A stretch of DNA of 64,000 nt from an uncultured Actinomycetes bacterium (lineage in GTDB: Bacteria; Actinomycetota; UBA4738; HRBIN12). The DNA is taken from positions 448,001 to 512,000 of the forward strand of contig OY969934.1 of the NCBI GenBank assembly GCA_963704725.1, read 5' to 3'. Within the stretch, counting starts at the first letter, position 1. Each line of letters starts with the position of its first letter. Made by a program: the position numbers and the translations under genes. Below, one piece after another: positions 1-64,000 of the stretch. The notes beneath the pieces are model-generated. The model had not been told where the DNA came from. It saw nothing but the letters and a program-made list of their open reading frames with translations, and did not search any database.

Positions 1-1154
1 TCGAGCCCCGAGAGGATCTCGGCCGTGTGCTCGCCGAGCCGCGGCGGGGGCAGCCGGGCGGGCAGTCGCTCGCCGTCGATGCGGATCGGATCGGCCACCA
101 GGCGCAGCGGTCCGCGCTCTGGATCCTCGACCTCCTGCACGGCGGCCGCACCTTCCGGTGACGCGAACACCTCGTCGATCGTCCGCACCGGCGAGCACGG
201 CACGGCGGCGTCCTCGAGCGCCGAGAGCCACTCGCCGGCCGGTCGCTCGGCGAACGCTTCCTCCAGGAGCGGGACGAGCGCGTCGCGGTGGCGAACGCGA
301 GCCTCGTTCGTCGCGAACCGCTCGTCCCGCGCCAGCGCCGGCCGGCCGATGACCTCGCAGGTGCGGGCGAAGTGGCGGTCGTTCCCGGCGGCGAGGATGA
401 ACGGACGGTCGGCGGCCCGGAACAGCTGGTAGGGCACGATGTTCGGGTGGGCGTTGCCCATCCGCCCCGGGACGAGCCCGCCCAGCAGGTGGTTCGCGCC
501 CTGGTTCACGAGCGCCGCCACGGCCGTCTCGAACAGCGAGACCGTCACACGCCGTCCCCGGCCGGTCTCGCGCCGTCCCACGAGCGCCGCCTGGATCGCG
601 TTCGCCGCGTACAGCCCGCAGATCACGTCGAGCAGCGCGACGCCGACCTTCGTCGGCTCGCCGTCCGGTTGGCCCGTGATGCTCATCAGGCCCGAGAGCG
701 CCTGGGCGATGATGTCGTAGCCGGGGCGGGCAGCAGTCTCCCCCTCGTCGCCGAACGCCCGCAGCGAGCACGTGACGAGCCCGGGGCGCTCCGCCGAGAG
801 CGAGGTGTGGTCGAGCCCGAACCGCTCCATGAGCCCCGGGCGGAAGTTCTCCACCACCACGTCGCTGGCGAGCGCGAGCCGTCGTGCGTCCCGGCGGCCC
901 TCCTCGGTCGAGAGGTCGATCACGACGGACCGCTTGTTCCGGTTGAGCGCCAGGTAGTAGGCGGCGTCCGTTCCGACGAACGGCGGTCCCCACCCGCGCG
1001 TGTCGTCCCCGGTCTCCGGGCGTTCCACCTTCACCACGTCGGCACCGAGGTCCCCGAGCAGCATCGTGGCGAGCGGGCCGGCGAGGACCCGGGAGAAGTC
1101 GGCGACCCGGATCCCGGACAGGGGAAGCCCCTGGGGATCGGTGGCGTCGGGCAC
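1..1154 (-). CDS. CoA-transferase family III (CaiB/BaiF), 3' end runs off the window
   Basis: Manual translation gives VPDATDPQGLPLSGIRVADFSRVLAGPLATMLLGDLGADVVKVERPETGDDTRGWGPP...LNRNKRS...VVVENFRPG. GAGGAG RBS precedes GTG at 1154. Missing from the ORF track because there is no stop in the window. Confidence 0.92.
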   Translation of the reverse strand, partial: MPDATDPQGLPLSGIRVADFSRVLAGPLATMLLGDLGADVVKVERPETGDDTRGWGPPFVGTDAAYYLALNRNKRSVVIDLSTEEGRRDARRLALASDVVVENFRPGLMERFGLDHTSLSAERPGLVTCSLRAFGDEGETAARPGYDIIAQALSGLMSITGQPDGEPTKVGVALLDVICGLYAANAIQAALVGRRETGRGRRVTVSLFETAVAALVNQGANHLLGGLVPGRMGNAHPNIVPYQLFRAADRPFILAAGNDRHFARTCEVIGRPALARDERFATNEARVRHRDALVPLLEEAFAERPAGEWLSALEDAAVPCSPVRTIDEVFASPEGAAAVQEVEDPERGPLRLVADPIRIDGERLPARLPPPRLGEHTAEILSGL

Positions 1155-1363
1155 GGACCAACTCCTCGGAATGGTCGCGAAAAGCGGCACCGCCGGAACC
1201 CGAGGGTCCCAGCGGCGCCAACGACATCCAACACCACCGCCGCCGCTGCGGTCAAATCCGGGTCGACGGTTTTGTCACTCTTTCTCCTATCAGGCACGCG
1301 GTTGAGCTTCCGCGCATCGGGAGGGAGTGGCACGACCCGCTCGGTTGTCGCACCATTACGGCT

Positions 1364-2002
1364 GTGAATCAGGAGAGCCTCGACCGGGCGAACGCGTTCC
1401 TTGCCGCCGTCGCCGCCCGAGCCGCTGCCGGGGACCTTGTTGATCTCTCACCGGCGGAGTTGGGGCGGGAGATCGGCGTGGAGGAACCGCTTGCCGCGGC
1501 GCGCGCCATCCGCGCGCTGCTCGCCCGCCGGCGACTTGAGGCGGTCGACGGCCGGTACCGCCTCCTGGACTCGCGGCCGATCGAGGCGGGTGAGCGGGAG
1601 CAGATCCCCAGGCCGAGACGGGCGAAGGCCTCCGCCAAGAGCGGCAGGCCCGCCGACGCCGAACCGGCGGCGGGCCGTCGCACCAGCTACTCGGACATCG
1701 GACGCGAGGCCGTCGAGCGTCTCGTCGAGCTGGGGCGGGAGGTCGGGTCCCTCCGCGGCGCGCTCCGAACCGCCCGAGAGGAGGCGCGCGAGGCTCAGTC
1801 CGCCCGCGACGACGCGGAGCGTCGTGCCGGGGCCCTGTCCGCTCGGACCAAGGAGCTCGAGGCCCGCGCCGAGATGGCGGAGTCGAACCTCCGCACGCTG
1901 TTGGCCGCCGCGAAGGGGGCGGGCCGGGATACCCCCGTGGGCGACACCGAGATGGAGGCGATCCTCGGCGTCCTCAAGGGCGGGGGCAACGGGCCCGAGT
2001 AA
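1364..2002 (+). CDS. Hypothetical protein: N-terminal winged-helix-like segment, basic linker, C-terminal coiled coil
   Basis: 212-aa ORF with normal GC3-rich codons. LSPAELGREIG...RRRLEAVDGRYRLL is wHTH-like; heptad-rich A/E/R stretch follows. Confidence 0.7.
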   Translation: MNQESLDRANAFLAAVAARAAAGDLVDLSPAELGREIGVEEPLAAARAIRALLARRRLEAVDGRYRLLDSRPIEAGEREQIPRPRRAKASAKSGRPADAEPAAGRRTSYSDIGREAVERLVELGREVGSLRGALRTAREEAREAQSARDDAERRAGALSARTKELEARAEMAESNLRTLLAAAKGAGRDTPVGDTEMEAILGVLKGGGNGPE

Positions 2003-2005
2003 CGC

Positions 2006-3100
2006 TCACCGCGCCCCGGGCAGCGCGGACCCCGTCTCGCCGAAGCCGTCCCTTCGTCCGATGTTGGCGAGGTGGCACGCCGCGAAGTGGCCGCGGTGGA
2101 ACTCGTCGAGGCCGAGGTCCCGGCTGCGGCATGCGTCCTCGACCCCGGCGCGTTCGGCGGCTCCCGAGGCCAGCGCCGGACATCGCGGATGGAACCGGCA
2201 GCCCTGCGGGATCCGCGTCGGGTCGGGGGGTTCACCCACCAGGATCGGCCGCTCGATCCCTTCGGCCTCCGGAACGACGTCCAGCAGCGCCTTCGTGTAC
2301 GGGTGCAGCGGGCGCGTGAGGACGTTCTCGGCGGGGCCGATCTCGACGATCCGACCGAGGTACATGACCGCCACGCGGTCGGCCACGGTCCAGGCCAGCC
2401 CGAGATCGTGGGTCACGATGATGATCGAGATCTGGTCCTCCTCGCGCAGCTTCATCAGGAGTCGGAGGATCTCGCCCCGCACCGAGGCGTCGAGGTTGGA
2501 CACCGGTTCGTCCGCCACGATGACCTCGGGCTCGAGCACCAGAGCGCCCGCGATGACCACGCGCTGGCGCTGCCCGCCCGAGAGCTCGTGCGGGTAGAGA
2601 AGGTAGAAACGCTCGGGCGGCCGCATCCCGGCGCGCGAGAGCGCCTTCGCCACGAGCTCCTCCTCGGACTCCCCGTTCTCGCCGCGGGTGATCCGGTGGA
2701 TGCGGAGGGCCTCGGCGACGATCTCGTAGACGGTCTGGCGCGGGTTGAGGGAGCCCATCGGATCCTGGAAGACCATCTGCACGCGACGGCGGAACCGGCG
2801 CAGGTGCTTGACCGGCTCGCCCTCGAACAGGATCTGGCCCTGCTGCGGCTTGATCAGGCCCATGATCGCTCGCGCCGTCGTGGTCTTGCCGCACCCCGAC
2901 TCGCCGGCCAGCGCAAGGACCTCACCGCGCCCGAGCTCGAAGCTCACCCCGTCGACCGCCCGGGCGTCGTCGCCCTTGCGGCCCATGACGCCGGCGATCA
3001 GGCCGACGTGCCCATGGAACGTCACGCCGAGGTCGCGCACCTCCAGGACCGTGTCCCCGAAGGTGCGCTCCCCGGGCTCCGCGCGCTCTTCGATGCTCAT
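2006..3100 (-). CDS. Oligopeptide/dipeptide ABC transporter ATP-binding subunit (OppF/DppF-like)
   Basis: Starts MSIEERAEPG. Walker A GESGCGKTT, LSGGQRQR, VADEP, and C-terminal GCRFHPRC oligo_HPY motif. Confidence 0.93.
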   Translation of the reverse strand: MSIEERAEPGERTFGDTVLEVRDLGVTFHGHVGLIAGVMGRKGDDARAVDGVSFELGRGEVLALAGESGCGKTTTARAIMGLIKPQQGQILFEGEPVKHLRRFRRRVQMVFQDPMGSLNPRQTVYEIVAEALRIHRITRGENGESEEELVAKALSRAGMRPPERFYLLYPHELSGGQRQRVVIAGALVLEPEVIVADEPVSNLDASVRGEILRLLMKLREEDQISIIIVTHDLGLAWTVADRVAVMYLGRIVEIGPAENVLTRPLHPYTKALLDVVPEAEGIERPILVGEPPDPTRIPQGCRFHPRCPALASGAAERAGVEDACRSRDLGLDEFHRGHFAACHLANIGRRDGFGETGSALPGAR

Positions 3101-4086
3101 CCGGACGCCTCCGGGGCCTGCGCAAGGGCGCCGTCGACGAGCAGGCAGGCCGCCCGGCGGCCGCCGCCGGCGGCGTAGAGCTCGGGCACGACGGTGGGAC
3201 AGCGATCGAACACCACCGGGCATCGGGGATGGAACGGACAGCCCGACGGGATCGACTGCGGGTCCGGAGGGTCGCCACCGAGCCCGGATGGCTTGTGGCG
3301 GAAGCGATCGTCCCCGATCGCCGGGAACGCCGCGGCCAGCGCCTTGGAGTAGGGGTGCTGGGGCGTGTCGAACACCTCCCGTGCGCCGCCCTCCTCGACG
3401 ATCCTGCCCGCGTACATGATCGACAGCCGGTCGGAGACCTCGACCAGCACCGAGAGGTCGTGGGTGATGAACAACATCGCCAGCCCCAGCTCTCGTTGGA
3501 GCGTCTTCAACAGCTTCAGGACCTGCGCCTGCACCATGACGTCGAGCGCCGTCGTCGGCTCGTCGGCGATGATGAGGCTCGGAGCGCACGCGAGCGCCAT
3601 GGCGATCATCACGCGCTGCTTCTGGCCCCCGGAGAGCTCGTGCGGGTAGTCTCGGATCCGCCTCGGCGGCAGGCCGACCTGCTCGAGCAGGCCGCCGACC
3701 CGCATGAGGGCCTCCCGCTCGCCGGCCTGCCCGTGCACCACGATCGCTTCGGCGATCTGGTCGCCCACCCGCTGCACGGGGTTGAGGGCGTGCATCGCTC
3801 CCTGGAACACGACCGAGGCCTCCGACCACCGCACGGCGCGCAGACGACCCGGCTTCATCGTCAGCACGTCCTCGTCGTTCAGCACGATCCGTCCGTCGAC
3901 CTTGGTTCCGGGGGGCAGGAGGCGCAGGATCGCGTTGACGATGGTCGACTTGCCGCACCCCGACTCGCCGGCGAGACCCAGGACCTCGCCCTTGTCGATG
4001 TCGAAGTCGACACCGCGGACGGCTGGCACGGGACCTCCCTGCGTCCGGTACGTGATCGACAGGTCGCGAACCAACAGGACGCTCAT
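3097..4086 (-). CDS. Oligopeptide/dipeptide ABC transporter ATP-binding subunit (OppD/DppD-like)
   Basis: Starts MSVLLVRDL. GESGCGKST, LSGGQKQR, IIADEPTTALD, HPY and GCPFHPRC; 4-bp overlap with the downstream ATPase. Confidence 0.93.
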   Translation of the reverse strand: MSVLLVRDLSITYRTQGGPVPAVRGVDFDIDKGEVLGLAGESGCGKSTIVNAILRLLPPGTKVDGRIVLNDEDVLTMKPGRLRAVRWSEASVVFQGAMHALNPVQRVGDQIAEAIVVHGQAGEREALMRVGGLLEQVGLPPRRIRDYPHELSGGQKQRVMIAMALACAPSLIIADEPTTALDVMVQAQVLKLLKTLQRELGLAMLFITHDLSVLVEVSDRLSIMYAGRIVEEGGAREVFDTPQHPYSKALAAAFPAIGDDRFRHKPSGLGGDPPDPQSIPSGCPFHPRCPVVFDRCPTVVPELYAAGGGRRAACLLVDGALAQAPEASG

Positions 4087-5105
4087 CGTTCCCGCAACTT
4101 CGGGTTGAGGATCTCGTCGAGCGCGAACCCGCACATCGTGAACGCCAGCACGACGAAGACGATCGCGAGGCCCGGCGGCACGAGCCACCACCAGTCGCCG
4201 GCGGTGGCGGCGCCCGAGTCCGAAGGCGAACTCGAGGATCGTTCCCCACGAGATCGACAACGGATCGCCGAGGCCGAGGAACGAGAGCGTGGTCTCGGAC
4301 AAGATCGCGATAGCGACCGTGAGGATCGTGTTGGCGAAGATCAGAGGGCCGACGTTGGGCAGGATGTGCCGAGTGACGAGGTGCCAGCTGCTGGCGCCGA
4401 GCGCTTGAGCCCGCTCCACATAGGCGCGCGTCTTGACCGACAGGACCTGTGCTCGGACGATCCGCGCGGTGCTCGGCCACGACGTGATGCCGATCACGAG
4501 GATGATGATGGCGAGCGAGCGGCCGAGCACCGACGCGAGGACGATCGCGAGCGGCAGGAACGGGATGACCAGGAACCAGTCGGTCAGGCGCATCAGGACC
4601 GTCTCGGTTGCCCGCCCGTAGTAGCCGGCGACGATCCCGATCATCGAGCCGATCCCCATCGAGATCAGCCGTGGCGAACAGCCCGACGGTGAGCGAGATC
4701 CGCGAACCCCATACTGTGAGCGCCAGGACCGACCGGCCGAGATTGTCGGTTCCGAACGGGAACTTCCAGCTCGGCGGGCTGAACGACCGGGCCGTTGCAG
4801 TCGCAGGTGGCGTTGAGCGCCTCGCCGGCTCGCGATCAGGGGTGCGAAGACCGCGATCAGGATGAAGAACACGAGGATGTCCAGCCCCCACATCCCCATC
4901 GCGCTCCGCCGATAGGTCGCCCAGACGCGCTTGAGCGGAACGGCGTCGTCTGGCCCAGACGATCGCTCGCGCGCTCTCGGGGGCGCCGGGGGGCGGTGGC
5001 TCCGAGCTCTGCGCCGGGCGGCGGGCATCGGGGGCCAGCGTCTTGCCCAGGTTCTCAGGCGGTCGCATCGTCGGCCTCACGCTGCGGAGCGGACGGCCAA
5101 ACCAT
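4083..5105 (-). pseudogene. Peptide ABC permease OppC/DppC, frameshifted (probably sequencing errors)
   Basis: Fragments FPFGTDNLGRSVLALTVWGSRISL, ARIVRAQVLSVKTRAYVERAQALGA..RHILPN and ISWGTILE lie in different frames. Start is approximate. Confidence 0.8.
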
Positions 5106-6135
5106 CAGGCCGCCCTCACTCGCGGGTCCAGGTACGAGTACAGGATGTCGGCCAGCAGGTTGGCGACGATGACCGCCGCCGAGAACAGGAGGAAGAGCCC
5201 CTGGAGGAGCGGGTAATCGAGCACGTTGATCGCCTGAACCGTCAGCCACCCGAGGCCCGGCCACGAGAAGACGTACTCGATGGTGATCGCGCCGGAGAAG
5301 ACGAACCCGAGCGACAGGATCGTGAGAGTCATCGTGGGGAGCATGGCGTTCGGAACCGCATGACGCCACAGGACGTGGTTCTCGCGGACACCCTTGGCGC
5401 GAGCAGTCTGGACGAAGTCGTCCCCCATCACGTCGATGAGCGAGTTTCGCATGATGATCGAGTACTCACCGAGATACGCGACCGTCAGCACGAGGAACGG
5501 CAGGACCATGTGGTTGAGCACGTCCACCCAGTGCCCGAGGCCCGGTGAGGCCGGATCCCGCGGTCTCGTAGCCGCCGGTCGGGAAGATCGCCGGGAACGG
5601 CCCCACGCCACCGGCGAAGGCCATCAGGATGAGGATGCCGAACCAGAACTCGGGCATCGAGTAGACGAACAGGGTGAACCCGAGCGAGCCCGACGTCGAA
5701 TGCGCTCCCGCGACTCCAGCCGCCATAGATTCCGATGATGAGCCCGATCACCGCCGATGCGATCGTGGAGCATCCCCACCAGCAGGATCGTGGGCCACAC
5801 CTTCTCGGCGATCACGCGGGCAGTACCGGCCTCCGCGCTGGAAGAACGAGTCGCCGAAGTTGAGCGTGAGGGTGTTGCTGATGTAGATCACGAACTGCCG
5901 GGCAGGGACGGCTGATCGAGCCCGAGATCGTGGCGGAGCGCGGTGACGTTCCGAGGATCGTGAAGTTGGCCGTCCCTCGAAGGAGGAGCTGACGCCGGGT
6001 CCCCGGGCATCATGCGGAACAGGAAGAAGTTGAACGCGAGCACGAAGCCAGCGTCAGCAAGGCCTGAAGGACCTTCCCGCAGGTACCCGGTGTGCGCACC
6101 GCGGTTCTCCGCATCCGGGTTCCGGACCGGCCGCC
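5105..6135 (-). pseudogene. Peptide ABC permease OppB/DppB, frameshifted (probably sequencing errors)
   Basis: FVLAFNFFLFRMMPGDP, YSMPEFWFG, EAA loop DFVQTARAKGV..HAVPNA, IEYVFSWPGLG and YLDPRV are split across frames. Start is approximate. Confidence 0.8.
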
Positions 6136-8004
6136 GCTACGCCTCGTCCTCGGCCGACACGCCGCCGCAGGAGCATGACGACGGCGCCGACCACGATGAC
6201 GAGGCCTGCGACGATCCCGAGCCAGACCCGCCGGACGCCCCGACGTCTCGCTCGAGCCGAGGCACCCTCACCACCCTGCGCCGCGCGAAACGGGCGAACC
6301 GCCAGGACGGGGTCGGCCGGCCGTACCCGGCCAGCAGCGTCGCCGGGCGGACCGGCTGCGGCGGTAGCCGGTGAACGGTCGGTGCGATACGCCTGGAGAG
6401 AGGGGGTGTACCACATCACGGCGTAGGCTGCGTCTTCGTAGAAGATCTTCTGCGCCTGGTGGATCAGCTCCCAGCGGCCAGCCGGGTCGAGCTCGAGCGC
6501 GCTGCTCGCCAGCAAGCGGTCGTACTCGGGGTTGCAGTAGTACGAGTCGTTGTTCCCGTACGTCGTGCCGTCCGGCGGCCGCTCGTCGCAGGTGAAGTCG
6601 GCGAGCACCGAGTCCGGGATCGGGGTCGGGCATCCATCCCCAGTAGAACAGGTCGTACGTCCCGTCGTTGATGATGTCGCCGAGTCGTTCCGCACGTGAT
6701 GGCCTGCACGTCCGCCTTGATGCCGATCTGGCCGAGCCATTCGGACACGAAGGGGCCGCGTCGACGAGGATTGGTCGCTCGTCCGGACGTAGTAGCGGAA
6801 TCGAGGGGAGTCGAGGGTCAGCGACCCAGCCGGCATCTCGCGGACGCCGTCGCCGTCGGTATCCAGGTAGCCGGCGTCTTCAAGGACTTGGTTGGCGGCG
6901 TGGATGTCCCAGGACACCAGTCGAGCCTCCGGTGGGTTCCCACTTCGCCCCCGGGACCGTGACCGGCGGGACGATCGGTGTCGCCCGGGCATCCCGTGGC
7001 CCTGAAGCACGCTGCTCGACGAGCTGGTCGCTGTCGATGGCCATGCGGATGGCTCGCCGGACCGTCACGTCGGCGAGCGCCGGGTGCCCGTCTCCGTGCG
7101 GGCGTAGTCGCCCGCGGCCGCTGGTAGGCGGAGCCGGTGTTCATCCCGATCTCCTCGAAGGAGGGGACGATGCCGGCAAGGGTCTCGATGTTGTTTGGCT
7201 CTCAGGGAGTTGAAGACGTTGGGGGCGGTGAAGTAGGCGAAGTCGACGTCCCCCTGACTTCAGCGCCTGGGCCAGAGCGTCGTCGTTCTTGAAGATCTTG
7301 TCAGACGATCTCGTCGATGGCGGCTCCGGGCCGGTCCACTAGGGGTTTCGGCTCCAACTGCAGGAACTCGCCCGTCTGGTACTCGGTGATGAGGAATGGC
7401 CCGCTCGAGACCGAAGGCACGTTCTCGAACTGCTTGGGCGACTCGATCCCCCGAAGACGTGCTTCGGCATGATGTAGTCGTACATGTACGGGAACTGCCC
7501 CGTGTACAGGCCCGTCGGCTCTTGCTCCTGAACTGACGTGTGTGGCATCGAGGGCCTGCGCCTCGCCGTCGATCGCCGTCAGGTAACCTGCGGCAGGTAG
7601 GCGTGGTGCTGCTTGTAGAGGTTGAGCGTGAACGCGACGTCGTCCGCCGTGAGCGGCTGCCCGTCCGACCACACGAGTCGCGACGGGTCGTGTACGTGAA
7701 CTCCATGTTGTCAGAGCTCGTCTGCACGTCGGTCGCAAGGCCGTCCGTGGCCCGAGGCTTCGGCGTAGTTGATCAGGAGGTGGTAGCTGGCGGCCCAGAA
7801 GTAGAAGTCGACCCCAGGTAGCCGCTTATGCGGGTTGAGCGAGCTGGGCTCGCCCGTGTTGCCCCACGTGAATCGGACCGGCTCGTTGCTCGCGTCCGGC
7901 GCCCGGACCGCTGCTCTGCGCGAGCGCAGACCCGGCGAGCGTTCCCGTGACGAGCGTGCCATGAGCACGAAGGCGACCGCGAACCTGCCCCTCGAGCCCT
8001 TCAT
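6135..8004 (-). pseudogene. Peptide ABC substrate-binding protein (family 5, OppA-like) with C-terminal TM anchor, heavily frameshifted
   Basis: Signal peptide MKGSRGRFAVAFVL, then EPSSLNP, WSDGQPLTADDVAFT, GPFLITEY, VRRAIRMAID and NNDSYYCNPEYD in several frames. C-terminal hydrophobic WLGIVAGLVIVVGAVVMLLRRR. Confidence 0.8.
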
Positions 8005-8217
8005 TGCGCCCCCCTTCATCCAGCCCCCGAACATCCGCTCTCTCCAAGGCCTACGGTCGTGCCGCCCGGTTCGGCTTGTGCGCGACCGCCCGGCCGACGC
8101 GTCTCGCCCGGGGCTCGGCGGGTCTGTATAGCACGCTCGTCGCAGGCTCCGGTAGCTACGCTTCGGAGCGACCTGGGTCGATCGGTGCGCCTGAACTGAC
8201 CGCGGGTCAGCGCCGTT

Positions 8218-9321
8218 TCACAGGACGCCGTCGAGATCCACCTCTTCGTAGCCGGTCTCGCAGGGGTTGCCGGCCGCGACCCACATCCGGCCCTCCTCGA
8301 GCTCGGCCACCATCGAGAACACCACCGCCGAAGCCTCGTCGCCCTCGTCCGGGTCGGGATGGAGGCAGATCGCCTGCGGCGTCGAGCCGTGGTCGCGGAG
8401 GATGTCCATGACCTCCGGCACGGTCTGCGGCTTGCGATCGGTAAGGAGCTCCTCCAGCCTGATCCGGCGTGCCAGGCTGCCCTCGGAGGGCTGCGGGCCG
8501 AGCGCCGCGAGGTCGGGGTCGAGGTAGTGGTTGGTGTGGATGGGGTCGCCCTCGAGCACCGCGAGCCGGGTGGCCGTGGTCTCGACGGTCAGGGTGTCGC
8601 CGCCGGCGAACGCGAACGTGTGCCCGTACCCGCCGGCCCGCCTCCGCTGGCCGGCGCGGGCGATCGCGTCGGCCCGGTCCGCCGCCTCGAGGGAGTCCCT
8701 GGAGACCAGCACCCGGGGGACGCCGACGCCGTCGTCGGAGGCGGAGAGCGATCCGATGCCCTGCGCGGCCCGATGGCTGTTCACGCCCACCGCCGGCAGG
8801 CAGCACACGATCGTCGGCGAGGCGATCCTCGTCGTCCGATCGTCGGGCAGGTCGATGACGACGGCCACGTTGCCACGGTCTCCGGCGAGCCAATGCTCGT
8901 TGTGGGCCAGGATCGTGGCCTCGGGCGTGCAGACGGCGAAGCTGGAGCAGCGCTCGACGCTCGGCTTGGGCGGAGCAAGGTAGCCCTCCTTGCGCTGCAG
9001 GAACAGGAGCCCACCCTCCGGCGCCTCGAGCTTCGGCTCGAGCTCCTCGAACGCGTTGATCGCGAAGAGTTCCAGGACGGGGGCCATCGCCCCCACCGAC
9101 ATGCCCTTCAGCGTCGCCATCGACGCCGGGAACTGCGACTCCGCCGCGACGAGGTACGGGGTCAGGAGCTCCTGGAGTTGCTGGGAGCTCACTCCGCGCC
9201 TGGACAGGTACCGGTGGTAGAAGTCCACCGACTCGTTCACGCGGTCGCGAAGCTCCCTGCCGACCTGCTGGCCGCGCGCGCTCGGATCGCCCTCGGCCCG
9301 GACGATCCTCAGATCAGCCAT
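8218..9321 (-). CDS. Peptidase C45 family (Ntn hydrolase, acyl-CoA:6-APA acyltransferase-like)
   Basis: Autoprocessing Cys in ERCSSFAV; ILAHNEHW, GVNSH, IHTNHY, GNPCE. Confidence 0.85.
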   Translation of the reverse strand: MADLRIVRAEGDPSARGQQVGRELRDRVNESVDFYHRYLSRRGVSSQQLQELLTPYLVAAESQFPASMATLKGMSVGAMAPVLELFAINAFEELEPKLEAPEGGLLFLQRKEGYLAPPKPSVERCSSFAVCTPEATILAHNEHWLAGDRGNVAVVIDLPDDRTTRIASPTIVCCLPAVGVNSHRAAQGIGSLSASDDGVGVPRVLVSRDSLEAADRADAIARAGQRRRAGGYGHTFAFAGGDTLTVETTATRLAVLEGDPIHTNHYLDPDLAALGPQPSEGSLARRIRLEELLTDRKPQTVPEVMDILRDHGSTPQAICLHPDPDEGDEASAVVFSMVAELEEGRMWVAAGNPCETGYEEVDLDGVL

Positions 9322-9358
9322 CGTTCGCCTTCACGGTACCCCCTACAGCCTAGCCTTC

Positions 9359-9604
9359 ATGGACATCGACTCGGGCGCTACCCTGGCGTTCGTGCCCCAC
9401 CACCTGGAGTCCGTCCCGTCCGGCCCCGCCGACGACCCTCTCGAGGCGTTCGAGCGGGAGTTCCTCGAGCCGGACGTCGACGAGGACCAGGAGCGCCGTC
9501 CGCTCTCCCGCCCGGCCTGGTGGCGATGGGTGGCGATCGCGGTGATCCTTGCCCTGATCGTGGCGGGCCCGTTCGCCTACGTCCTGTCGAAGCTCTTGAG
9601 CTGA
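9359..9604 (+). CDS. Small hypothetical membrane protein
   Basis: 81 aa with acidic N-terminus and a single C-terminal TM (WWRWVAIAVILALIVAGPF). Confidence 0.55.
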   Translation: MDIDSGATLAFVPHHLESVPSGPADDPLEAFEREFLEPDVDEDQERRPLSRPAWWRWVAIAVILALIVAGPFAYVLSKLLS

Positions 9605-10407
9605 TCCACCTCGTCGTCCTGTCCGCTCGCCGCCCGGGTGCGTGACCCACGGAGACCGGCGAGGTTCGCCAGCGCCTCGAACAGCTGCTGCTGCGCGCGG
9701 TCGTCTTCGGCCGTGTCCTCGGGATGCCACTGGACGCCGAGCATCCAGCCGGATTCGTAGGGGCGGTCGTCCCGGGAGCCTTCGGGCTCGCGCTCGATGG
9801 CCTCGATCAAGCCGTCCTCACTCCATCCGGTGGCGCGGAGCCCGTCGCCGATGCGGTCGATGCCCTGGTGGTGGTGCGACGAGCAGGTCAGCGTCTCGAC
9901 GCCGGTGGTCGCGAGGAGACGGCTGCGCGGGTCGGGGCGGACCTCGTGCAGCGTCTGGGTGTCCTCGACCGGCACGCCGTGCTCGAGCAGCCCGGGCGTT
10001 CCCGGCAGATGCTGAAGGAGCGTGCCGCCGAAGGCCACGTTCATCACCTGCGCCCCGCGGCAGATGCACAGCGTCGGCACGCCGGTCGCGTCGGCCGCGC
10101 GGAGCAGATCGATCTCGAACCCGTCTCGATCGGGCTCGACGCCGTAGACGTGCTCGCCGGGTTCCTGCCCGTACCGTCGCGGGTCGACGTCACCGCCCCC
10201 CACCAGGACCAGCCCGTCGAAGGGCTCGAGGACCTCCTCCACCGAGCCGGGCTCGCCGGGGGACACGATCGCGGTCCGCGCGCCGGCGATCCTGAGGCGA
10301 TCCAGGTACGGCCCGGGCACGCCGTACCCGCCGTGCGGCCACCTCGGCACGCGGTCGTCGGCGAGGTGGTAGGCGACGACGGCGACGAGCGGCCGGTACG
10401 AGCTCAC
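9577..10407 (-). CDS. Gamma-glutamyl-gamma-aminobutyrate hydrolase family (peptidase C26, PuuD-like)
   Basis: GTG start overlaps the upstream stop. DGLVLVGGGDVDP, LCICRGAQVMNV, SHHHQ, GVQWHPE. Confidence 0.9.
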   Translation of the reverse strand: MSSYRPLVAVVAYHLADDRVPRWPHGGYGVPGPYLDRLRIAGARTAIVSPGEPGSVEEVLEPFDGLVLVGGGDVDPRRYGQEPGEHVYGVEPDRDGFEIDLLRAADATGVPTLCICRGAQVMNVAFGGTLLQHLPGTPGLLEHGVPVEDTQTLHEVRPDPRSRLLATTGVETLTCSSHHHQGIDRIGDGLRATGWSEDGLIEAIEREPEGSRDDRPYESGWMLGVQWHPEDTAEDDRAQQQLFEALANLAGLRGSRTRAASGQDDEVDQLKSFDRT

Positions 10408-11126
10408 CGGGCGGTGGCGCGGACCTGCTCGACGAAGCGGCGGAACGTCTCGCGGCCCTTGCGCTGGTGCTCGTCGAGGTGCCGGCGGGCCTCGTCCAGG
10501 ACCTGCTCGTTCGTCTTGCCCCACGTCGGCTCGAGGTCCGCCTCCTTCGCGAACGCCTCGAGCCAGGACCCCACCTCGGCCCGGTCGATCTCGAAGTGGT
10601 ACTGCACGCCCCACGTCCGATCGTTCACGCGGTAGGCCTGGTTGCGGACGCCGTCGCCGGTCGCCAGCAGCTCGGCCCCCGCCGGCAGCTCGAACGTGTC
10701 CATGTGCCACTGGAACACCATGTCGCCGTCCGCGTAGTGCGACAGGAGGGGATCGGTCGCGGCCGCCGCCGTGGGGTGGATGGCCTCGAAGCCGACCTCC
10801 CGGACCGGGGCCTTGCCCACCGCGGCGTCCAGGGCCCACGCGAGCACCTGCGCGCCGAAGCAGACGCCGAGGAACGGCGTTCCGGTGTCCAGGGACTCCC
10901 GGGTGAGCTCCCGGAGCTCCTTGATGAACGGCTGCTCGTCGGCGTGCTCGACGTTGTAGGAGCTGCCGAACAGCACGACGCCGTCGACCTCGCCCAGCTC
11001 GGGGCGGCCGGCGTCCGGGTCAATCGCGTCCCACACCCGGACGTCGGCGCCGGCCGCCTCGACGGCCCCGACGGCGACGCCGAAGGTCTCGAGCGGATCG
11101 CACCGGGCGAACAGGATCGGCCGCAT
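10404..11126 (-). CDS. Type 1 glutamine amidotransferase (GMP-synthase-like GATase)
   Basis: LGVCFGAQ, FQWHMD, GVQYHFE triad motifs. Confidence 0.88.
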   Translation of the reverse strand: MRPILFARCDPLETFGVAVGAVEAAGADVRVWDAIDPDAGRPELGEVDGVVLFGSSYNVEHADEQPFIKELRELTRESLDTGTPFLGVCFGAQVLAWALDAAVGKAPVREVGFEAIHPTAAAATDPLLSHYADGDMVFQWHMDTFELPAGAELLATGDGVRNQAYRVNDRTWGVQYHFEIDRAEVGSWLEAFAKEADLEPTWGKTNEQVLDEARRHLDEHQRKGRETFRRFVEQVRATAR

Positions 11127-11155
11127 GGACCCCCGAGTCTACGGTCCCGCCGGGG

Positions 11156-12541
11156 TCAGCCGCGCTCGAAGTACCGGGCGAGCTCCCAGTCCGTGACCGT
11201 GGTGTTGTCGAAGATCGACTGTTCTTGGACCGCCGTGTTCAGCAGGTGCTCGAACACGAAGTCGCCGAACGCCTCCCGGGCGACCTTGCTGTCCCTGAAC
11301 GTCTCGATGGCCTCGTGCAGCGATGTGGGGACGCGCGGGACGTCGGTGGCCTCGTACGCGTTGCCGACGAACATCTCGGGCGGCTCGATCTTGTTGGTGA
11401 TGCCGTTCAGGCCGGCCGCGATCGTCGCCGCGTAGCCGAGGTACGGGTTCGCGTCGGCGCCGGGGATCCGCATCTCGACCCGGAACCCCTTGTGCTCGCC
11501 GACGGTTCGGAATCCGCACGTCCGGTTGTCGCGGCTCCACACGATCGCCGTCGGCGCCCACGAGCCGAGCTGGTAGCGCTTGTAGGAGTTCACGAACGGC
11601 GCGTACATCCACGCCATCTCCCGAGCGCTCGCCATCAGGCCGCCGAGGTAGTACCGGGCCGTCTCGGACAGGTGCTGGGTGGCCGAGCCGTCCCACATCA
11701 GCGGCTCGGAGCCGTCGGCGTTCCAGACGCTCGAGTGCATGTGGCAGGACGAGCCGGCCTCGGCCATCGTCCACTTGGCCATGAAGGTGGCGGCGACGTT
11801 GTTCGCCGCGCAGATCTCCTTCACGCCGTGCTTGTACAGGACGTGGTAGTCGGCGGTGGTCAGCGCGTCGGCGTACGTGATGTTGATCTCGTGTTGACCC
11901 TTGCCGAACTCGCCCTTGCTGAACTCGATGGGAATCCCGGCGCCGAGCATCCCGTTGCGGATCTGGCGGACCACCCACTCGTCCTTGGTGGTCTGGAGCA
12001 TGTGGTAGTCCATGATGTAGGTGGAGCTCGGCCGCAGCGTCCGGTAACCGGAGTCCGCGATCTCGTCGTACCCGTCGCGGAACAGGTAGAACTCGAGCTC
12101 CGAGCCGGTCTTGACGACGTACCCCATCTGCGCCGCGCGCTCGATCTGCCGCTTGAGGATCTGCCGGGGCGAGACCTCTACGGGCTCGCCCGTCTCCTCG
12201 TCGGCGATGTCGCAGATGACCATGACGGTCTTGTCCAGCCACGGGCACCACCGCAGCGTCGTCAGGTCGGGGACCATGCGGAAGTCCCCGTAGCCCGTAT
12301 CCCAACTCGCGTACCGGTAGCCCGGGAGCGGCTCCATCTCCATGTCGATGGCGAGCAGGTACAGGCACGCGTGGAGCCCCTCCTCGCCCAGGATCTCCTC
12401 GAGGAAGAAGTGGGGGACGACCCGCTTGCCCATGAACCGGCCCTGGAGGTCGGTGAACATGCACAGCACCGTGTCGATCTCACCCGAGCTCGCGAGCTCC
12501 TCGAGCTGCTTGGCGTCGAGCTTCCCCTGCGGGTGCATCAT
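11156..12541 (-). CDS. Glutamine synthetase-like gamma-glutamyl-amine ligase (GlnA4/PuuA type)
   Basis: DLQGRFMGKR, GSELEFYLF, GQHEIN, TFMAK..GSSCHMH, NSYKR, DNRT, RVEMRIPGADANPYL. Lies next to a PuuD-like hydrolase and an amine permease. Confidence 0.9.
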   Translation of the reverse strand: MMHPQGKLDAKQLEELASSGEIDTVLCMFTDLQGRFMGKRVVPHFFLEEILGEEGLHACLYLLAIDMEMEPLPGYRYASWDTGYGDFRMVPDLTTLRWCPWLDKTVMVICDIADEETGEPVEVSPRQILKRQIERAAQMGYVVKTGSELEFYLFRDGYDEIADSGYRTLRPSSTYIMDYHMLQTTKDEWVVRQIRNGMLGAGIPIEFSKGEFGKGQHEINITYADALTTADYHVLYKHGVKEICAANNVAATFMAKWTMAEAGSSCHMHSSVWNADGSEPLMWDGSATQHLSETARYYLGGLMASAREMAWMYAPFVNSYKRYQLGSWAPTAIVWSRDNRTCGFRTVGEHKGFRVEMRIPGADANPYLGYAATIAAGLNGITNKIEPPEMFVGNAYEATDVPRVPTSLHEAIETFRDSKVAREAFGDFVFEHLLNTAVQEQSIFDNTTVTDWELARYFERG

Positions 12542-12565
12542 CGTCTCCCCCTCGTGAGCCCTTCC

Positions 12566-12601
12566 GCGTATCTCGTGCATCGTTGCGGCGGACTGTCAAA
12601 C
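12566..12601 (-). promoter_or_regulatory. Putative promoter of the GS-like gene, GTTTGACA-N23-TACGC
   Basis: Perfect TTGACA -35 on the minus strand; same spacing and flanks recur at 14275-14310. Confidence 0.5.
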
Positions 12602-12612
12602 GGCCTCGGACG

Positions 12613-12642
12613 GCGACGGCGGGCCCGAGGGCCCGCCGTCGC
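12613..12642. terminator. Strong GC hairpin between the permease and the GS-like gene
   Basis: GCGACGGCGGGCCC-GA-GGGCCCGCCGTCGC perfect inverted repeat 24 bp after the permease stop. Confidence 0.6.
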
Positions 12643-12665
12643 ATCCCGTCGTCTCGAGTCGGTCG

Positions 12666-14231
12666 CTAGGCCTTGACCTCCTCGACGTGCGTCGTGCCGT
12701 AGCCCTCGGACTCGGGGTGCCCGTGCTCGCCCTTCGTGAGCGCGAACTCCTCCTCCGGAGAGAGCACCAGCCGATGCCTGCCGGCGATCGCGAAGTACAG
12801 GACGCCGAGCACGTAGTAGATCGCGACCCCGTACACACCGGGCCGATATGCCTCGTTCAGGAAGATCGAGGCGAGGGAGACGATCGCGATGATGCCTGCG
12901 ATCCCGGCGCCCGCCTCTCCCCACGGGCTGCGGTACGGGCGATCGATGTTCGGCAGGTTTCGCCGCAGCAGGATGAACGAGATGCATTGCAGGGTGTAGG
13001 AGATCACCGCCGCGAACACCGCCATGTTGAGGACGGCGGCCACGACCTGGGCGGAACCGTTCCCGCCCCGACGACCGACGTACCACTGCAGCCACACGAC
13101 GATGAACCCGACGATCGCACCAGCGACCAGGGCGACGTGCGGGGTCTTCCGGGTGCCGTGCGTGATCGACAGGAACTTCGGGAAGTAACCGGCTCGCGAC
13201 AGAGAGAAGGTGTTCCGGCCGTACGCGAAGATGATCGTGAAGAAGCTGGCGATCAGGCCGAGCAGCCCGATCAGGCCGAGCAGCTCCGCGGCCGTCCCCT
13301 CGCCGAACACGCCCTTGAAACCGTCGAACAGGGGCGTTCCCGACGCGCCGATGCCCGAGGCCCCGCCGCCGACGGCGCTGTTGATCAGCAGCGTCAGGAT
13401 GCTCGCGATGAGCAGGGTGTGCATCCCCCAGATCGTGCCCTTCGGCACGTCCCGCCTGGGGTCGTGCGACTCCTCCGCAGCGAGCGGTACCTCCTCGATC
13501 GCGAGGTAGAACCAGATCGCGAAGGGGAGGGACTTGAAGATGCCGCTGATGCCGAAGGGGAGGAACGGACCTCCGCCGTCCGCGAGCGCGTTCCCGCCGT
13601 CCTTCGGGATGTTGAACCACAGACCGAAGTCGACCTTCCCGGACACGATCGCCGCCACGTAGAAGACGGCGAGGATCCCGAGCGCGACGATGGTGATCGC
13701 GACGGTGAACCGCATCGTGGCCTCGATGCCGATGATGTTGATGCCGACGAAGACCACGTAGAACACGGCCCACCAGAACGGCTCGCTGTTCCACCACGGT
13801 TCACCCGTGATGTCGAGCAGGCCGGCCATGATGTCGTGCATCAGGAGGCCCATGGCCGCGACGACGACCGCCGGCGTGATCACGTACTCCATGTTCTCGG
13901 CGAGGCCGGTCGTGAACCCGCCCCACGGTCCCATCGCGGACCGGGCGAACGAGTAGGCGCCCCCGGTGTGCGGGAGGGCAGGCGACATCTCGGCGATGCT
14001 GTAGCAGAGGCCGTAGTACATGACCGCGATCACCGCGGTGGCGATCAGCAGGCCCCCGAACCCACCCGTCCCGAGCCCGGCGTTCCATCCGTAGAAGTCG
14101 CCGGAGATGACGGCCCCCACGCCGAGCGCCCACAGCGACCAGACCCTGGCGTGCCGCCGGAGCCCTCGCTGCTCGAAGTAGTCCTGACCCACCTCCTGGT
14201 AGGTGACGGACCCGACCTTGCGTTCCGACAC
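12666..14231 (-). CDS. APC-family amino acid/amine permease (ethanolamine permease Eat-like)
   Basis: WALGVGAVISGDFYGWN, AEMSPALPHTGGAYSFARSAMGPWGGF, PFAIWFYLAIE; about 12 TMs; GGAGG RBS before GTG 14231. Confidence 0.9.
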   Translation of the reverse strand: MSERKVGSVTYQEVGQDYFEQRGLRRHARVWSLWALGVGAVISGDFYGWNAGLGTGGFGGLLIATAVIAVMYYGLCYSIAEMSPALPHTGGAYSFARSAMGPWGGFTTGLAENMEYVITPAVVVAAMGLLMHDIMAGLLDITGEPWWNSEPFWWAVFYVVFVGINIIGIEATMRFTVAITIVALGILAVFYVAAIVSGKVDFGLWFNIPKDGGNALADGGGPFLPFGISGIFKSLPFAIWFYLAIEEVPLAAEESHDPRRDVPKGTIWGMHTLLIASILTLLINSAVGGGASGIGASGTPLFDGFKGVFGEGTAAELLGLIGLLGLIASFFTIIFAYGRNTFSLSRAGYFPKFLSITHGTRKTPHVALVAGAIVGFIVVWLQWYVGRRGGNGSAQVVAAVLNMAVFAAVISYTLQCISFILLRRNLPNIDRPYRSPWGEAGAGIAGIIAIVSLASIFLNEAYRPGVYGVAIYYVLGVLYFAIAGRHRLVLSPEEEFALTKGEHGHPESEGYGTTHVEEVKA

Positions 14232-14274
14232 GTGACCACCTCCCCCTGGTGCGGAACCCCCTAGGCCGTACGGG

Positions 14275-14310
14275 GCGTAATTCAGCCCGAACCGGCGCCG
14301 CATGTCAAAC
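14275..14310 (-). promoter_or_regulatory. Putative promoter of the permease, GTTTGACA-N23-TACGC
   Basis: Second copy of the motif at 12566-12601. Confidence 0.5.
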
Positions 14311-14377
14311 AGGGAGGGAGGTCCCCGCGCCCCTTCAGGCGTCGTTCGCGCAGGCAACCCCAGGTTGACGATGGGCG

Positions 14378-14390
14378 TTTGTCAGACAAA
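14378..14390. promoter_or_regulatory. Palindromic operator TTTGTCAGACAAA, probable GntR-family binding site
   Basis: Perfect 6-1-6 inverted repeat just after TTGACG (14365-14370) and upstream of the GntR gene; fits the GT..AC core of GntR operators. Confidence 0.65.
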
Positions 14391-14421
14391 TATGGCGGCC
14401 GTTCGGCGGCCGGGGGAGGCC

Positions 14422-15159
14422 ATGGGGAGGTCCAGATCCAAGACGGTCTCGGTGCGCAGGCACATCGCCACGCGGATCCTGGGCGTGCCGGCGGGGAGCC
14501 AGCTTCCCCCCGAGCCTGAGCTCGCCGCGGAGCTGGGGGTCTCCCGGGCCACGCTCCGCGAGGCGCTCCGCTCCCTCGAGGAGGAGGGCCTCGTCCGCCG
14601 GACGCGCGGCGCCGGCACCTTCGTCGCGGACCGGCCCAGGATGGCCAACAACCTCGATGCCAACTTCGGTGTGACCGACGCGATCCGGTTCTCCGGCATG
14701 GAGCCCGGCACCGAGCAGGGATCGCTTCGGATCGAGGCGGCATCCGCCGACGAGGCGGATCAGCTCGACCTCCAGCCGGGCGAGGACGTCGTCGTCGTCG
14801 ACCGCGTCCGCACGGCCGACGGGCGGCCCGTCGTCCTCTCGCGCGACATCCTGGCGCTCCGACTGATGGGGGAGGATCCCGCCGTGCTCGCCCGGCTCGA
14901 GACGAACTCCGTGTACGAGGTCCTGGAGCGCGATCTGGGGATCGTGATCCATCACGGGCTCGCCTCGTTCCGCCCCACGCGGGCCGACGGACACGTCGCG
15001 TCGCGGCTGCGCGTTCCTCGCGAGACGCTGTTGCTCTACATCCGGCAGGTCGACTTCGACGACACGGCACGCCCCGTCGTCTCCTCGCACGAGCATCACC
15101 TGGCCGACGCCTTCGACTTCACGGTCGTCCGGCGCGGTCCCGGAAGGAGGTACACGTGA
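14422..15159 (+). CDS. GntR family transcriptional regulator, HutC/UTRA type
   Basis: LPPEPELAAELGVSRATLREALRSLEEEGLVRRTRGAGTFV plus a UTRA domain (RVRTADGRPV). Confidence 0.93.
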   Translation: MGRSRSKTVSVRRHIATRILGVPAGSQLPPEPELAAELGVSRATLREALRSLEEEGLVRRTRGAGTFVADRPRMANNLDANFGVTDAIRFSGMEPGTEQGSLRIEAASADEADQLDLQPGEDVVVVDRVRTADGRPVVLSRDILALRLMGEDPAVLARLETNSVYEVLERDLGIVIHHGLASFRPTRADGHVASRLRVPRETLLLYIRQVDFDDTARPVVSSHEHHLADAFDFTVVRRGPGRRYT

Positions 15160-15998
15160 CCACGCAGGTAGGCAAGGCGATGCGACTGAAGCGTGTGATC
15201 GATCCCGCGGGGGTGTCGATCATCTGCGCGCTCGATCACGGCATGACGTCGCCGACGTTCCTCGAGCCGCTCGCGGACATCGCGACACGCGCGGCCGAGA
15301 CCGTGGCCGGCGGCGCGAACGTGATCATGATGAGCAAGGGGATGATCCGCATCGCCGAGCCGGCGTTCTCGCCGACGACGTCGCTGGCGCTCCTGCTCTC
15401 GGCGTCGGGGAGCCCAGACGGCGACCGTCCGCAGATCGTGCAGATCGCGGAGGTCGAGGAGGCGCTCGTCCTCGGCGCGGACGCCGTTGTGCTCTTCACG
15501 GCGCTCGGCGGCGACACGGAGCCCGGGATGATCGAGATCCTGGCCTCGGTCGGGCGGGAGTGCGCCGCGCTCGGCATGCCGTTCATCGCCGAGGCGGAGT
15601 TCCCCACCACCTACGCGACCGTCGAGGTGCTCAAGCACCAGTACGGGTTCGAGTACCTGCGGCGCAACGTCCGCCTGTGCGCCGAGCTCGGCGCCGACAT
15701 CGTGAAGACCAACTGGCCGGGCGACCCGGAGTCGTTCGGCAAGCTCGTCGAGGCGGCCAACGGGATCCCCGTCGTGCTGGCGGGGGGCTCACGGCTCGAG
15801 GATGCGGAGCTTCTGGGGCGGATGCAGGCGGCGGTCGAGGCCGGCGCGATCGGCTGCTCGGTCGGCCGGAACATCTTCATGCACCGCTCGCCGGAGGCCA
15901 TCACGCGGGCGCTGGCCCGGGTGATCCGCGAACGGTGGAGCGCCGACAAGGCGCATGAAGCGCTCCGCTCCGAGGTCGGGGAGGGGGCGAGCGCATGA
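15156..15998 (+). CDS. Class I aldolase, DhnA/FbaB/LsrF family
   Basis: ALDHG, ELGADIVKT (Schiff-base Lys), PVVLAGG, VGRNIF. Confidence 0.88.
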   Translation: MTTQVGKAMRLKRVIDPAGVSIICALDHGMTSPTFLEPLADIATRAAETVAGGANVIMMSKGMIRIAEPAFSPTTSLALLLSASGSPDGDRPQIVQIAEVEEALVLGADAVVLFTALGGDTEPGMIEILASVGRECAALGMPFIAEAEFPTTYATVEVLKHQYGFEYLRRNVRLCAELGADIVKTNWPGDPESFGKLVEAANGIPVVLAGGSRLEDAELLGRMQAAVEAGAIGCSVGRNIFMHRSPEAITRALARVIRERWSADKAHEALRSEVGEGASA

Positions 15999-17047
15999 GG
16001 GCCGCCTTCATGACCGCCGTCGACGCGGTCGAGATCCGTGAGACCGAGGAGCCCAAGCTCGACGCCGCCGGTGCCATCTTGAAGGTCGAGGCCTGCGGCA
16101 TCTGCGGGACGGACGCCCGGACGTTCTTCAACGGCGACCCGCGCGCCCCCGTGCCATGGGTGCTCGGGCACGAGCCCGTGGGCGTGCTCGAGGAGGTCGG
16201 GCCCGACGCCGTGCTTCCGCCCGGCGTGAAGAAGGGGGCCCGCGTGTTCCTGGGCTCGATCCTCACGTGCGGCGAGTGCCGGTGGTGCGTCGACGGGTTC
16301 CAGAACCTGTGCGAGCACCACCTGCTGTACGGCTACGACCCGTTCCCCGGCGCGTACGCCGGTTGGGCCGGCGTCCCGCCGATCGCGACGAAGAACCTCA
16401 TCCCGCTGCCGGCCGACCTGCCCTCGGACCTCGCGACCGTGGCCGATCCGTTCGCCTGCGCGCTGAACGGCGTCGAGGTGCTCGACGTCCGTCTCGGCGA
16501 CACCGTCGTGATCCTGGGGACGGGGCCTATCGGGTGCTGGCAGGCGGTCATGTGCCGCGACCGCGGCGCCGGCCGGATCTACCTGAGCGACGTGAAGAAG
16601 GAGCGGCTGGACGTCGCCCTCGGCATCATCGGCGACTTCGTCGACGATGCCTGGGTGGCGGGTGCCGACAACGGGGTGGGCGAGGTCATGACCCGAACGG
16701 CGGGCCGCGGGGCGGATCGGATCAGCGTCGCGGCGCCGTCGAAGGAGGCCCAGCAGGCGGCCCTGGAGATGGCCGCCAAGCGCGCCCGGGTCGTCTACTT
16801 CGCCGGCCTGCCCAAGCACGACCCGGTCAGCCCGCTCGACATGAACCAGCTCCACTACAAGGAGCTCGCCATCCTCGGCGCGTACGGCGCGACGCACCGC
16901 CAGTACCGGATCACGATGGACTACCTCGACCGCCGGCAGGAGGATCTCGCGCGGGTGGTGACGCACAGGTTCTCGCTCGAGCGCATCGGGGACGCGTTCG
17001 AGACGATCCGCTCGGGCGCGGGGCTGAAGATGGTGATCCTGCCGTGA
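15995..17047 (+). CDS. Zn-dependent MDR alcohol/polyol dehydrogenase
   Basis: CGICGTD, GHE, CGECRWC...NLC, GTGPIG. Confidence 0.9.
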   Translation: MRAAFMTAVDAVEIRETEEPKLDAAGAILKVEACGICGTDARTFFNGDPRAPVPWVLGHEPVGVLEEVGPDAVLPPGVKKGARVFLGSILTCGECRWCVDGFQNLCEHHLLYGYDPFPGAYAGWAGVPPIATKNLIPLPADLPSDLATVADPFACALNGVEVLDVRLGDTVVILGTGPIGCWQAVMCRDRGAGRIYLSDVKKERLDVALGIIGDFVDDAWVAGADNGVGEVMTRTAGRGADRISVAAPSKEAQQAALEMAAKRARVVYFAGLPKHDPVSPLDMNQLHYKELAILGAYGATHRQYRITMDYLDRRQEDLARVVTHRFSLERIGDAFETIRSGAGLKMVILP

Positions 17048-18567
17048 CCGCTCCCTACGTGATCGGGTGCGACGTCGGAAGCCAGGGGACGAACTGCGCC
17101 CTGTACGCGGCCGACGGGACGCTCGTGGCGTCGTCGTACCAGGCGTACGACCTCTCGTACCCCTTCCCCGGAGCGGCGGAGCAGGACGCGGACCTGTGGG
17201 GGGTGGCGGTCGCCACCGGCGTCCGGGAGCTGCTGTCGAGCGTCCCGGAGGGCCCCTCGGCGGTGAAGGGGCTCTCGTTCGGCTCCCAGCTCGACGGGAT
17301 GGTCGTGTGCGACGGGGCGGGACAGGCGCTTCGCCCCGCGATGATCTGGATGGACCGGCGCGCCGAGGCGCAGGCCGCGACGGTGGCCGGGCGGATCGGC
17401 CGCGAGGACTTCTACCGCAGCGTGGGCGCGAACCTGGACTCCTCGCACGCCGTGTTCAAGGCCCTGTGGGTTCGCGACGAGGAGCCGGACGTCTGGGCCC
17501 GAACGGCGCTGCTCATGTCGCCGGGGACGTACGTCCTGCGCCAGGTCGCCGGCGCCGTGGCCGTCGACTACTCGAACGCGTCCTCGTTCGCGCTGCTCGA
17601 TCCGCGATCGCGGACGTGGTCGGCGGAGGCGTTGGCGGCCGTCGATCTGGGCGAGCACCTCCTGCCGGAGGTGGTGGCGGCGACCGAGCCGATCGCGACG
17701 ATCACGGCGTCGTTCGCGGAGTCCACGGGCCTGGACCCGGCAACGGTTGTCGGCGTCGGTTGCGGCGACGAGATGGCGGCGACGCTCGGCGCCGGCGTGT
17801 TCGCCCCCGGCGAGGTGTGCGACGTGGTCGGCACCGCGGAGCCCGTCTGCGCGGCTTCTGCCGAGCCCCGCGAGGACCCCACGATGCTCGTGGAGTGCCA
17901 CCCGCACGCCGACCCCGACGCGTGGCTGCTGGAGAACCCGGGGTTCGTCTCGGGCGGGAACCTCCGGTGGTGGCGCGACCACTTCGCGCCGCTCGAGCGC
18001 GCCGCCGAGGCCGAGGGAGGTGGCGACGCCTACGACCTCCTGTCGGCGGAGGCCGAGCGGATCCCGCCGGGCGCCGAGGGGCTCGTGTTCCTGCCGGCGA
18101 TGCAGGGCGCGATGGCGCCGGAGTGGAACGGGGCCGCGCGCGGCGTCTTCTCGGGCCTCACGCTCGCGCACACCCGAGCGCACATGACGCGGGCCATCCT
18201 GGAGGGCAGCGCGTTCGGCCTCCGGGACATCCTCGAGGCGATGGGGAACGCGGGCCTGGACGTCCGCCGGCTCACGATCGTGGGCGGCGGTGCCAAGGGG
18301 CCGTTGTGGCGACAGATCAAGGCCGATGTCACCGGGCTCCCCGTCCGCGTCCCGGCCAGCGTCGAGACGACCGCCACCGGCGCGGCGATCCTCGCGGCCG
18401 TCGCGTCGGGCGTCCAGGCGAGCATCGGGGACGCGGTCGAGGGCTTCGTCGCGTTCCGCCCCGACGTCCACGAGCCCGACCCCGAGCGTCACGAGGCCTA
18501 CGACGAGGCCTACCGCCGGTACCGAGACGTCTACTTCGCGCTGAAGCCCGTGTTCGAGCGGGCCTGA
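17044..18567 (+). CDS. FGGY-family carbohydrate kinase (xylulokinase-like)
   Basis: IGCDVGSQG, IWMDRRA, DYSNAS, GCGDEMA, RAILEG, GGGAK; GTG start overlaps the upstream TGA. Confidence 0.9.
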   Translation: MTAPYVIGCDVGSQGTNCALYAADGTLVASSYQAYDLSYPFPGAAEQDADLWGVAVATGVRELLSSVPEGPSAVKGLSFGSQLDGMVVCDGAGQALRPAMIWMDRRAEAQAATVAGRIGREDFYRSVGANLDSSHAVFKALWVRDEEPDVWARTALLMSPGTYVLRQVAGAVAVDYSNASSFALLDPRSRTWSAEALAAVDLGEHLLPEVVAATEPIATITASFAESTGLDPATVVGVGCGDEMAATLGAGVFAPGEVCDVVGTAEPVCAASAEPREDPTMLVECHPHADPDAWLLENPGFVSGGNLRWWRDHFAPLERAAEAEGGGDAYDLLSAEAERIPPGAEGLVFLPAMQGAMAPEWNGAARGVFSGLTLAHTRAHMTRAILEGSAFGLRDILEAMGNAGLDVRRLTIVGGGAKGPLWRQIKADVTGLPVRVPASVETTATGAAILAAVASGVQASIGDAVEGFVAFRPDVHEPDPERHEAYDEAYRRYRDVYFALKPVFERA

Positions 18568-18571
18568 TCGG

Positions 18572-18856
18572 TCAGCGTGGCCGGCCGAACGGCGTGAGCC
18601 TCGGCAGGACGGCGCCCGAGACCACGGCGACGAGCAGGGCGACCGCTCCGGCGGGCAGGACCCCGATCGCGTTGTCGAGCCACGACCACAGGGTCCCGCT
18701 CACCAGACAGGCCAGCCCGACCCAGGGCGTGACGCGCGCGCGAACGACCACCACCATCAGCACGAACGACAGCAGCATGTAGGCGGGGAGCCAGAAGTCC
18801 CAGTTCGTGGCCAGGTTCGGCCCCGGGCCGCCCACGCCCATCATCTCCAGCATCAC
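18572..18856 (-). CDS. Small hypothetical membrane protein
   Basis: 94 aa with three hydrophobic segments; fills the gap downstream of the SDR. Confidence 0.5.
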   Translation of the reverse strand: MMLEMMGVGGPGPNLATNWDFWLPAYMLLSFVLMVVVVRARVTPWVGLACLVSGTLWSWLDNAIGVLPAGAVALLVAVVSGAVLPRLTPFGRPR

Positions 18857-18886
18857 TCGATCGTACGCGCCCGCGGGCGCTTCGGA

Positions 18887-19666
18887 TCAGTCCTCGGGGG
18901 TGACGTACGCGGCGGTGATCCCGCCGTCCACGATGAGCGACGCCCCGGTCATGAACGACGAGTCGTCCGAGGCCAGGAACAGCGCGGCCTTGGCCAGCTC
19001 CTCGGCCTGCCCGAGCCGCCCCATGGGGATGTGGACGAACCTGCGTCGCCGCTTGGCCTCGTCGGACAGGAGCTGCATCAGGAGCGGCGTCTCGATGGGT
19101 CCGGGACACAGGGCGTTGCACCGGATCCCCTTGCGGGCGTACTCGACGGCGATCTCCCGGGTCATCGCGAGCACGGCGCCCTTGGAGGCCGTGTAGGCGG
19201 TCTGGGAGGTCGCGGCGCCCAGCCAGGCGACGAAGGAGGCGACGTTGACGATCGAGCCGCCGCCCGAGTCGAGCATCGCCGGGATGCCGTGCTTGCAGCC
19301 GAAGGCGACGCCCTTGACGTTGATCGCGAGCGTGGTGTCCCAGATCGACGCGTCGGTCGCGTGCACCGACCCGTCCTCGGGCAGCATGACGCCGGCGTTG
19401 TTGTACAGGACGTGGAGGCCGCCGAACCGCTCCACGGCGGCGACGACCATCCCCCGCGCGTCGTCCTCGGACGAGACGTCGGCGTGGACGTACGCGGCGT
19501 CGCCGCCGGCCGCCTGGATCTCCCCGGCCACTCGCTGGCCGGCCTCGTCGGCGACGTCGGTGAGGACGACCTTCGCCCCCTCCTCGGCGAAGAGCCGGGA
19601 GGCCACCATCCCCATCCCGCTCGCGCCGCCGGTGATCAGCGCCACCTTGCCGTCGAGCCGTCCCAT
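18887..19666 (-). CDS. Short-chain dehydrogenase/reductase
   Basis: MGRLDGKVALITGGASGMG, NNAG, YTASK, NALCPGPIETP. Confidence 0.93.
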   Translation of the reverse strand: MGRLDGKVALITGGASGMGMVASRLFAEEGAKVVLTDVADEAGQRVAGEIQAAGGDAAYVHADVSSEDDARGMVVAAVERFGGLHVLYNNAGVMLPEDGSVHATDASIWDTTLAINVKGVAFGCKHGIPAMLDSGGGSIVNVASFVAWLGAATSQTAYTASKGAVLAMTREIAVEYARKGIRCNALCPGPIETPLLMQLLSDEAKRRRRFVHIPMGRLGQAEELAKAALFLASDDSSFMTGASLIVDGGITAAYVTPED

Positions 19667-20157
19667 CACGCCTCCCCTCGCTCGTCGCGGACGCGCGGAG
19701 CATACGGGTCGCCCGGCAGGCGGGCGACGCGCCACACCGCCGCCAACCCCTCGGGCGTCCCGGGCCAGTGGCGCCTGACGGCGTCCCGACCGGCCCGGCG
19801 GACGACCGATCGGAGCGTGGCGGCGACGATGACGAGATCGTCCGCGTAGCCGACCACGGGGATGAAGTCGGGGACGAGGTCGAACGGCGTGGCCAGGTAC
19901 GCGAGCAGGAGCCAGAGGCGGACGCGGACGCCCCGTGGCAGCGTCGGATCGCCGGCGATGCGACGCAGGAGCCGGACCGCGTCCGGGAGCAGCCGGAGTC
20001 CCTCCGACGCCGCGGCCCGGCCCGGAGCCCGGGTCAACAGGAACACGAGCAGGGCGAGCCACGAGAGCAGGAGCGCGCCGCCCACGCCGATCAGCATCCT
20101 CACCGCCACGTCGCCGAGCCGAGGCGATCCCTGCCCCTCGGCCTCCCCGCCTATCAT
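19666..20157 (-). CDS. DUF1232 (YkvA-like) membrane protein
   Basis: YLATPFDLVPDFIPVVGYADD motif. True start may be nearer 20100. Confidence 0.85.
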   Translation of the reverse strand: MIGGEAEGQGSPRLGDVAVRMLIGVGGALLLSWLALLVFLLTRAPGRAAASEGLRLLPDAVRLLRRIAGDPTLPRGVRVRLWLLLAYLATPFDLVPDFIPVVGYADDLVIVAATLRSVVRRAGRDAVRRHWPGTPEGLAAVWRVARLPGDPYAPRVRDERGEA

Positions 20158-20189
20158 CGTTCGTCGGACGTTGGGGGAGGAGACGGGGC

Positions 20190-21629
20190 ATGACGACGGA
20201 GCTGCTGGTGCTGGGGGGCGAGCGGAAGCCGGCGGCGGACGGCGCGACGTTCGAGGTGACCGAGCCCGGTACGGGCGCGCCGATGGCCACGGTCGCCGAG
20301 GCCGGGGCGGAGGACGCGAGGCGGGCGGTCGACGTCGCGGCCCGTGCCTTCGAAGAGGGGGCGTGGCGCCGGATGAGCGCCACCGAGCGCGGCCGCATCC
20401 TGCTGCGCGCCTCGGTCCTGGTCCATGAGCGGCTCGAGGCCTTCGCCGCCGTCGAGTCCCGCAACGCCGGCAAGCCGATCACGTCCGCGCGCGGCGAGAT
20501 GGGGACCGTCGCCGCCGTCCTCGAGTACTGGGGCGGCGCCGCGAACAAGATCTTCGGCGAGACGATCCCGGTGCAGGACGCCGGCCTCGACATCACCCTG
20601 CGCGAGCCCGTCGGCGTGTGCGCCCTCATCACGCCGTGGAACTTCCCGCTCGTGATCGCGTCGTGGAAGATCGGGCCGGCTCTGGCGTGCGGCAACGCGA
20701 TCGTGGTGAAGCCCGCGACCTACACGCCGCTGAGCGTGTTGATGCTCGCGGACCTGCTGGTCGAGGCGGGCGTGCCGGCGGAGACGATCAGCGTCCTGCC
20801 CGGTCCGGGTTCGACCGCGGGGACCGCGCTCGTGACCGACCCGCGCGTGGCGAAGGTCGGGTTCACCGGCTCGACGGCCGTCGGCGCGCAGATCATGCGT
20901 CAGTGCGCCGACTCGATCACCCGCGTCTCGCTCGAGCTCGGCGGCAAGTCGGCGAACGTGGTGTTCGCGGACGCCGACCTGGACGTGTGCGTCGAGCGCT
21001 CGATGTGGTCGATCTTCGACAACACCGGCCAGGACTGCACGTCCCGCTCACGGATGTTCGTCGAGCGGCCGGTGTACGACGAGTTCGTCGAACGCATCGC
21101 CAAGCGGACGGCCGAGCTTCGCGTCGGCCGCCCGGAGGACGAGGGGACCGATCTCGGCCCGATGATCTCGGCCAGTCAGCGCCAGACCTCGCTGGACTAC
21201 ATCGGGATCGGACTGGAGGAGGGGGCTCGTCTGGTCACGGGGGGCGACGTCCCTGCCGACCCGCCCGCGGGGTTCTACCTGCGGCCGGCCGTCCTCGCCG
21301 ACGTCGACAACGCGTGGCGCGTGGCGCAGGAGGAGATCTTCGGGCCGGTGGCGTGCGTCATGCCGTTCGACACCGAGGACGAGGCCGTCCGGCTCGCGAA
21401 CGACACTCCCTACGGATTGTCCGGCTCGATCTGGACGCGCGATCTCGGCCGGGCGATCCGGGTGGCCAAGGGCATCCGCACGGGCGTCCTGTCGGTCAAC
21501 AGCGCCCACAGCGTGCACACGGAGGCGCCGTTCGGCGGCTACAAGCAGAGCGGGATGGGTCGCGAGATGGGGATGCACGCCGTGAACCTGTACACCGAGG
21601 TCAAGAACGTGTTCTTCGCGCAGGGGTGA
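20190..21629 (+). CDS. Aldehyde dehydrogenase (PuuC/betaine-aldehyde-like)
   Basis: TPWNFP, FTGST, LELGGKS, NTGQDC (catalytic Cys), EEIFGPV, PFGGYKQSG; GGAGGAG RBS. Confidence 0.93.
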   Translation: MTTELLVLGGERKPAADGATFEVTEPGTGAPMATVAEAGAEDARRAVDVAARAFEEGAWRRMSATERGRILLRASVLVHERLEAFAAVESRNAGKPITSARGEMGTVAAVLEYWGGAANKIFGETIPVQDAGLDITLREPVGVCALITPWNFPLVIASWKIGPALACGNAIVVKPATYTPLSVLMLADLLVEAGVPAETISVLPGPGSTAGTALVTDPRVAKVGFTGSTAVGAQIMRQCADSITRVSLELGGKSANVVFADADLDVCVERSMWSIFDNTGQDCTSRSRMFVERPVYDEFVERIAKRTAELRVGRPEDEGTDLGPMISASQRQTSLDYIGIGLEEGARLVTGGDVPADPPAGFYLRPAVLADVDNAWRVAQEEIFGPVACVMPFDTEDEAVRLANDTPYGLSGSIWTRDLGRAIRVAKGIRTGVLSVNSAHSVHTEAPFGGYKQSGMGREMGMHAVNLYTEVKNVFFAQG

Positions 21630-21633
21630 GTCG

Positions 21634-22641
21634 ATGGGTGACTGGCGTCGCGCGCTCCGCAGCGATCCGACGCCCTGGCTCCTCGAACGCGACACGCCGG
21701 CCGTCCGGCATCTCGCGCTTCGCGCCCTGCTCGACGAGCCGGTGGACGCGCCCGCCGTGCGGCGCGCCCGCGCCGCCGCGATGCGAGTCCCGCCGATCGC
21801 ACCGATCCTGGAACACCAGCACGACGCGGGCTTCTGGGACAAGCCCGGCGCCGGGTACGGCCGGAAGTACACCGGGACCGTGTGGTCGATCATCTTCCTG
21901 AATCAGATGGGGGCCGACGGCCGCGACCCGCGGATCGTCCGTGCCTGCGAGTACGTCTTCGACCACACGCAGACGGACAACGGTGGTTTCGGCATCTCGG
22001 GGGCCCTCTCGGAACGCCCCCCGCCTCCCTCCGCCGTGTACCACTGTCTCAACGGCAACCTGCTCCGCGCGATGATCGACTTCGGGTGGCTCGACGATCC
22101 GCGCGTCGGCCGGGCGATCGAGTGGCAGGCCCGGTCGATCACGGGCGAAGGGTTCGACGGCTTCTACCGATCCGGAACCACGTCGGCGGGCTTCGGCTGC
22201 GCGGTGAACGGGGCGAACCCGTGCCCGTGGGGCGCGATCAAGGCCCTGCGCGCGCTCGCGGTGATCCCGACACGGCGCCGTGCTCCGCACGTTCGGCGAG
22301 CCGTCGAGGTCGGCGTCGGGTTCCTCCTGTCCCGGGACCCGGCCATCGCCGACTATCCGACGGGGACGAGCGTGAGCTCCTCGTGGTTCAAGCTCGGGTT
22401 CCCCTCCGGATACGTGGCGGACGTCCTGCAGAACCTCGAGGTCCTGTCCGAGCTCGGCCGGGCGAGGGACCCGCGGCTCGAGCCCGCCACCGAGTGGCTC
22501 CTGTCGCAGCAGGACGCTTGCGGACGGTGGTCCAACCGGTATCCGTACTCGGGCAAGCTCTGGTCCGAGGTCGATCGGCCGGGCGCGCCGAGCAAGTGGG
22601 TCACCCTTCGGGCCTGCGCGTTCCTCAAACGAACCCTCTGA
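21634..22641 (+). CDS. Prenyltransferase/squalene-cyclase-repeat (alpha/alpha toroid) protein of unknown function
   Basis: QW-type repeats ILEHQHDAGFW, VFDHTQTDNGGF and LLSQQDACGRW; C-terminal PSKWVTL. Confidence 0.65.
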   Translation: MGDWRRALRSDPTPWLLERDTPAVRHLALRALLDEPVDAPAVRRARAAAMRVPPIAPILEHQHDAGFWDKPGAGYGRKYTGTVWSIIFLNQMGADGRDPRIVRACEYVFDHTQTDNGGFGISGALSERPPPPSAVYHCLNGNLLRAMIDFGWLDDPRVGRAIEWQARSITGEGFDGFYRSGTTSAGFGCAVNGANPCPWGAIKALRALAVIPTRRRAPHVRRAVEVGVGFLLSRDPAIADYPTGTSVSSSWFKLGFPSGYVADVLQNLEVLSELGRARDPRLEPATEWLLSQQDACGRWSNRYPYSGKLWSEVDRPGAPSKWVTLRACAFLKRTL

Positions 22642-22644
22642 CGC

Positions 22645-22666
22645 GGGAGCCGCCCGACCGGCTCCC
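22645..22666. terminator. Hairpin between convergent genes
   Basis: GGGAGCCG-cccgac-CGGCTCCC directly after the 22641 stop. Confidence 0.5.
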
Positions 22667-22688
22667 ACGCCGAGAGCTTCCCGACTCC

Positions 22689-24137
22689 CTACGCGGCCTC
22701 CACCCGGTGCCCGCAGGCGGGGCAGAACCGGGCGTCGGCCTGGAGGTCGTGGCCGCAGTTGGAGCAGAAGTGCGCCGCAGCCGGCGAATCGACGGCGCGG
22801 AGCGACGGAGCCCCGGGCGAGACCGGCACCTGCGGTGCCGCGGGCATCGTCACCGCCACGGCTGGGGCGACGGGCGCTGGCCTCCGGCGCGCCAGCACGA
22901 ACACCAGGCCCAGCAGGACGACGGCTCCGATCGCGATGACGCCGATGGCCCAGACGGGGAAGCCGCCCTCACTCGTCTCGGGCTGCGCGACGACGTCACC
23001 GCCCGCGGGCTCGACGGCCGACGGGCTCGGGTTCGACGCGGCGAGCTGCGACGCCTTGACCCGGTACTCCTGGGCGAGCTGGTGCGTCGGCGAGAGCGAG
23101 AGCACCTCGTCGAATCGCTCGATCGCCCCCTGGGCGTCGCCGGCGAAGTAGGCGTCGAGGCCCGCTCGGTACGCCTCGTCGACCGGCCCCAGCTCGTTCG
23201 CGACGCCGTTCTGCGCGAGCATCTCCGTGACGAGCGAGACGGGGCTGATGAAGTTGAACGCCTCGGTCTCGCCGCTGATGTTGAAGCTGTTCACGCCCAC
23301 GATGTCGCCGTCGAGGTTCGCGGTCGGCCCGCCGCTCATCCCACCCGAGAGCGCGGCGCTCATCTCGTAGACGGGAAGCAGGCCACCCTCGCGGGTCTTC
23401 TCCGAGTTGATCTGGCCGTCCTTGTAGGTGGGCTCGAGGGTCTGATCGGTGACGGCGTCGCTGGATCCCGGATACCCGATCGACAGCACGTCGGTGCCGA
23501 TCGTCACCTCGGACTCCGGCGCGAGGAGCACGGTCGGGGTGTCGGCCTGCTCCACCTTGACGATCGCGATGTCGCCCTGGCTCCAGGGCTGGTAGTTCAC
23601 GACCCGGGCGGGAAGGGCCTCTCCGGTCCGCAGGCCGCCGGCCGCCACGCCCCGCTGGACCCACATCTCGAAGTCCGGCTGGGAGCCGCGCTCGGTGCCC
23701 TCGACGCCCCAGGTCAGGTGGGCCTCGTTCAGCCAGAAGTCGAAGTCGTCCTGGAAGATCCAGCCATCGTCGATCAACCACTGGACGGCGAGCTCCAGGG
23801 CCGTCGAGCGGGCCCCCTCCTCGCCGAGGTCCACGCAGTGACCGGCCGTCACGAGATACCCGTCGGGGTTGACGGCGAAGGCGCTGCACCGGGTGCCCCA
23901 TTCGAACGCGTTGCCGTCGTTGACGTATCCCTGGAAGTTGAGCTGGGAGCTCGCGGGGACGCGCACCCACGCCGTGAAGTACTGCTCGGTGTAGAACATC
24001 GCGGGCCGGGCGATCGCCGCCGCCCGCTCCTCGGGTGTGCCGACGGTCGTCGTCTGGGCGGCCGCGGTGGGCGCGAGAAACGCGAGCAGGACCGCTGCCG
24101 AGACGAACGCGAATGCCATCGGGACGCGCCGGCTCAT
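22689..24137 (-). CDS. Membrane-anchored trypsin-like (S1) serine protease with C-terminal zinc ribbon
   Basis: Signal peptide; triad TAGHC / GDIAIVKV / GMSGGP; TPR-like helix pair; TM; FCSNCG..ARFCPACG. Confidence 0.88.
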   Translation of the reverse strand: MSRRVPMAFAFVSAAVLLAFLAPTAAAQTTTVGTPEERAAAIARPAMFYTEQYFTAWVRVPASSQLNFQGYVNDGNAFEWGTRCSAFAVNPDGYLVTAGHCVDLGEEGARSTALELAVQWLIDDGWIFQDDFDFWLNEAHLTWGVEGTERGSQPDFEMWVQRGVAAGGLRTGEALPARVVNYQPWSQGDIAIVKVEQADTPTVLLAPESEVTIGTDVLSIGYPGSSDAVTDQTLEPTYKDGQINSEKTREGGLLPVYEMSAALSGGMSGGPTANLDGDIVGVNSFNISGETEAFNFISPVSLVTEMLAQNGVANELGPVDEAYRAGLDAYFAGDAQGAIERFDEVLSLSPTHQLAQEYRVKASQLAASNPSPSAVEPAGGDVVAQPETSEGGFPVWAIGVIAIGAVVLLGLVFVLARRRPAPVAPAVAVTMPAAPQVPVSPGAPSLRAVDSPAAAHFCSNCGHDLQADARFCPACGHRVEAA

Positions 24138-24278
24138 TCGGGGACCCCCTTTTCGGTTCGGATGCTCAGGGCAGAGATATCGGCACATCCGCATCGGACC
24201 TAAGGAGTCAGGGCCGATGGGCACGCCGGCGCCCCAGCCTCCGACCGGGCGCACACGAGTTGGTAGGCTCGGCAGGCG

Positions 24279-24812
24279 ATGGAGCTGCCCGAAGAGCTGG
24301 CCGGCCGGCCGCCGCGCAAGCAGGGCCACGAGGCCACGGCGACGCTCACGCTCGACGCCTACCTACGGCTGAAGGGCGAGCTCGACGAGCTGAGGGGCGC
24401 CGGCCGCACCCACATCTCGGAGCGCCTCAAGGCCGCGCGCGAGCACGGCGACATCAGGGAGAACGCCGAGTACGACGCCGCGAAGAACGAGCAGGGCCTC
24501 ATGGAGTCGCGCATCCGGAACCTCGAGCGGATGCTCCGCGATCCGGACATCGTCGAGGCCCCGGCGGCCTCCGAGGTCGTGACGGCCGGGATGCTCGTCA
24601 CGCTCCGGCCGCTGGAGGAGGACGACCCGGAGGAGGAGGTCTACCTCCTGGCCGAGTCGGCCGAGGAGCGGGCTCCCGGGGTTCGGACGATCACGACCAC
24701 CTCGCCGCTCGGCAGCACCATCCTCGGCGCCCGCGTCGACGACGAGATCGATTACCAGGCCCCGGGTGGGACGTTCCGCTACGTCGTCGTCGCGCTCGAG
24801 CCCCGGAGCTGA
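24279..24812 (+). CDS. greA: Transcription elongation factor GreA
   Basis: AREHGDIRENAEYDAAK; SPLGSTILG; APGG. Confidence 0.9.
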   Translation: MELPEELAGRPPRKQGHEATATLTLDAYLRLKGELDELRGAGRTHISERLKAAREHGDIRENAEYDAAKNEQGLMESRIRNLERMLRDPDIVEAPAASEVVTAGMLVTLRPLEEDDPEEEVYLLAESAEERAPGVRTITTTSPLGSTILGARVDDEIDYQAPGGTFRYVVVALEPRS

Positions 24813-24855
24813 GGTGCGCCGGCGCGGCCGGCGCCGGAGCGCTAGCCTCGCGTCG

Positions 24856-25560
24856 ATGGACGAGCATCGGGCGACAGGAGCAGACCCGAAGGCCACCGAG
24901 GAGCGATCGCGCGTTCGCGACATGCCCGCGCCACGGCAGGCCACGGGGCTCGCCGCCAAGCCGATGCGGTGGGTCTTCACGTGGCCGTACCGGGTCGTCC
25001 TGGCCGGCGTCTACCGGGCCGGGTTCCTCCCGTGGCAGCTCACGCTGCTGGCCCTGGCGACGAACGCGTGGGTCGGGGTCCTGCTCCTGCGCGGCGACCG
25101 GCTCGTGCCCGGGCTGCTCCTCATCCCGGCCGGCCTCCTGGACGTCCTGGACGGCGCGGTGGCCCGCCTGCGAGGGCAGGAGAGCCGGCTGGGGGCGTTC
25201 CTGGACTCGGTCCTGGATCGCGTGGGCGATCTCATCCTGTTCGGGTGTCTCTACTGGTCGCTTGCGGGCCAGGGGCGGCGGCTGGAGGCCGGCCTGGCGC
25301 TCGCGACGATGGTGATCGCCTTGACGGTGAGCCATATCCGGGCCGAGGCCGAGGCCGCCGGGGTCACGCTGACCGAGGGGTTCTTCCAGCGCCTCGAGCG
25401 GTACGTGGCAATGATGATCGGCCTCCCCGTGCCGGGGGCCCTGCTCCCGGCGCTCGCCGTGCTGACGGTGCTCGGCGGCGCGACGGTCCTGCAGCGAGGG
25501 TGGACCGGCCTGGTGCGGGTTCCGTCCGCGTTCGCCCCTCGGCCGCCGCGTTCCACGTGA
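24856..25560 (+). CDS. CDP-alcohol phosphatidyltransferase (PIP-synthase-like)
   Basis: Signature DVLDGAVAR...GAFLDSVLDRVGD; RAEA, QRLER. Confidence 0.88.
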   Translation: MDEHRATGADPKATEERSRVRDMPAPRQATGLAAKPMRWVFTWPYRVVLAGVYRAGFLPWQLTLLALATNAWVGVLLLRGDRLVPGLLLIPAGLLDVLDGAVARLRGQESRLGAFLDSVLDRVGDLILFGCLYWSLAGQGRRLEAGLALATMVIALTVSHIRAEAEAAGVTLTEGFFQRLERYVAMMIGLPVPGALLPALAVLTVLGGATVLQRGWTGLVRVPSAFAPRPPRST

Positions 25561-25602
25561 TACGGGAAGATGGATCGGAGATCGCCGAGCCGGGACGAGA
25601 CC

Positions 25603-25932
25603 ATGAAGGACGGCTTCCAACGGATCGCATCGCTCGCGGAGGTGCCGGAGGGCGAGGTCCGCGCGTACGACCTTCCGGGTGCGCGCGTCGCCGTGGTGCA
25701 CGTGGAGCAGGAGCTCTTCGCGATCGCGGACGAGTGCCCGCACGACCAGAGCTCGCTGGCCGAGGGTGAGCTCGGCCGCGACGAGGACTCCGTGATCTGC
25801 CCCGGCGACGGGAGCGAGTTCGACCTGCGCACCGGCGAACCGCTCGAGGGACCGGCCGTCGACCCCATCCCGCTCTTCGCCGTCCGCGAGCGGGACGGCT
25901 GGATCGAGATCGGCCCGGCGACGGAGGCGTGA
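25603..25932 (+). CDS. Rieske-type [2Fe-2S] ferredoxin with atypical second ligand box
   Basis: FAIADECPH..SLAEG...ICPGDGSEFDLRTG; the second His is replaced by Asp. Confidence 0.8.
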   Translation: MKDGFQRIASLAEVPEGEVRAYDLPGARVAVVHVEQELFAIADECPHDQSSLAEGELGRDEDSVICPGDGSEFDLRTGEPLEGPAVDPIPLFAVRERDGWIEIGPATEA

Positions 25933-27404
25933 TGGCGGCCGAGCTCGAACCCCAGGCGATCGTGATCTTCGGCGCGACGGGCGACCTGACCAAGCGCAAG
26001 CTCCTGCCCGCCTTCTACCACCTGTTCCTGCGGGGGCGCCTTCCCCGCGAGTTCGCCATCGTCGGCTACGCGCGGAGCCAGCGGACCGACCAGGAGTTCA
26101 TCGAGGAGGCGCGAGACCACATCGCGCGGTTCTCGCCGCACGCGCCGGAGGGAGAGGCGTGGGCGGAGTTCTCGCGGCGCCTGTCCTACCTGGCCGGTGA
26201 GTTCGACGCGCCGAAGGCGATGAAGGGGCTCGTCGAGCATCTCGACCGCGTCGACGAACGGCACGGCACGCGAGGCGGACGGTTCTTCTACGCGGCCACG
26301 CCTCCCGCCGCGTACCCCGACATCGTGCACCAACTCGGCGAGGTGGGGCTGCACCGGGACGCGAAGGTCGTGTTCGAGAAGCCGTTCGGCCGGGATCTGG
26401 CCTCCGCCATGGAGCTGAACGCGACGATGCACGAGGTCTTCGAGGAGCGGCAGGTCTACCGGATCGACCACTACCTCGGCAAGGAGACCGTGCAGAACAT
26501 CCTGGCGTTCCGGTTCGCGAACGGCATGTTCGAGCCCGTGTGGAACCGCCGGTACATCGATCACGTACAGATCACCGTGGCCGAGTCGATCGGGATCGAG
26601 GGCAGGGGGGAGTTCTACGAACAGACCGGGAACATCCGCGACATGATCTCGACGCACCTGTTCCAGGTGATGACGTTCGTGGCCATGGAGCCCCCGGTCG
26701 CGTTCGAGCCGGATCTCCTTCGGGACGAGACCGTGAAGGCGCTGCGGGCCACGGAGGCATGCCGCCCCGACCGCGTGGTGCGTGGCCAGTACCGCGGGTA
26801 CCGACAGGAGGCGGGCGTCTCGGCCGAGTCCACCGTGGAGACGTTCTCGGCCATGGAGCTCCACGTCGACAACTGGCGATGGGCGGGCGTGCCGTTCTAC
26901 CTCCGCACGGGCAAGGGGCTGAAGGAGAAGATGAGCGAGATCACGCTCAAGTTCCGGCGGGTTCCCTTCAACGTCTTCAAGGAGACGGACTTCGCGAGCC
27001 GCAAGCGCGACCACCTGACGATCCGGGTCCAGCCGGACGAAGGCATCACGATCGCGTTCAACGCCAAGCGGCCGGGCCCGGGGATGCACCTCGACCGGGT
27101 GCGGATGGAGTTCGACTACGCCGAGGAGTACCCGAACCAGGAGATCGCCGACGCCTACGAGCTCCTGCTCCTCGAGGCTATGCGCGGCGACCATTCCCTG
27201 TTCATCCGTGAGGACGGCGTGGAGCGGGCGTGGCAGATCCTCCAGCCGGTGCTGGATCGGCCCTCGCCGGTCCGGCCGTACGACCAGGGGAGCTGGGGCC
27301 CCGCCGAGGCCGATGCCCTCATCGCGCCGCACCGGTGGCACGTATCCGGCGACGACGGATCGGCGGACGACGGTCTCTCCGCCGGCCACGACCTTCCTCC
27401 TTGA
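25932..27404 (+). CDS. zwf: Glucose-6-phosphate 1-dehydrogenase
   Basis: IFGATGDL, EKPFG, RIDHYLGKE, WAGVPFYLRTGK. Confidence 0.96.
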   Translation: MAAELEPQAIVIFGATGDLTKRKLLPAFYHLFLRGRLPREFAIVGYARSQRTDQEFIEEARDHIARFSPHAPEGEAWAEFSRRLSYLAGEFDAPKAMKGLVEHLDRVDERHGTRGGRFFYAATPPAAYPDIVHQLGEVGLHRDAKVVFEKPFGRDLASAMELNATMHEVFEERQVYRIDHYLGKETVQNILAFRFANGMFEPVWNRRYIDHVQITVAESIGIEGRGEFYEQTGNIRDMISTHLFQVMTFVAMEPPVAFEPDLLRDETVKALRATEACRPDRVVRGQYRGYRQEAGVSAESTVETFSAMELHVDNWRWAGVPFYLRTGKGLKEKMSEITLKFRRVPFNVFKETDFASRKRDHLTIRVQPDEGITIAFNAKRPGPGMHLDRVRMEFDYAEEYPNQEIADAYELLLLEAMRGDHSLFIREDGVERAWQILQPVLDRPSPVRPYDQGSWGPAEADALIAPHRWHVSGDDGSADDGLSAGHDLPP

Positions 27405-27466
27405 GCCGGCCCCCAGGCGGGCGGAGCGGTTAGGCTTCGCGCTCACTGCCCGAGGAGGGCCGCCAC

Positions 27467-28846
27467 ATGTCCGAGCGAACGCGCTTCGATCTCCCCTCCG
27501 ACCGCATCCCCCAGGCGTGGCAGAACCTCCTGCCGGTCATGGCAGCAGCGGGGGTTCCGCCACTCCCGCCGCTGCATCCGGGGACGAAGGAGCCGGTGAC
27601 CCCCGACCTGCTGGCGCCGCTGTTTCCCGAGGCGCTGATCCTGCAGGAGGTCTCGACCGAGGAATGGATCGACATCCCGGGCGAGGTCCTGGACGTCTAC
27701 CGGCTGTGGAGGCCGTCGCCGCTGTTCCGCGCCACCCGGCTGGAGCGCGCGCTCGACACGCCGGCGCGGATCTACGTCAAGTACGAGGGCGTCTCGCCCG
27801 CGGGCTCGCACAAGCCGAACACGGCCGTGGCGCAGGCGTTCTACAACAAGCAGGCGGGCGCCCGCCGCCTGTCGACCGAGACGGGCGCGGGACAGTGGGG
27901 GTCGTCGCTCGCGATGGCGTGCACGTTCTTCGACCTCGAGTGCCTCGTGTTCATGGTCAAGGCCTCATACGAGCAGAAGCCCTACCGCCGCATCTTCATG
28001 GAGACGTTCGGCGCCGAGGTCCGACCCTCGCCGACCTCGACGACGCAGGCGGGCAAGCGCGTCCTCGAGGCGCATCCGGACTCGACGGGGTCGCTCGGCA
28101 TCGCGATCAGCGAGGCGATCGAGATCGCCGCCACGAGCGAGGACACCAACTACTCCATCGGCTCGTGCCTCAACCACGTCCTGCTCCATCAGAGCGTGGC
28201 GGGGCTCGAGGCGAAGGAGCAGATGGAGATGGCCGGCGAGGTGCCGGACGTCGTCGTCGGCTGCGTCGGCGGCGGCTCCAACTACGGGGGGCTCTCCTAT
28301 CCGTTCATGGCGGGTCGCCTCCGCGGGGAGACGCCCGACATGCGGTTCCTGGCCACCGAGCCGGCGGCGTGCCCCACGCTCACCAAAGGGCGGTTCGCGT
28401 ACGACTTCGGCGACACGGCGCAGCTCACGCCGCTGCTCCCGATGTACACGCTGGGCCACGACTTCGTCCCGGCGCCGGTCCACGCCGGCGGCCTGCGCTA
28501 CCACGGTGACTCCCCGTCGCTGTCGCTCCTGGTGAAGAGCGGGCACATGGAGGCCGTCGCGTACACGCAGAACGAGGTGTTCGAGGCCGCAGTGCTGTTC
28601 GCGAAGACCCAGGGGATCGTGCCGGCTCCGGAGTCCGCGCACGCCATCCGCGGCGCCGTGAACGAGGCCGTCGCGGCGCGGGAGGCCGGTCGGGAACGCG
28701 TGATCCTCCTCGGCCTCTCCGGGCACGGGCACTTCGACATGCAGGCGTACGACGACTACCTGAACGGCCGCCTCCCGGAGGTGGAGTTCGACCCTGCGGA
28801 TCAGGAGGCGGCGCTGGCCGGCCTCCCCGATGTCCCGATCGGCTGA
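27467..28846 (+). CDS. trpB2: Tryptophan synthase beta chain-like PLP enzyme, TrpB2 type
   Basis: GSHKPNTA (PLP Lys), [49 protein letters not shown]. Confidence 0.92.
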
Positions 28847-29342
28847 GGTCTCCGTCCGGTCGCTCCGGCGCGACGATCTGGCGACGCTGAACCGCGAGCT
28901 CCCCACGTGGAGCTCGACCGAGTACGCGAGGCGGATGGCCGCGCAGGAGCGGGGCGAGCTGGTCCAGGCCATCGCGTGGGCCGGCGACGCACCCGTTGGG
29001 CGCGGCATGGTGCTCTTCCCCGCCCACGAGGAGTACTCGATCTCCTCGCTGCGCGAGCGCTGTGCCGAGGTCCGAGACGTCTTCGTGCCTGTGGAGCGGC
29101 GGCGGACGGGCGTTGGCCGGGCGGTGATGCGGGCGCTCGAGGACGCCGCCGCGGACCGGGGCGTTCGCCGCGTCGGCCTCACCGTCTCCGACTCTGAGGA
29201 CGCGGTGGCCGCCCGGGCGCTCTACGCCGGCCTCGGGTACACACGCGCGCACGGTCCCTTCATCACCAGCCGGTACCTCGAGGGTGACGATGGGCCGTTC
29301 CCGGTCTGCGCCGTCCTCGTCTACCTGACGAAGCAGGTGTAG
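28830..29342 (+). CDS. GNAT family N-acetyltransferase
   Basis: [17 protein letters not shown] acetyl-CoA motif; [10 protein letters not shown]. Confidence 0.82.
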
Positions 29343-29350
29343 GCGGACGC

Positions 29351-30604
29351 TCAGGGCTCGTTCGACACCTCGCGGAGCCGCCGCCGCAGGTACGCCGTCT
29401 CGCTCGGGTTGGTGGCGAGCTCGATCGCTCGCCCGTACGCTGCCGAGGCCTCGTCCCGCCGTCCCAGCCGGCGCAGGAGGTCGGCGCGGGCGGCATGGAA
29501 CAGGTGGTACCCGTCGAGCTCGCCGGCCAGCGCATCCATCAGCGCCAGCCCCCGCGCCGGGCCGTCGGCCATGGCGATGGCGACCGCCCGGTTGAGATCG
29601 ACCACGGGGGAGGGCGCGGTCTCGGCCAGCCGCCCGTAGAGCGCGGCGATCTGCGGCCAGTCGGTGTCCTCGGGCCGTGGCGCGCGAGCGTGCAGGGCGG
29701 CGATCGCGGCCTGGAGCTGGTACGGCCCCGCCCGTCGCGCCGCGATGGCGCGTTCGAGGGTGGCCAGCCCCTCATCGATCATGTCGTGATCCCACCCCGA
29801 GCGGTTCTGGTCCTCGAGCAGGACGAGCTCCCCTTCGGCGTCGGATCTCGTCTCGCGCCGCGAGTGCTGGAGCAGCATGAGGGCCAGGAGGCCGGCGGGC
29901 TCCGGCTCCGCCGGCATCAGCGCGGCGAGGACCCGGGCCATCCGGATGGCCTCGTCGCACAGCTCGGTGCGAAGGAGCGGGCCCGCCATCGCCGCGTACC
30001 CCTCGTTGAACACGAGATAGAGCACGGCCAGGACCCCGGGGAGCCGCTCGGGAAGCAGCTCCGCCGGGGGCACGCGATACGGGATCGCGGCCGCCCGGAT
30101 CTTTCGCTTGGCGCGGACGATCCGCTGCGCCATCGCCGGTTCGGCCACGAGGAAGGCCCGGGCGATCTCGCCGGTGGACAGCCCGCCCAGCGTCTTCAGC
30201 GTGAGGGCCACGCGAGCGTCCATCGGCAGCGCGGGGTGGCAGCACGTGAAGATCAGCCGGAGCCGGTCGTCGGGGATGCCGCTCACGTCGGTCTCGTCAC
30301 CTCCGAGCGCCTCGAGCGCGGCCAGGCGCTTCAGGGTCTCCGTGCGCTCGCGGAGGGCGCGCTCGCGCCGGAGGCGGTCGACGGCCCGGTTGCGCGCCGT
30401 GGTGGTGATCCAGGCCGCCGGGTTGTCGGGGACGCCCCGGCCGGGCCAGGACCGCAGGGCCTCGGCGAACGCTTCCTGCACTGCCTCCTCGGCCAGGTCG
30501 AAGTCCCCGAGGACGCGGATGAGGGTCGCGACCGCCCGCCCCCGCTCCTGCCGGAACAGCCGGTCGACGACGACGCGCGGGTCGATCCCTACTCCTCGCC
30601 CCAC
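29351..30604 (-). CDS. ECF sigma factor with C-terminal DUF6596/TPR extension (ECF42 group)
   Basis: [63 protein letters not shown]. Downstream of a DGPF gene; start approximate. Confidence 0.9.
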
Positions 30605-30945
30605 TCCATGATCGGACGAACCTCGACCGATCCTCGGCCGACGCTTGGGATCCTCGAGGCGGCCTCGATGGCCTCGTCCAGGTTCGCGCAGCGGATCAGG
30701 TAGTACCCGCCGAGCTGCTCCTTGGTCTCCGCGAACGGTCCGTCCGTCGTGATGGTCTTGCCGTCCTGCTCGCGGACCGTGGTCGCGGACGACGTGGCCT
30801 CGAGGGCCTCGCCGCCGAGGTGCCACCCCTTCTCCTGGAGCCAGGCCGTGTAGTCGGTCCACTTCTGGTTCTCGGCGTCGATGTTCTCCGGCGGCGATTC
30901 GTTCCAGGCGTTCTCGTCGCCGTAGATCAAGATCAGGTATCGCAT
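30589..30945 (-). CDS. YciI/DGPF family protein
   Basis: [21 protein letters not shown]; GAGGAGGAGG RBS. Confidence 0.92.
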
Positions 30946-31003
30946 CCCGCCTCCTCCTCAGCCGAGCGGCAGCCGGCCGGCCGTCGGGCCGGCTCACCCT
31001 ACC

Positions 31004-31030
31004 GACGAATGCGGCCGGTCGCTTTCGACA
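31004..31030 (-). promoter_or_regulatory. ECF42-type promoter TGTCGA-N17-CGTC
   Basis: Minus strand reads TGTCGA aagcgaccggccgcatt CGTC about 60 bp upstream of the DGPF gene, matching the known ECF42 consensus. Confidence 0.8.
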
Positions 31031-31036
31031 GGGGCG

Positions 31037-32201
31037 TCAGATCTGCAGGGTGACGGCCCGCTGGGGCAGGCCGAACGCCCGGGCGGCGGTCCGGATGCTT
31101 TCGCGCGCGAGGTACGAGTACCCGGCCGGCGTGAGGTGGATCCCGTCGCCGGCGCGCATCTCCTGCAGGACGCCGCGCTCGTTGCGCAGGTACGCCGAGT
31201 AGTCCCCGCCCCGGTTGGAGAGCAGCCGCCAGGCGTCGACGTAGGTGGCCAGGGGGTCGGCCTCGGCCGTCTCGCGGTAGATCTGGTTCACGCGTCGGTA
31301 GAAGGCCCACCGACGGTGGTCGCGGACGATGGGGATGCCCACCCACACGACGCGGGTGCCGTTCGCGGTCGCTTCGTGCAGGAACTCGGCCGCGCGCTCC
31401 TGGTACGACTCGATCCAGGCGGTGCTCCCGACCGGGATGTCCTGTCCATCGGGCGTGACCTGGGCCTGGTTGTCGTTCGAGCCGAACATCACGAACAGCA
31501 CGTCCGGCCGGACCTCGTCCTCGATCCGTCGCAGCGCGACCTGCCAGTTGAAGTAGTCCTGTCGCGCCAGGCCCGTGGACTGCCTGCCGAGCGGCAGCAC
31601 CCGGCTCACGTCCGCGTCGAACCATTCGGCGATCCCCGGTCCCAGCCCCTGCGAGAGCGAGTCCCCGACCACCGCGACGCGCAGCTTGGCTTCCTGCGTG
31701 GGGACTCGGATGGCCGGCGGCGGCGCCTCGCGATCCCCGCCGGACGACTGGCCGGTCCCGCCGCTCTGTGGCTGGCTTGGGGGCGAGGGCGACTCGCGCC
31801 CGTCGGAGGGCGTCCCGCACGACGCGGGGCTCGGTGACAGGTGGCGGGAGCGGCGGCAGGTCGAGCTCGGGCAGGACGAGCTCGCCGCCGGGTTGCTCGT
31901 CGGGATCGCGCCCGAGCGCCCGGACGACCAGGTCGCCGGCGCCGCCGAGCCCGAGCGCGTCGGAGACCGCCGACAGGGGTCGGAGCACGGCGAGCGCGGC
32001 CGACCTGCGGGCGCCGACCGGTCCCGTCTCCGCGTCACGCTCCAGGACGGGGGCGAACAGCAGCCCCCACACGACCAGGCACACGACGACGGTGATCGTC
32101 GCGTCCCGGGCCCGCACCGTCCGGCGCCCCGGCGCGGGGTGCCGGACCTCGGGCTCCGGGTCCTCGAGCGTGGGGCGCGGTGGCGTGAGCGTCTGGGCCA
32201 T
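31037..32201 (-). CDS. DUF459/SGNH-family O-acetyltransferase partner (PatB-like), one frameshift near 31830
   Basis: N-terminal TM in one frame; VVGDSL, FGSND and GDGIH in another; the break falls in a Pro-rich linker. Confidence 0.8.
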
Positions 32202-32203
32202 GG

Positions 32204-33631
32204 TCAGAACCGGAAGTAGATGAAGGGGGGGACGCCCTGGGGGCCGAGGGACGTGATCGCGAACAGAACGATCGCGGCGGCGGCCCCTTGGAGCACGGGG
32301 CCGAACCGGGCGAACGCCGTCTGGAGCTGCTCTGCGGGCGTCCGCGGGAGGTTCTGGAGCACCAGCATGCCGCCGATCGCGAGCGCGACGAGCGGGGTGA
32401 CGAGCTCGGATCCCCCGCCCCACCCTCGGACGAGCCGCCCGAGCACGTCGAACGCGGATCCGATCGAGTCGGCCCGGAAGAACACCCACCCCAGGCAGAC
32501 AAGGTGGAAGGTGACGACGCGGGCGCGCAGCACCGCCCACGGCGTCTCGGGCTCCGGGGAGCGCCCCCGCCTCACGCGGCGTGCCCGCCGCAGCCGGCCC
32601 ACCACCTGCCCGGCGCCGTGCATCCCGCCCCACGCCACGAACGTCCACCCGGCCCCGTGCCACAGCCCGCCGATGAGCATCGTGGCCATCACGTTGATCG
32701 CCGTGCGAGCCTCGCCGCCGCGGCTCCCGCCGAGGGGGATGTAGACGTACTCGCGGAGCCAGCGCGACAGGGTCATGTGCCACCGGCGCCAGAAGTCGCG
32801 CAGGGAGATCGCCGCGTACGGCCGGTCGAAGTTCTGGGGGAACTCGAACCCGAGCAGCAGCGCGGTCCCGATGGCGATGTCGCTGTACGCGCTGAAGTCC
32901 GTGTAGATGACGATCGCGTAGCCGTAGATCGCGAACAGGACCTCGATCGCCGAATGGGATCCCGGCGCGCCGAACACCGGATCGACGATCGTCGTCGCCA
33001 GGAAGCTCGACACCACGATCTTCTTGAACAGCCCGCCCATGATCAGGTACGCGGCGCGCGAGACGTCGATCGAGCCGCCGTCGCGGGCGCGGCGCACCTG
33101 CGGGAGCAGCTCGCCGCCGCGGACGATCGGCCCCGCGACCAGATGGGGGAAGAACGAGAGGTACACGAAGGCGTCGAGCCACGGCGCCGGCGTGATCTCC
33201 AGCCGCGAGACGTCGATGACGTAGCTGATCGCCATGAACGTGTAGAAGCTGATCCCGACCGGCAGCACGACCTGCAGCAGCGGGAGCGGGGCCGACATCC
33301 CGAGCCGGTCGAACGCGTTGGCCAGGTTCAGGGCGAAGAACCCGTAGTACTTGAACCACGCCAGCGGCAGCAGGAGCGCGACGACAGATGCCGCCGTGGC
33401 CACGCGGCGAGCGCGCTCGCCCTCCTGGCGTTCCACCCACAGGGCGCCGAGCTGCGCCACCGTGCTGACGAGGGCGAGGAGCCAGACGAGGTGCCAGTCC
33501 CACCACGCGTAGAACGCGTAGCTCGCGGCGAGCATGAACCACTTCCACGCGCGGCGGTGCGGGTTCAGCGCCCAGTGCAGCGCGAACACCACCGCGAAGA
33601 AGATCGCGAAGTCCGTGGTCGGAAACAGCAT
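32204..33631 (-). CDS. MBOAT O-acyltransferase (AlgI/PatA-like)
   Basis: LPVGISFYTF, FFPHLVAGPI, DFSAYSDIAIG, FWRRWHMTLSRWLREYVYIPLGG, GLWHGA. Confidence 0.93.
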   Translation of the reverse strand: MLFPTTDFAIFFAVVFALHWALNPHRRAWKWFMLAASYAFYAWWDWHLVWLLALVSTVAQLGALWVERQEGERARRVATAASVVALLLPLAWFKYYGFFALNLANAFDRLGMSAPLPLLQVVLPVGISFYTFMAISYVIDVSRLEITPAPWLDAFVYLSFFPHLVAGPIVRGGELLPQVRRARDGGSIDVSRAAYLIMGGLFKKIVVSSFLATTIVDPVFGAPGSHSAIEVLFAIYGYAIVIYTDFSAYSDIAIGTALLLGFEFPQNFDRPYAAISLRDFWRRWHMTLSRWLREYVYIPLGGSRGGEARTAINVMATMLIGGLWHGAGWTFVAWGGMHGAGQVVGRLRRARRVRRGRSPEPETPWAVLRARVVTFHLVCLGWVFFRADSIGSAFDVLGRLVRGWGGGSELVTPLVALAIGGMLVLQNLPRTPAEQLQTAFARFGPVLQGAAAAIVLFAITSLGPQGVPPFIYFRF

Positions 33632-33733
33632 GCAGTCTTGAGCCCTCGGCGCTCCGGGCCGGTGTGGGGTCACCGGTTCGGACGCCTCGGGCGGCCATGG
33701 GGTTTCTCCCAGGCGATAGGCTAGCGGACCGTC

Positions 33734-34903
33734 ATGGCGGGCGCTCCGGATCCCCTGGATTACCTGGCCATCGATCGTCTGCTCTCCGACGAGGAGCGCG
33801 AGATCCGCGGCGCGGTCCGCGCCTTCGTGGCCGAGCAGGTCCTTCCCGGTGTGGGGGAGTGGTTCGAGCGCGGGGAGTTCCCGCTCGAGGTGGCCAAGGG
33901 CCTGGCAGATCTCGGCCTGCTGGGGATGCACCTCGAGGGATACGGGTGCGCCGGTGCCAGCGCGGTGGCCTACGGTCTGGCGTGCCAGGAGCTCGAGTAC
34001 GGGGACAGCGGGTTCCGGTCGTTCGTGTCCGTCCAGGGCTCGCTGTGCATGTTCCCCATCCACCGGTACGGGTCGGAGGAGCAGAAGCAGCGGTGGCTCC
34101 CTCCGATGGCCCGGGGCGAGGTCGTGGGGTGCTTCGGGCTCACCGAGCCGGATTTCGGCTCGGACCCGGCCGGCATGCGCACCTCCGCCGCGCGCGACGA
34201 CGGCGGCTGGGTGCTGTCCGGCACGAAGATGTGGATCACCAACGGTGGGATCGCCGACCTGGCGATCGTGTGGGCGAAGACCGACGACGGCGTGCGCGGC
34301 TTCCTCGTGCCGACCGACTCGCCGGGCTTCTCGACGCGTGACATCCATCGCAAGGTCTCGCTGCGAGCCTCGGTGACGTCGGAGCTCGTCCTGGACGAGG
34401 TGCGCCTGCCGGTCGATGCGGTGCTCCCCGGTGTGACCGGCATGAAGGGGCCGCTGTCGTGTCTGACCGAGGCGCGGTACGGGATCGTGTGGGGCGCGAT
34501 GGGCGCGGCGCGCGCGTGCTTCCAGAGCGCGCTCGAGTATGCGAAGACCCGCGTGCAGTGGGGACGGCCGATCGGAGGGTTCCAGCTCACGCAGCGCAAG
34601 CTCGCCGACATGGCACTCGAGCTCAACAAGGGGGCGCTTCTCGCGCTGCATCTGGGACGGATGAAGGACGAGGGGCGCCTGCGCCCGGAGCACGTGAGTC
34701 TCGGCAAGCTGAACAACGTGCGCGAGGCGCTCACCATCGCGCGGGAGGCGCGGGGGATCCTCGGCGCGAGCGGGATCACGCTCGAGTACCCCGTGATCCG
34801 GCACATGAACAACCTCGAGTCCGTGCTCACGTACGAGGGCACGAACGAGATCCACACGCTGATCGTGGGCGAGGCGCTCACCGGTCTCCGGGCCTACGAG
34901 TAG
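33734..34903 (+). CDS. Acyl-CoA dehydrogenase, glutaryl-CoA dehydrogenase-like
   Basis: DSGFRSFVSVQGSL, FGLTEPDFGSDP, KMWITNG, TYEGT. Confidence 0.9.
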   Translation: MAGAPDPLDYLAIDRLLSDEEREIRGAVRAFVAEQVLPGVGEWFERGEFPLEVAKGLADLGLLGMHLEGYGCAGASAVAYGLACQELEYGDSGFRSFVSVQGSLCMFPIHRYGSEEQKQRWLPPMARGEVVGCFGLTEPDFGSDPAGMRTSAARDDGGWVLSGTKMWITNGGIADLAIVWAKTDDGVRGFLVPTDSPGFSTRDIHRKVSLRASVTSELVLDEVRLPVDAVLPGVTGMKGPLSCLTEARYGIVWGAMGAARACFQSALEYAKTRVQWGRPIGGFQLTQRKLADMALELNKGALLALHLGRMKDEGRLRPEHVSLGKLNNVREALTIAREARGILGASGITLEYPVIRHMNNLESVLTYEGTNEIHTLIVGEALTGLRAYE

Positions 34904-34959
34904 CGCCCGGGCATGTAGCCTTGGCGGCGAGCTTATCCCTGCGTGGAGGAGGTTCCATC

Positions 34960-35148
34960 GTGGCGCGCGAGTTCGATTGGGCGCTGTTCGAGAAGGCCGT
35001 CGAGATCACCGCATCGGCGGTCCGGGGGGCGATGGGCGGCGAGAACTGCCAGCCGCCGAAGTACGCCGGAGAGGTGTTCACGGAGGTGTACGCGTCGCTG
35101 CGGGCCGCGGCGTCCGAGCTGCCCGATCGGGCGCGAACGGGCTTCTAG
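34960..35148 (+). CDS. Small 62-aa hypothetical protein
   Basis: GGAGGAGG RBS then GTG; MAREFDWALFEKAVEITASAVRG...VFTEVYASL, two amphipathic helices. Confidence 0.7.
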   Translation: MAREFDWALFEKAVEITASAVRGAMGGENCQPPKYAGEVFTEVYASLRAAASELPDRARTGF

Positions 35149-35513
35149 TCGTCGAGGCGCGAGAGGTCGCGCAGGGACACGATGCCGACGAGCGCGCCGC
35201 CGTCCGTCACGGTGAGGTGGCGGAAGCCGCGCTCGAGCATGAGGCGCCGGGCATCGCGGATCGCTGTCGACGGCTCGACGCCGATCGGATCGGGCGACAT
35301 CCACGCCTCGACGAGGTCGTTCGGGGCGTTGGGGTCGGTGCCGAGCGCCCGCAGCGCGTCGCGCTCGGTGAAGATCCCGACCGCGCGGCCGTCCTGCATC
35401 ACGAGCGCCGAGCCGACGTGATGGGCTCCCATGACGGTTGCGGCTCCCGCGACGGTGGTACCCCGCTCCACGATCACGAGGTCCGTGCTCATGACGTCCC
35501 GAACGGTTGCCAT
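35145..35513 (-). CDS. CBS domain protein
   Basis: TVRDVMS, VGIFTERD, FRHLTV, VGIVSLRD. Confidence 0.9.
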   Translation of the reverse strand: MATVRDVMSTDLVIVERGTTVAGAATVMGAHHVGSALVMQDGRAVGIFTERDALRALGTDPNAPNDLVEAWMSPDPIGVEPSTAIRDARRLMLERGFRHLTVTDGGALVGIVSLRDLSRLDD

Positions 35514-35522
35514 GGCGGTCCG

Positions 35523-36410
35523 CTGCAGCCTAGCGAGGCCGGGGAGCTCGCGAAAGCCCTCCTCGCCTGGTATCGCCCGAGGCGGCGGGCGTACCCGTGG
35601 CGCCGGTCCCGCGACCCGTACGCGATCCTCGTGTCTGAGGTCATGCTCCAGCAGACGCAGGCCGCCCGGGTCGTGCCCGCGTACGAGCGGTTCCTCGCCA
35701 CGTTCCCAACGGTGGCCTCGCTCGGGTCCGCCGCCCGCTCCGAGGTCGTCCGGGCGTGGGCGGGACTCGGCTACAACCGCCGGGCCGTTCGCTTGTCCCA
35801 GGCGGCGCGGATCATCGTCCGTGACCACGAGGGCCGCGTCCCGTCGGATCCCCGCGTGCTCCGGACGCTGCCGGGCGTCGGGCCGTACACCTCGGCGGCG
35901 GTCGCCTCCCTCGCCTCCGGGACCCCCGTCGCCGCCGTGGACACCAACGTCCGCCGCATCGTGGCGCGCCTGCACCTGGGGGCCGAGGCGCACGACGTGC
36001 CGGCCGCCCGGGTCGGCGAGCTCGCGGCACGATGGCTCGACGTTCGCGATCCCGGCGGCTGGAACCAGGCGTTGATGGATCTCGGCCGGGAGGTCTGCCG
36101 GCCGAGACCGCGGTGCGAGGCCTGTCCGCTCGCGGCCGGATGCCGGTTCCTGACGTCGAGCGCGACGCCGCGCCCGGCTCCGCGACGGCAGGGGCGTTTC
36201 GGGGGGTCGTCGCGGCAGCTGCGCGGCGCCGTCGTCCGCGTCCTCCGCGAGCGATCGAGCGCGACGCTCCGGTCGATCGCGGACGAGACGGGGTTCGAGC
36301 TCGATCGGGTGCGGGAGGGAGTCCGTGCGCTGCACCGCGAAGGAATCCTGGCGGCGGGTGCCGGTGCGCTCCGGGGACGCCCCGCGGGTCGGGCCCGTCT
36401 CGCGCGCTGA
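35523..36410 (+). CDS. mutY: A/G-specific adenine glycosylase
   Basis: LLAWY, SEVMLQQT, GLGYNRRA, HhH LPGVGPYT, VDTNV, FeS motif C..PRCEACP....C. Start uncertain. Confidence 0.88.
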   Translation: MQPSEAGELAKALLAWYRPRRRAYPWRRSRDPYAILVSEVMLQQTQAARVVPAYERFLATFPTVASLGSAARSEVVRAWAGLGYNRRAVRLSQAARIIVRDHEGRVPSDPRVLRTLPGVGPYTSAAVASLASGTPVAAVDTNVRRIVARLHLGAEAHDVPAARVGELAARWLDVRDPGGWNQALMDLGREVCRPRPRCEACPLAAGCRFLTSSATPRPAPRRQGRFGGSSRQLRGAVVRVLRERSSATLRSIADETGFELDRVREGVRALHREGILAAGAGALRGRPAGRARLAR

Positions 36411-36486
36411 GGGCCGAACTCGTCTCGCGAGGAACGCGACGATCGCGGAGCGCGTCCAAGCGCCGACCAACGGAGGGAGGCGCCCC

Positions 36487-37425
36487 ATGCGTCGCACCGC
36501 GATCGTCCTGATCGGATTCCTCGCACTGGCCGGTCTGATCGGCTTCTTCGCCACGGGCGGCGGGACCGGCGTCGGCTCCGACGATGCCGGCACCGCGAGC
36601 GGCGGAGGGGGTGCCCTGTCCCGCGCCGTCGCCGCCGAGCCCGCCGGCCCTGTCTCGGAGCAGGCGATCGGGGGCGCGCTCGACGGATCCGTGAGCTCCT
36701 CGGCAGAGCTCGCCGATCTTCCGGCGATCGGGACCTCGATCATCAAGACCGGCGCGATCGCGATCCAGGTGAAGGCGGGCGGCTTCGGACAGGCGTTCGA
36801 TGCCGCCTCGCTCGTGGCCGGCCGGTACGGCGGGTTCGTCCAGTCCTCGTCGATGGCCGGGACGAAGGTGCGTTCGGGCGACCTCGTCCTGCGCGTCCCG
36901 GCGGATCGGTTCGACGAGGCGGTCTCGGACCTGCGCGCGCTCGGCACGGTGGAGCAGCAGTCGGTCTCCGGGGAGGACGTCTCCTCGCAGTTCGTGGATC
37001 TGGAGGCTCGGCTTCGCACGTGGCAATCACAGGAGGCCGTGCTCCTCGACCTCATGGGCCGGGCCACCTCGATCGAGGAGACGATCCGGGTCCAGAGCGA
37101 GCTGCAGGACGTGCAGGTCCGCATCGAGCAGATCAAGGGCGAGCTGAACCTGCTCCAGGACCGGACGGACTACGCCACGATCCAGGTCTCGCTGCACGAG
37201 CCGGGAACCATCGTCGCCGAGCAGCAGACCGACTCCACGAGGCCGAGCCTCGCGGAGGCCTGGGAGCGAGCCCTCGACGGGTTCCTCGGCGTCTGGTACT
37301 CGGTCGTCGTGGGGCTCGGGTACCTGGTCCCGATCGCCGCTCTCGCGGCGCTGGGCTTCGTCGGGTACCGCAGGATCCGGGCGGCGCGCCCGGCCGCCCC
37401 GATCGCCCCCCGGTCCGGCGCATGA
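36487..37425 (+). CDS. DUF4349 domain protein
   Basis: N-terminal TM, LRVPADRFD, EDVSSQFVDLEARL, coiled coil, C-terminal TM. Confidence 0.85.
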   Translation: MRRTAIVLIGFLALAGLIGFFATGGGTGVGSDDAGTASGGGGALSRAVAAEPAGPVSEQAIGGALDGSVSSSAELADLPAIGTSIIKTGAIAIQVKAGGFGQAFDAASLVAGRYGGFVQSSSMAGTKVRSGDLVLRVPADRFDEAVSDLRALGTVEQQSVSGEDVSSQFVDLEARLRTWQSQEAVLLDLMGRATSIEETIRVQSELQDVQVRIEQIKGELNLLQDRTDYATIQVSLHEPGTIVAEQQTDSTRPSLAEAWERALDGFLGVWYSVVVGLGYLVPIAALAALGFVGYRRIRAARPAAPIAPRSGA

Positions 37426-37432
37426 TGACGGG

Positions 37433-37822
37433 GTGAGGATCAGGATCGATCCCCAGGCTCGGGCGCCGGCCTCCGCCCAGCTGCGCGATGCGATCGCCGC
37501 GAGGATCGCCTCGGGCCGGCTCGGGCCCGGGGATCGGCTCCCACCCGTGCGAGAGCTCGCCGGCAGCCTTGGTCTGGCGCCGAACACGGTGGCGAAGGCG
37601 TACCGAGCGCTGGAGGCGTCCGGCCACCTCGAGGGCCGCGGCCGGAGCGGGACCTTCGTCGCCGAGGCTCCCCCCTCGGGCCCGGCGGATGCGGAGGCGG
37701 GACTCGAGGCGGCGGCGCGAGCCTTCGCGTCGCGCGCCCGGCAGCTCGAGGTCCCGGAGGGTCGTGCGCTCGCCGCCGTCCGGGCGGCCATCCGCGGCCG
37801 CGAGGCGGATCCCGGGTCTTGA
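37433..37822 (+). CDS. GntR family regulator (YtrA/YhcF type)
   Basis: GDRLPPVRELA..LAPNTVAKAYRALE..GRSGTFV. Confidence 0.9.
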   Translation: MRIRIDPQARAPASAQLRDAIAARIASGRLGPGDRLPPVRELAGSLGLAPNTVAKAYRALEASGHLEGRGRSGTFVAEAPPSGPADAEAGLEAAARAFASRARQLEVPEGRALAAVRAAIRGREADPGS

Positions 37823-37848
37823 CGAACGGTCGCCGCCGCTCGTAGTCT
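37819..37848 (+). promoter_or_regulatory. Housekeeping-sigma promoter of znuA: TTGACG-N18-TAGTCT
   Basis: Near-consensus -35 and -10 hexamers upstream of the Zur box and znuA. Confidence 0.7.
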
Positions 37849-37860
37849 GCGGGGCAAGGT

Positions 37861-37875
37861 CAAGAATCGTTCTCA
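37861..37875. promoter_or_regulatory. Fur/Zur box CAAGAATCGTTCTCA
   Basis: AT-rich 7-1-7 imperfect palindrome (12/15 to TGAGAATCATTCTCA) between the promoter and znuA, in an operon ending with zur. Confidence 0.7.
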
Positions 37876-37905
37876 TTCTCGAAACCCGACGACCGGAGAC
37901 CTGTC

Positions 37906-38817
37906 ATGTCGAGGGTCCGCGCGATCGCGGCGATCCTCGCGGTGTTGGCCGTGGGGGCGTCGGCCTGCGATCGGTCCTCGGGCGCGTCCGACGGCGGGCT
38001 CACGGTCGTGGCGAGCTTCTACCCCCTCGCCGTGGCGGTGGAGCGCTCGGCGGGCGACCTCGTCACCGTCGTGAACCTCACCCCCGCGGGCGTCGAGCCC
38101 CACGATCTCGAGCTCGCCCCGGACGATCTCGAGGCGGTCGTCACCGCGGATCTCGTCGTCTACCTCGGCGGCGGATTCCAGCCCGCCGTCGAGGACGGGG
38201 TGCAACAGGCCGAGGGGGCGACCCTCGACGCGCTACAGGCCGTGGGCCCGCTCCGTTCGCCGCCGCCGGGAGCGGGGGAGGCCGAGCTCACGGCCGATCC
38301 GCACGTGTGGCTCGACCCGGCACGATACTCGCGGATCGTGGGGGCGGTTGCGAACGCCCTCGCCCGGCTCGACCCGGCGCACGCCGACGCGTTCCGCTCG
38401 AACGCCGAGGCGTTCCAGGGGGATCTCTCGTCGCTCGACGCGGAGTTCCACGACGGGCTGGCGACCTGCGCGCGCCGGATGATCGTCACGAGCCACGCGG
38501 CGTTCGGCTACCTGGCCGAGTCCGACGACCTGGAGCAGGTGCCGATCGCGGGGCTCTCGCCCGACGCCGAGCCCAGCGCGCAGCGGATCGCGGAGCTCCG
38601 GACGCTCGTGCAGGAGCAGGGGATCACCACGATCTTCACCGAGGACCTGGTCTCGCCGAAGGTCGCCGAGACGCTGGCCGACGAGGCCGGCGTCGAGACG
38701 GCGGTCCTGAACCCGCTCGAGGGGCTGACGCAGGAGCAGGTCGACGCCGGGGACGACTACCTTTCCATCATGCGCGGCAACCTGGAGATCCTGAGGACGG
38801 CCCTTGACTGCACCTGA
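37906..38817 (+). CDS. znuA: Zn/Mn ABC transporter substrate-binding lipoprotein (ZnuA/AdcA-like)
   Basis: Lipobox ASAC; EPHD, DPHVWLDP, HAAFGYL, LNPLE. Confidence 0.9.
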   Translation: MSRVRAIAAILAVLAVGASACDRSSGASDGGLTVVASFYPLAVAVERSAGDLVTVVNLTPAGVEPHDLELAPDDLEAVVTADLVVYLGGGFQPAVEDGVQQAEGATLDALQAVGPLRSPPPGAGEAELTADPHVWLDPARYSRIVGAVANALARLDPAHADAFRSNAEAFQGDLSSLDAEFHDGLATCARRMIVTSHAAFGYLAESDDLEQVPIAGLSPDAEPSAQRIAELRTLVQEQGITTIFTEDLVSPKVAETLADEAGVETAVLNPLEGLTQEQVDAGDDYLSIMRGNLEILRTALDCT

Positions 38818-39628
38818 GCGGCACGCCGCCGCACCCGACCTGTCTCCGGCGACGCCGGTGAGGCGAGCCCCGGCCTCGCTCGGCGACGTCCTGGTGCGCG
38901 CCGAGGGCGTCACCTTCGCGTTCGGGCGTGCGCGCGTCCTCGAGGGCGTCGACCTCACGGTGCGCGCCGGCGAGTTCGTCGCGCTCGTCGGGCCGAACGG
39001 CTCGGGCAAGTCGACCCTGCTCCGCCTGCTGCTCGGGTCGCTGACGCCGTCCGGGGGATCCGTCCAGCTGCTGGGCGAGACCCCCTCCAATCTCGCCGAT
39101 CGGGCCCGGATCGGATACGTGCCGCAGCGGCCCGTGCTCGACTCGGAGGTGCCGGCCACCGTCGAGGAGATCGTGGCCGCGGGGCGTCTGGCCCGGCGCG
39201 GGTGGTGGCGACCGCTCCGACGAGAGGATCGCGAGTTCGTGAGCCACGCCCTCGAGTCCGTCGGCCTCGGCGACCTGGCGCGCAAGCCGCTCAACGAGCT
39301 GTCGGGTGGACAGCAGCAGCGCGCGTTCATCGCACGGGCGTTCGCCGGCGAGCCCGATCTGCTGCTCCTCGACGAGCCGATCGCCGGCATCGACGCCGAG
39401 TCGCAACGCCGGTTCCGGGACTCGCTCACCCACCTCATCGCCGAGCACGGCGCCGGCGTCCTGCTCGTCTCGCACGAGCTTTCGGCGGTGGCCCCGGAGC
39501 TCGACCGCGTCATCGTGCTGAAGCGGCGCGTCCTGTTCGACGGGCCGCCGTCGGAGCTGGCCGCCTCGGGCGTGAGCCTGGGGATCCACCGCGACGACCT
39601 CCCGCTCTGGCTCGAGGGGCTGCGCTGA
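38804..39628 (+). CDS. znuC: Metal ABC transporter ATP-binding protein
   Basis: GPNGSGKST, GYVPQ, LSGGQQQR, LLDEP. Confidence 0.88.
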   Translation: MTAPERHAAAPDLSPATPVRRAPASLGDVLVRAEGVTFAFGRARVLEGVDLTVRAGEFVALVGPNGSGKSTLLRLLLGSLTPSGGSVQLLGETPSNLADRARIGYVPQRPVLDSEVPATVEEIVAAGRLARRGWWRPLRREDREFVSHALESVGLGDLARKPLNELSGGQQQRAFIARAFAGEPDLLLLDEPIAGIDAESQRRFRDSLTHLIAEHGAGVLLVSHELSAVAPELDRVIVLKRRVLFDGPPSELAASGVSLGIHRDDLPLWLEGLR

Positions 39629-40482
39629 TGCCCTGGCCGATCAACCTGCTGCCGTACCCCTTCGACCTGACGTTCATGCAGCGCGCGCTCGTCGCGGGCC
39701 TCGTCGTGGGCATCTTCGCCCCGATGATCGGGACGTTCGTCGTCCAGAAGCGGCAGTCGTTGATCGGCGACGGGATGGGGCACCTCGCGTTCGCCGGCGT
39801 CGGCGTCGGGTTCGTCGCGGGCTTCTGGCCGGTATGGGGTGCGCTCGTGGTGGCCGTCGCGGGCGCGCTCGCACTCGAGTGGCTGCGGGCGCGCCGCGCG
39901 GCGTCGGGCGATCTTGCGCTGGCGCTCTTCTTCTACTCGGGCATCGCGCTCGGGGTCGTGCTCGTCAACCTCGGCGGAGCCGGAGGCCCGAACGTGCTCG
40001 TCTATCTGTTCGGCCAGCCGCTCACGGTCAACGACTCCGAGATCGGCGTCATCGTCGGCCTCGGAGCCGTGATCGTCGTGGCGATGCTGGTGCTCCGCCG
40101 CGTGCTGTTCGCCGTCGTCACCGACGAGGAGTGGTCCCGCGTGGCCGGCCTCCCCGTGGGGTTCCTGAACGCCGTCCTCGCCGTCCTCGTCGCGGTCTCG
40201 GTCGTGGCGGCCATGAAGATCGTCGGTGTCCTGCTGATCGCGGCGATGATGGTCCTTCCGGTCGCCGGCGGGCAGCTCCTGGCGCGTTCGTTCGCCGGCA
40301 CGCTCAGATGGAGCGTCGCGATCGGAGTCGTCTCCGTGGTCGCCGGGCTCGCGTCCTCACGGATCTGGGACCTCGCGCCGAGTGGGATGATCGTGCTCAT
40401 CGCGGCCGGGGCGTTCGCCGTGACGGCGGTCGTGAAGCGCGGCGCGGCGTTTCGACTGAGTGCGGAGGGATCGGAAGCGTGA
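39628..40482 (+). CDS. znuB: Metal ABC transporter permease
   Basis: FMQRAL, GDGMGHLAFAGV, YLFG, VGVLLI. Confidence 0.88.
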   Translation: MPWPINLLPYPFDLTFMQRALVAGLVVGIFAPMIGTFVVQKRQSLIGDGMGHLAFAGVGVGFVAGFWPVWGALVVAVAGALALEWLRARRAASGDLALALFFYSGIALGVVLVNLGGAGGPNVLVYLFGQPLTVNDSEIGVIVGLGAVIVVAMLVLRRVLFAVVTDEEWSRVAGLPVGFLNAVLAVLVAVSVVAAMKIVGVLLIAAMMVLPVAGGQLLARSFAGTLRWSVAIGVVSVVAGLASSRIWDLAPSGMIVLIAAGAFAVTAVVKRGAAFRLSAEGSEA

Positions 40483-40931
40483 GCGACGTCCACGCCGTCG
40501 TCGAGGAGCGCCTGCGCGCGGTCGGCCAGCGGTACACCGCCCAGCGCAGGGCGTTGATCGACGCGCTCCGGCGCGCGGGCAACCCTGTCCCGATCCCCGA
40601 CCTCGCGAACGCGCGTCGAGGGCTCCCGCAGAGCTCGGTCTACCGGAACCTCGCCCTGCTGGAGCAGGCCGGCGCCGTGCATCGCGTGCTGACGGGAGAG
40701 GAGTTCGCCCGGTACGAGCTCACCGAGGATCTCACCGAGCACCACCACCATCTCGTCTGCCGCAGCTGTGGAGCGGTCGAGGACGTCACGGTGACCTCGA
40801 GCTTCGAGCGTCAGGTGGCGCGAGCCGTCACGGAGATCGCCGACCGCACGGGGTTCTCGGCCGCCAGCCACCGGCTCGACCTGTTCGGGACGTGCCGGAG
40901 CTGTGTCGAGCGCCGTCAGGCCGTGAGGTAG
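40479..40931 (+). CDS. zur: Fur-family regulator, likely Zur
   Basis: SSVYRNL, HHHHLVCRSCG, GTCRSC; last gene of the znu operon. Confidence 0.85.
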   Translation: MSDVHAVVEERLRAVGQRYTAQRRALIDALRRAGNPVPIPDLANARRGLPQSSVYRNLALLEQAGAVHRVLTGEEFARYELTEDLTEHHHHLVCRSCGAVEDVTVTSSFERQVARAVTEIADRTGFSAASHRLDLFGTCRSCVERRQAVR

Positions 40932-41677
40932 GGCCGGTCCGGACGAGAGACGGAGGCGATCCCGCCGGCGTTCACGATGACCTCGCGGCCGATCGGGTAG
41001 ATCGTCCCGGTCACCTCCACCCACTCGTTGTCCTCGAACGCTCCCGGCGTGACGTTGACCACGCGGACCTGGGCGATCGTCGCGTCGGCCACGCAGCACG
41101 TCACGACGTACCGGGTGAGGAAGAACTCGTCCGCGGGCGTGTCGGCGTAGCGCGTGACGAACCCGACGAAGTCCACGGACTCGCCGGCGCGCTTGGCCAG
41201 GGCGCGCTCGCCGTCCGGCGACGTCTGCCCTGCGGCGACGTCCACGAGCGTGAGCTCGCCGCTCGCGATGTCCCCCGCCGAGGACGCGATCCCGGAGCCG
41301 GTGAACCCTGACCGCTTGTTGGCGGAGAACGAGCCCAGCGTGGCCGGCGGCAGCACCATGACCAGGAGGACGGGCACGACCATCGCTCCCATGATCAACA
41401 GCTCGTGCCGACGGATCGGCTCGGGCCGCCGGGCCCGGGCGGAGGCCAGCCGGCCGAGCGCGGCGGCCGACAGGATCACGGCCGCCACGGGCACCACCCA
41501 CTCCGTGCGGGTCGAGAGGTAGAACGCTCGGCGTCCCGAGAGCAGGAGGAACCAGAAGAGCGTCGCCCACGCGCCGAGGACGACGGCGCCCGCCACCCGA
41601 GCCGGGCTCCACACGCGGGGGAGCGCGGTCTCGGTGATGGGCCGGGGTGCGTCCCGGGCGACGACGGCGTCGGTCAT
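40916..41677 (-). CDS. TIGR03943/DUF1980 (YcgQ-like) putative permease subunit
   Basis: N-terminal TMs; LTRYVVTCCVADA, NEWVEVTG, PDRPY. Confidence 0.85.
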   Translation of the reverse strand: MTDAVVARDAPRPITETALPRVWSPARVAGAVVLGAWATLFWFLLLSGRRAFYLSTRTEWVVPVAAVILSAAALGRLASARARRPEPIRRHELLIMGAMVVPVLLVMVLPPATLGSFSANKRSGFTGSGIASSAGDIASGELTLVDVAAGQTSPDGERALAKRAGESVDFVGFVTRYADTPADEFFLTRYVVTCCVADATIAQVRVVNVTPGAFEDNEWVEVTGTIYPIGREVIVNAGGIASVSRPDRPYLTA

Positions 41678-42678
41678 CCGAACAGCACCCCGATCCACAG
41701 CGTGCCGACGAGCGTGGTCGCGGTCACCCCGATGAGGACCGCGCGCACGAACCCACGGCGGAACGTCCCGCCGTACAGCGCCACCAGCTTCAGGTCGACC
41801 ATCGGTCCGAACACGAGGAACGCCAGCTGCGCGGCGGGGCCGAACTGCACGAACGACGCCGCAACGAACGCGTCCGACTCGGAGCACAGGGACAGCACGC
41901 CGGCGAGGGCCATCATCACGAGCAGCGACACGACCGGCACGCCGGCCACGCCGGTCAGGAGCGACGTCGGCAGGAACGTCTGGATCGCCGCGGCGACGGT
42001 CGCGCCGAGGATCAGGTAGCGGCCCATGAACAGGAAGTCGTTGCCGAGGTGGACGAAGAACCGCCGCCACCGGGCCTCGGGCCGGCCGAGCTCGGTCAGG
42101 TGCTCGTGTGCCTCCTCCGGGTTCGGCTTGAGGAGCTCGTCCTTCGTCCGGGTGCCCACCAGCCAGCCGACCGCGACCGCCACGAGGAACCCGAGCACGA
42201 AGCGTCCCCCGATCATCGTCCACTCGGTCGACCGCCCTCGGTACGCGAAGAACGTGGACGCCACGACGACCGGATTGAGCACCGGCGCGGCGAGCATGAA
42301 CGTCACCGCAGCCGACGGCATGAGCCCGCGCTGCGCCAGCCTCCGAGCCACCGGCACCGAGCCGCACTCGCAGATCGGGAAGGCCAGACCGGCCAGGGCG
42401 GCCGCCGGGAGCTGCAACGGACGGGGGAGCCGGCCGAGCCTCTCGAGCGTGCCGATCGGCACGAAGATCTCGACGAGCGATGCGGCCAGGGCGCCGAGCA
42501 TCACGAACGGCAGCGCCTGGATCAGCAGCGAGCCGAAGATGACGAGGTACGTTCGGACCCACTCGACCCGCTGCGGGTCGAGCAGCCGCAGGGCGACGGC
42601 GCCGAGGACGAGGAGCCCGGCGGCGAGCACGGCGCCGCGCGTCGAGACCGTTCGGGATCTGGGGGCGGCGACGGCCAT
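41674..42678 (-). CDS. DUF318 (YcgR-like) predicted permease
   Basis: QALPF, PICECGSVP, FMLAAPVLNP, LSLCSESDAFVA, FGPMVDLK. Confidence 0.88.
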   Translation of the reverse strand: MAVAAPRSRTVSTRGAVLAAGLLVLGAVALRLLDPQRVEWVRTYLVIFGSLLIQALPFVMLGALAASLVEIFVPIGTLERLGRLPRPLQLPAAALAGLAFPICECGSVPVARRLAQRGLMPSAAVTFMLAAPVLNPVVVASTFFAYRGRSTEWTMIGGRFVLGFLVAVAVGWLVGTRTKDELLKPNPEEAHEHLTELGRPEARWRRFFVHLGNDFLFMGRYLILGATVAAAIQTFLPTSLLTGVAGVPVVSLLVMMALAGVLSLCSESDAFVAASFVQFGPAAQLAFLVFGPMVDLKLVALYGGTFRRGFVRAVLIGVTATTLVGTLWIGVLFG

Positions 42679-44006
42679 CAGCAGTACCTCGCGAACGAGA
42701 CGGCGAAGCCCTGGAACGCGTCCGCCATCATCTCCCGCCCGTCCTCGTCCGTCACGCCGAGCAGCGCGTCCACGGCGACCTGACCGGTGATCGCCGCCTC
42801 GGTCAGGACCCGCTGGTCGAGGAAGAGCCCTCCTGGCACCGTCGCCGCGACGGCGGGAGCGACGCCGGGCACGGCGTCCTCGGCCGCGGCGATCAGGCCC
42901 GTGTCCGGGACGGCGTCCGCGCGGCGTTCGGACGTTCCCGTTCCCGCCACCGCGACGAGCACGGAGCCGCCGATCGCCGCGCGGGCGGCGTCCACGATCC
43001 GCTCGGTCCGGCGGTCGAGCGCTCGCACGTCGCCGTCGAGCACCACGCCGAGGACGTCCGGGATCTCGTCGCCGATCCCCGGCGCCTCGAGCAGCGAGCG
43101 CGCCGCGCCGACGGCCCGCTCTCCGCGGGCCACGACGACGCGGTCGGTGTCGTGCTGCGCGTACCACGCACCGCCGATCAGGCCGCGGTCGAGGTCATCG
43201 GTGGCGACGAGCGAGACGATCGAGCGCTGACCGGTGGCGTCATCGAGGTCCTCGGCGAGCGTGGCGATCACGGGAACCGGCGCTCCCTCGCCGAACGCCG
43301 GAACCACCTGACCCGCGTCGTTGCGGACGAACGAGCCGGTCACCCCGTGTTGGTGCGGCAACCCGCCGGTGCCGATCGTCGCGAGCGTGGCCGTCGGGTC
43401 GAGGGGGAGCGACCCCGTCTCGCCCCTCAGCGTGCCGGCCCCGTCGCGGAGCAGCGATCGAAGGAACGGCCAGTCCTTCGGCGCGCCCTCGAGATCGATG
43501 GTGCCGACGCCCTTCCACGCCACGAGGAGGACGAGGCCCGGGGCTTCACCACTCGCGACGCCGTCGATCGCCGTGCCGGAACGCACGTCGGGGAAGGGGC
43601 GCTCGAAGCCGATCGCGTCGCTCGCGGTCGGGGCGATCCGGTCGAGGGTGACGCCACCCGGGACCGGTGCACCGGCCGCGACGCCCGCGCCGGCGAACAC
43701 GATCGGGACGCGAGTGTCCGCTGAGCCCCGAACGGCCGGCCACGGCGCCGGCAGGCCGGTCCCACCGGTCGCCGAGAACACCGGCACTCGGTTCGACACC
43801 GCGAGGACGTCGGGTGACCGGCCCTCGCGGAAGCCGGCGGCGATCTCCCGCTTCAGGGCTTCGGGCAGGGGACAGAAGGGCGTCCGGGCGACGCCCTCGG
43901 AGCCCGAGTCGCAGGATCTCCCGGCGCAGACGGCGTGCAGGACCCCGGCGGGGATGCCGACGACGGCGAGCACGAGCAGGAGGATGAGCAGGCGACGACC
44001 GGACAC
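42678..44006 (-). CDS. Degenerate (probably inactive) circularly permuted alkaline-phosphatase-superfamily protein
   Basis: RSPDVL..DTRVPIVFAG..DRIAPT then GLVLLVAWKG..WPFLRSL..ATIGTG..HGVTG, colinear with the three neighbouring paralogs but lacking metal ligands. Confidence 0.75.
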   Translation of the reverse strand: MSGRRLLILLLVLAVVGIPAGVLHAVCAGRSCDSGSEGVARTPFCPLPEALKREIAAGFREGRSPDVLAVSNRVPVFSATGGTGLPAPWPAVRGSADTRVPIVFAGAGVAAGAPVPGGVTLDRIAPTASDAIGFERPFPDVRSGTAIDGVASGEAPGLVLLVAWKGVGTIDLEGAPKDWPFLRSLLRDGAGTLRGETGSLPLDPTATLATIGTGGLPHQHGVTGSFVRNDAGQVVPAFGEGAPVPVIATLAEDLDDATGQRSIVSLVATDDLDRGLIGGAWYAQHDTDRVVVARGERAVGAARSLLEAPGIGDEIPDVLGVVLDGDVRALDRRTERIVDAARAAIGGSVLVAVAGTGTSERRADAVPDTGLIAAAEDAVPGVAPAVAATVPGGLFLDQRVLTEAAITGQVAVDALLGVTDEDGREMMADAFQGFAVSFARYC

Positions 44007-44065
44007 GGATCTCCACGGTAACGCCGGGTCGCTGGGTTGTCGTTCTCGGTTCCGTGGTGTTTCGT

Positions 44066-45814
44066 ATGCCGCTCGTGACCCTCTCGCGGCGTGGTGTCGG
44101 ACTGCTCGCCGCCTTGGTCGTGGTCGCCGCCGCGTGCACGGGAGACGACGGCGGCTCGGCGGCGCCCGAACGATCGGCCCGGCCGTCCGCTCCGCCGGCC
44201 TCCGCGCCGTCCTCTCCGTCGGGCTCGGCCTCGGGGCAGAGCCCCGGAGCGACGCCGGCCGTCGCCACCGGCGACCTCGTCGACGTGGCGTGCTCGTTGC
44301 CGCACGAATGGCTCCTGCGGACCTGGAGGGGCGATCGCGCCGACCGCAGCGCCGAGCTGCAGTTCCTCCCCGACGAGCCGAACTTCGTCGGGTCGGGCCT
44401 CCCTCACGTGGGGCCGTGGCCGTACGCGCAGGACGTTCCGATGTTCTGGTACGGCCCGGGGCACATCGCCCCGGCCGGCGTCGTCGACCGTCCGGTCACC
44501 CTCGCGGGGATCGCCCCCACGGAGGCCGAGCTGCTCGGCTTCCCGTTCCGAACGCCCGACGGGACGCCGATGAGCGAGGCGCTCGCCGGCAACCCGGCGC
44601 CGCCGAAGCTGATCGTGACGATGGTGTGGGACGCCGGCGGCCGCAACGTGCTCGCGCGGTGGCCGAAAGAGTGGCCGTTCCTGAAGTCGCTGATCTCGGA
44701 GGGCGCCTGGTACGAGCACGCCACCGTCGGGACGTCGCCGACGAGCACGGCGCAGACGCACGCCACGATCGGGACCGGGCTGTTCCCCGACCATCACGGC
44801 ATCGTGGGGCACCGCCTGCGCATCGGCGGCCAGATCACGACGCCGTGGCAGCGCGGGCCGACCTACCTGATCGCGCCGACGCTCGCGGACCTGTACGACG
44901 AGGCCATGGGGAACGAACCGGTCGTCGGCGAGCTCGGAACCGTGAGCATCCACCTCGGCATGCTGGGGCACGGCTCGATGTGGGGAGGCGGGGACCAGGA
45001 CATCGCCGCGGTGCGCGAGGTGGTCGGCGCCGACACCCTCGGAGCCGAGGGGTTCGAGTGGAACCTCACGCCGAGCCTGCAGCCGTACTACCGGTTCCCC
45101 GACTACCTCAACGACGTCCCGGGGTTCGACCAGGACGTGCGCGACGTCGACGCCGCCGACGGGCGGATCGACGGCAGGTGGCGGACGAACGACATCGCGC
45201 AGCTGCTGTCGGGGTTCGACACGCCGGCGCGCATCCCGTACCAGACGCGGGCCCTCGAGGAGCTGATCACACGCGAAGGGTTCGGGCAGGACGACGTCCC
45301 GGACCTCCTGTTCGTGAACTACAAGATGATCGACTACATCAGCCATGTGTGGACGGTGAACAGCCCCGAGATGAAGGACGCCGTCGCGGACCAGGACCTG
45401 GCCCTGCAGGAGCTCGTGGGGTTCCTCAACCAGACCGTCGGCGAGGGTCAGTGGGCGCTCGTCCTCACGGCCGACCACGGCTCGATCCCCGACCCCGAGG
45501 TGAGCGGGGCGTTCCAGATCTCGGCCACCCCGATCGCGAACGGCATCAACGCGACGTTCGACACGGACGGCGATGACACGCGCATCGTGCAGGTCATCCA
45601 GCCGACGCAGATCTTCGTGAACACCGACGAGCTCGAGCAGAACGGGCACACGCTCGAGGAGCTGAGCTCCTGGATCATGGGCCTCACGAAGGCCGACACG
45701 GCCCAGCCCGGCGTCGTCGTCCCGCCCGACGAGGCCGGCGACCGGGTGTTCCAGGCTGCGTTCCCCTCCTCCCTGCTCGACGAGCTGCCGTGCCTGCCCG
45801 AGGCCCATCGGTGA
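44066..45814 (+). CDS. Alkaline phosphatase superfamily (PafA/NPP-like) lipoprotein, circularly permuted, paralog 1
   Basis: Lipobox VAAAC; PHVGPW, VWDAGG, PTSTAQTHATIGTG, IDYISH, LTADHG. Confidence 0.88.
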   Translation: MPLVTLSRRGVGLLAALVVVAAACTGDDGGSAAPERSARPSAPPASAPSSPSGSASGQSPGATPAVATGDLVDVACSLPHEWLLRTWRGDRADRSAELQFLPDEPNFVGSGLPHVGPWPYAQDVPMFWYGPGHIAPAGVVDRPVTLAGIAPTEAELLGFPFRTPDGTPMSEALAGNPAPPKLIVTMVWDAGGRNVLARWPKEWPFLKSLISEGAWYEHATVGTSPTSTAQTHATIGTGLFPDHHGIVGHRLRIGGQITTPWQRGPTYLIAPTLADLYDEAMGNEPVVGELGTVSIHLGMLGHGSMWGGGDQDIAAVREVVGADTLGAEGFEWNLTPSLQPYYRFPDYLNDVPGFDQDVRDVDAADGRIDGRWRTNDIAQLLSGFDTPARIPYQTRALEELITREGFGQDDVPDLLFVNYKMIDYISHVWTVNSPEMKDAVADQDLALQELVGFLNQTVGEGQWALVLTADHGSIPDPEVSGAFQISATPIANGINATFDTDGDDTRIVQVIQPTQIFVNTDELEQNGHTLEELSSWIMGLTKADTAQPGVVVPPDEAGDRVFQAAFPSSLLDELPCLPEAHR

Positions 45815-47520
45815 GGCCGCGGGGCCCCGCGCTCCTGCTGGCCGCGGCCCTCGTCGCGGCGGCCTGCACGTCGGGGGGCGATCGAGGCGCCGACGACGGC
45901 TCGAGCCCCACCTCCGCCCTTCCCGCCTCGGCGAGCCCGGTCCGGCCCTCCTCCACCACCCCCGCGGAGCCCGAGCCCGGCGCGCTCGAGCAGGCGGCGT
46001 GCGCGATGCCGCACCGCGAGCTCGTTCGCATCTGGCGCGGGACCGATCCGCAGCGCTCCGGCCAGATCGTGGTCGTGCCGCAGGAGCCGAACTTCCTCGG
46101 CTCGAACTTCCCGCACTCGGGCCCCTGGGACTACCTGCAGGACGTTCCGTTGCTCTGGTACGGGCCGGGCATCGTCCCGGCGCTCGGGTCCGTCGACCGG
46201 CCCGTGACGCTCGCCTCGGTCGCGCCGACCGAGGCCAAGCTGCTCGGCTTCGACTTCTCGGCCCCGGACGGCCACGCCCTTCCCGAGATCCCCGCCCCCG
46301 CGACGGCGCCGCCGCTGATCGTGACGTTCGTGTGGGACGCCGGCGGACGCAGCGTCCTCGACTCCTTTCCGCAGGACTGGCCGGTCCTGCGCTCGCTGAT
46401 CGACGGCGGGGTCTGGTACGAGCACGCCAGCGTGGGCTCGAGCCCCTCGATCACGCCGGCCACGCATGCGACGATCGGCACCGGCGCCTACCCCATGCAC
46501 ACCGGGCAGACGGACGCCGAGTTCCGCATCGGCCCGGACCTCGTGCGGGCCGGCCAGCTCGGCCCGGTGCTGTTGATGGAGCCCACGCTGGGGGATCTGT
46601 ACGACCGTGCGATGGGCAACGCGCCGCTCGTGGGGGATCTGGCCAGCGTGACCTGGCACCTCAACATGGCCAGCCACGGCTCGCTGTGGGGCGGCGGAGA
46701 CCGGGACATCGCGGTGCTCCGCACGCCCAGCATCTCCGGCGGGAACGAGGGCGCCGAGGGCAACCAGTGGAACCTCCAGGGCAAGAACCGGCCCTACTAC
46801 GAGTTCCCCGAGTACGTGAACGACCTGCCGCCGCTGTCGGCATACACGGACGCCGTCGACCGGGCCGACGGTGCGATCGACGGCATGTGGCGCGACAACT
46901 CGATCCAGCAGTACGAGGACGGGTGGGCCACGCCCGCCCGGATCCCGTACCAGGAGCGGATGATCGAGGAGGTCGTGGCGCGCGAGGGCTTCGGCGACGA
47001 CGACGTGCCCGACCTCCTGTTCATCAACTCGAAGGCGATCGACCACGCGAGCCACATCTGGAGCGTGAACAGCCCCGAGATGCAGGACATGCTGTCGTGG
47101 CAGGACGAGGCGCTCGGGCAGTTCATCCGGTTCCTCGACGACGAGGTGGGAGCGGGACGGTGGGTCCTGCTCCTCACGGCCGACCACGGCGCGCAGTTCG
47201 ACCCGCAGGTCTCGGGCGCGTTCCAGGTCACCCCGACGCACCTCGAGCAGGACCTGAACGAGGCCTTCCCGTCGTCGACGGACCAGTCGGTGTTCCAAGC
47301 CGTGCGCACGAGCCAGATCTACGTGAACGAGACGACGATGGAGGCGAGCGGGTACACGTTCGAGGAGATCTCGCGGTTCGTCCTGGACTACACGAAGGCC
47401 CAGGGCGCGACCGACCCCGCCACGGTCCCCGCCGACCAGCGCGACGACCGGGTCTTCTCCGCGGCGTTCCCCATCGACCTGCTTCCCACGCTGACCTGCC
47501 TGCCCGAGGCTCGGGAGTGA
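45811..47520 (+). CDS. Alkaline phosphatase superfamily (PafA/NPP-like) lipoprotein, circularly permuted, paralog 2
   Basis: GTGA overlap; VAAAC; PHSGPW, VWDAGG, PSITPATHATIGTG, IDHASH, LTADHG. Confidence 0.88.
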   Translation: MRPRGPALLLAAALVAAACTSGGDRGADDGSSPTSALPASASPVRPSSTTPAEPEPGALEQAACAMPHRELVRIWRGTDPQRSGQIVVVPQEPNFLGSNFPHSGPWDYLQDVPLLWYGPGIVPALGSVDRPVTLASVAPTEAKLLGFDFSAPDGHALPEIPAPATAPPLIVTFVWDAGGRSVLDSFPQDWPVLRSLIDGGVWYEHASVGSSPSITPATHATIGTGAYPMHTGQTDAEFRIGPDLVRAGQLGPVLLMEPTLGDLYDRAMGNAPLVGDLASVTWHLNMASHGSLWGGGDRDIAVLRTPSISGGNEGAEGNQWNLQGKNRPYYEFPEYVNDLPPLSAYTDAVDRADGAIDGMWRDNSIQQYEDGWATPARIPYQERMIEEVVAREGFGDDDVPDLLFINSKAIDHASHIWSVNSPEMQDMLSWQDEALGQFIRFLDDEVGAGRWVLLLTADHGAQFDPQVSGAFQVTPTHLEQDLNEAFPSSTDQSVFQAVRTSQIYVNETTMEASGYTFEEISRFVLDYTKAQGATDPATVPADQRDDRVFSAAFPIDLLPTLTCLPEARE

Positions 47521-49211
47521 GGCGTCGCCGTTCCGCGGCGGCGCTGCTCGCGGTGGCCGTCGTCGCCGCGGCGTGCACCGGCGACTCGCCGGGTCCCGGC
47601 CCGTCGCGGACGCCCGGCGCGCCGACGAGCCCTCCGCCCCCGACCAGCGACCGGGAGCTGGCGCGGACCGCGTGCCGCAACGTCGACCACGACGTCCTCC
47701 TGCGGACCTGGCACGGCGTCAGCCTGGACCGCAGCGGCGACGTCCAGATCATCCCCGTGGAGCCGAACTTCGTGAACGGCGGGCTGACCCACGCCACGCC
47801 GTTCGACTACACGCAGGACGTCCCGCTCTTCCTGTACGGGCCCGGCTACGTGAGGTCCGGCGTCTACGACGAGCCGATCACGCTGGCCGACCTCGCGCCG
47901 ACGACGGCTGCGCTGCTGAAGTACCGGTTCGACGCGCCGGACGGGAGCCCCCAAACCCAGGCGCTCCTCCCGGCGGCCGACCGCCCGCTCCCCGCGCTCG
48001 TCGTGACGGTCATCTGGGATTCGGGCGGAGACGATGTTCTTGATCGATGGCCCCACAGCTGGCCCTACCTTCGCTCGCTCCGCCAGCGGGGAGCGTGGTT
48101 CACCAACGTCACCGTGGGCTCGTCCCCGTCGAACACGCCGACCGGCCACGCGACGATCGGCACGGGGGCGTTCCCGATGCGCAACGGGTTCGTCGACGAG
48201 TACCTGCGGGTGAACGGCCGCATCCAGAAGCCGAACGCGAACGGTCCGGCGTTCCTGAACGTCCCCACTCTGGCCGACCTCTACGACGCGGCGAGGGACA
48301 ACGCGCCGAAGGTCGGGGCCATCGCGACGCTCGCGGCCCACATCATGATGATGGGCCACGGCTCGGAGTGGGGCGACGGCGACCGGGACCTCGCCGTGAC
48401 GCGGGAGAAGGAGTTCGCGGCCACGGCCGGCGCCGAGAGCCTGACCTGGAACCTGACGAGCGCGATGGCACCCTTCTACGACCTGCCCGGCTACGTGAAC
48501 GACCTCCCTCCGCTCTCCGACTACGTCGACGCGATCGATCGCCTGGACGGCCGGCTCGACGGCAAGTGGCGCACGAACGACATCGCCCAGCTCTCCAACG
48601 GGTTCGACACCCCGGCACGCACGCCGTTCCAGGAGACGCTGATCGAGGCCGTGATCCAGCGCGAGGGGTTCGGCGCCGACGACGTTCCCGACCTGCTGTA
48701 CCTCAACTACAAGGCCATCGACACGATCGGTCACCTGTTCAGCGCGGACGGGGTCGAGATGTCGGACGCGGTGAAGGTGCAGGACGAGACGCTGCGCCGG
48801 CTGATCGACTTCCTCGATCAGACCGTCGGCCGGGACCGATGGGTCATGGTGCTCACCGCCGACCACGGGACCCAGCGCGACCCCACCGCCTCCGGCGCGT
48901 TCATGATCGACATCCACAAGCTGGAGGACGGCCTCAACCGCACGTTCGACGGCGATGGCGACGGGGTCCCGGCGATCCAGAAGGTCCGCCCCACCGAGGT
49001 CTGGATCGACACCGACGAGCTCGCCGAGAACGGGTTCACCCTCGAGCAGGTCTCGCGCTGGTTCCTCGGCCTCACGCAGCAGGAGACCTACAAGAACCAG
49101 CACGTCCCGGCGGCCGGGCACGAGGACGATCCGGTCTTCGCCGCCGCGTTCCCGTCGTCTATCCTGACGGCGCTCCCGTGCCTTCCCGAGGCCCGCGGGA
49201 GCTCGTCGTAG
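47517..49211 (+). CDS. Alkaline phosphatase superfamily (PafA/NPP-like) lipoprotein, circularly permuted, paralog 3
   Basis: GTGA overlap; VAAAC; THATPF, IWDSGG, PSNTPTGHATIGTG, IDTIGH, LTADHG. Confidence 0.88.
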   Translation: MRRRRSAAALLAVAVVAAACTGDSPGPGPSRTPGAPTSPPPPTSDRELARTACRNVDHDVLLRTWHGVSLDRSGDVQIIPVEPNFVNGGLTHATPFDYTQDVPLFLYGPGYVRSGVYDEPITLADLAPTTAALLKYRFDAPDGSPQTQALLPAADRPLPALVVTVIWDSGGDDVLDRWPHSWPYLRSLRQRGAWFTNVTVGSSPSNTPTGHATIGTGAFPMRNGFVDEYLRVNGRIQKPNANGPAFLNVPTLADLYDAARDNAPKVGAIATLAAHIMMMGHGSEWGDGDRDLAVTREKEFAATAGAESLTWNLTSAMAPFYDLPGYVNDLPPLSDYVDAIDRLDGRLDGKWRTNDIAQLSNGFDTPARTPFQETLIEAVIQREGFGADDVPDLLYLNYKAIDTIGHLFSADGVEMSDAVKVQDETLRRLIDFLDQTVGRDRWVMVLTADHGTQRDPTASGAFMIDIHKLEDGLNRTFDGDGDGVPAIQKVRPTEVWIDTDELAENGFTLEQVSRWFLGLTQQETYKNQHVPAAGHEDDPVFAAAFPSSILTALPCLPEARGSSS

Positions 49212-49228
49212 CGGGAGCAGGGGATCGT

Positions 49229-52200
49229 ATGGCGCTCACCAAGGACCGTCCCGACCAGGCCGTCCGCGTCTCGGAGGCCGAGGCCCGGGGGTTCCTGGGA
49301 CGGCCGGTCGTCTTGGCCGTGGCCATCGCGGTGGTGCTCCTGGCGTTCGGCTGGACCTTCCTGCGCGACCCCTCGGTCAGCGCCCCCACGCGCGACCCGG
49401 CCTGGTACACGTGGCGATCGAACCTGATGATGAACGACGACCCCGGCCTCATCGCGGGCGACTGGGGGCCGTTCTCGATGTTCGGCGGGGGCTATCGCGT
49501 CTCGGTCCCGCTCTACGGCTCGATCCTTCAGCGGGTGGCCGGGATCGACCTGTACACGTTCAGCGCGTTCATGATGGTGGGGGTCCCCGTGCTCACCGGG
49601 CTGGCTCTCGGTGCGTTCGCGTGGCGTCGCTCCCGCGATCCGTTGCTGTTCCTGCTCGTCATGCTCGCGACGGCGGCCCTGTTCATGACGACGCCCTACG
49701 TCGGCTACCTCGACAACATCACGATCCTGTTCTTCCTGTCGATGATCCTGGCGTTCTTCGAACCCGGGCGGACGTCGTGGGGCGCGAGGACCGCGCTCTT
49801 CCTGCTCGGCATCGTCGCGGCGTACACCCATCCCACGACGTGCGTCATCTTCGGCGCGTCGCTGATGGCCGTGTTCGGCCTCCGCGTCCTGACGAGCCGG
49901 TTCCACCTCGGCCCCGCCCTGAAGGAGCTCGGGCCGTCGCTGATGTCGGTCGGGTTCGGGATGATCCTCGGGCTCGGCTCGTGGCTCGCGTCGCCGTGGG
50001 GCGTGAAGGGGTCGCTCGCCGACGCGGCCCTTCCTCCGCCGTACACGCGAGAGGTCTTCATGAAGCGCCTCGACGGCTGGGTGAGCTCACTGCAACCGGC
50101 GATCGTCGTGCCGCTCGTGGTGCTGGCGATCGGCTGGACGATCTGGCGGGCCCGGCGGGATCACGAGCGATCCGACGGGTTCGGGACGATCTCGACGATG
50201 CTGCTCCTGCCCTTCCTCGGAACGCTCGGGTGGATCGCGGGGGCGACCTATCCCTACTACCGGTTCATGAACGCCACCCTCGCGCTCTTCCCGCTCGCGG
50301 GGCTCGGCGCGTACGTCGCGATCAAGTGGCTGTGGCGACGCGACGGCCTGGCGAAGGTCGCAGGCCTCGTCGCCTCGCTGGTGATCGTCGGGTCGTTCGG
50401 CTTCATCTGGGTCAACGGGCGGGACGCGGCGCAGTGGGCCAACCCCGACAACCAGTGGATCGACCAGCCCACCCGAACCGCGCTCTCGGCGGCGCGCGCG
50501 GTCGTCGAGCACTCGCCCCCGGACTCGCCGGTCGTCTTCGTCGTGAACTTCGGCGACACCTACCAGTCCTACGGATGGGCGAAGACCTTCACGAACGTCT
50601 CGCGGACCGGCCTGCCCGGCGAGGACGTGAAGCGCTCCATGACCTACTTCGGCGCCGTCGACGACCTGCTCGCGAACCGGCCGACCGCGTTGACGGATCC
50701 GACCTACAACAAGATGTCGCGGGGCTTCCTCCGCGAGCTGACCGCCCTCCGCGAGGAGTACACGGGCCCGCCGGTCGTCCTCCTCGTCCGCCAGTTCAAC
50801 CAGGGCACCGTGAACGAGGACCTGCTCGACTCGGGCGATCCGACCCTGATGAAGATCGGCGACGACATCGCCGTCGTCACGGGGCCGGAGCTCGCGACGC
50901 CGTCACCGGCCGCCCTGGAGGACGCTCGCGCGTCCGAGGCCGCCGTGGCCGCCTTCTACGCGGACCACCCGGGGATCTTCGGGAACCTCGGGCACACGCT
51001 GTTGGTGGTCCTCGCCCTGGTCCTGCTCCTGGTCGTCCCCGGCCTGCTCGCGGCGGACTACTTCGAGCTGAACGACACGTGGCTCCGGGTCTCGCTCGTG
51101 CCGGGGATCTCGATCGCGCTCACCGTGCTGGCGGGAGTGATCGTCGTCGGCGTGCACCGGGCGCCTTTCGGGACCGGCGACGGGTGGGCCTCGCTCGGTC
51201 TGGCCACCGTGTTCGCCGGAGGTCTCCGCGTGGGCGCTCGGCCGATCCAGCGGACCATGGCGGCCGTCGGCGACTTCTTCAACCGGATGTTCTCCACGTT
51301 CTCCAACGCGGACTTCGCGGCGCTGATGGGCGTGCAGTTCCTGGTCATGGCGGCGGACGGCCTGATCCGGGGGTCGATCGCCAAGTCGATCGCGTTCGGA
51401 GGCCAGGAGGGTTTCGACATCACGACGGTGCCGTCAGCCGACTACCTCCTGAAGGTGGTGCTGGCGCTCTACGTGCCGTACACGTTCCTGTCGCCGTTCA
51501 TCGGCGTCGTCATCGACCGGTTCGAGCGGCGGCGCGTGCTGGCCGTCTCGAGCATCGTCACCGCCGCGACCACGGCGGTCCTCGCCGTCGCGATCATGCT
51601 CCCCCTCGGCGACGACACGTCCGAGGGCAAGGTGGCGGCGACCGCCGGCCTGGTCCTGGCGATGCTGGTCATGCAGGCCTGCGTGCGGATCATGCTCGCG
51701 GTCAAGTCGGCCGCCCTGCCCGGCGTCGTGCACGGGAAGGACCTGATGAACGGCAACGGTCTGTCCCAGGCCGGCGGCGCGCTCTTCCAGGTGCTCGGGG
51801 CGGGGGTGGCGTTCGGGGCCGGCGGGGCGCTGCCGTCCTGGGCGGTCGTGATCGTCGGCGGCGGGACGCTCGTGGTGTCGGCGTTCGTGGCGATGCGGAT
51901 CCAGCGCATGGAGATCACGAAGCACGTGACGTCGTTCGCCGAGGAGGCCAAGCGCGTCGTCAAGGACATCGCGAACGGCGTCCGGGAGGTGGCGCAGCGC
52001 CCGGCCGCGGCGCTCGGGCTCACCGCGTTCCAGATGCTCCGGTACCAGTTCTGGGGGTTCGCCCTCGGCGTGTTCGCCCTGTACGCGCGCTCCCTCGTCG
52101 AGAGCGGCGACGTCGACTCGATCGCGCTCGCCATCGTGGGCGGAGGCGGGTTCGTGGGCGGCGCGCTCGGCATGGTGCTCGCGCAGCGGTGGAAGGACCG

Positions 52201-52609
52201 CGTGCCTCCCGTCCGGCTGCTCCTCGGGTCGATGGCGCTCCTCGGCGGGAGCGCGCTCGTCCTCGGCTTCTGGGTGAGCCTGGCCGGCTTCACCCTCCTG
52301 CTGTTCTTCGGGTTCTTCGCGTTCTTCCTCGGCAAGATCTCCGCCGACACGATCCTCCAGCAGGCCATCCGAGACGATTTCCGGGGCCGCGCGTTCGCGC
52401 TGTTCGACATCGCGTACAACCTCGGGTTCATCGTCCCGGCGCTCATCCTCGTGCTCGTGTGGAACGACGACCGGGCGGGCGTCACGCTGATCGCTTCCGG
52501 CGCGGTGTTTCTCGCGCTGACGGCGGGCATCGCCCGCTGGGCTCGGGCCATCCGAGCGGAGCTCGCCCCGCAGGACGACCTCGCCGACGACGCCCCGGAG
52601 GCGCGGTGA
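49229..52609 (+). CDS. 1126-aa polytopic membrane protein: GT-C-like N-terminal region fused to a C-terminal MFS domain
   Basis: TM1 then TRDPAWY loop, many TMs, YTHP, YYRF and an extracytoplasmic domain. From about 51260 a 12-TM MFS with GVVIDRFERRRVL and DDFRGRAFA. Confidence 0.75.
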   Translation: MALTKDRPDQAVRVSEAEARGFLGRPVVLAVAIAVVLLAFGWTFLRDPSVSAPTRDPAWYTWRSNLMMNDDPGLIAGDWGPFSMFGGGYRVSVPLYGSILQRVAGIDLYTFSAFMMVGVPVLTGLALGAFAWRRSRDPLLFLLVMLATAALFMTTPYVGYLDNITILFFLSMILAFFEPGRTSWGARTALFLLGIVAAYTHPTTCVIFGASLMAVFGLRVLTSRFHLGPALKELGPSLMSVGFGMILGLGSWLASPWGVKGSLADAALPPPYTREVFMKRLDGWVSSLQPAIVVPLVVLAIGWTIWRARRDHERSDGFGTISTMLLLPFLGTLGWIAGATYPYYRFMNATLALFPLAGLGAYVAIKWLWRRDGLAKVAGLVASLVIVGSFGFIWVNGRDAAQWANPDNQWIDQPTRTALSAARAVVEHSPPDSPVVFVVNFGDTYQSYGWAKTFTNVSRTGLPGEDVKRSMTYFGAVDDLLANRPTALTDPTYNKMSRGFLRELTALREEYTGPPVVLLVRQFNQGTVNEDLLDSGDPTLMKIGDDIAVVTGPELATPSPAALEDARASEAAVAAFYADHPGIFGNLGHTLLVVLALVLLLVVPGLLAADYFELNDTWLRVSLVPGISIALTVLAGVIVVGVHRAPFGTGDGWASLGLATVFAGGLRVGARPIQRTMAAVGDFFNRMFSTFSNADFAALMGVQFLVMAADGLIRGSIAKSIAFGGQEGFDITTVPSADYLLKVVLALYVPYTFLSPFIGVVIDRFERRRVLAVSSIVTAATTAVLAVAIMLPLGDDTSEGKVAATAGLVLAMLVMQACVRIMLAVKSAALPGVVHGKDLMNGNGLSQAGGALFQVLGAGVAFGAGGALPSWAVVIVGGGTLVVSAFVAMRIQRMEITKHVTSFAEEAKRVVKDIANGVREVAQRPAAALGLTAFQMLRYQFWGFALGVFALYARSLVESGDVDSIALAIVGGGGFVGGALGMVLAQRWKDRVPPVRLLLGSMALLGGSALVLGFWVSLAGFTLLLFFGFFAFFLGKISADTILQQAIRDDFRGRAFALFDIAYNLGFIVPALILVLVWNDDRAGVTLIASGAVFLALTAGIARWARAIRAELAPQDDLADDAPEAR

Positions 52610-53142
52610 TGCAGAGACTCTCCTCGCCCGATCCCGTCTCCGAGCCGGCCGCGTATCAGCAGCACCTGCTCGGCCTCCTCGGGCAGGACGATCCGGCCGA
52701 GGTGCAGGCCGGCGCGGTGGAGGCCTGGCGCGCGCTCGTCGACGAGACCGGGGACCGGCTGCGAGACCGCCCCGAGCCCTCCGAGTGGTCGGTGCTGGAG
52801 TGCCTGGGGCACGCCACAGACGCCGAGCTCGTCGTGTCGGGCCGCTACCGGTGGATCCTCGCGCACGACGAGCCGCCCCTGATCGGCTACGACCAGGACC
52901 TGTGGGTGGACCGCCTCCGCCACCACGAGGACGACCCCGACGAGCTCCAGGCGTTCCTGGGCGCGCTCCGATCGGCCAACCTCGCGCTGTGGCGCAAGAC
53001 GCCGGAGGGGGACCGGGCCCGCGTCGGCGTGCACGCCGAGCGGGGACCGGAGAGCTACGAGCTCACGTTCCGGCTGCTCGCCGGGCACGACCGCTTCCAC
53101 CTGGCGCAGGCGCGCCGCGCGCTCGACGCCGTCTCCGCCTAG
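52609..53142 (+). CDS. DinB family protein
   Basis: EWSVLECLGH, YDQDLW, HAERG, AGHDRFH; start overlaps the upstream stop. Confidence 0.88.
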   Translation: MQRLSSPDPVSEPAAYQQHLLGLLGQDDPAEVQAGAVEAWRALVDETGDRLRDRPEPSEWSVLECLGHATDAELVVSGRYRWILAHDEPPLIGYDQDLWVDRLRHHEDDPDELQAFLGALRSANLALWRKTPEGDRARVGVHAERGPESYELTFRLLAGHDRFHLAQARRALDAVSA

Positions 53143-53414
53143 GCGGGACCGGAGCCGATCGTCGCCTCGAACTCGGGGAAGTAGCGACCGATCACGGTCA
53201 CGTCGAAGCTCCGAAGGATCGACTCCTTGGGCTCGCGCTCGAGCAGGAACGCGAAGCAGGCGCGCACGAAGTCCTCGGGCGTCGCGAACGCGGCGCCGAG
53301 CCGCTCGAGGTCCTCGGCCGACGCCGTGACCTCGTGTTCGGTGCTCGAGCCCCGCTCCTCGACCGTGACGTGGAAGCGCCCGATGTCCGCTCGGACCACC
53401 GAGATCTCGGACAA
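53139..53414 (-). CDS. Conserved-looking hypothetical protein
   Basis: 91 aa; FAFLLEREPKESILRSFDVTVIGRYFPEFE. Confidence 0.7.
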   Translation of the reverse strand: MSEISVVRADIGRFHVTVEERGSSTEHEVTASAEDLERLGAAFATPEDFVRACFAFLLEREPKESILRSFDVTVIGRYFPEFEATIGSGPA

Positions 53415-53452
53415 GCCGATCCCTCCTCGCCGGGTATCGTACGCGCGACCCC

Positions 53453-54253
53453 TTGGAGGTCGAGCCCGTGCCCGAGGTCCACACGAACGACGCGACGCTG
53501 TTCTGCGAGCTCGACGGCGTCGGCGAACCGGTCACGGTCGTGGCGCACGGGCTCACGCACAACCGGAACGAGCTCGCCGCGTTCACGCCCTACGCGCCGG
53601 GCACCAAGGTCCGGTTCGACTTCCGCGGTCACGGCCGGTCGAGCAGCCCCCCGACCGGGTTCCGCTTCGCGGACTTCGCGCGAGACGTGGACGCGGTCGC
53701 GACCGCGTTCGGGGCCACGGTCGCGCTCGGGACCTCGCTCGGCGCCGGCGCCATCGGGCGCCTGGTCTGCCGGGTGCCGGATCGCTTCGAGCGCATGGTG
53801 TGGCTGCTGCCGGCGGGACTCGACATCCCGTTCTCGCTGGCCGGCCGGTATCACGCGCTGGCCGGTGAGCTCGAGGGCAAGACGCCCGAGGAGGCCCTGG
53901 AGGGCATCCTCAACGACCCCGCGCGCGTGACCGAGTATTTCCAGACGCCCTGGAGGCTGGAGGTCGACCGCCTGATGTGGCAGCACGACGACCCCGACGG
54001 TCTCGCGCGCGCCATCAACGGGGTGGTCGACGACTGGCCGATCCCCGACCGTGAGCTCCTGCGCGAGGTCCGGATCCCGACGCTGATCGTGTGCATCGAG
54101 GACGACGACATCCATCCGGCCGAGCTGGGGCCGATCTTCACCGGCCTGATGCCGGACGCCGAGCTGATCTCCTTCGCCAGCCAGGAACAGCTCTTCGCCG
54201 AGATCCCGGCGCTCGTCGCGCGTGTCGCGGCCTTCATCGAGGGGAATGACTGA
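53453..54253 (+). CDS. Alpha/beta hydrolase
   Basis: AHG, FDFRGHGRS, GTSLG nucleophile elbow. Start may be GTG 53468. Confidence 0.85.
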   Translation: MEVEPVPEVHTNDATLFCELDGVGEPVTVVAHGLTHNRNELAAFTPYAPGTKVRFDFRGHGRSSSPPTGFRFADFARDVDAVATAFGATVALGTSLGAGAIGRLVCRVPDRFERMVWLLPAGLDIPFSLAGRYHALAGELEGKTPEEALEGILNDPARVTEYFQTPWRLEVDRLMWQHDDPDGLARAINGVVDDWPIPDRELLREVRIPTLIVCIEDDDIHPAELGPIFTGLMPDAELISFASQEQLFAEIPALVARVAAFIEGND

Positions 54254-54280
54254 CGTGGTGACGGCGTTGCAGGCCTCGCG

Positions 54281-54823
54281 ATGAGCGAGCTCGAGGACTT
54301 CCGTGCGGACAAGGACACGTTCTTCCGCGAGCACCCGCAGTCGCCGCTGCGGCAGGAGCAGCAGGCGTCGTTCGCGGGCCTCGTCTACTTCTCCGCGGAT
54401 CCGGCGCTCGTCGTTCGCACCCGCGTCGAGACGGAGGGCGTCGACCTCGAGGATGTCATCGTGATGCCCACGACCACCGGCGGGGAGCAGACGTACCGCC
54501 GCGCCGGCGTCGCCCGGTTCGAGGTCGACGGCAGCCCGGCGCAAGTGACTCTGTTCACGTCCGCCGACTCGCGCGAGCTGTTCCTTCCGTTCCGCGACGC
54601 GACGAGCGGCGACGAGACCTACGGCGCCGGCCGCTACCTCGAGGTCGAGGCGCCCTCCCTCGATGGGACGGTCGAGATCGACTTCAACTACGCCTACAAC
54701 CCGTACTGCGCCTACAACCCGGACTGGTCCTGTCCCATCCCGCCCGCCGAGAACTGGCTCTCGGTCCCGATCCGTGCCGGCGAGAAGCGATTCCCGGACG
54801 AGCCGGCCGGGACCGTCGGGTAA
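54281..54823 (+). CDS. DUF1684 family protein
   Basis: FRDATSGDETYGAGRYL, DFNYAYNPYCAYN..WSCPIPP. Confidence 0.92.
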   Translation: MSELEDFRADKDTFFREHPQSPLRQEQQASFAGLVYFSADPALVVRTRVETEGVDLEDVIVMPTTTGGEQTYRRAGVARFEVDGSPAQVTLFTSADSRELFLPFRDATSGDETYGAGRYLEVEAPSLDGTVEIDFNYAYNPYCAYNPDWSCPIPPAENWLSVPIRAGEKRFPDEPAGTVG

Positions 54824-54833
54824 CCTCTGCCGC

Positions 54834-55556
54834 GTGACCGAGGAGCTGTTCTCCACCGACGCGTACGCGCGCGTGTGCCGGGCGATCGTGCAGGGCGTGA
54901 CGGAGGACGGCGTCGTCCTGGACCGCACCGTCTTCTACGCGCGAGGCGGCGGGCAGCCCGGCGACACGGGCGTCCTGCGCTGGGACGAAGGCGAGGCCCG
55001 GGTGGTCGACACCGTCAAGCGCTCGGGCACGCTGGTCCACGTCGTCGAGGGTACGGCACCCCCGGTCGGCGCGACCGTGTCGGCGGAGATCGACTGGGAG
55101 CGGCGGCACCTGTTGATGCGGACCCACACCGCCCTGCACGCGCTGTCGGGCATCGTGTTCCGCGACTACGGCGCGAAGGTGACCGGAGGCAACATCTCCG
55201 AGCCCGGCGTGGCGAGGATGGACTTCGAGCTCGACACGATCGGGGCCGAGTTCGGTCGCGAGGTGGAGGAGAAGCTCAACGCGGCGCTGAGCTCGGATCG
55301 GCCGGTGCACGTGAGCTTCCTGCCCAGGGCCGAAGCGCTCGCCGACCCGGACCTCATCCGGACCAAGGTCAGCCTGATCCCGGACTCCGTCGACCCGATC
55401 CGGGTCATCGACATCGAGGGCATCGACAAGCAGGCCGACGGCGGCACGCACGTGCGTTCCAGCGGGGAGGTCGGCCGGGTGCGCGTGGCCAAGACCGAGA
55501 ACAAGGGCAGGGCCTTCAAGCGGATGCGCATCGAGCTCGTCGACCCGGCCGGCTGA
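54834..55556 (+). CDS. alaX: Alanyl-tRNA editing protein AlaX
   Basis: FYARGGGQPGD, MRTHTALH, QADGGTHV. Confidence 0.9.
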   Translation: MTEELFSTDAYARVCRAIVQGVTEDGVVLDRTVFYARGGGQPGDTGVLRWDEGEARVVDTVKRSGTLVHVVEGTAPPVGATVSAEIDWERRHLLMRTHTALHALSGIVFRDYGAKVTGGNISEPGVARMDFELDTIGAEFGREVEEKLNAALSSDRPVHVSFLPRAEALADPDLIRTKVSLIPDSVDPIRVIDIEGIDKQADGGTHVRSSGEVGRVRVAKTENKGRAFKRMRIELVDPAG

Positions 55557-55576
55557 CCTTGGCCTCCGCAGCCGCC

Positions 55577-56476
55577 GTGCGGACGAACCGCGATCTCGTC
55601 GGCGGCGTCCTCGCGGCCGCGGCCTCCTTGCAGTTCGGGACGATCGTCGTGCTCGGCAAGCGGGTGCTGGGACGCGGCATGACCGTCGAGTCGATGCTCG
55701 CCTACCGGTTCGGCGTGGCGGCGATCCTGCTCGCGCTCGTCCTCGTCGCGCTCCGGCGCCCCCTGCTCGCCGAGCCGGGTGAGCGCGCGGGCCTGGCCGC
55801 GCTCGCCTTCTTCGGGTACGCGGCCGAATCGACGTTCTTCTTCACCGGGGCCCGCCACGGCACCGTGGCCGCCGTCACGTTGCTCTTCTTCACCTACCCG
55901 GTGTTCGTGACGGTGGGGGTGTGGCTCGCCGGACGCGGCGCTCCCGCCCGGCTCACGCTGCTCGCGCTGGCGTGCGCCGTCTTGGGCGCCGGGATCGTGG
56001 CCGGCACCGGCGCGGGGCTCTCCGTCCAGGTCGAGGGCGTCGTCTTCGCCCTCGCCGCCGGGCTCACGTACAGCGCGTACCTGATCGGCAGCGACTTCGT
56101 CCTGCGGCGGACGAGCCCGCTCACGAGCGCGATGTGGGTGAGCGCCGGCGCCTCGCTCGGTCTGTTCTCGTTCTCGGCGGTGGCGAGCCGCTACAGCTCG
56201 CCCCAGGTGACCGCCGATTGGTGGTCGATCCTCGGGATGGGCCTGGCGTCGGCCGGCGCGTTCGTGTGTCTGCTCGGCGCGCTCCAGCGGATCGGCGCGG
56301 TGCGCACGTCGATCGTCTCGGCGACCGAGCCGCTCTCGGCGGCGTTCCTCGGCTGGATCGTGCTCGACGAATCCGTCAGCGCGGGGACGGCGATCGGCGG
56401 TGCGCTGATCCTCGCCGCCGCCGTCGCCGCGAGCCTCGCCCGGGCGGCGAGCGAGCAGGAGCAGCAGATCCCCTAG
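55577..56476 (+). CDS. DMT/EamA family transporter
   Basis: Ten TMs in two repeats; FTYP, ATEP. Start approximate. Confidence 0.85.
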   Translation: MRTNRDLVGGVLAAAASLQFGTIVVLGKRVLGRGMTVESMLAYRFGVAAILLALVLVALRRPLLAEPGERAGLAALAFFGYAAESTFFFTGARHGTVAAVTLLFFTYPVFVTVGVWLAGRGAPARLTLLALACAVLGAGIVAGTGAGLSVQVEGVVFALAAGLTYSAYLIGSDFVLRRTSPLTSAMWVSAGASLGLFSFSAVASRYSSPQVTADWWSILGMGLASAGAFVCLLGALQRIGAVRTSIVSATEPLSAAFLGWIVLDESVSAGTAIGGALILAAAVAASLARAASEQEQQIP

Positions 56477-56505
56477 CGCCGGGCCGTGTCGGAGGCCGGA
56501 GGTTC

Positions 56506-58533
56506 CTAGCCGGACGCGAGCACGATCGTCCACATCGTGGCGTAGCTGGCGGTCGATGCCGCCGTGGCCGTGAGCCCGCCGTACGAGCCGGCGGGCACGA
56601 GGCCGTCGCTGTCGACGACGAGCCCCTTCACGGTGCCACTCCCGGTCTGCGTGCCGCTCGCACGGACCGTCACCCCGCCGGGCGGGGTCAGGAGCGTCGC
56701 GGTCGAGTCCTTGTGCGTCCAGTAGGAGACCGCCCAGCTCGTGGCCGAGGAGACCGCCGCGAACGGCGTGACGTGCTGGGACCGCCCGGGCGCGTCGATC
56801 GCGCTCGCGAACGAGGCGACGGGATCGATCCCGGAGGTTCCGCGGTAGGCGACGAGCACGAGGTTCCCCTTCGAGATCGAAGAGACCGAGATCGTCACGG
56901 CGCCGCCGACGTCTGCGGGGCCGGCCACCTTCCGCCAGACGCGCGTCGTGGCGCCCGACATCGTCAGCGTGTCGAGCGGGGCCCACCCGGTCACGCCGGC
57001 CGGCTCCGAGACGGTGGCCGTGGTGTTCGTCGCGAAGAACAGGAGCAGGCCGTCACCCGGCGCGACGGACGCCGGCACCGTGACGCTGTGAGTGACCGCG
57101 TTCGCGTTGGACATCGCCTGCCCGACGAACGAGATCTGCCCGCCGCCCTCCGCGACCGTGACGCCCCGCGTGTCCACGCCGGTCGCGCCGTCGTCGTCGG
57201 TCACGGTGAGCGTGACGGCGTAGGAGCCGGCGGCCGCGTACGTGTGCGACGCCGTGATCCCGACGTCCGTCCCGCCGTCGCCGAAGTCCCACGCGTACGA
57301 GGCGATCGCCCCATCGGGATCGAAGGAGTCGGATCCGTCCACCGTGCAGGAGAGCTCGGCGCATCCGACGCCGATGACCGCGGTCGGGGCCCGGTTCGGG
57401 GGCGGCTCGTTCGACAGGCCGACGACCCGCTCGAGGGGCACGAGCTTGAAGTTCTGGTTCCCGCTGTTCCCCGGGAGCGTGTTGGTGTTGTCCTGGCACA
57501 CGAACAGGCCGTTCGGGAACGCCGGCCCCATGTCTGCGGCCAGCGCGTCGATGCCGTCGGTGCGCCCGCACCCATCGACGACCGCCCCGGTCACCACGCG
57601 GAAGCTCCGGATGAAGGCGTTGGCGCCCTGGCGCTCGTAGACGAGGTAGGAGTTGAGCGTGTCGGACGCGGCCTGCGACGACGCGAGCAGGTACCCCGTC
57701 CCTCCGGGCTGGTAGACGATCGTGAGCCCTTCGGCGTCGGGACGGATGTGCCCGCCGGCCGCGATCGTGCGGTCAACCGCCACCCGCGACCCGGGGTTCG
57801 TCGGATCGGTCGGCTCGGCCCCGTACTTCCAGATCGCGACGTCCTCCTCGCTGATGTAGAGGTCCCCGAGCTCGTCGTCGGCCACGCAGCCCTCGACCTC
57901 GCGTCCCACGTCCCACTGGCGGACGACGGTCCCCTCGATCAGGCCGTCGGCGTCGGCATCGGTCAGTGCGAGCTGGGCGACCCGGCCGCTGCGGGCGTTC
58001 ACGAACACGTAGAAGCTCCCGGAGGCGGGGCTCCGGTACAGGCAGATCCCCTCGCCGCCGGTGAACGGGACCGCGATGCTCCCGGTCCCGGAGTCCGTGA
58101 CGTTCGCGAGGTGCCTGGTGGCCGGATCGATCCCGTAGACGCGGATCCCGGCCCGGAAGGTCACGGCGACGTCGATCGCCCCGGTCGCAGTGACGATCCC
58201 GCTGCGGACGTCGACGTTGCCGAAGAACCCACCCGTGATCCGCTGGATGAGCCCGCCGGCCAGATCGTAGACCTCGAGCGCTCCGCCCTTGTCGTTGCCG
58301 ATCACCACGGAGCGCGACGGATCGGAGGGATCCCGCCAGATCGCGGGGTCGTCCGCCGCGTCGCCCGAGTGCGAGACCGGAGGTGTCTCGACCGTGGCCA
58401 CCGCGTCGCCCACCGGCTGGTCGGCGGCCGCCGCGGGTGTCCACACCGCCGACACGGCGGCGACGAGGACGGCGGCCACGACGGCCGTGCGGCGTCGGAC
58501 CGGTGGCGCGATCGACCGATCTGGTGTCCTCAC
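56506..58533 (-). CDS. Beta-propeller phytase with PKD domain and C-terminal beta-rich domain
   Basis: Signal peptide; DAADDPAIW, NVDVR, EGCVADD, DAEGL, DGID, QNFK; PKD motif SYAWDFGDG..VTLTVTDDDG. Confidence 0.88.
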   Translation of the reverse strand: MRTPDRSIAPPVRRRTAVVAAVLVAAVSAVWTPAAAADQPVGDAVATVETPPVSHSGDAADDPAIWRDPSDPSRSVVIGNDKGGALEVYDLAGGLIQRITGGFFGNVDVRSGIVTATGAIDVAVTFRAGIRVYGIDPATRHLANVTDSGTGSIAVPFTGGEGICLYRSPASGSFYVFVNARSGRVAQLALTDADADGLIEGTVVRQWDVGREVEGCVADDELGDLYISEEDVAIWKYGAEPTDPTNPGSRVAVDRTIAAGGHIRPDAEGLTIVYQPGGTGYLLASSQAASDTLNSYLVYERQGANAFIRSFRVVTGAVVDGCGRTDGIDALAADMGPAFPNGLFVCQDNTNTLPGNSGNQNFKLVPLERVVGLSNEPPPNRAPTAVIGVGCAELSCTVDGSDSFDPDGAIASYAWDFGDGGTDVGITASHTYAAAGSYAVTLTVTDDDGATGVDTRGVTVAEGGGQISFVGQAMSNANAVTHSVTVPASVAPGDGLLLFFATNTTATVSEPAGVTGWAPLDTLTMSGATTRVWRKVAGPADVGGAVTISVSSISKGNLVLVAYRGTSGIDPVASFASAIDAPGRSQHVTPFAAVSSATSWAVSYWTHKDSTATLLTPPGGVTVRASGTQTGSGTVKGLVVDSDGLVPAGSYGGLTATAASTASYATMWTIVLASG

Positions 58534-58664
58534 GGCTCCCCGCCTCGCCCGCCGCGAACGGCCTCATGCCGCCGGCGGTACGAGATCCCCTCTGCGGGCG
58601 CACAGTACCGAGCGCCCGTGCGGTCGCGCAACGGTTTCTTGGGGGAAGTCCTCCCCCCACGGGG

Positions 58665-60590
58665 CTACGAGCCGAGCGCGACCCCCAACGCGGCGAGCGC
58701 GACGTAGATCACCAGGCCGCCCCCCACGAGCATGACCCGCAGGGCTCGCTGGATCGGCGAGCGCCCCACGGCGTAGTACGCGATCGGACCGAGGAGCGGG
58801 ATCGCGATCACGGCGGCCATCCACCCCACGCGGACGCGGTTGGGGACGGCCTCCTGCCGGGTGAGGTCCCACAGCGCGATCGAGACCCACGCGGAGTACA
58901 GGATCAGCGGCAGTGCGTAGGCGTACAACCCGATCAGCACGCCCCAGAAGCTGGTGGCGAGGGGGGCTCCGAGCACGGTGACCTCCTGGGAGACGTCGGA
59001 CGACTCGGGCACGTCGAGCGCCCGGGCGTCGCGGATGTGGACGGGCTGGGGGACGGCGACCTCGGCCACCGCGGGCAGCGGCGGGGCCTGCGCGGCGCCG
59101 GGCATGTTCTCCTGCGGCGAGGGCTCCGGCTGCGCCCGCCAGTCGCCGGTCTCGATGCCGCCGGCGTTCGCCTGCAGGAAGCGCGTGACCGGGCCGATCG
59201 TCGCGCCAAGGGAGCCGCCGGCCATCGGGCGCAGCCACGAGCCGCATCCGTTCCGCCACTCGATCGCGGCCGGCAGGCTCGTCGAGTAGTCGTTGCCGCT
59301 GAAGCAGTCCCCGCCCGCCGCCGGCGCGGCGAGGACGAGGTCGGCGTCGCCGGAGTTGCGGACGAGGTTGTCGCGGACCTCGTTGCCCTCCGTCAGCCAC
59401 AGGGTCCGGTCGGGCGAGGGCAGCAGCGCGATGCCGAAGTTCACGTGGTCCTGGACGAGGTTCTGCGTGACGACGTCGTCGCGACCGCCGTTGACGATGA
59501 TGCCGATGCCCAGGGACGGGTACTGCAGCGCCTTCGCCGGCGCGTCCGTGTTGTTGTTGTCGTGGACCCAGTTCCCGGCGATGACCATGCCGCGCTGCGG
59601 CGCGAGCGCCTCGGAGTCGAGCGTGTTCGGCACGATGCCGCTCATGTTGTCGCGCCATTCCGAGTTGACGACGAGCAGGTCGCCCCCGGCGTTCGTCCCG
59701 CTGAAGCCGAGCGCGTTGCTCTCGGCCAGCACGTCGGTCACGACGGCGTGGCACGGCTGGCACTGGCCGATGTAGAAGCCCGAGTCCGGATGCCCGCTCG
59801 CGTACGAGTGGTCGAACTGCCCGTACTGCGAGTCGTACGCGAAGACCCCGTAGTCGCCGTCGCCGTAGGCGGTGAGATAGGAGGCGCGGTAGCCGAACAC
59901 GCTCGACCACAGGAACCCGTTCAGCACGTAGTGGCGCGCGGTGAGGTTCTCGATCGCCACACCGTCGGCCTCGATCACCTGGATCCCGTTGTCGAGCTCG
60001 AACCCGCCGTCGAGGATCGTCCGGTTGCGGTCGAGCCCCCGGATCGTGAGGAACGGCGTCGTCACCACGACGGCCTCGCGGTACACGCCGGGTGAGATCA
60101 GCACGAGGCCCCCCGGCTCGGCCGAGTCGACGGCCTCCTGGATCGTGGGTACGTCCTTCGGCACACGAACCGTCGCTCCCGGCAGCGACGGCGGCGCCTC
60201 GCGTCCCGGTCCGACGTCCGAGGCGGCGCCGGGGACGGCGGCGTCGCCGACGAGCACGAGCCCGATCATGCCCGCCCCCGGCGATCCGTGGAGCGAGCAG
60301 TGGTACGGGTAGGCCCCGGCCTCGTCGAACGTGAACGCATACCCGGCGCCGGGTTGCAGCGTCCCGGACTCGAAGGAGCCGTCGTCGGCCGTCACGTCGT
60401 GCGGGCTGCGTCCCTCGTTGGACCACTCGATCCGCCCGCCGACGGGGATCCGGACGATCCTCGGTGAGAACGCGTTGTCGACCATCTCGACGTGTCGCTC
60501 GTCCTGAATAGCGGCGTGCGCCGTCGCGAGATGCAGCGGCAGCACGAGGATCGCGACCAGGGGGAGGAGGGCGCGCAGACGTCGGCGCAT
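58665..60590 (-). CDS. Secreted cupredoxin + right-handed beta-helix protein with C-terminal PLDc_N-type membrane anchor
   Basis: Type 1 Cu ligands PHDV and YHCSLHGSPGAGM; TIQEAVD..PGVYRE beta-helix cap; C-terminal W..VIAIPLLGPIAYY. Confidence 0.8.
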   Translation of the reverse strand: MRRRLRALLPLVAILVLPLHLATAHAAIQDERHVEMVDNAFSPRIVRIPVGGRIEWSNEGRSPHDVTADDGSFESGTLQPGAGYAFTFDEAGAYPYHCSLHGSPGAGMIGLVLVGDAAVPGAASDVGPGREAPPSLPGATVRVPKDVPTIQEAVDSAEPGGLVLISPGVYREAVVVTTPFLTIRGLDRNRTILDGGFELDNGIQVIEADGVAIENLTARHYVLNGFLWSSVFGYRASYLTAYGDGDYGVFAYDSQYGQFDHSYASGHPDSGFYIGQCQPCHAVVTDVLAESNALGFSGTNAGGDLLVVNSEWRDNMSGIVPNTLDSEALAPQRGMVIAGNWVHDNNNTDAPAKALQYPSLGIGIIVNGGRDDVVTQNLVQDHVNFGIALLPSPDRTLWLTEGNEVRDNLVRNSGDADLVLAAPAAGGDCFSGNDYSTSLPAAIEWRNGCGSWLRPMAGGSLGATIGPVTRFLQANAGGIETGDWRAQPEPSPQENMPGAAQAPPLPAVAEVAVPQPVHIRDARALDVPESSDVSQEVTVLGAPLATSFWGVLIGLYAYALPLILYSAWVSIALWDLTRQEAVPNRVRVGWMAAVIAIPLLGPIAYYAVGRSPIQRALRVMLVGGGLVIYVALAALGVALGS

Positions 60591-60647
60591 CGGCGCGGAG
60601 GGTAGCACCCGTGCCCGCTCGGTCCGCGGAGGCGTACCGTGGTGAGG

Positions 60648-62042
60648 ATGTCACCGGAGCGTCTCACCGCCCTCGACGCGTCGTTCCTGTACCTGGAGCG
60701 GCCGGCGGTGCACATGCACGTGGCCGGCCTGTCCGTGCTCGATCCGTCGACGCGGCCCGACGGACGGCTGCGGCTCGAGCACGTCGCGGCCGTGATGGCG
60801 TCGCGGCTGCACCTGGCGCCCCGCCTCCGGCAGAAGGTCGTGACCGTGCCCTTCGATCTCGCGCTGCCGGTGTGGGTGGACGACCCCTCCTTCGACCTCG
60901 GCTTCCACCTCCGCCGGGCCGCGCTGCCGGCGCCGGGCGGACGCCGGGAGCTCGCCGACCACGTCCAGCGTGTCCTGTCGAGACCGCTCGACCGGACCAG
61001 GCCGCTGTGGGAGCTGTACGTGATCGAGGGCCTGGAGGACGGGCTCGTCGCCTTGCTGATGAAGGTGCACCACGCGATGATCGACGGGCTCTCGGCGATG
61101 CGGCTCACCGCCGCGCTGTACGACCTGTCGCCCGAGCCGGCGTCCGAGGCCTCGCCGCAGCCCTGGTATCCCGAACCCGAGCCCTCGGCGCGGGACCTGC
61201 TGGAGCAGGCGGCGGTGGAGCTGGCGGGCCATCCCGTCCAGGCGGTCTCGACGGCGCTCGAGAACGTCCGGCGATCGCCGGCGCTGGCGGCGCTCGGCCT
61301 GGGGTCCGTCATGTCGGGGCTCCGAAGCGTGTTCGACATGGGCGCCCGGCCGTCCTCGCCCTTCGACGTCCGGATCGGCCCCAACCGCCGATTCGCCATG
61401 ACCGAGGCGCCCGTCCAGCGGTTCAAGGAGATCAAGGACGCCATGGGCGGGACCGTGAACGACGTGGTCCTCGCCGTCGTCGGGGGCGCGCTCTACCGCC
61501 TGCTGCGCTCGCGCCGGGAGCCGACGAAGGACCGCACGCTGCGGGTGCTCGTCCCGGTGTCGGTGCGCGGCGGGGGCGAGGCGGGGCTCGGCAACCGCGT
61601 CGCCCCGTCGTTCATCGACCTGCCCGTCGGGAGGATGTCGCCCAAGCGCCGCCTCGCCCTCGTGCGCGAGGGCACGCGTCACCTCAAGGACTCGATGATG
61701 GCGATGAGCGTCGACGCGATGATCTCGCTCGGCGCCTACGCCCCCGGTGGCCTGCTCGCCGCCGCCGCACGAGCCGCCAGCCGGGGACCGTGGTTCAACC
61801 TCGTCGTGTCGAACATCCCCGGCCCCCAGCAACCGATGTACATGGCCGGCGCCCGACTCGTCGCGAGCTATCCGTCGATGCCCCTCGGCGAGAATTCCGC
61901 GCTGTCGATCGCCTGCACGTCGCTCGCGGGCACGATGGCCTTCGGCCTCACCGGCGACTGGGACGGGATGCCCGACGTCGACCGCCTCGCGCTCGCCATC
62001 GACGAGTCCCTCGCCGAGCTGGCCAAGGGCGCCGGTCTCTAG
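60648..62042 (+). CDS. Wax ester synthase/diacylglycerol acyltransferase (WS/DGAT)
   Basis: RLTALDASFL, LDRTRPLWE, KVHHAMIDG, TVNDVVLA, NLVVSNIPGP. Confidence 0.93.
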   Translation: MSPERLTALDASFLYLERPAVHMHVAGLSVLDPSTRPDGRLRLEHVAAVMASRLHLAPRLRQKVVTVPFDLALPVWVDDPSFDLGFHLRRAALPAPGGRRELADHVQRVLSRPLDRTRPLWELYVIEGLEDGLVALLMKVHHAMIDGLSAMRLTAALYDLSPEPASEASPQPWYPEPEPSARDLLEQAAVELAGHPVQAVSTALENVRRSPALAALGLGSVMSGLRSVFDMGARPSSPFDVRIGPNRRFAMTEAPVQRFKEIKDAMGGTVNDVVLAVVGGALYRLLRSRREPTKDRTLRVLVPVSVRGGGEAGLGNRVAPSFIDLPVGRMSPKRRLALVREGTRHLKDSMMAMSVDAMISLGAYAPGGLLAAAARAASRGPWFNLVVSNIPGPQQPMYMAGARLVASYPSMPLGENSALSIACTSLAGTMAFGLTGDWDGMPDVDRLALAIDESLAELAKGAGL

Positions 62043-62045
62043 CGG

Positions 62046-62942
62046 TCACGACAGCTCGGCCAGCCAGCCCTCGACGGCCTCGAGCCAGCGCTCCGGGGCT
62101 TCCATCTGCGGGACGTGACCGACCTTGGGGAGCAGTCGCATCTGCCAGTCGGGATGGGCGGCGAGCGCGGCCTCCGCGTAGTGGAGCGGGACGAGGCGGT
62201 CCTCGCGTCCGTGGATCACCAGGACGGGGCCCTTCACCGAGGCCAGGATCCATGAGGCCGCCCGGCGACGTCGACCGAGCGCCATCAGCGACCGGGCCGA
62301 CTCGAGGAAGGCCGCGCCCGCGTCGTCGTCGGCCTGGTGGCGCAGGAGCTGCTCCACGTGCGCCCGCACCAGGTCGGGATCGATCGAGGAAGGGTCCGCC
62401 GCGACGATCCGCAACCCCAGTCGCACGGCCCGCTCGGCCTCGAGGCCGTTCAGGCGCTGACGGGAGACCCACTCGCCGACGCGGGGGACCTGGTAGAGGC
62501 CGAAGCCCACCATCACGATGGGAGCGGGAACCGCCCCCCGGACCCACGGGAACACGGAGTTCGACAGGACCAGGCCCTCGACCGAGGCCGGCTCGAGCGC
62601 CGCCTGGAGCATGGCGATCGCTCCCCCCATCGAGTTCCCGCACACGACCGCGTCACCCCCGACCATCCGCTCGATGAACGACGAAACGAGCCGGCGGTTG
62701 TCCGAGACCCGCGTGCGACGTCCCGCCCTCGGGGTCCGGCCGAACCCGGCCAGGTCGAGCGCGAGCACCCGCCCGTGCTTCGCGAGCCCCGGCCCGACGG
62801 CCAGCCAGGACAGCAGCGATCCGCCCAGGCCGTGCACGAGCACGAACGTCCGCTCGGCCGGTCCTTCCCACTCGACGTAGTGGGTCGGACCGTCGAGGTC
62901 GATCCATCGGCTCTGGGGAACCTCGATCGCCACCGTCGTCAC
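62046..62942 (-). CDS. Alpha/beta hydrolase
   Basis: VHGLGG, DLAGFG, GNSMGG, GREDRLVP, GHVPQME; GGAGG RBS. Confidence 0.9.
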   Translation of the reverse strand: MTTVAIEVPQSRWIDLDGPTHYVEWEGPAERTFVLVHGLGGSLLSWLAVGPGLAKHGRVLALDLAGFGRTPRAGRRTRVSDNRRLVSSFIERMVGGDAVVCGNSMGGAIAMLQAALEPASVEGLVLSNSVFPWVRGAVPAPIVMVGFGLYQVPRVGEWVSRQRLNGLEAERAVRLGLRIVAADPSSIDPDLVRAHVEQLLRHQADDDAGAAFLESARSLMALGRRRRAASWILASVKGPVLVIHGREDRLVPLHYAEAALAAHPDWQMRLLPKVGHVPQMEAPERWLEAVEGWLAELS

Positions 62943-63036
62943 CCTCCGTGCGCCGCAGCCATGATGCGCCGGGCGGACGCCTGCCGACGACCCCGGAGCT
63001 CCGAGGTCCCGGACGACGGGGGTAGACTCGGCCTCC

Positions 63037-64000
63037 ATGGTCCGGGTCCGCCTCCGCCCTCCGCTCCGCGAGCTCACGGGTGGGGAACGAGAGGTCTCCG
63101 TCGACGGCGCCACGGTGGGCGAGGCTCTCCTCCAGCTCGAGCGACGCCATCCCAAGCTGGCCGGCTGGATCCTGGACGATCAGGGCCGGGTGCGCGAGCA
63201 CGTCGCCGTCTTCCTGGACGGCGAGCGTGTGGGGGGAGAGGCCTCGGTGTCCGAGACGGCGAGCCTGGAGGTCATCGGCGCGGTCTCCGGCGGCTCCGAG
63301 CGCGCCGAGCTCCTCGTCGGCACGAAGAAGGGGCTGTTCGTGTTGCGGGGCGAGCGAGGCGGTCCGATGGACGTCGTCGCCCGCGCGTTCGCCGGCACGG
63401 CGGTCGAGTACGCGATGCGCGACCCGCGCACCGGGCGCTACTACGCGAGCGTGACGCACGGCCAGTTCGGCCCGCACCTGTATCTGACCGACGAGCCCAC
63501 CGGCGAATGGGAGCCGTGCGACGGCCCCCGGTTCGCGGACGGCGAGGACGCGAGCGTGAAGCGGATCTGGGTCGTGACGCCCGGCGAGGAGGACGGTCTC
63601 CTGTACGCGGGCGTGGACCCCGCCGCGCTCTTCGAGAGCCGTGACGGCGGCGCGACCTGGGAGCCGAACCGCGCCCTGTGGGATCACCCCGGCCGGCCCG
63701 ACTGGTTCCCCGGCGCCGGCGGCCTGATGGTCCATTCGATCGCGCCGTGGCCCGGCGACCCCGGCCGGCTCGCCATCGGCATCTCCTCCGTCGGGGTGTT
63801 CGTGACCGAAGACGGCGGATCCACGTGGGACGTGGGCAACGAGGGGATCGTGCCCCGGTACCTCCCCGAGGAGGCGCGATCACAGCCCTTCGGGCGGTGC
63901 GTCCACAACATGCACCGTTCACCCCTGCGGCCCGAGCGGCTGTTCATGCAGTTCCACGGGGGGGTCTACCGATCGGACGACGGCGGATGCTCGTGGACGG
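63037..64000 (+). CDS. MoaD/ThiS ubiquitin-like domain fused to a BNR/sialidase-like beta-propeller, runs off the window
   Basis: Manual translation: MVRVRLRPPLRELTGG...GATVGEAL..L...VAVFLDG...IGAVSGG continues in frame into SERAELLVGTKKGLF...SRDGGATW...TEDGGSTW...SDDGGCSW (Asp-box repeats). Confidence 0.85.
   Translation, partial: MVRVRLRPPLRELTGGEREVSVDGATVGEALLQLERRHPKLAGWILDDQGRVREHVAVFLDGERVGGEASVSETASLEVIGAVSGGSERAELLVGTKKGLFVLRGERGGPMDVVARAFAGTAVEYAMRDPRTGRYYASVTHGQFGPHLYLTDEPTGEWEPCDGPRFADGEDASVKRIWVVTPGEEDGLLYAGVDPAALFESRDGGATWEPNRALWDHPGRPDWFPGAGGLMVHSIAPWPGDPGRLAIGISSVGVFVTEDGGSTWDVGNEGIVPRYLPEEARSQPFGRCVHNMHRSPLRPERLFMQFHGGVYRSDDGGCSWT

Follow-up and report, generated by a model that had tools for sequence, protein, structure and literature searches.

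Evidence for a circularly permuted PafA-type chain in three tandem lipoproteins of an uncultured actinobacterium

The window analyzed here, a stretch of 64,000 nucleotides from an uncultured Actinomycetes bacterium, holds three tandem genes (A, B, and C) whose products very probably are two-zinc phosphohydrolases that are exported and anchored by a lipid, belong to the PafA/PhoK (SPAP) branch of the alkaline-phosphatase superfamily and have a circularly permuted chain. The analysis showed directly that two pieces are homologous to PafA in reversed order, how residues 154-562 of protein C fold, that the catalytic residues are conserved, and that the triplication is old and conserved; A, B, and C would be expected to hydrolyse a phosphate ester. 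In the arrangement that we propose, the terminal ~100 residues of PafA would have moved to a position after the signal peptide and a Pro/Ser/Ala-rich linker, taking with them the RSGD strand, the loop that carries the final metal-binding His, the VPL..G.G strand and the (I)APT helix. The old N-terminus (P.LVVT.VWD) would come next in the chain, which would terminate at the equivalent of PafA ~453, and the reordered pieces would build the same active site. A literature search found no publication on this permuted family, and a natural permuted form of the PafA-type fold seems to be undescribed.

Gene array and order of the chain

Genes A, B, and C appear in the ORF list as three head-to-tail ORFs on the same strand, each encoding a predicted lipoprotein with the permuted PafA-like order, i.e., A at 44066-45814 (+; 582 aa counted from the ATG at 44066), B at 45811-47520 (+; 569 aa) and C at 47517-49211 (+; 564 aa). 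By protein alignment, A was 52% identical to B and 51% identical to C, with identities of about 50% overall. Gene A probably starts not with the ATG at 44066 but with an in-frame GTG at 44075, which is kept across 17 related loci; this shift affected no other result. At both junctions a start codon overlaps the preceding stop codon within GTGA, at 45811-45814 (+) for A/B (GTG 45811-45813 over TGA 45812-45814) and at 47517-47520 (+) for B/C (GTG 47517-47519 over TGA 47518-47520). Both the three tandem paralogs and these overlaps had been described in the initial annotation, and both were confirmed in the sequence. The overlaps suggest that A-B-C are translationally coupled, and the three genes may also be co-transcribed. 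A promoter and terminator scan of positions 40500-53600, uninformative because the genome is 72% G+C, returned no promoter-like sites and two terminator-like sites vs. 2.3 expected by chance, none of them between A, B, and C.

A lipobox pattern, which we take to follow the style of PROSITE PS51257, matched A (Cys24), B (Cys19), and C (Cys20), and 32 of the 66 family members overall; lipidation is predicted at the lipobox Cys of each of the three proteins. In the A/B/C alignment the lipobox is followed by RSG, PNF, H..P(W/F), QDVP, YGPG, TLA..APT and PDG, and these in turn by P.L(I/V)VT..WD, HATIGTG, PDLL.N.K.ID..H and LTADHG, just as had been read from the DNA at the outset. In none of the three proteins does the last His segment lie C-terminal to the ADHG motif, as it does in the canonical order.

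Amongst 301 sampled Actinomycetota genomes, none contained a protein reaching the cut-off of the NCBIfam PafA equivalog (NF042991), and the five partial matches corresponded to the core of the permuted family. Because no canonical PafA alignment was obtainable from the phylum, a family profile built from 66 sequences was compared with PDB sequences instead. The profile matched PafA (5tj3_A; E 4.1e-69) in two pieces whose order was swapped: chain 14-414 was matched by profile 143-496 (i-E 7e-50) and chain 436-534 by profile 40-139 (i-E 8e-16). The match to SPAP/PhoK (E 4e-47) was likewise divided, with profile 126-458 on chain 21-373 and profile 45-135 on chain 453-547. For PafA, the two blocks together span both ranges of the profile and both ranges of the chain, as befits a circular permutant. 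The initial annotation had held that an old C-terminal segment of about 100 aa now precedes the old N-terminus, and had suggested swapped diagonals against PafA and SPAP as the test. Two pieces in reversed order were found with both enzymes, and no single colinear alignment to either was found.

The predicted structure agreed with this assignment. An AlphaFold model of protein C had a pLDDT of 93.2 and a pTM of 0.91, the two pieces of the chain being packed together with high confidence, and its top Foldseek matches were PafA and SPAP. Both Foldseek and VIA-align gave colinear alignments only, and by VIA-align 364 residues of 520 were superposed on PafA 5tj3 (Z 27.1, rmsd 3.2), with residues 154..562 of the model opposite PafA 24..453. 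As the C-terminus of the model falls opposite PafA 453, the last ~90 residues of PafA are left without a colinear partner. Alignments with SPAP (3q3q, 5xwi, 5xwk) had a Z of 25.4 and an rmsd of 2.9-3.0 over 357-358 residues, whereas those with NPPs had Z values of only 15-16.6 (15.9 for 2gsn). The label “PafA/NPP-type” given to these proteins at first is therefore apt for the PafA/SPAP branch (Z 25-27), the NPPs being more distant (Z about 16). The fold shared with PafA, which includes the auxiliary regions, stands well above the NPP level (Z 27.1 vs. ~16).

PafA (5tj3, 5too) is the closest relative of known structure by sequence as well as the best fold match. Its Thr nucleophile T79 corresponds to T207 of protein C, the D, DxxxH, DH and C-segment His motifs are shared, and the auxiliary regions between the core strands align. 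It differs in that its last ~100 residues (chain 436-534) form the first folded segment of the permuted proteins, which are only 18-21% identical to it, are lipoproteins that carry a Pro/Ser/Ala linker as well as a Cys pair at the termini, and come from Actinomycetota; PafA is mainly found in Bacteroidetes, according to a published survey (PMC8812569). SPAP/PhoK of Sphingomonas (3q3q, 5xwi, 5xwk) is the second-best relative, and its HGSPW..VP resembles the H.GPW..VP of the family, but its chain of 565 residues is canonical in order, the His segment occupying 453-547, and it is about 20% identical. The NPPs (Xac NPP 2gsn; ENPP1-7) have in common with A, B, and C the two-metal, Thr-nucleophile core and PF01663.

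PF01663 matched all 66 family members, and A, B, and C scored 99.8, 77.5, and 87.5 bits, respectively, vs. a cut-off of 23, values much higher than chance would give. In A the match covered residues 187-555 and profile positions 5-296 of 342; in A, B, and C it ended at profile position 296, 225, or 275 of 342, respectively (overall span 2-296), and the C-terminal end of the profile went unmatched after the core. The genome also encodes two PF01663 proteins of canonical form (L001 and L002), which matched the whole profile, and an HMM of the N-terminal segment weakly matched their C-terminal ends (L002 residues 474-516, i-E 0.0034). Scores against NF042991 were 95.1 (A), 81.6 (B), and 103 bits (C), far below its cut-off of 650.

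Predicted active site and substrate

Seven positions of the presumed active site, i.e., D168, T207, D402, H406, D449, H450, and H92 (C numbering), are kept in A, B, and C by alignment. Amongst the 66 family members, D449 and H450 were each present in 66, H92 in 65, D168 and H211 in 64, H406 in 63, D402 in 62, and T207 in 62 (with Ser in two others). H211 likewise occurs in A, B, and C. The six predicted Zn ligands and the Thr nucleophile, claimed from the first to be retained, are thus found in all three proteins and are near-invariant in the family. A ligand role for the conserved Asp and His positions is predicted by homology, and their division between two metals is presumably that of NPP/PafA. 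On this assumption, one metal would be held by D168, T207, D449, and H450 and the other by D402, H406, and H92, whilst T207 would act as the nucleophile and give rise to a phospho-threonine intermediate. The His of the relocated segment is aligned with the His that has index 475 in the PafA chain, which is H486 in entry numbering (an offset of +11, calibrated on the T79S change that distinguishes 5tj3 from 5too), and H92 would accordingly be placed at the metal site.

Cys53 and Cys555 were both present in 42 of the 66 members and both lacking in 20, and the four discordant rows were all alignment gaps. This covarying pair probably forms a disulfide that would join the new N- and C-termini. An N-terminal “C.LPHE” and a C-terminal “CLPEA” were also considered as remnants of one duplicated segment, a notion that was dropped since the likeness fades in distant members.

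The chemistry of these enzymes may nevertheless differ from that of PafA. Amongst the explanations considered, the strongest rival leaves the fold and the permutation as they are and holds that the proteins are phosphodiesterases, or act on polymeric or lipid-linked envelope phosphate, with copies that differ in substrate. We consider this a serious possibility, albeit not the likelier one. It draws on N100, K162, and R164, which we take to be the monoester-binding residues of PafA; they are named in the title of PDB entry 5too. When 5tj3 and 5too were mapped onto the family by HMM alignment, in which positions might move by one or two residues if structures were aligned instead, the N100 position was H/A/E and the R164 position S/T/A in A/B/C, and K162 lay in a stretch that PafA has and the family profile lacks, with no counterpart in A, B, and C. 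The N100 position is variable across the 66 members (N in 23, I in 13, E in 10, H in 4, and L in 4), and Arg occupies the R164 position in 14 of them. A, B, and C thus lack this set of PafA residues, and PafA-like monoesterase chemistry is not to be assumed. Consistent with a different substrate are also the low scores against the NCBIfam PafA profile (82-103 bits vs. the 650-bit cut-off), the separation of the A, B, and C copy types into old, distinct clades, and the conserved gene after the array, which encodes a large membrane protein in fusion with an MFS transporter. On the other hand, PafA and SPAP, by far the nearest solved relatives, are both alkaline phosphatases per their PDB entries, a near-invariant Lys (K399, three residues ahead of the ligand D402 in C numbering) could replace the missing positive charge, and a phytase gene 7 kb downstream of the array fits plain phosphate scavenging.

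Alternative origins of the N-terminal segment

A further possibility is that the ~100 residues at the N-terminus make up an accessory module with no kinship to the PafA end, which it would resemble by chance or convergence, the true C-terminal His segment having been lost and the metal site left incomplete. In keeping with this, PF01663 did not match the segments alone at E up to 10, and the C segment alone gave only a weak match in Pfam, to the C-terminal end of Sulfatase (E 0.066). The NCBIfam PafA profile, however, was matched over its last ~85 positions by each single segment: that of A (44267-44590, +) over positions 472-544 of 554 (E 0.024), that of B (45976-46299, +) over 457-543 of 554 (E 3.9e-6), and that of C (47649-47972, +), which holds His92 and Cys53, over 462-543 of 554 (E 7.7e-9). 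The segment of A contains RSxE, H..PW, VP..YGPG, and APT motifs. A match was also obtained (E 9.7e-5) with the segment of gene D, a divergently transcribed fourth paralog of the same permuted order (42681-44006, −; 442 aa). When a profile of the segment alone, built from an alignment that includes those of A and B, was searched against 177,635 PDB sequences, the best match was the very C-terminal end of PafA (E 1.1e-14; chain 435-533 of 549), followed by that of SPAP (E 1e-5; chain 458-547), and the weaker matches to sulfatases, iPGM, and LtaS lay in the later part of those chains as well. The segment His, moreover, is kept in 65 of 66 members. Folded alone from a 40-sequence alignment, the segment reached a pLDDT of only 64.1 and a pTM of 0.42 and had no strands, vs. 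a pLDDT of 91-99 over residues 41-160 in the whole model of C, so that the modeling shows a segment that is not an autonomous domain. We therefore regard an accessory module as very improbable.

Least probable of all is a canonical order misread through wrong gene boundaries, with each “N-terminal segment” being the end of the preceding copy: head-to-tail genes with 4-base overlaps make such a shifted reading plausible at first sight, but every segment comes after a stop codon and is preceded by a signal peptide and lipobox of its own, in frame with the core, gene A has the segment despite being first in the array, an unrelated membrane-protein gene lies 18 bases past the end of gene C, where no His segment follows, and single-copy loci contradict this reading.

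Related loci were collected with protein C alone as the query. The single-copy loci in question (L019, L020, L021, and L029) have one catalytic copy with the same order of segment and then core, and since they share it, the permuted order is not an artefact of the array. They belong to a large family, which comprises no fewer than 183 clusters when grouped at 50% identity (E up to 1e-30) and occurs in only a few lineages of actinobacteria. When representatives of full length were aligned with C, even those of just 27% identity were colinear with it from about residue 60-90 on. The C-type clade holds the single-copy loci, C being the copy type that also occurs in single-copy relatives. Double-length or fused forms (988-2820 aa), sought as possible intermediates of a duplication route to permutation, were not found at E up to 1e-10, which is weak evidence.

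Gene neighborhood and significance

Gene D is 31% identical to A, and its residues 48-137 match positions 458-541 of the PafA profile. In 17 of 17 loci, D lacks all eight catalytic positions checked; judged by sequence, it is a conserved pseudoenzyme. It lies upstream of genes for an ArsP_1 permease and a DUF1980 protein, all on one strand. A broader and rather speculative reading is that the permuted proteins form a functionally separate PafA/PhoK branch without the monoester-binding residues of PafA, which, together with D, the ArsP_1/DUF1980 pair and the membrane-MFS fusion, would make up a cell-surface module that processes and imports one particular organophosphate or phospho-polymer of the envelope; overlapping tandem copies, like those that the array still shows, would have fused and been trimmed at their ends to give the permutation.

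The permuted enzymes are abundant and of soil-type actinobacteria, and the finding bears on how such proteins are annotated, since profile-based searches detect the core only and miss the last ligand. In surveys of the phosphorus cycle, a filter on the key residues of PafA, or on colinear alignment, would drop these enzymes. A residue filter was applied to PafA in the survey cited above (PMC8812569), and a filter of that kind would discard the permuted family.

The alkaline-phosphatase superfamily, and PafA especially, serves as a principal model of the construction and evolution of enzyme active sites; published work describes PafA mutated at more than 1000 positions and followed by high-throughput kinetics. 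The present family appears to arrive at the same two-metal site with a chain that is cyclically shifted and, it seems, held by a disulfide staple, and would thereby offer a natural test of how much connectivity matters for folding, metal loading, and catalysis.

The predicted lipoprotein gene array and its family assignment

The genome is a single contig of 3.45 Mb, and the window has a G+C content of ~72%. The initial annotation had proposed three tandem paralogs, and these were recovered as same-strand (+) ORFs, here called A (44066-45814), B (45811-47520) and C (47517-49211), with A sharing 52% and 51% protein identity with B and C, respectively. Both GTGA start/stop overlaps (A/B and B/C) could be read directly in the sequence, while the conserved start of A across 17 related loci is the in-frame GTG at 44075. 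The signal peptide of each protein is basic and hydrophobic and ends in AAAC; each protein also matches a lipobox regex (3/3) and continues through a Pro/Ser/Ala-rich linker into the motif series described at the outset, which was present in the ORFs and in the alignment. Twin-arginine-like N-termini occur in A (SRRGVGLL, 44066-44140) and C (MRRRRSAA, 47517-47580); a loose twin-arginine regex matched 10/66 family members, and Pfam TAT_signal one. Tat export of a folded, metal-loaded protein is thus a possible, weakly supported route.

PF01663 (Phosphodiest) matches A, B and C well above cut-off, the match covering only positions ~2-296 of 342 and starting ~165-185 residues into each protein. 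The NCBIfam PafA model matches weakly (82-103 bits; cut-off 650 bits). At E up to 1e-3, relatives numbered 2430 among 8000 scored candidates, and a library of 50%-identity representatives gave 3640 matches at this threshold, falling to 183 when the E cut-off was set at 1e-30. From the relatives found, 66 full-length members with 26-86% identity to C were aligned as a family profile (A2). A second profile (A3) comprised 40 sequences of the N-terminal ~100 residues (N-segment), taken from the window together with 16 related loci.

Swapped order relative to PafA and SPAP

The swapped order was first hinted at by a single-sequence PDB search, in which A matched PafA (5tj3) in three stretches, i.e., A 179-249 with chain 16-89, A 401-475 with chain 272-346 and, weakly, A 77-173 with chain 435-533. 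When A2 was compared with all PDB sequences, PafA was matched at E 4.1e-69 in two pieces whose order was swapped: profile 143-496 corresponded to chain 14-414 (i-E 7e-50) and profile 40-139 to chain 436-534 (i-E 8e-16). The same swap was seen with SPAP/PhoK (126-458 with 21-373; 45-135 with 453-547), so that the swapped-piece alignment predicted by the initial annotation was observed for both enzymes. Used alone, A3 had PafA as its best PDB match (E 1.1e-14, chain 435-533 of 549) and SPAP as its second (E 1e-5, residues 458-547), and its weaker matches to sulfatases, iPGM and LtaS also lay toward the later part of those chains. Against the NCBIfam PafA model, single N-segments matched its final ~85 positions, with E values of 7.7e-9 (C), 3.9e-6 (B), 9.7e-5 (D, the divergent fourth paralog) and 0.024 (A). 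PF01663 did not match the N-segment alone at E up to 10, and the one Pfam match was a weak one, for C, to the C-terminal end of Sulfatase (E 0.066).

An AlphaFold2 model of C, built with A2, was a single domain (pLDDT 93.2, pTM 0.91), with block-mean pLDDT of 91-99 over residues 41-160. The top-ranking structures in Foldseek were those of PafA and SPAP (E 2.5e-11 to 5e-9, TM 0.37-0.51). By VIA-align, 364 residues were aligned with PafA (Z 27.1, rmsd 3.2), model residues 154..562 lying opposite PafA 24..453; SPAP gave Z 25.4 and NPP Z about 16. The colinear part therefore reaches the end of the model ~90 residues short of the PafA end, and PafA has no colinear counterpart to model residues ~40-153; together, these are what a permutation predicts. 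Profile and structural alignments both place the cut near PafA 447-453. Folded alone, the N-segment gave a poor model without strands, which would be consistent with its membership in the central sheet. With A2 in two swapped pieces, A3 matching the PafA C-terminal end and the model colinear only to PafA 453, we conclude that A, B and C are very probably natural circular permutants of a PafA/PhoK-type alkaline phosphatase.

Active-site residues, cysteine pair and substrate

The predicted zinc ligands and Thr nucleophile are retained, as had been claimed: A, B and C all carry H92, D168, T207, D402, H406, D449 and H450 (C numbering), as well as H211. Within A2, D449 and H450 are found in 66/66 members, H92 in 65, D168 and H211 in 64 each, H406 in 63, and D402 and T207 in 62 each, with Ser at the T207 position in two more. 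When A2 is aligned with PafA, the N-segment His falls opposite the His with chain index 475. The T79S change, by which 5too differs from 5tj3, sets a numbering offset of +11, so that this residue is H486, which we take to be the last zinc ligand of PafA. We infer that H92 sits at the metal site. One study describes H486 of PafA as a densely connected residue (10.1101/2025.02.10.637555).

C53, where the folded part begins, and C555, within a C-terminal PCLPEA motif, covary: both are present in 42 of the 66 members and neither in 20, the four discordant rows being alignment gaps. As the ends of a permutant come from one cut loop, the natural reading is that a C53-C555 disulfide would staple the new chain ends.

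The PafA mutant 5too (T79S, N100A, K162A, R164A) was used to place these residues in A2. The N100 position is H/A/E in A/B/C (Asn in 23/66 members) and the R164 position S/T/A (Arg in 14/66), whereas K162 falls inside a PafA insertion relative to the permuted family. A near-invariant Lys, K399, lies three residues before D402 and could supply the missing positive charge. The substrate class may depart from that of PafA; a diester or other non-monoester substrate for A, B and C is a minority prospect that we hold tentatively.

Gene neighbourhood, distribution and history

Paralog D (42681-44006, - strand) has the same permuted order. Since all eight catalytic positions are absent in 17/17 related loci, in each of which it runs divergently to the catalytic genes, D is predicted to be a conserved pseudoenzyme (pseudo-phosphatase). 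Next after D on the same strand come genes for an ArsP_1 permease (41677-42669) and a DUF1980 protein (40919-41752). Two motifs in the 59-base D-A intergenic region (in 44007-44080) are conserved in 17 loci: GTGTTTC(C/G)TAT, which precedes the conserved GTG of A by ~10 bases, and CCACG(C/G)TA(C/T)CGC, which adjoins the D start and, read on the D strand, resembles a -10 box of the TANNNT type located a few bases upstream of the D GTG, suggesting a possible leaderless or short-leader mRNA.

A gap of 18 bases separates the stop of C from the ATG of a gene (49229-52609, +) for a large membrane protein (~1126 aa). The C-terminal third of this protein is an MFS transporter, its first ~720 residues matched no Pfam family, and a DinB-family gene (52606-53142) follows. 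In 13/21 related loci both parts of this protein had matches downstream of the phosphatase genes, and a DinB-family gene usually came next. A ZnuA-type zinc-binding protein and ABC ATPase (37846-39625, +) upstream and a beta-propeller phytase with PKD domains (56509-58563, -) downstream would fit a zinc-supply and phosphate-scavenging setting. As far as each contig extends, 21 MAG loci keep one layout, with DUF1980, ArsP_1 permease and D on one strand and one to three catalytic copies, the membrane-protein-MFS fusion and DinB on the other.

At E up to 1e-30, the permuted family was found in 38/301 sampled Actinomycetota genomes, in tallies that include genomes marked unpublished (G088, G226, G001, G120, G018, G048, G239, G174). 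Permuted phosphatases occur in 15/16 genomes of the window's own family, three other families of the same order are also positive, and 18/20 genomes of family f6 are positive, usually with at least four copies; at this threshold, none was found in the other families sampled. Atlas clusters, the largest with 1192 members, come mainly from Actinomycetota and carry only generic names, and one distant cluster bears a Sericytochromatia label. Double-length forms (988-2820 aa, E up to 1e-10) were not found, which is weak evidence. A fifth permuted paralog lies elsewhere in the genome (locus L003, G000:C1:2577373-2581302; open frame 1-2733, +), with the N-segment HMM at residues 383-490, the core HMM at 496-886 and 36% identity to C.

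A tree computed with FastTree from 54 catalytic domains, rooted on the genome's fifth paralog and leaving out hits not spanning HMM positions 40-500, resolved three clades corresponding to gene positions 1, 2 and 3, with single-copy loci within the C-type clade. This pattern argues for an old, ordered triplication and a permutation older still.

In full-text literature outside subscription journals, no permuted PafA, nucleotide pyrophosphatase or other AP-superfamily member was found, the nearest circular-permutation match concerning SGNH hydrolases, by title and abstract. For PafA lipoproteins in Actinobacteria, the same literature gave only a Bacteroidota review. Taken together, sequence, predicted structure and conservation uphold both the original observation and the permutation reading, for phosphatases that are triplicated and probably surface-anchored.

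Follow-up and report, generated by a model that had tools for sequence, protein, structure and literature searches.

Fusion of a Gly-Gly-terminated ubiquitin-like domain with a seven-bladed Asp-box propeller in an uncultured actinomycete: two components of a widespread two-gene module

The window analysed here, a stretch of 64,000 nucleotides taken from one 3.45-Mb contig of an uncultured actinomycete, ends within an open reading frame that joins a ubiquitin-like (Ubl) domain to an Asp-box propeller. Its features, in window coordinates, are the following.

63037..64000, + strand: Ubl-propeller fusion open reading frame, with ATG at 63037 and no stop codon before the window end
63037..63294, + strand: Ubl (beta-grasp, ThiS/MoaD family), residues 1-86, ending in AVSGG, from the match to PF02597
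63289..63294, + strand: codons GGC GGC of Gly85-Gly86, proposed processing site, invariant in the Ubl alignment
63295..63306, + strand: variable linker S-E-R-A from the Gly-Gly pair to the first propeller strand, from the alignment of homolog junctions
63295..64000, + strand: N-terminal two thirds of the Asp-box propeller, residues 87-321, from the 3b7f profile and Foldseek

Read through on the genome contig, the frame encodes 440 amino acids and ends at G000:C1:512359, equivalent to window coordinate 64359, with 359 nt lying beyond the window end. The protein (P0001) consists of the Ubl (residues 1-86) and a seven-bladed Asp-box propeller (residues 87-440), and matches to BNR/Asp-box and Sortilin-Vps10 profiles span it outside the Ubl. 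Residues 82-86 read A-V-S-G-G, with Gly85 encoded at 63289-63291 and Gly86 at 63292-63294, and are followed directly in frame by S-E-R-A-E-L-L-V-G-T-K-K. The Gly-Gly pair is internal to the product (residues 85-86 of 440), which therefore has no free C-terminal Gly-Gly. The GC content by codon position (0.74/0.55/0.92) marks the fusion frame as coding. The original prediction, made from the window alone, had described an 86-residue domain ending in AVSGG, with GG at 63289-63294, that continues without a stop into an Asp-box propeller; the translation reproduces the former exactly and the 440-residue genomic frame confirms the latter.

Assignment of the N-terminal domain is based on profiles and on a predicted structure. 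PF02597 (ThiS) aligns with residues 9-86 over profile positions 6-76 of 76, ending exactly at the Gly-Gly pair, and its gathering score is exceeded (33.7-34.3 bits against a cut-off of 22.5, E 3.5e-8 to 5.6e-8). The best-scoring named family is NCBIfam SAMP1 (NF041918; E 1.2e-13), whose 51.3 bits lie below the cut-off of 60, while archaeal MoaD (TIGR01687) reaches 26 bits, below its cut-off of 49.5. The closest solved sequences are SAMP1 (3po0, the best, E 3.6e-6), the Thermus MoaD-related protein 1v8c and CysO (3dwg, chain 3dwg_C), and CysO-BexX (4n6e_B) is also matched. In the AlphaFold2 model, strands are predicted at residues 2-6, 19-22, 56-60, 63-65 and 76-81 and helices at 10-13 and 27-37, with a mean pLDDT per 10-residue block of 84-95 over residues 1-80 that falls to its minimum of 64 in the junction block 81-90. 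This predicted order of strands and helices, together with the matches to solved beta-grasp sequences, fits a beta-grasp fold. The Ubl resembles SAMP1 (3po0) in length and in its GG end but differs from it in its bacterial origin and in its fusion and pairing with a propeller, and in scoring under the 60-bit cut-off.

The propeller is a member of the seven-bladed Asp-box family of 3b7f (Reut_B4987, YP_299179.1, from Ralstonia eutropha JMP134). A profile built on 37 members of the family matches 3b7f_A with an E value of 2e-127 over profile positions 5-358, and Foldseek aligns the model with 3b7f at E 1.3e-32 (target-normalised TM 0.90, rmsd 2.2 Å, 34% identity). Seven four-stranded blades can be read by eye from the model's DSSP assignment, with strand 434-439 closing blade 1. 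Asp-box motifs are found at residues 201-208, 257-264, 313-320, 368-375 and 417-424 and, in degenerate form, at 151-158; according to the model and the alignment they sit in the loops between strands 3 and 4. The difference from 3b7f is that the latter is a stand-alone propeller, whereas here a Ubl lies in the same chain. The 3b7f record, released in 2007, reads 'putative glycosyl hydrolase with BNR repeats'; the available portion of a review of Asp-boxes ranks YP_299179.1 as a seven-bladed family of its own (PMC2716378), and the database records and literature covered assign no function to the family. Outside the Asp-boxes, the near-invariant residues are T96, K98, W223, H233, C288, H290, Q305, H307 and R392, of which K98 (97% conserved) is placed in the first top-face turn. 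In the predicted model T96/K98, W223, H233, C288/H290, Q305/H307 and R392 probably all lie at strand ends or loops of the top face, where they would form a pocket. A homologous protein, P0126, is a fusion of a Ser/Thr kinase with a propeller and retains all the pocket residues.

The two parts occur together well beyond this gene. The comparison covers 141 related loci, made up of a set of 61 and a set of 80 species-representative ones; the search for related loci with this single protein as query reaches close relatives only. Counting fused against split homologs, as the original prediction had proposed, places 50 loci in the fused class, 53 with the Ubl gene upstream, 31 with it downstream and 7 with no Ubl match. 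Separate adjoining genes in either order are thus present at 84 of the 141 loci, in agreement with the earlier claim that the Ubl and the propeller are usually separate neighbours of unknown function, and the pairing of the propeller with a GG-Ubl is kept in 134. The unbroken fused frame is seen at 39/80 species-representative and 11/61 further loci, and the SGG junction is unbroken in 120 of 120 homologs of about 440 residues among the matches listed. Fused forms make up coherent clades with few changes of architecture on the tree, and upstream-split forms differ from them only by a stop or a change of frame at the junction. The pair has also been found in a second phylum, in Betaproteobacteria, where Ralstonia and Burkholderia records hold Ubls ending in QALSGG-stop, annotated as 'MoaD/ThiS family protein', beside an 'exo-alpha-sialidase' or 'hypothetical protein'.

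Homology clustering of 592 called genes from 61 loci revealed no conserved third gene: no other cluster occurs in more than 10 of the 61, and the recurring ones belong to promiscuous families (ABC ATPase, histidine kinase, response regulator) or reflect local synteny among close relatives (WS/DGAT, sigma-70, alpha/beta hydrolase). Since the same two parts adjoin in many other bacteria, their partnership is conserved; they make up a widespread, self-contained module of two genes, of which the 440-residue gene is a true fused form. The original prediction had left a choice between a precursor needing JAB- or DUB-like cleavage and a Rosetta-stone fusion in which the Ubl is a structural partner; the Rosetta-stone linkage is borne out (50 fused and 84 adjoining of 141), and the choice between cleavage and a structural role turns on the arguments given below. 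No description of a ThiS/MoaD-propeller pair was found in the literature covered, which includes the available portions of PMC1779556, PMC1949818 and PMC2716378 and few subscription journals. A fusion in the order propeller-Ubl would leave the Gly-Gly free, yet would not be separable by a Gly-Gly peptidase; none was found among three longer matches to a downstream-type Ubl, in a small search that carries little weight. One apparent case, P0274, resembles a chimera produced by a frameshift, on a contig of 1361 nt, and was rejected.

Within the Ubl, conservation is concentrated at its end. In an alignment of 132 Ubls (50 fused, 53 upstream-split and 29 downstream-split), Gly85 and Gly86 are the only columns at 100% (132/132), for a mean top-residue fraction of 0.61 over all Ubl columns, and SGG is also retained in P0121 and P0139, two divergent homologs of the fused type. 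The linker that follows in fused homologs varies in sequence and in length, from 2-3 residues in most cases up to 22-25. Split Ubls end exactly at GG in 50 of 82 cases and carry 1-13 additional residues in the other 32, while the diverse, basal Ubls of the downstream type show an exact GG-stop in 21 of 29. If a free glycine matters, these tails would imply that trimming is routine in the Ubl family; they can equally mean that a free Gly-Gly is dispensable.

Candidate enzymes for processing or activating such a protein are encoded elsewhere in the genome. The original prediction had suggested inspecting the downstream sequence for E1/ThiF, JAB or rhodanese genes; none lies downstream or nearby, and the flanks of all 141 loci are likewise free of them. 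A phmmer search with the E1, JAB and PALP proteins of the genome against all open reading frames of these loci returned 0 E1, 0 JAB and 2 PALP. The E1, JAB and rhodanese genes are located about 1.95 Mb from the fusion gene, and at G000:C1:2.4646-2.4661 Mb the single Prok-JAB/JAMM gene of the genome (G000:C1:2465759-2466094) adjoins its only ThiF-type E1 (G000:C1:2464968-2465678), and an 89-residue ThiS ending in GG-stop lies in the same stretch. JAB is present in 40 of 41 relatives whatever their architecture, and therefore its presence does not discriminate for or against cleavage. By our own reading, all fused genomes of the relatives sample have a match. More broadly, 54 of 58 propeller-bearing genomes have JAB, against 79 of 143 others, in a cross-tabulation made by hand and confounded by relatedness. 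Neither PF14464 nor PF01398 has a match in G206, an unpublished fused genome (96% complete), or in G060, a genome whose Ubl is tailed (93% complete).

Other pathways that use Ubls are also encoded. A separate MoaE gene is found at G000:C1:1346015-1346350, together with an 80-residue MoaD-like protein ending in GG-stop elsewhere in the genome. The seven genomic matches to PF02738 (MoCoBD_1) are read as six genes because two of them abut, and a search of the whole genome places none near the Ubl-propeller module. Models of PADLOC defence systems give 0 families at E<=0.01. A TtuB-like Ubl is itself fused to TtuA in this genome, with the junction VISGG|SGPVN and thus the same SGG|S as here, and in 41 related genomes the TtuB/TtuA pair is fused in 12 and split but adjoining in 10. 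TtuB chemistry in Thermus reportedly needs a free C-terminal glycine.

Several characterized proteins share this organization. The activity of MoaX (Rv3323c), the molybdopterin synthase of Mycobacterium tuberculosis in which MoaD and MoaE form one chain, requires cleavage between Gly82 and Ser83, according to the available part of PMC4326299, and DRJAMM cuts DrMoaD-MoaE of Deinococcus radiodurans, according to that of PMC8832034. As in both, an N-terminal MoaD-type Ubl is joined here through Gly-Gly to its partner, and as far as the MoaX source extends, the likeness includes the junction (GG|Ser in MoaX, SGG|S here) and the actinobacterial origin. The partner differs, being a seven-bladed Asp-box propeller in place of MoaE, and P0001 has no match to the MoaE domain (PF02391). 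MoaX is cleaved, whereas the resemblance here is that of the GG|S junction, read from the sequence. Fusions of ThiS-ThiG and MoaD-MoaE are listed by Iyer et al. 2006 in the accessible portion of PMC1779556. More generally, in MoaD-MoaE, ThiS-ThiG, CysO-CysM, CysO-BexX (4n6e) and TtuB-TtuA, a GG-terminated beta-grasp protein is encoded beside, or fused to, the enzyme it serves; unlike in these sulfur-carrier pairs, the propeller has no known sulfur-accepting enzyme fold, and neither E1 nor JAB is linked.

The explanation that we favour, with a probability of about one half, is that the gene encodes a MoaX-like precursor that is cut after Gly86 and frees a carrier working with the His/Cys top face of the propeller. 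The C-terminal Gly-Gly would be the functional end of a SAMP1/MoaD/CysO-like component, and the 440-residue product would be a precursor like MoaX of M. tuberculosis or Deinococcus MoaD-MoaE. The cut, between Gly86 and Ser87, would be made by a Gly-Gly-directed peptidase, for which the genome's only Prok-JAB/JAMM protein, encoded next to the only ThiF-type E1, is the candidate. The freed Ubl could then be adenylated by this E1 and perhaps thiocarboxylated, with the conserved His/Cys/Gln pocket of the propeller's top face as the place where its tail would act. In this explanation the propeller is a cytoplasmic protein and the cognate partner of the Ubl. Topology bears on the need for a cut. The DSSP string of the predicted model indicates that the chain passes from the linker into strand B of blade 1 on the bottom face, where the Asp-boxes lie; with this entry and a linker of 2-3 residues, the Gly-Gly could probably not reach the top-face pocket without cleavage. 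This argument combines the DSSP string with the available part of the Asp-box review (PMC2716378) and involves no coordinate distances. A complex prediction between Ubl (1-86) and propeller (87-440), run without controls, scored 0.02 and speaks neither for nor against an interaction. From the invariance of Gly-Gly, the variable linker, this topology and the TtuB-TtuA parallel, we infer that cleavage is favoured.

A fusion that is never cleaved is a possibility to be taken seriously, although it appears less probable. The Ubl would then stay permanently docked on the propeller as a beta-grasp domain with a structural or regulatory role, comparable to TmoB-type or adaptor domains, with the Gly-Gly kept by descent and local structure. 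Consistent with this, the fused form, found at 50 of the 141 loci, is stable across species and changes rarely on the tree, and its persistence in many species shows that fusion is not deleterious as such; the 32 tailed split Ubls, the absence of E1 and JAB from all 141 flanks and the fused genome lacking a detectable JAB point the same way, and the solved MoaD-related 1v8c (168 residues) also extends past its MoaD-like part. It accords poorly with Gly-Gly being the sole fully invariant pair among 132 Ubls while the residues right behind it are free to vary, with the exact GG-stop of most diverse, basal downstream forms and with a changing gene order, which speaks for two separable proteins. 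Furthermore, the known fused cases, MoaX and DrMoaD-MoaE, are cleaved, as far as the accessible parts of their sources go.

A role of the Ubl as a protein modifier, conjugated in the manner of SAMP, TtuB or Urm1 and not donating sulfur, seems rather unlikely. The propeller would be its target, a ligase-like partner or a reader, with Lys98 as a candidate acceptor. SAMP1 is the best family match and the best solved one, K98 in the first top-face turn shows 97% conservation, tails behind Gly-Gly are typical of modifier precursors, and the kinase-propeller fusion hints at a role in signalling or binding. Against this, the SAMP1 score stays under its cut-off, the flanks of related loci contain neither an E2/E3-like gene nor a dedicated E1, and no PADLOC defence system is matched.

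That the propeller is a glycoside hydrolase of the sialidase or GH74 type, with the Ubl incidental, is very improbable. The idea has its origin in record names ('glycosyl hydrolase, BNR repeat' for 3b7f, 'exo-alpha-sialidase', 'sialidase family protein') and in GH74 enzymes being the next-best Foldseek matches, but these reach only TMt 0.19-0.31 at 12-17% identity, GH74 has two tandem propellers against the one of 354 residues here, and P0001 has no BNR_2 (PF13088) match at E<=0.01. Nor is there a signal peptide, the N-terminus being the Ubl and split forms beginning at the first propeller strand, and the GG-Ubl pairing is kept in 134 of 141 loci.

Finally, an artefact of assembly or sequencing, in which a stop was lost or a frame shifted between two genes, can be dismissed: upstream-split and fused forms do differ at the junction by a stop or frame change only, and P0274 is a clearly frameshifted chimera, but the same unbroken frame recurs in 50 of 141 loci, with SGG uninterrupted in all 120 junctions among the matches listed, in coherent clades, and the window comes from a single long contig. 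Among the read sets listed, a single DNA run shared 0.15 of the sampled words and no RNA run did so; the contigs of the DNA run come from relatives, and the junction bins 63233-63306 are uncovered.

To our knowledge, sulfur-carrier and ubiquitin-like proteins have a handful of known partner enzymes, namely MoaE, ThiG, CysM, BexX and TtuA. In this module the dedicated GG-Ubl is tied to a partner of completely different fold, and the two stay together both as neighbouring genes, in either order, and through repeated fusion. One may tentatively envisage the propeller as a new class of Ubl-dependent enzyme, a metal-containing sulfur transferase (through its His/Cys/Gln pocket) or a Ubl ligase; in either case the enzyme would act through the C-terminal glycine of the dedicated GG-Ubl. 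The fused genes might in that event correspond, in bacteria, to the ubiquitin-fusion precursors of eukaryotes, with maturation in trans by a JAMM peptidase that also serves the CysO, TtuB and MoaD pathways. If the Ubl is released and activated, soil bacteria would possess, in this module, a so far undescribed pathway of sulfur transfer or tagging, and these fusions together with TtuB-TtuA would make Gly-Gly-directed precursor processing routine in bacterial Ubl biology. If the fusion stays uncleaved, a strictly conserved Gly-Gly would serve in a non-canonical role. Either way, the fusion identifies the propeller as the partner of the Ubl and makes the question directly testable.

The Ubl-propeller fusion gene is a single unbroken frame. 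The original prediction, that the terminal glycine pair (GG) of the Ubl continues into the propeller without a stop, is confirmed by an ORF that remains open across window positions 63289-63294 and encodes 440 aa (P0001) in the genome, where the window (G000:C1:448001-512000) lies within one 3.45-Mb contig. Codon-position GC (0.74/0.55/0.92, in a high-GC genome) identifies this frame as the coding one. The features of the region are as follows:

63037 (ATG) to window end, plus strand: Ubl-propeller fusion ORF (P0001), stop-free, continuing to G000:C1:512359
63289-63294, plus strand: both Gly codons of AVSGG (residues 82-86), followed in frame by SERAELLVGTKKGLFVL
62046..63155, minus strand: divergent alpha/beta-hydrolase ORF with a listed TTG start
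60639-62042, plus strand: upstream gene for a WS/DGAT wax-ester synthase, in synteny with the fused gene at 7 of 61 loci
4936-5907 of locus L003, plus strand: SigB-like sigma-70 gene, downstream, syntenic with the fused gene in 6 of 61 loci

The fusion gene is flanked by the hydrolase, with WS/DGAT beyond it, and on the other side by the sigma-70 gene. Since nearly all syntenic loci belong to close relatives, linkage to WS/DGAT and sigma-70 is local synteny and not part of a module. Starting at its listed TTG, the hydrolase would share 119 nt with the fusion gene, so its true start probably lies further in. The motif CCATGG at window 63036-63039 contains, on the plus strand, the fusion gene's ATG and, on the minus strand, an in-frame ATG (Met40) of the hydrolase ORF.

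P0001 belongs to the Pfam ThiS family and to the propeller family of PDB entry 3b7f. Residues 9-86 form a ThiS-family domain that extends to the final position of the profile (E 5.6e-8, 33.7 bits, cut-off 22.5), and the remainder carries BNR/Asp-box and Sortilin-Vps10 signals. The solved sequences closest to the Ubl are SAMP1 (3po0), the Thermus 'MoaD related protein' 1v8c, 4n6e_B and CysO (3dwg_C).

A first protein search scored 8000 candidates, 6506 of them at E<=1e-3. Among the 120 matches listed of these 6506, nearly all have ~440 aa and most combine PF02597 with BNR repeats. The motif (A/S/N)(V/I)SGG is kept in all 120; past SGG comes a linker variable in length and sequence, then a conserved (A/T)E(V/L)LVGT(K/R)KGLFVL. 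Fused and split arrangements were counted with custom HMMs for Ubl and propeller in two DNA sets, one of 61 loci taken from the window's own genome and from other genomes in its order and phylum, the other of 80 species-representative loci from named MAGs (Actinomycetota, Thermoleophilia, Gaiellaceae, Solirubrobacteraceae, etc.). Together these 141 loci represent 139 distinct sequences, two genomes having been sampled twice.

Arrangement of Ubl and propeller at 141 loci (HMM scan)
Fused, one unbroken frame: 50
Separate Ubl ORF directly upstream: 53
Separate Ubl ORF directly downstream: 31
No matching Ubl: 7

The expectation that the two genes usually occur as separate neighbours is borne out by the upstream and downstream classes. 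Used alone, tblastn would overcount fusions, because approximately residues 1-439 are matched in 79 of the 80 loci of the second set and only 39 of these 80 consist of a single ORF. In 31 of these 39 fused loci, the linker is only 2-3 residues long.

Beyond Actinomycetota, matches at E<=1e-20 come from 61 plasmid or chromid records, mainly of Ralstonia, Burkholderia and Cupriavidus. In two of three annotated records examined there, the propeller is preceded, 33-40 nt away, by a 'MoaD/ThiS family protein' ending QALSGG-stop. In Rhodobacter sp. CZR27 (locus L194, plasmid NZ_CP023549.1, 25692-34786) the propeller stands alone, with no space for an adjoining Ubl gene, and is divergent from the adjoining egtB-egtD genes of ergothioneine synthesis; a sulfur-related neighbour was found only this once. 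No Ubl adjoins the propeller in a clade of four loci (L073, L074, L075 and L099; family f27), whose genomes measure 7.5-9.2 Mb and carry their best Ubl-like matches (E 8e-13 to 1.2e-11) at other sites. Fusions in the order propeller-Ubl are absent among those examined. One candidate, P0274 (434 aa, a single member on a 1361-nt contig), was rejected: Arg-rich, out-of-frame-looking sequence replaces its last blades and is followed by a normal Ubl, and it is probably a frameshifted gene call.

Only G85 and G86 are fully conserved columns in the 132 complete Ubl domains compared (50 from fused, 53 from upstream and 29 from downstream genes); P39 and R53 (0.99 each) and D47 (0.98) rank next, and the mean is 0.61. 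These rows are related to one another, and the fractions describe the sample rather than independent trials. An exact GG end is found in 29/53 upstream and 21/29 downstream split Ubls, while 32 of the 82 split Ubls carry 1-13 residues past GG (e.g. ER, SR, SRS, AYG, G, GTG, APAPVR). In the window's genome, the remaining two small ThiS-family proteins both stop directly after GG.

A FastTree phylogeny of the propeller domain (141 rows, SH-like support only, rooted on four divergent downstream-type rows) requires a single switch between 'downstream' and the combined class 'upstream or fused', and three between fused and upstream. The fused rows form a paraphyletic group basal in a clade of 103 rows, within which one large and one small upstream-split clade also fall. 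Either one or more fusions with later fissions, or multiple fusions, would account for this pattern; support along the backbone is weak, and no polarity is claimed. The divergent fused cluster P0139 groups with downstream-type rows, which would raise the total by one further change and point to an independent fusion, but its branch is long and its support only 43.

A profile of 37 diverse propeller relatives matches 3b7f_A (E 2e-127), named 'glycosyl hydrolase, BNR repeat' and derived from Reut_B4987 of Ralstonia eutropha JMP134; GH74 xyloglucanases come second (~1e-22, partial coverage only). The AF2 model of P0001 (116-row alignment, mean pLDDT 93.5, pTM 0.81) also retrieves 3b7f on top in Foldseek (E 1.3e-32, TM 0.90 on target, 34% identity), followed by the generic Asp-box propellers GH74, Ycf48 and DAIP. 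By architecture, P0001 is a member of neither GH74 nor GH33. The relevant part of an Asp-box review describes 3b7f as a separate 7-bladed family, the 'YP_299179.1 family', without assigned function, and treats Asp-boxes as a marker of the bottom face, function usually residing at the variable top face (PMC2716378). Read from the model's DSSP string, the blades span [434-439 + 89-117], [122-161], [176-210], [232-266], [289-322], [331-378] and [395-428], and the strand 3-4 loops hold the Asp-boxes. Across 178 sequences, the near-invariant residues outside the Asp-boxes are T96, K98, W223, H233, C288, H290, Q305, H307, R392 and a PSDFGFP loop; in the model all would lie in top-face loops or at top-face strand ends, and as a cluster they resemble a metal site or an active site. 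At E<=1e-30, 719 clusters in a library of 50%-identity representatives match. In the best 150 of these, the full-length members mostly consist of a propeller alone (350-380 aa), and two clusters are Ubl-propeller fusions (P0121, P0139). The same 150 include P0126 (704 aa, a metagenome cluster representative), which joins a Ser/Thr protein kinase (10-262) to a propeller (309-663) retaining the T/K, H, CxH, QxH and R of the conserved pocket; this fusion hints at a sensing or binding role of the propeller.

The E1/ThiF, JAB and rhodanese genes that the original prediction proposed to seek downstream of the fusion gene are absent from its surroundings; E1 and JAB lie at 2.4646-2.4661 Mb. No relatives of either occur in the flanks of the 141 loci, and clustering the genes of the 61 loci yields no third conserved gene.

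G000:C1:2464567-2466094 (locus L106; outside the window), minus strand: sole Prok-JAB of the genome side by side with its sole ThiF-type E1 above cut-off

Next come a ThiS of 89 aa whose end reads AVAGG-stop and an InhA-like protein with a MAM domain, with a PALP enzyme further along. The E1 ORF shows no rhodanese domain, and the locus looks like a CysO/Mec-type cluster. Separate rhodanese genes and a separate MoaE are also present in the genome. JAB is matched in 40/41 relatives and 133/201 phylum genomes. A full-length propeller match (E<=1.1e-46) occurs in 58 of these 201, and by hand cross-tabulation JAB is present in 54/58 propeller-bearing genomes versus 79/143 others. Four propeller-bearing genomes lack a match to either of two JAB families. 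Two of them, G049 and G197, are 100% complete and have a downstream Ubl with GG-stop; in G060 (93% complete) the Ubl is tailed, and in G206 (96% complete, unpublished) it is fused. The fused/split counts take in the unpublished genomes G029, G206, G154 and G011, and only the missing JAB match of G206 rests on one of them alone. JAB co-occurrence does not separate the hypotheses.

A parallel exists in the same genome.

G000:C1:1960854-1962047 (locus L112:1483-2676; outside the window), plus strand: TtuB-TtuA fusion, 398 aa; fourth ThiS match, with TtuA_LIM_N and PP-loop

Its 64-aa ThiS/TtuB-like N-terminus ends in VISGG and is joined by an SGPVNR link to a TtuA-type 2-thiouridine synthetase, the junction reading ...IRPVISGG followed by SGPVNRMKCRRCK. 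Counted from a table, the pair forms one ORF in 12 of 41 related genomes, and in 10 the Ubl ORF directly precedes ttuA. The same fused/split polymorphism is therefore shared by a Ubl-enzyme pair whose type is known. In Thermus, TtuB chemistry reportedly uses the free C-terminal glycine of the Ubl.

In the model, the linker after Gly86 would lead into blade 1 on the bottom face, at strand B; with the usual linker of 2-3 residues, GG would be unable to reach the top face unless the chain were cut. Invariance of GG beside a variable linker, the many tailed split Ubls and the lack of any propeller-Ubl order fusion in the set examined all point to a precursor cut after Gly86, as do published cleaved cases: MoaX is reported to be cut between Gly82 and Ser83, a cut required for activity (PMC4326299), and DrMoaD-MoaE to be cut by DRJAMM (PMC8832034). 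We give this reading, in which the released Ubl would act via its C-terminal glycine with the propeller as partner, a probability of about 0.5. The alternative of an uncleaved structural Ubl is less likely. A SAMP-like tagging role is improbable. The top NCBIfam families for the Ubl are SAMP1 (E 1.2e-13) and archaeal MoaD, both under their curated cut-offs, so that P0001 is a member of neither.

Literature searches found no paper on the Ubl-propeller pair, and the portions consulted of the classic beta-grasp surveys (PMC1779556, PMC1949818) do not mention a propeller partner. P0001 has no MoaE domain and hence is no MoaX-type synthase. Its gene layout is like that of the MoaX, ThiS-ThiG and TtuB-TtuA fusions, with a partner fold that is new.
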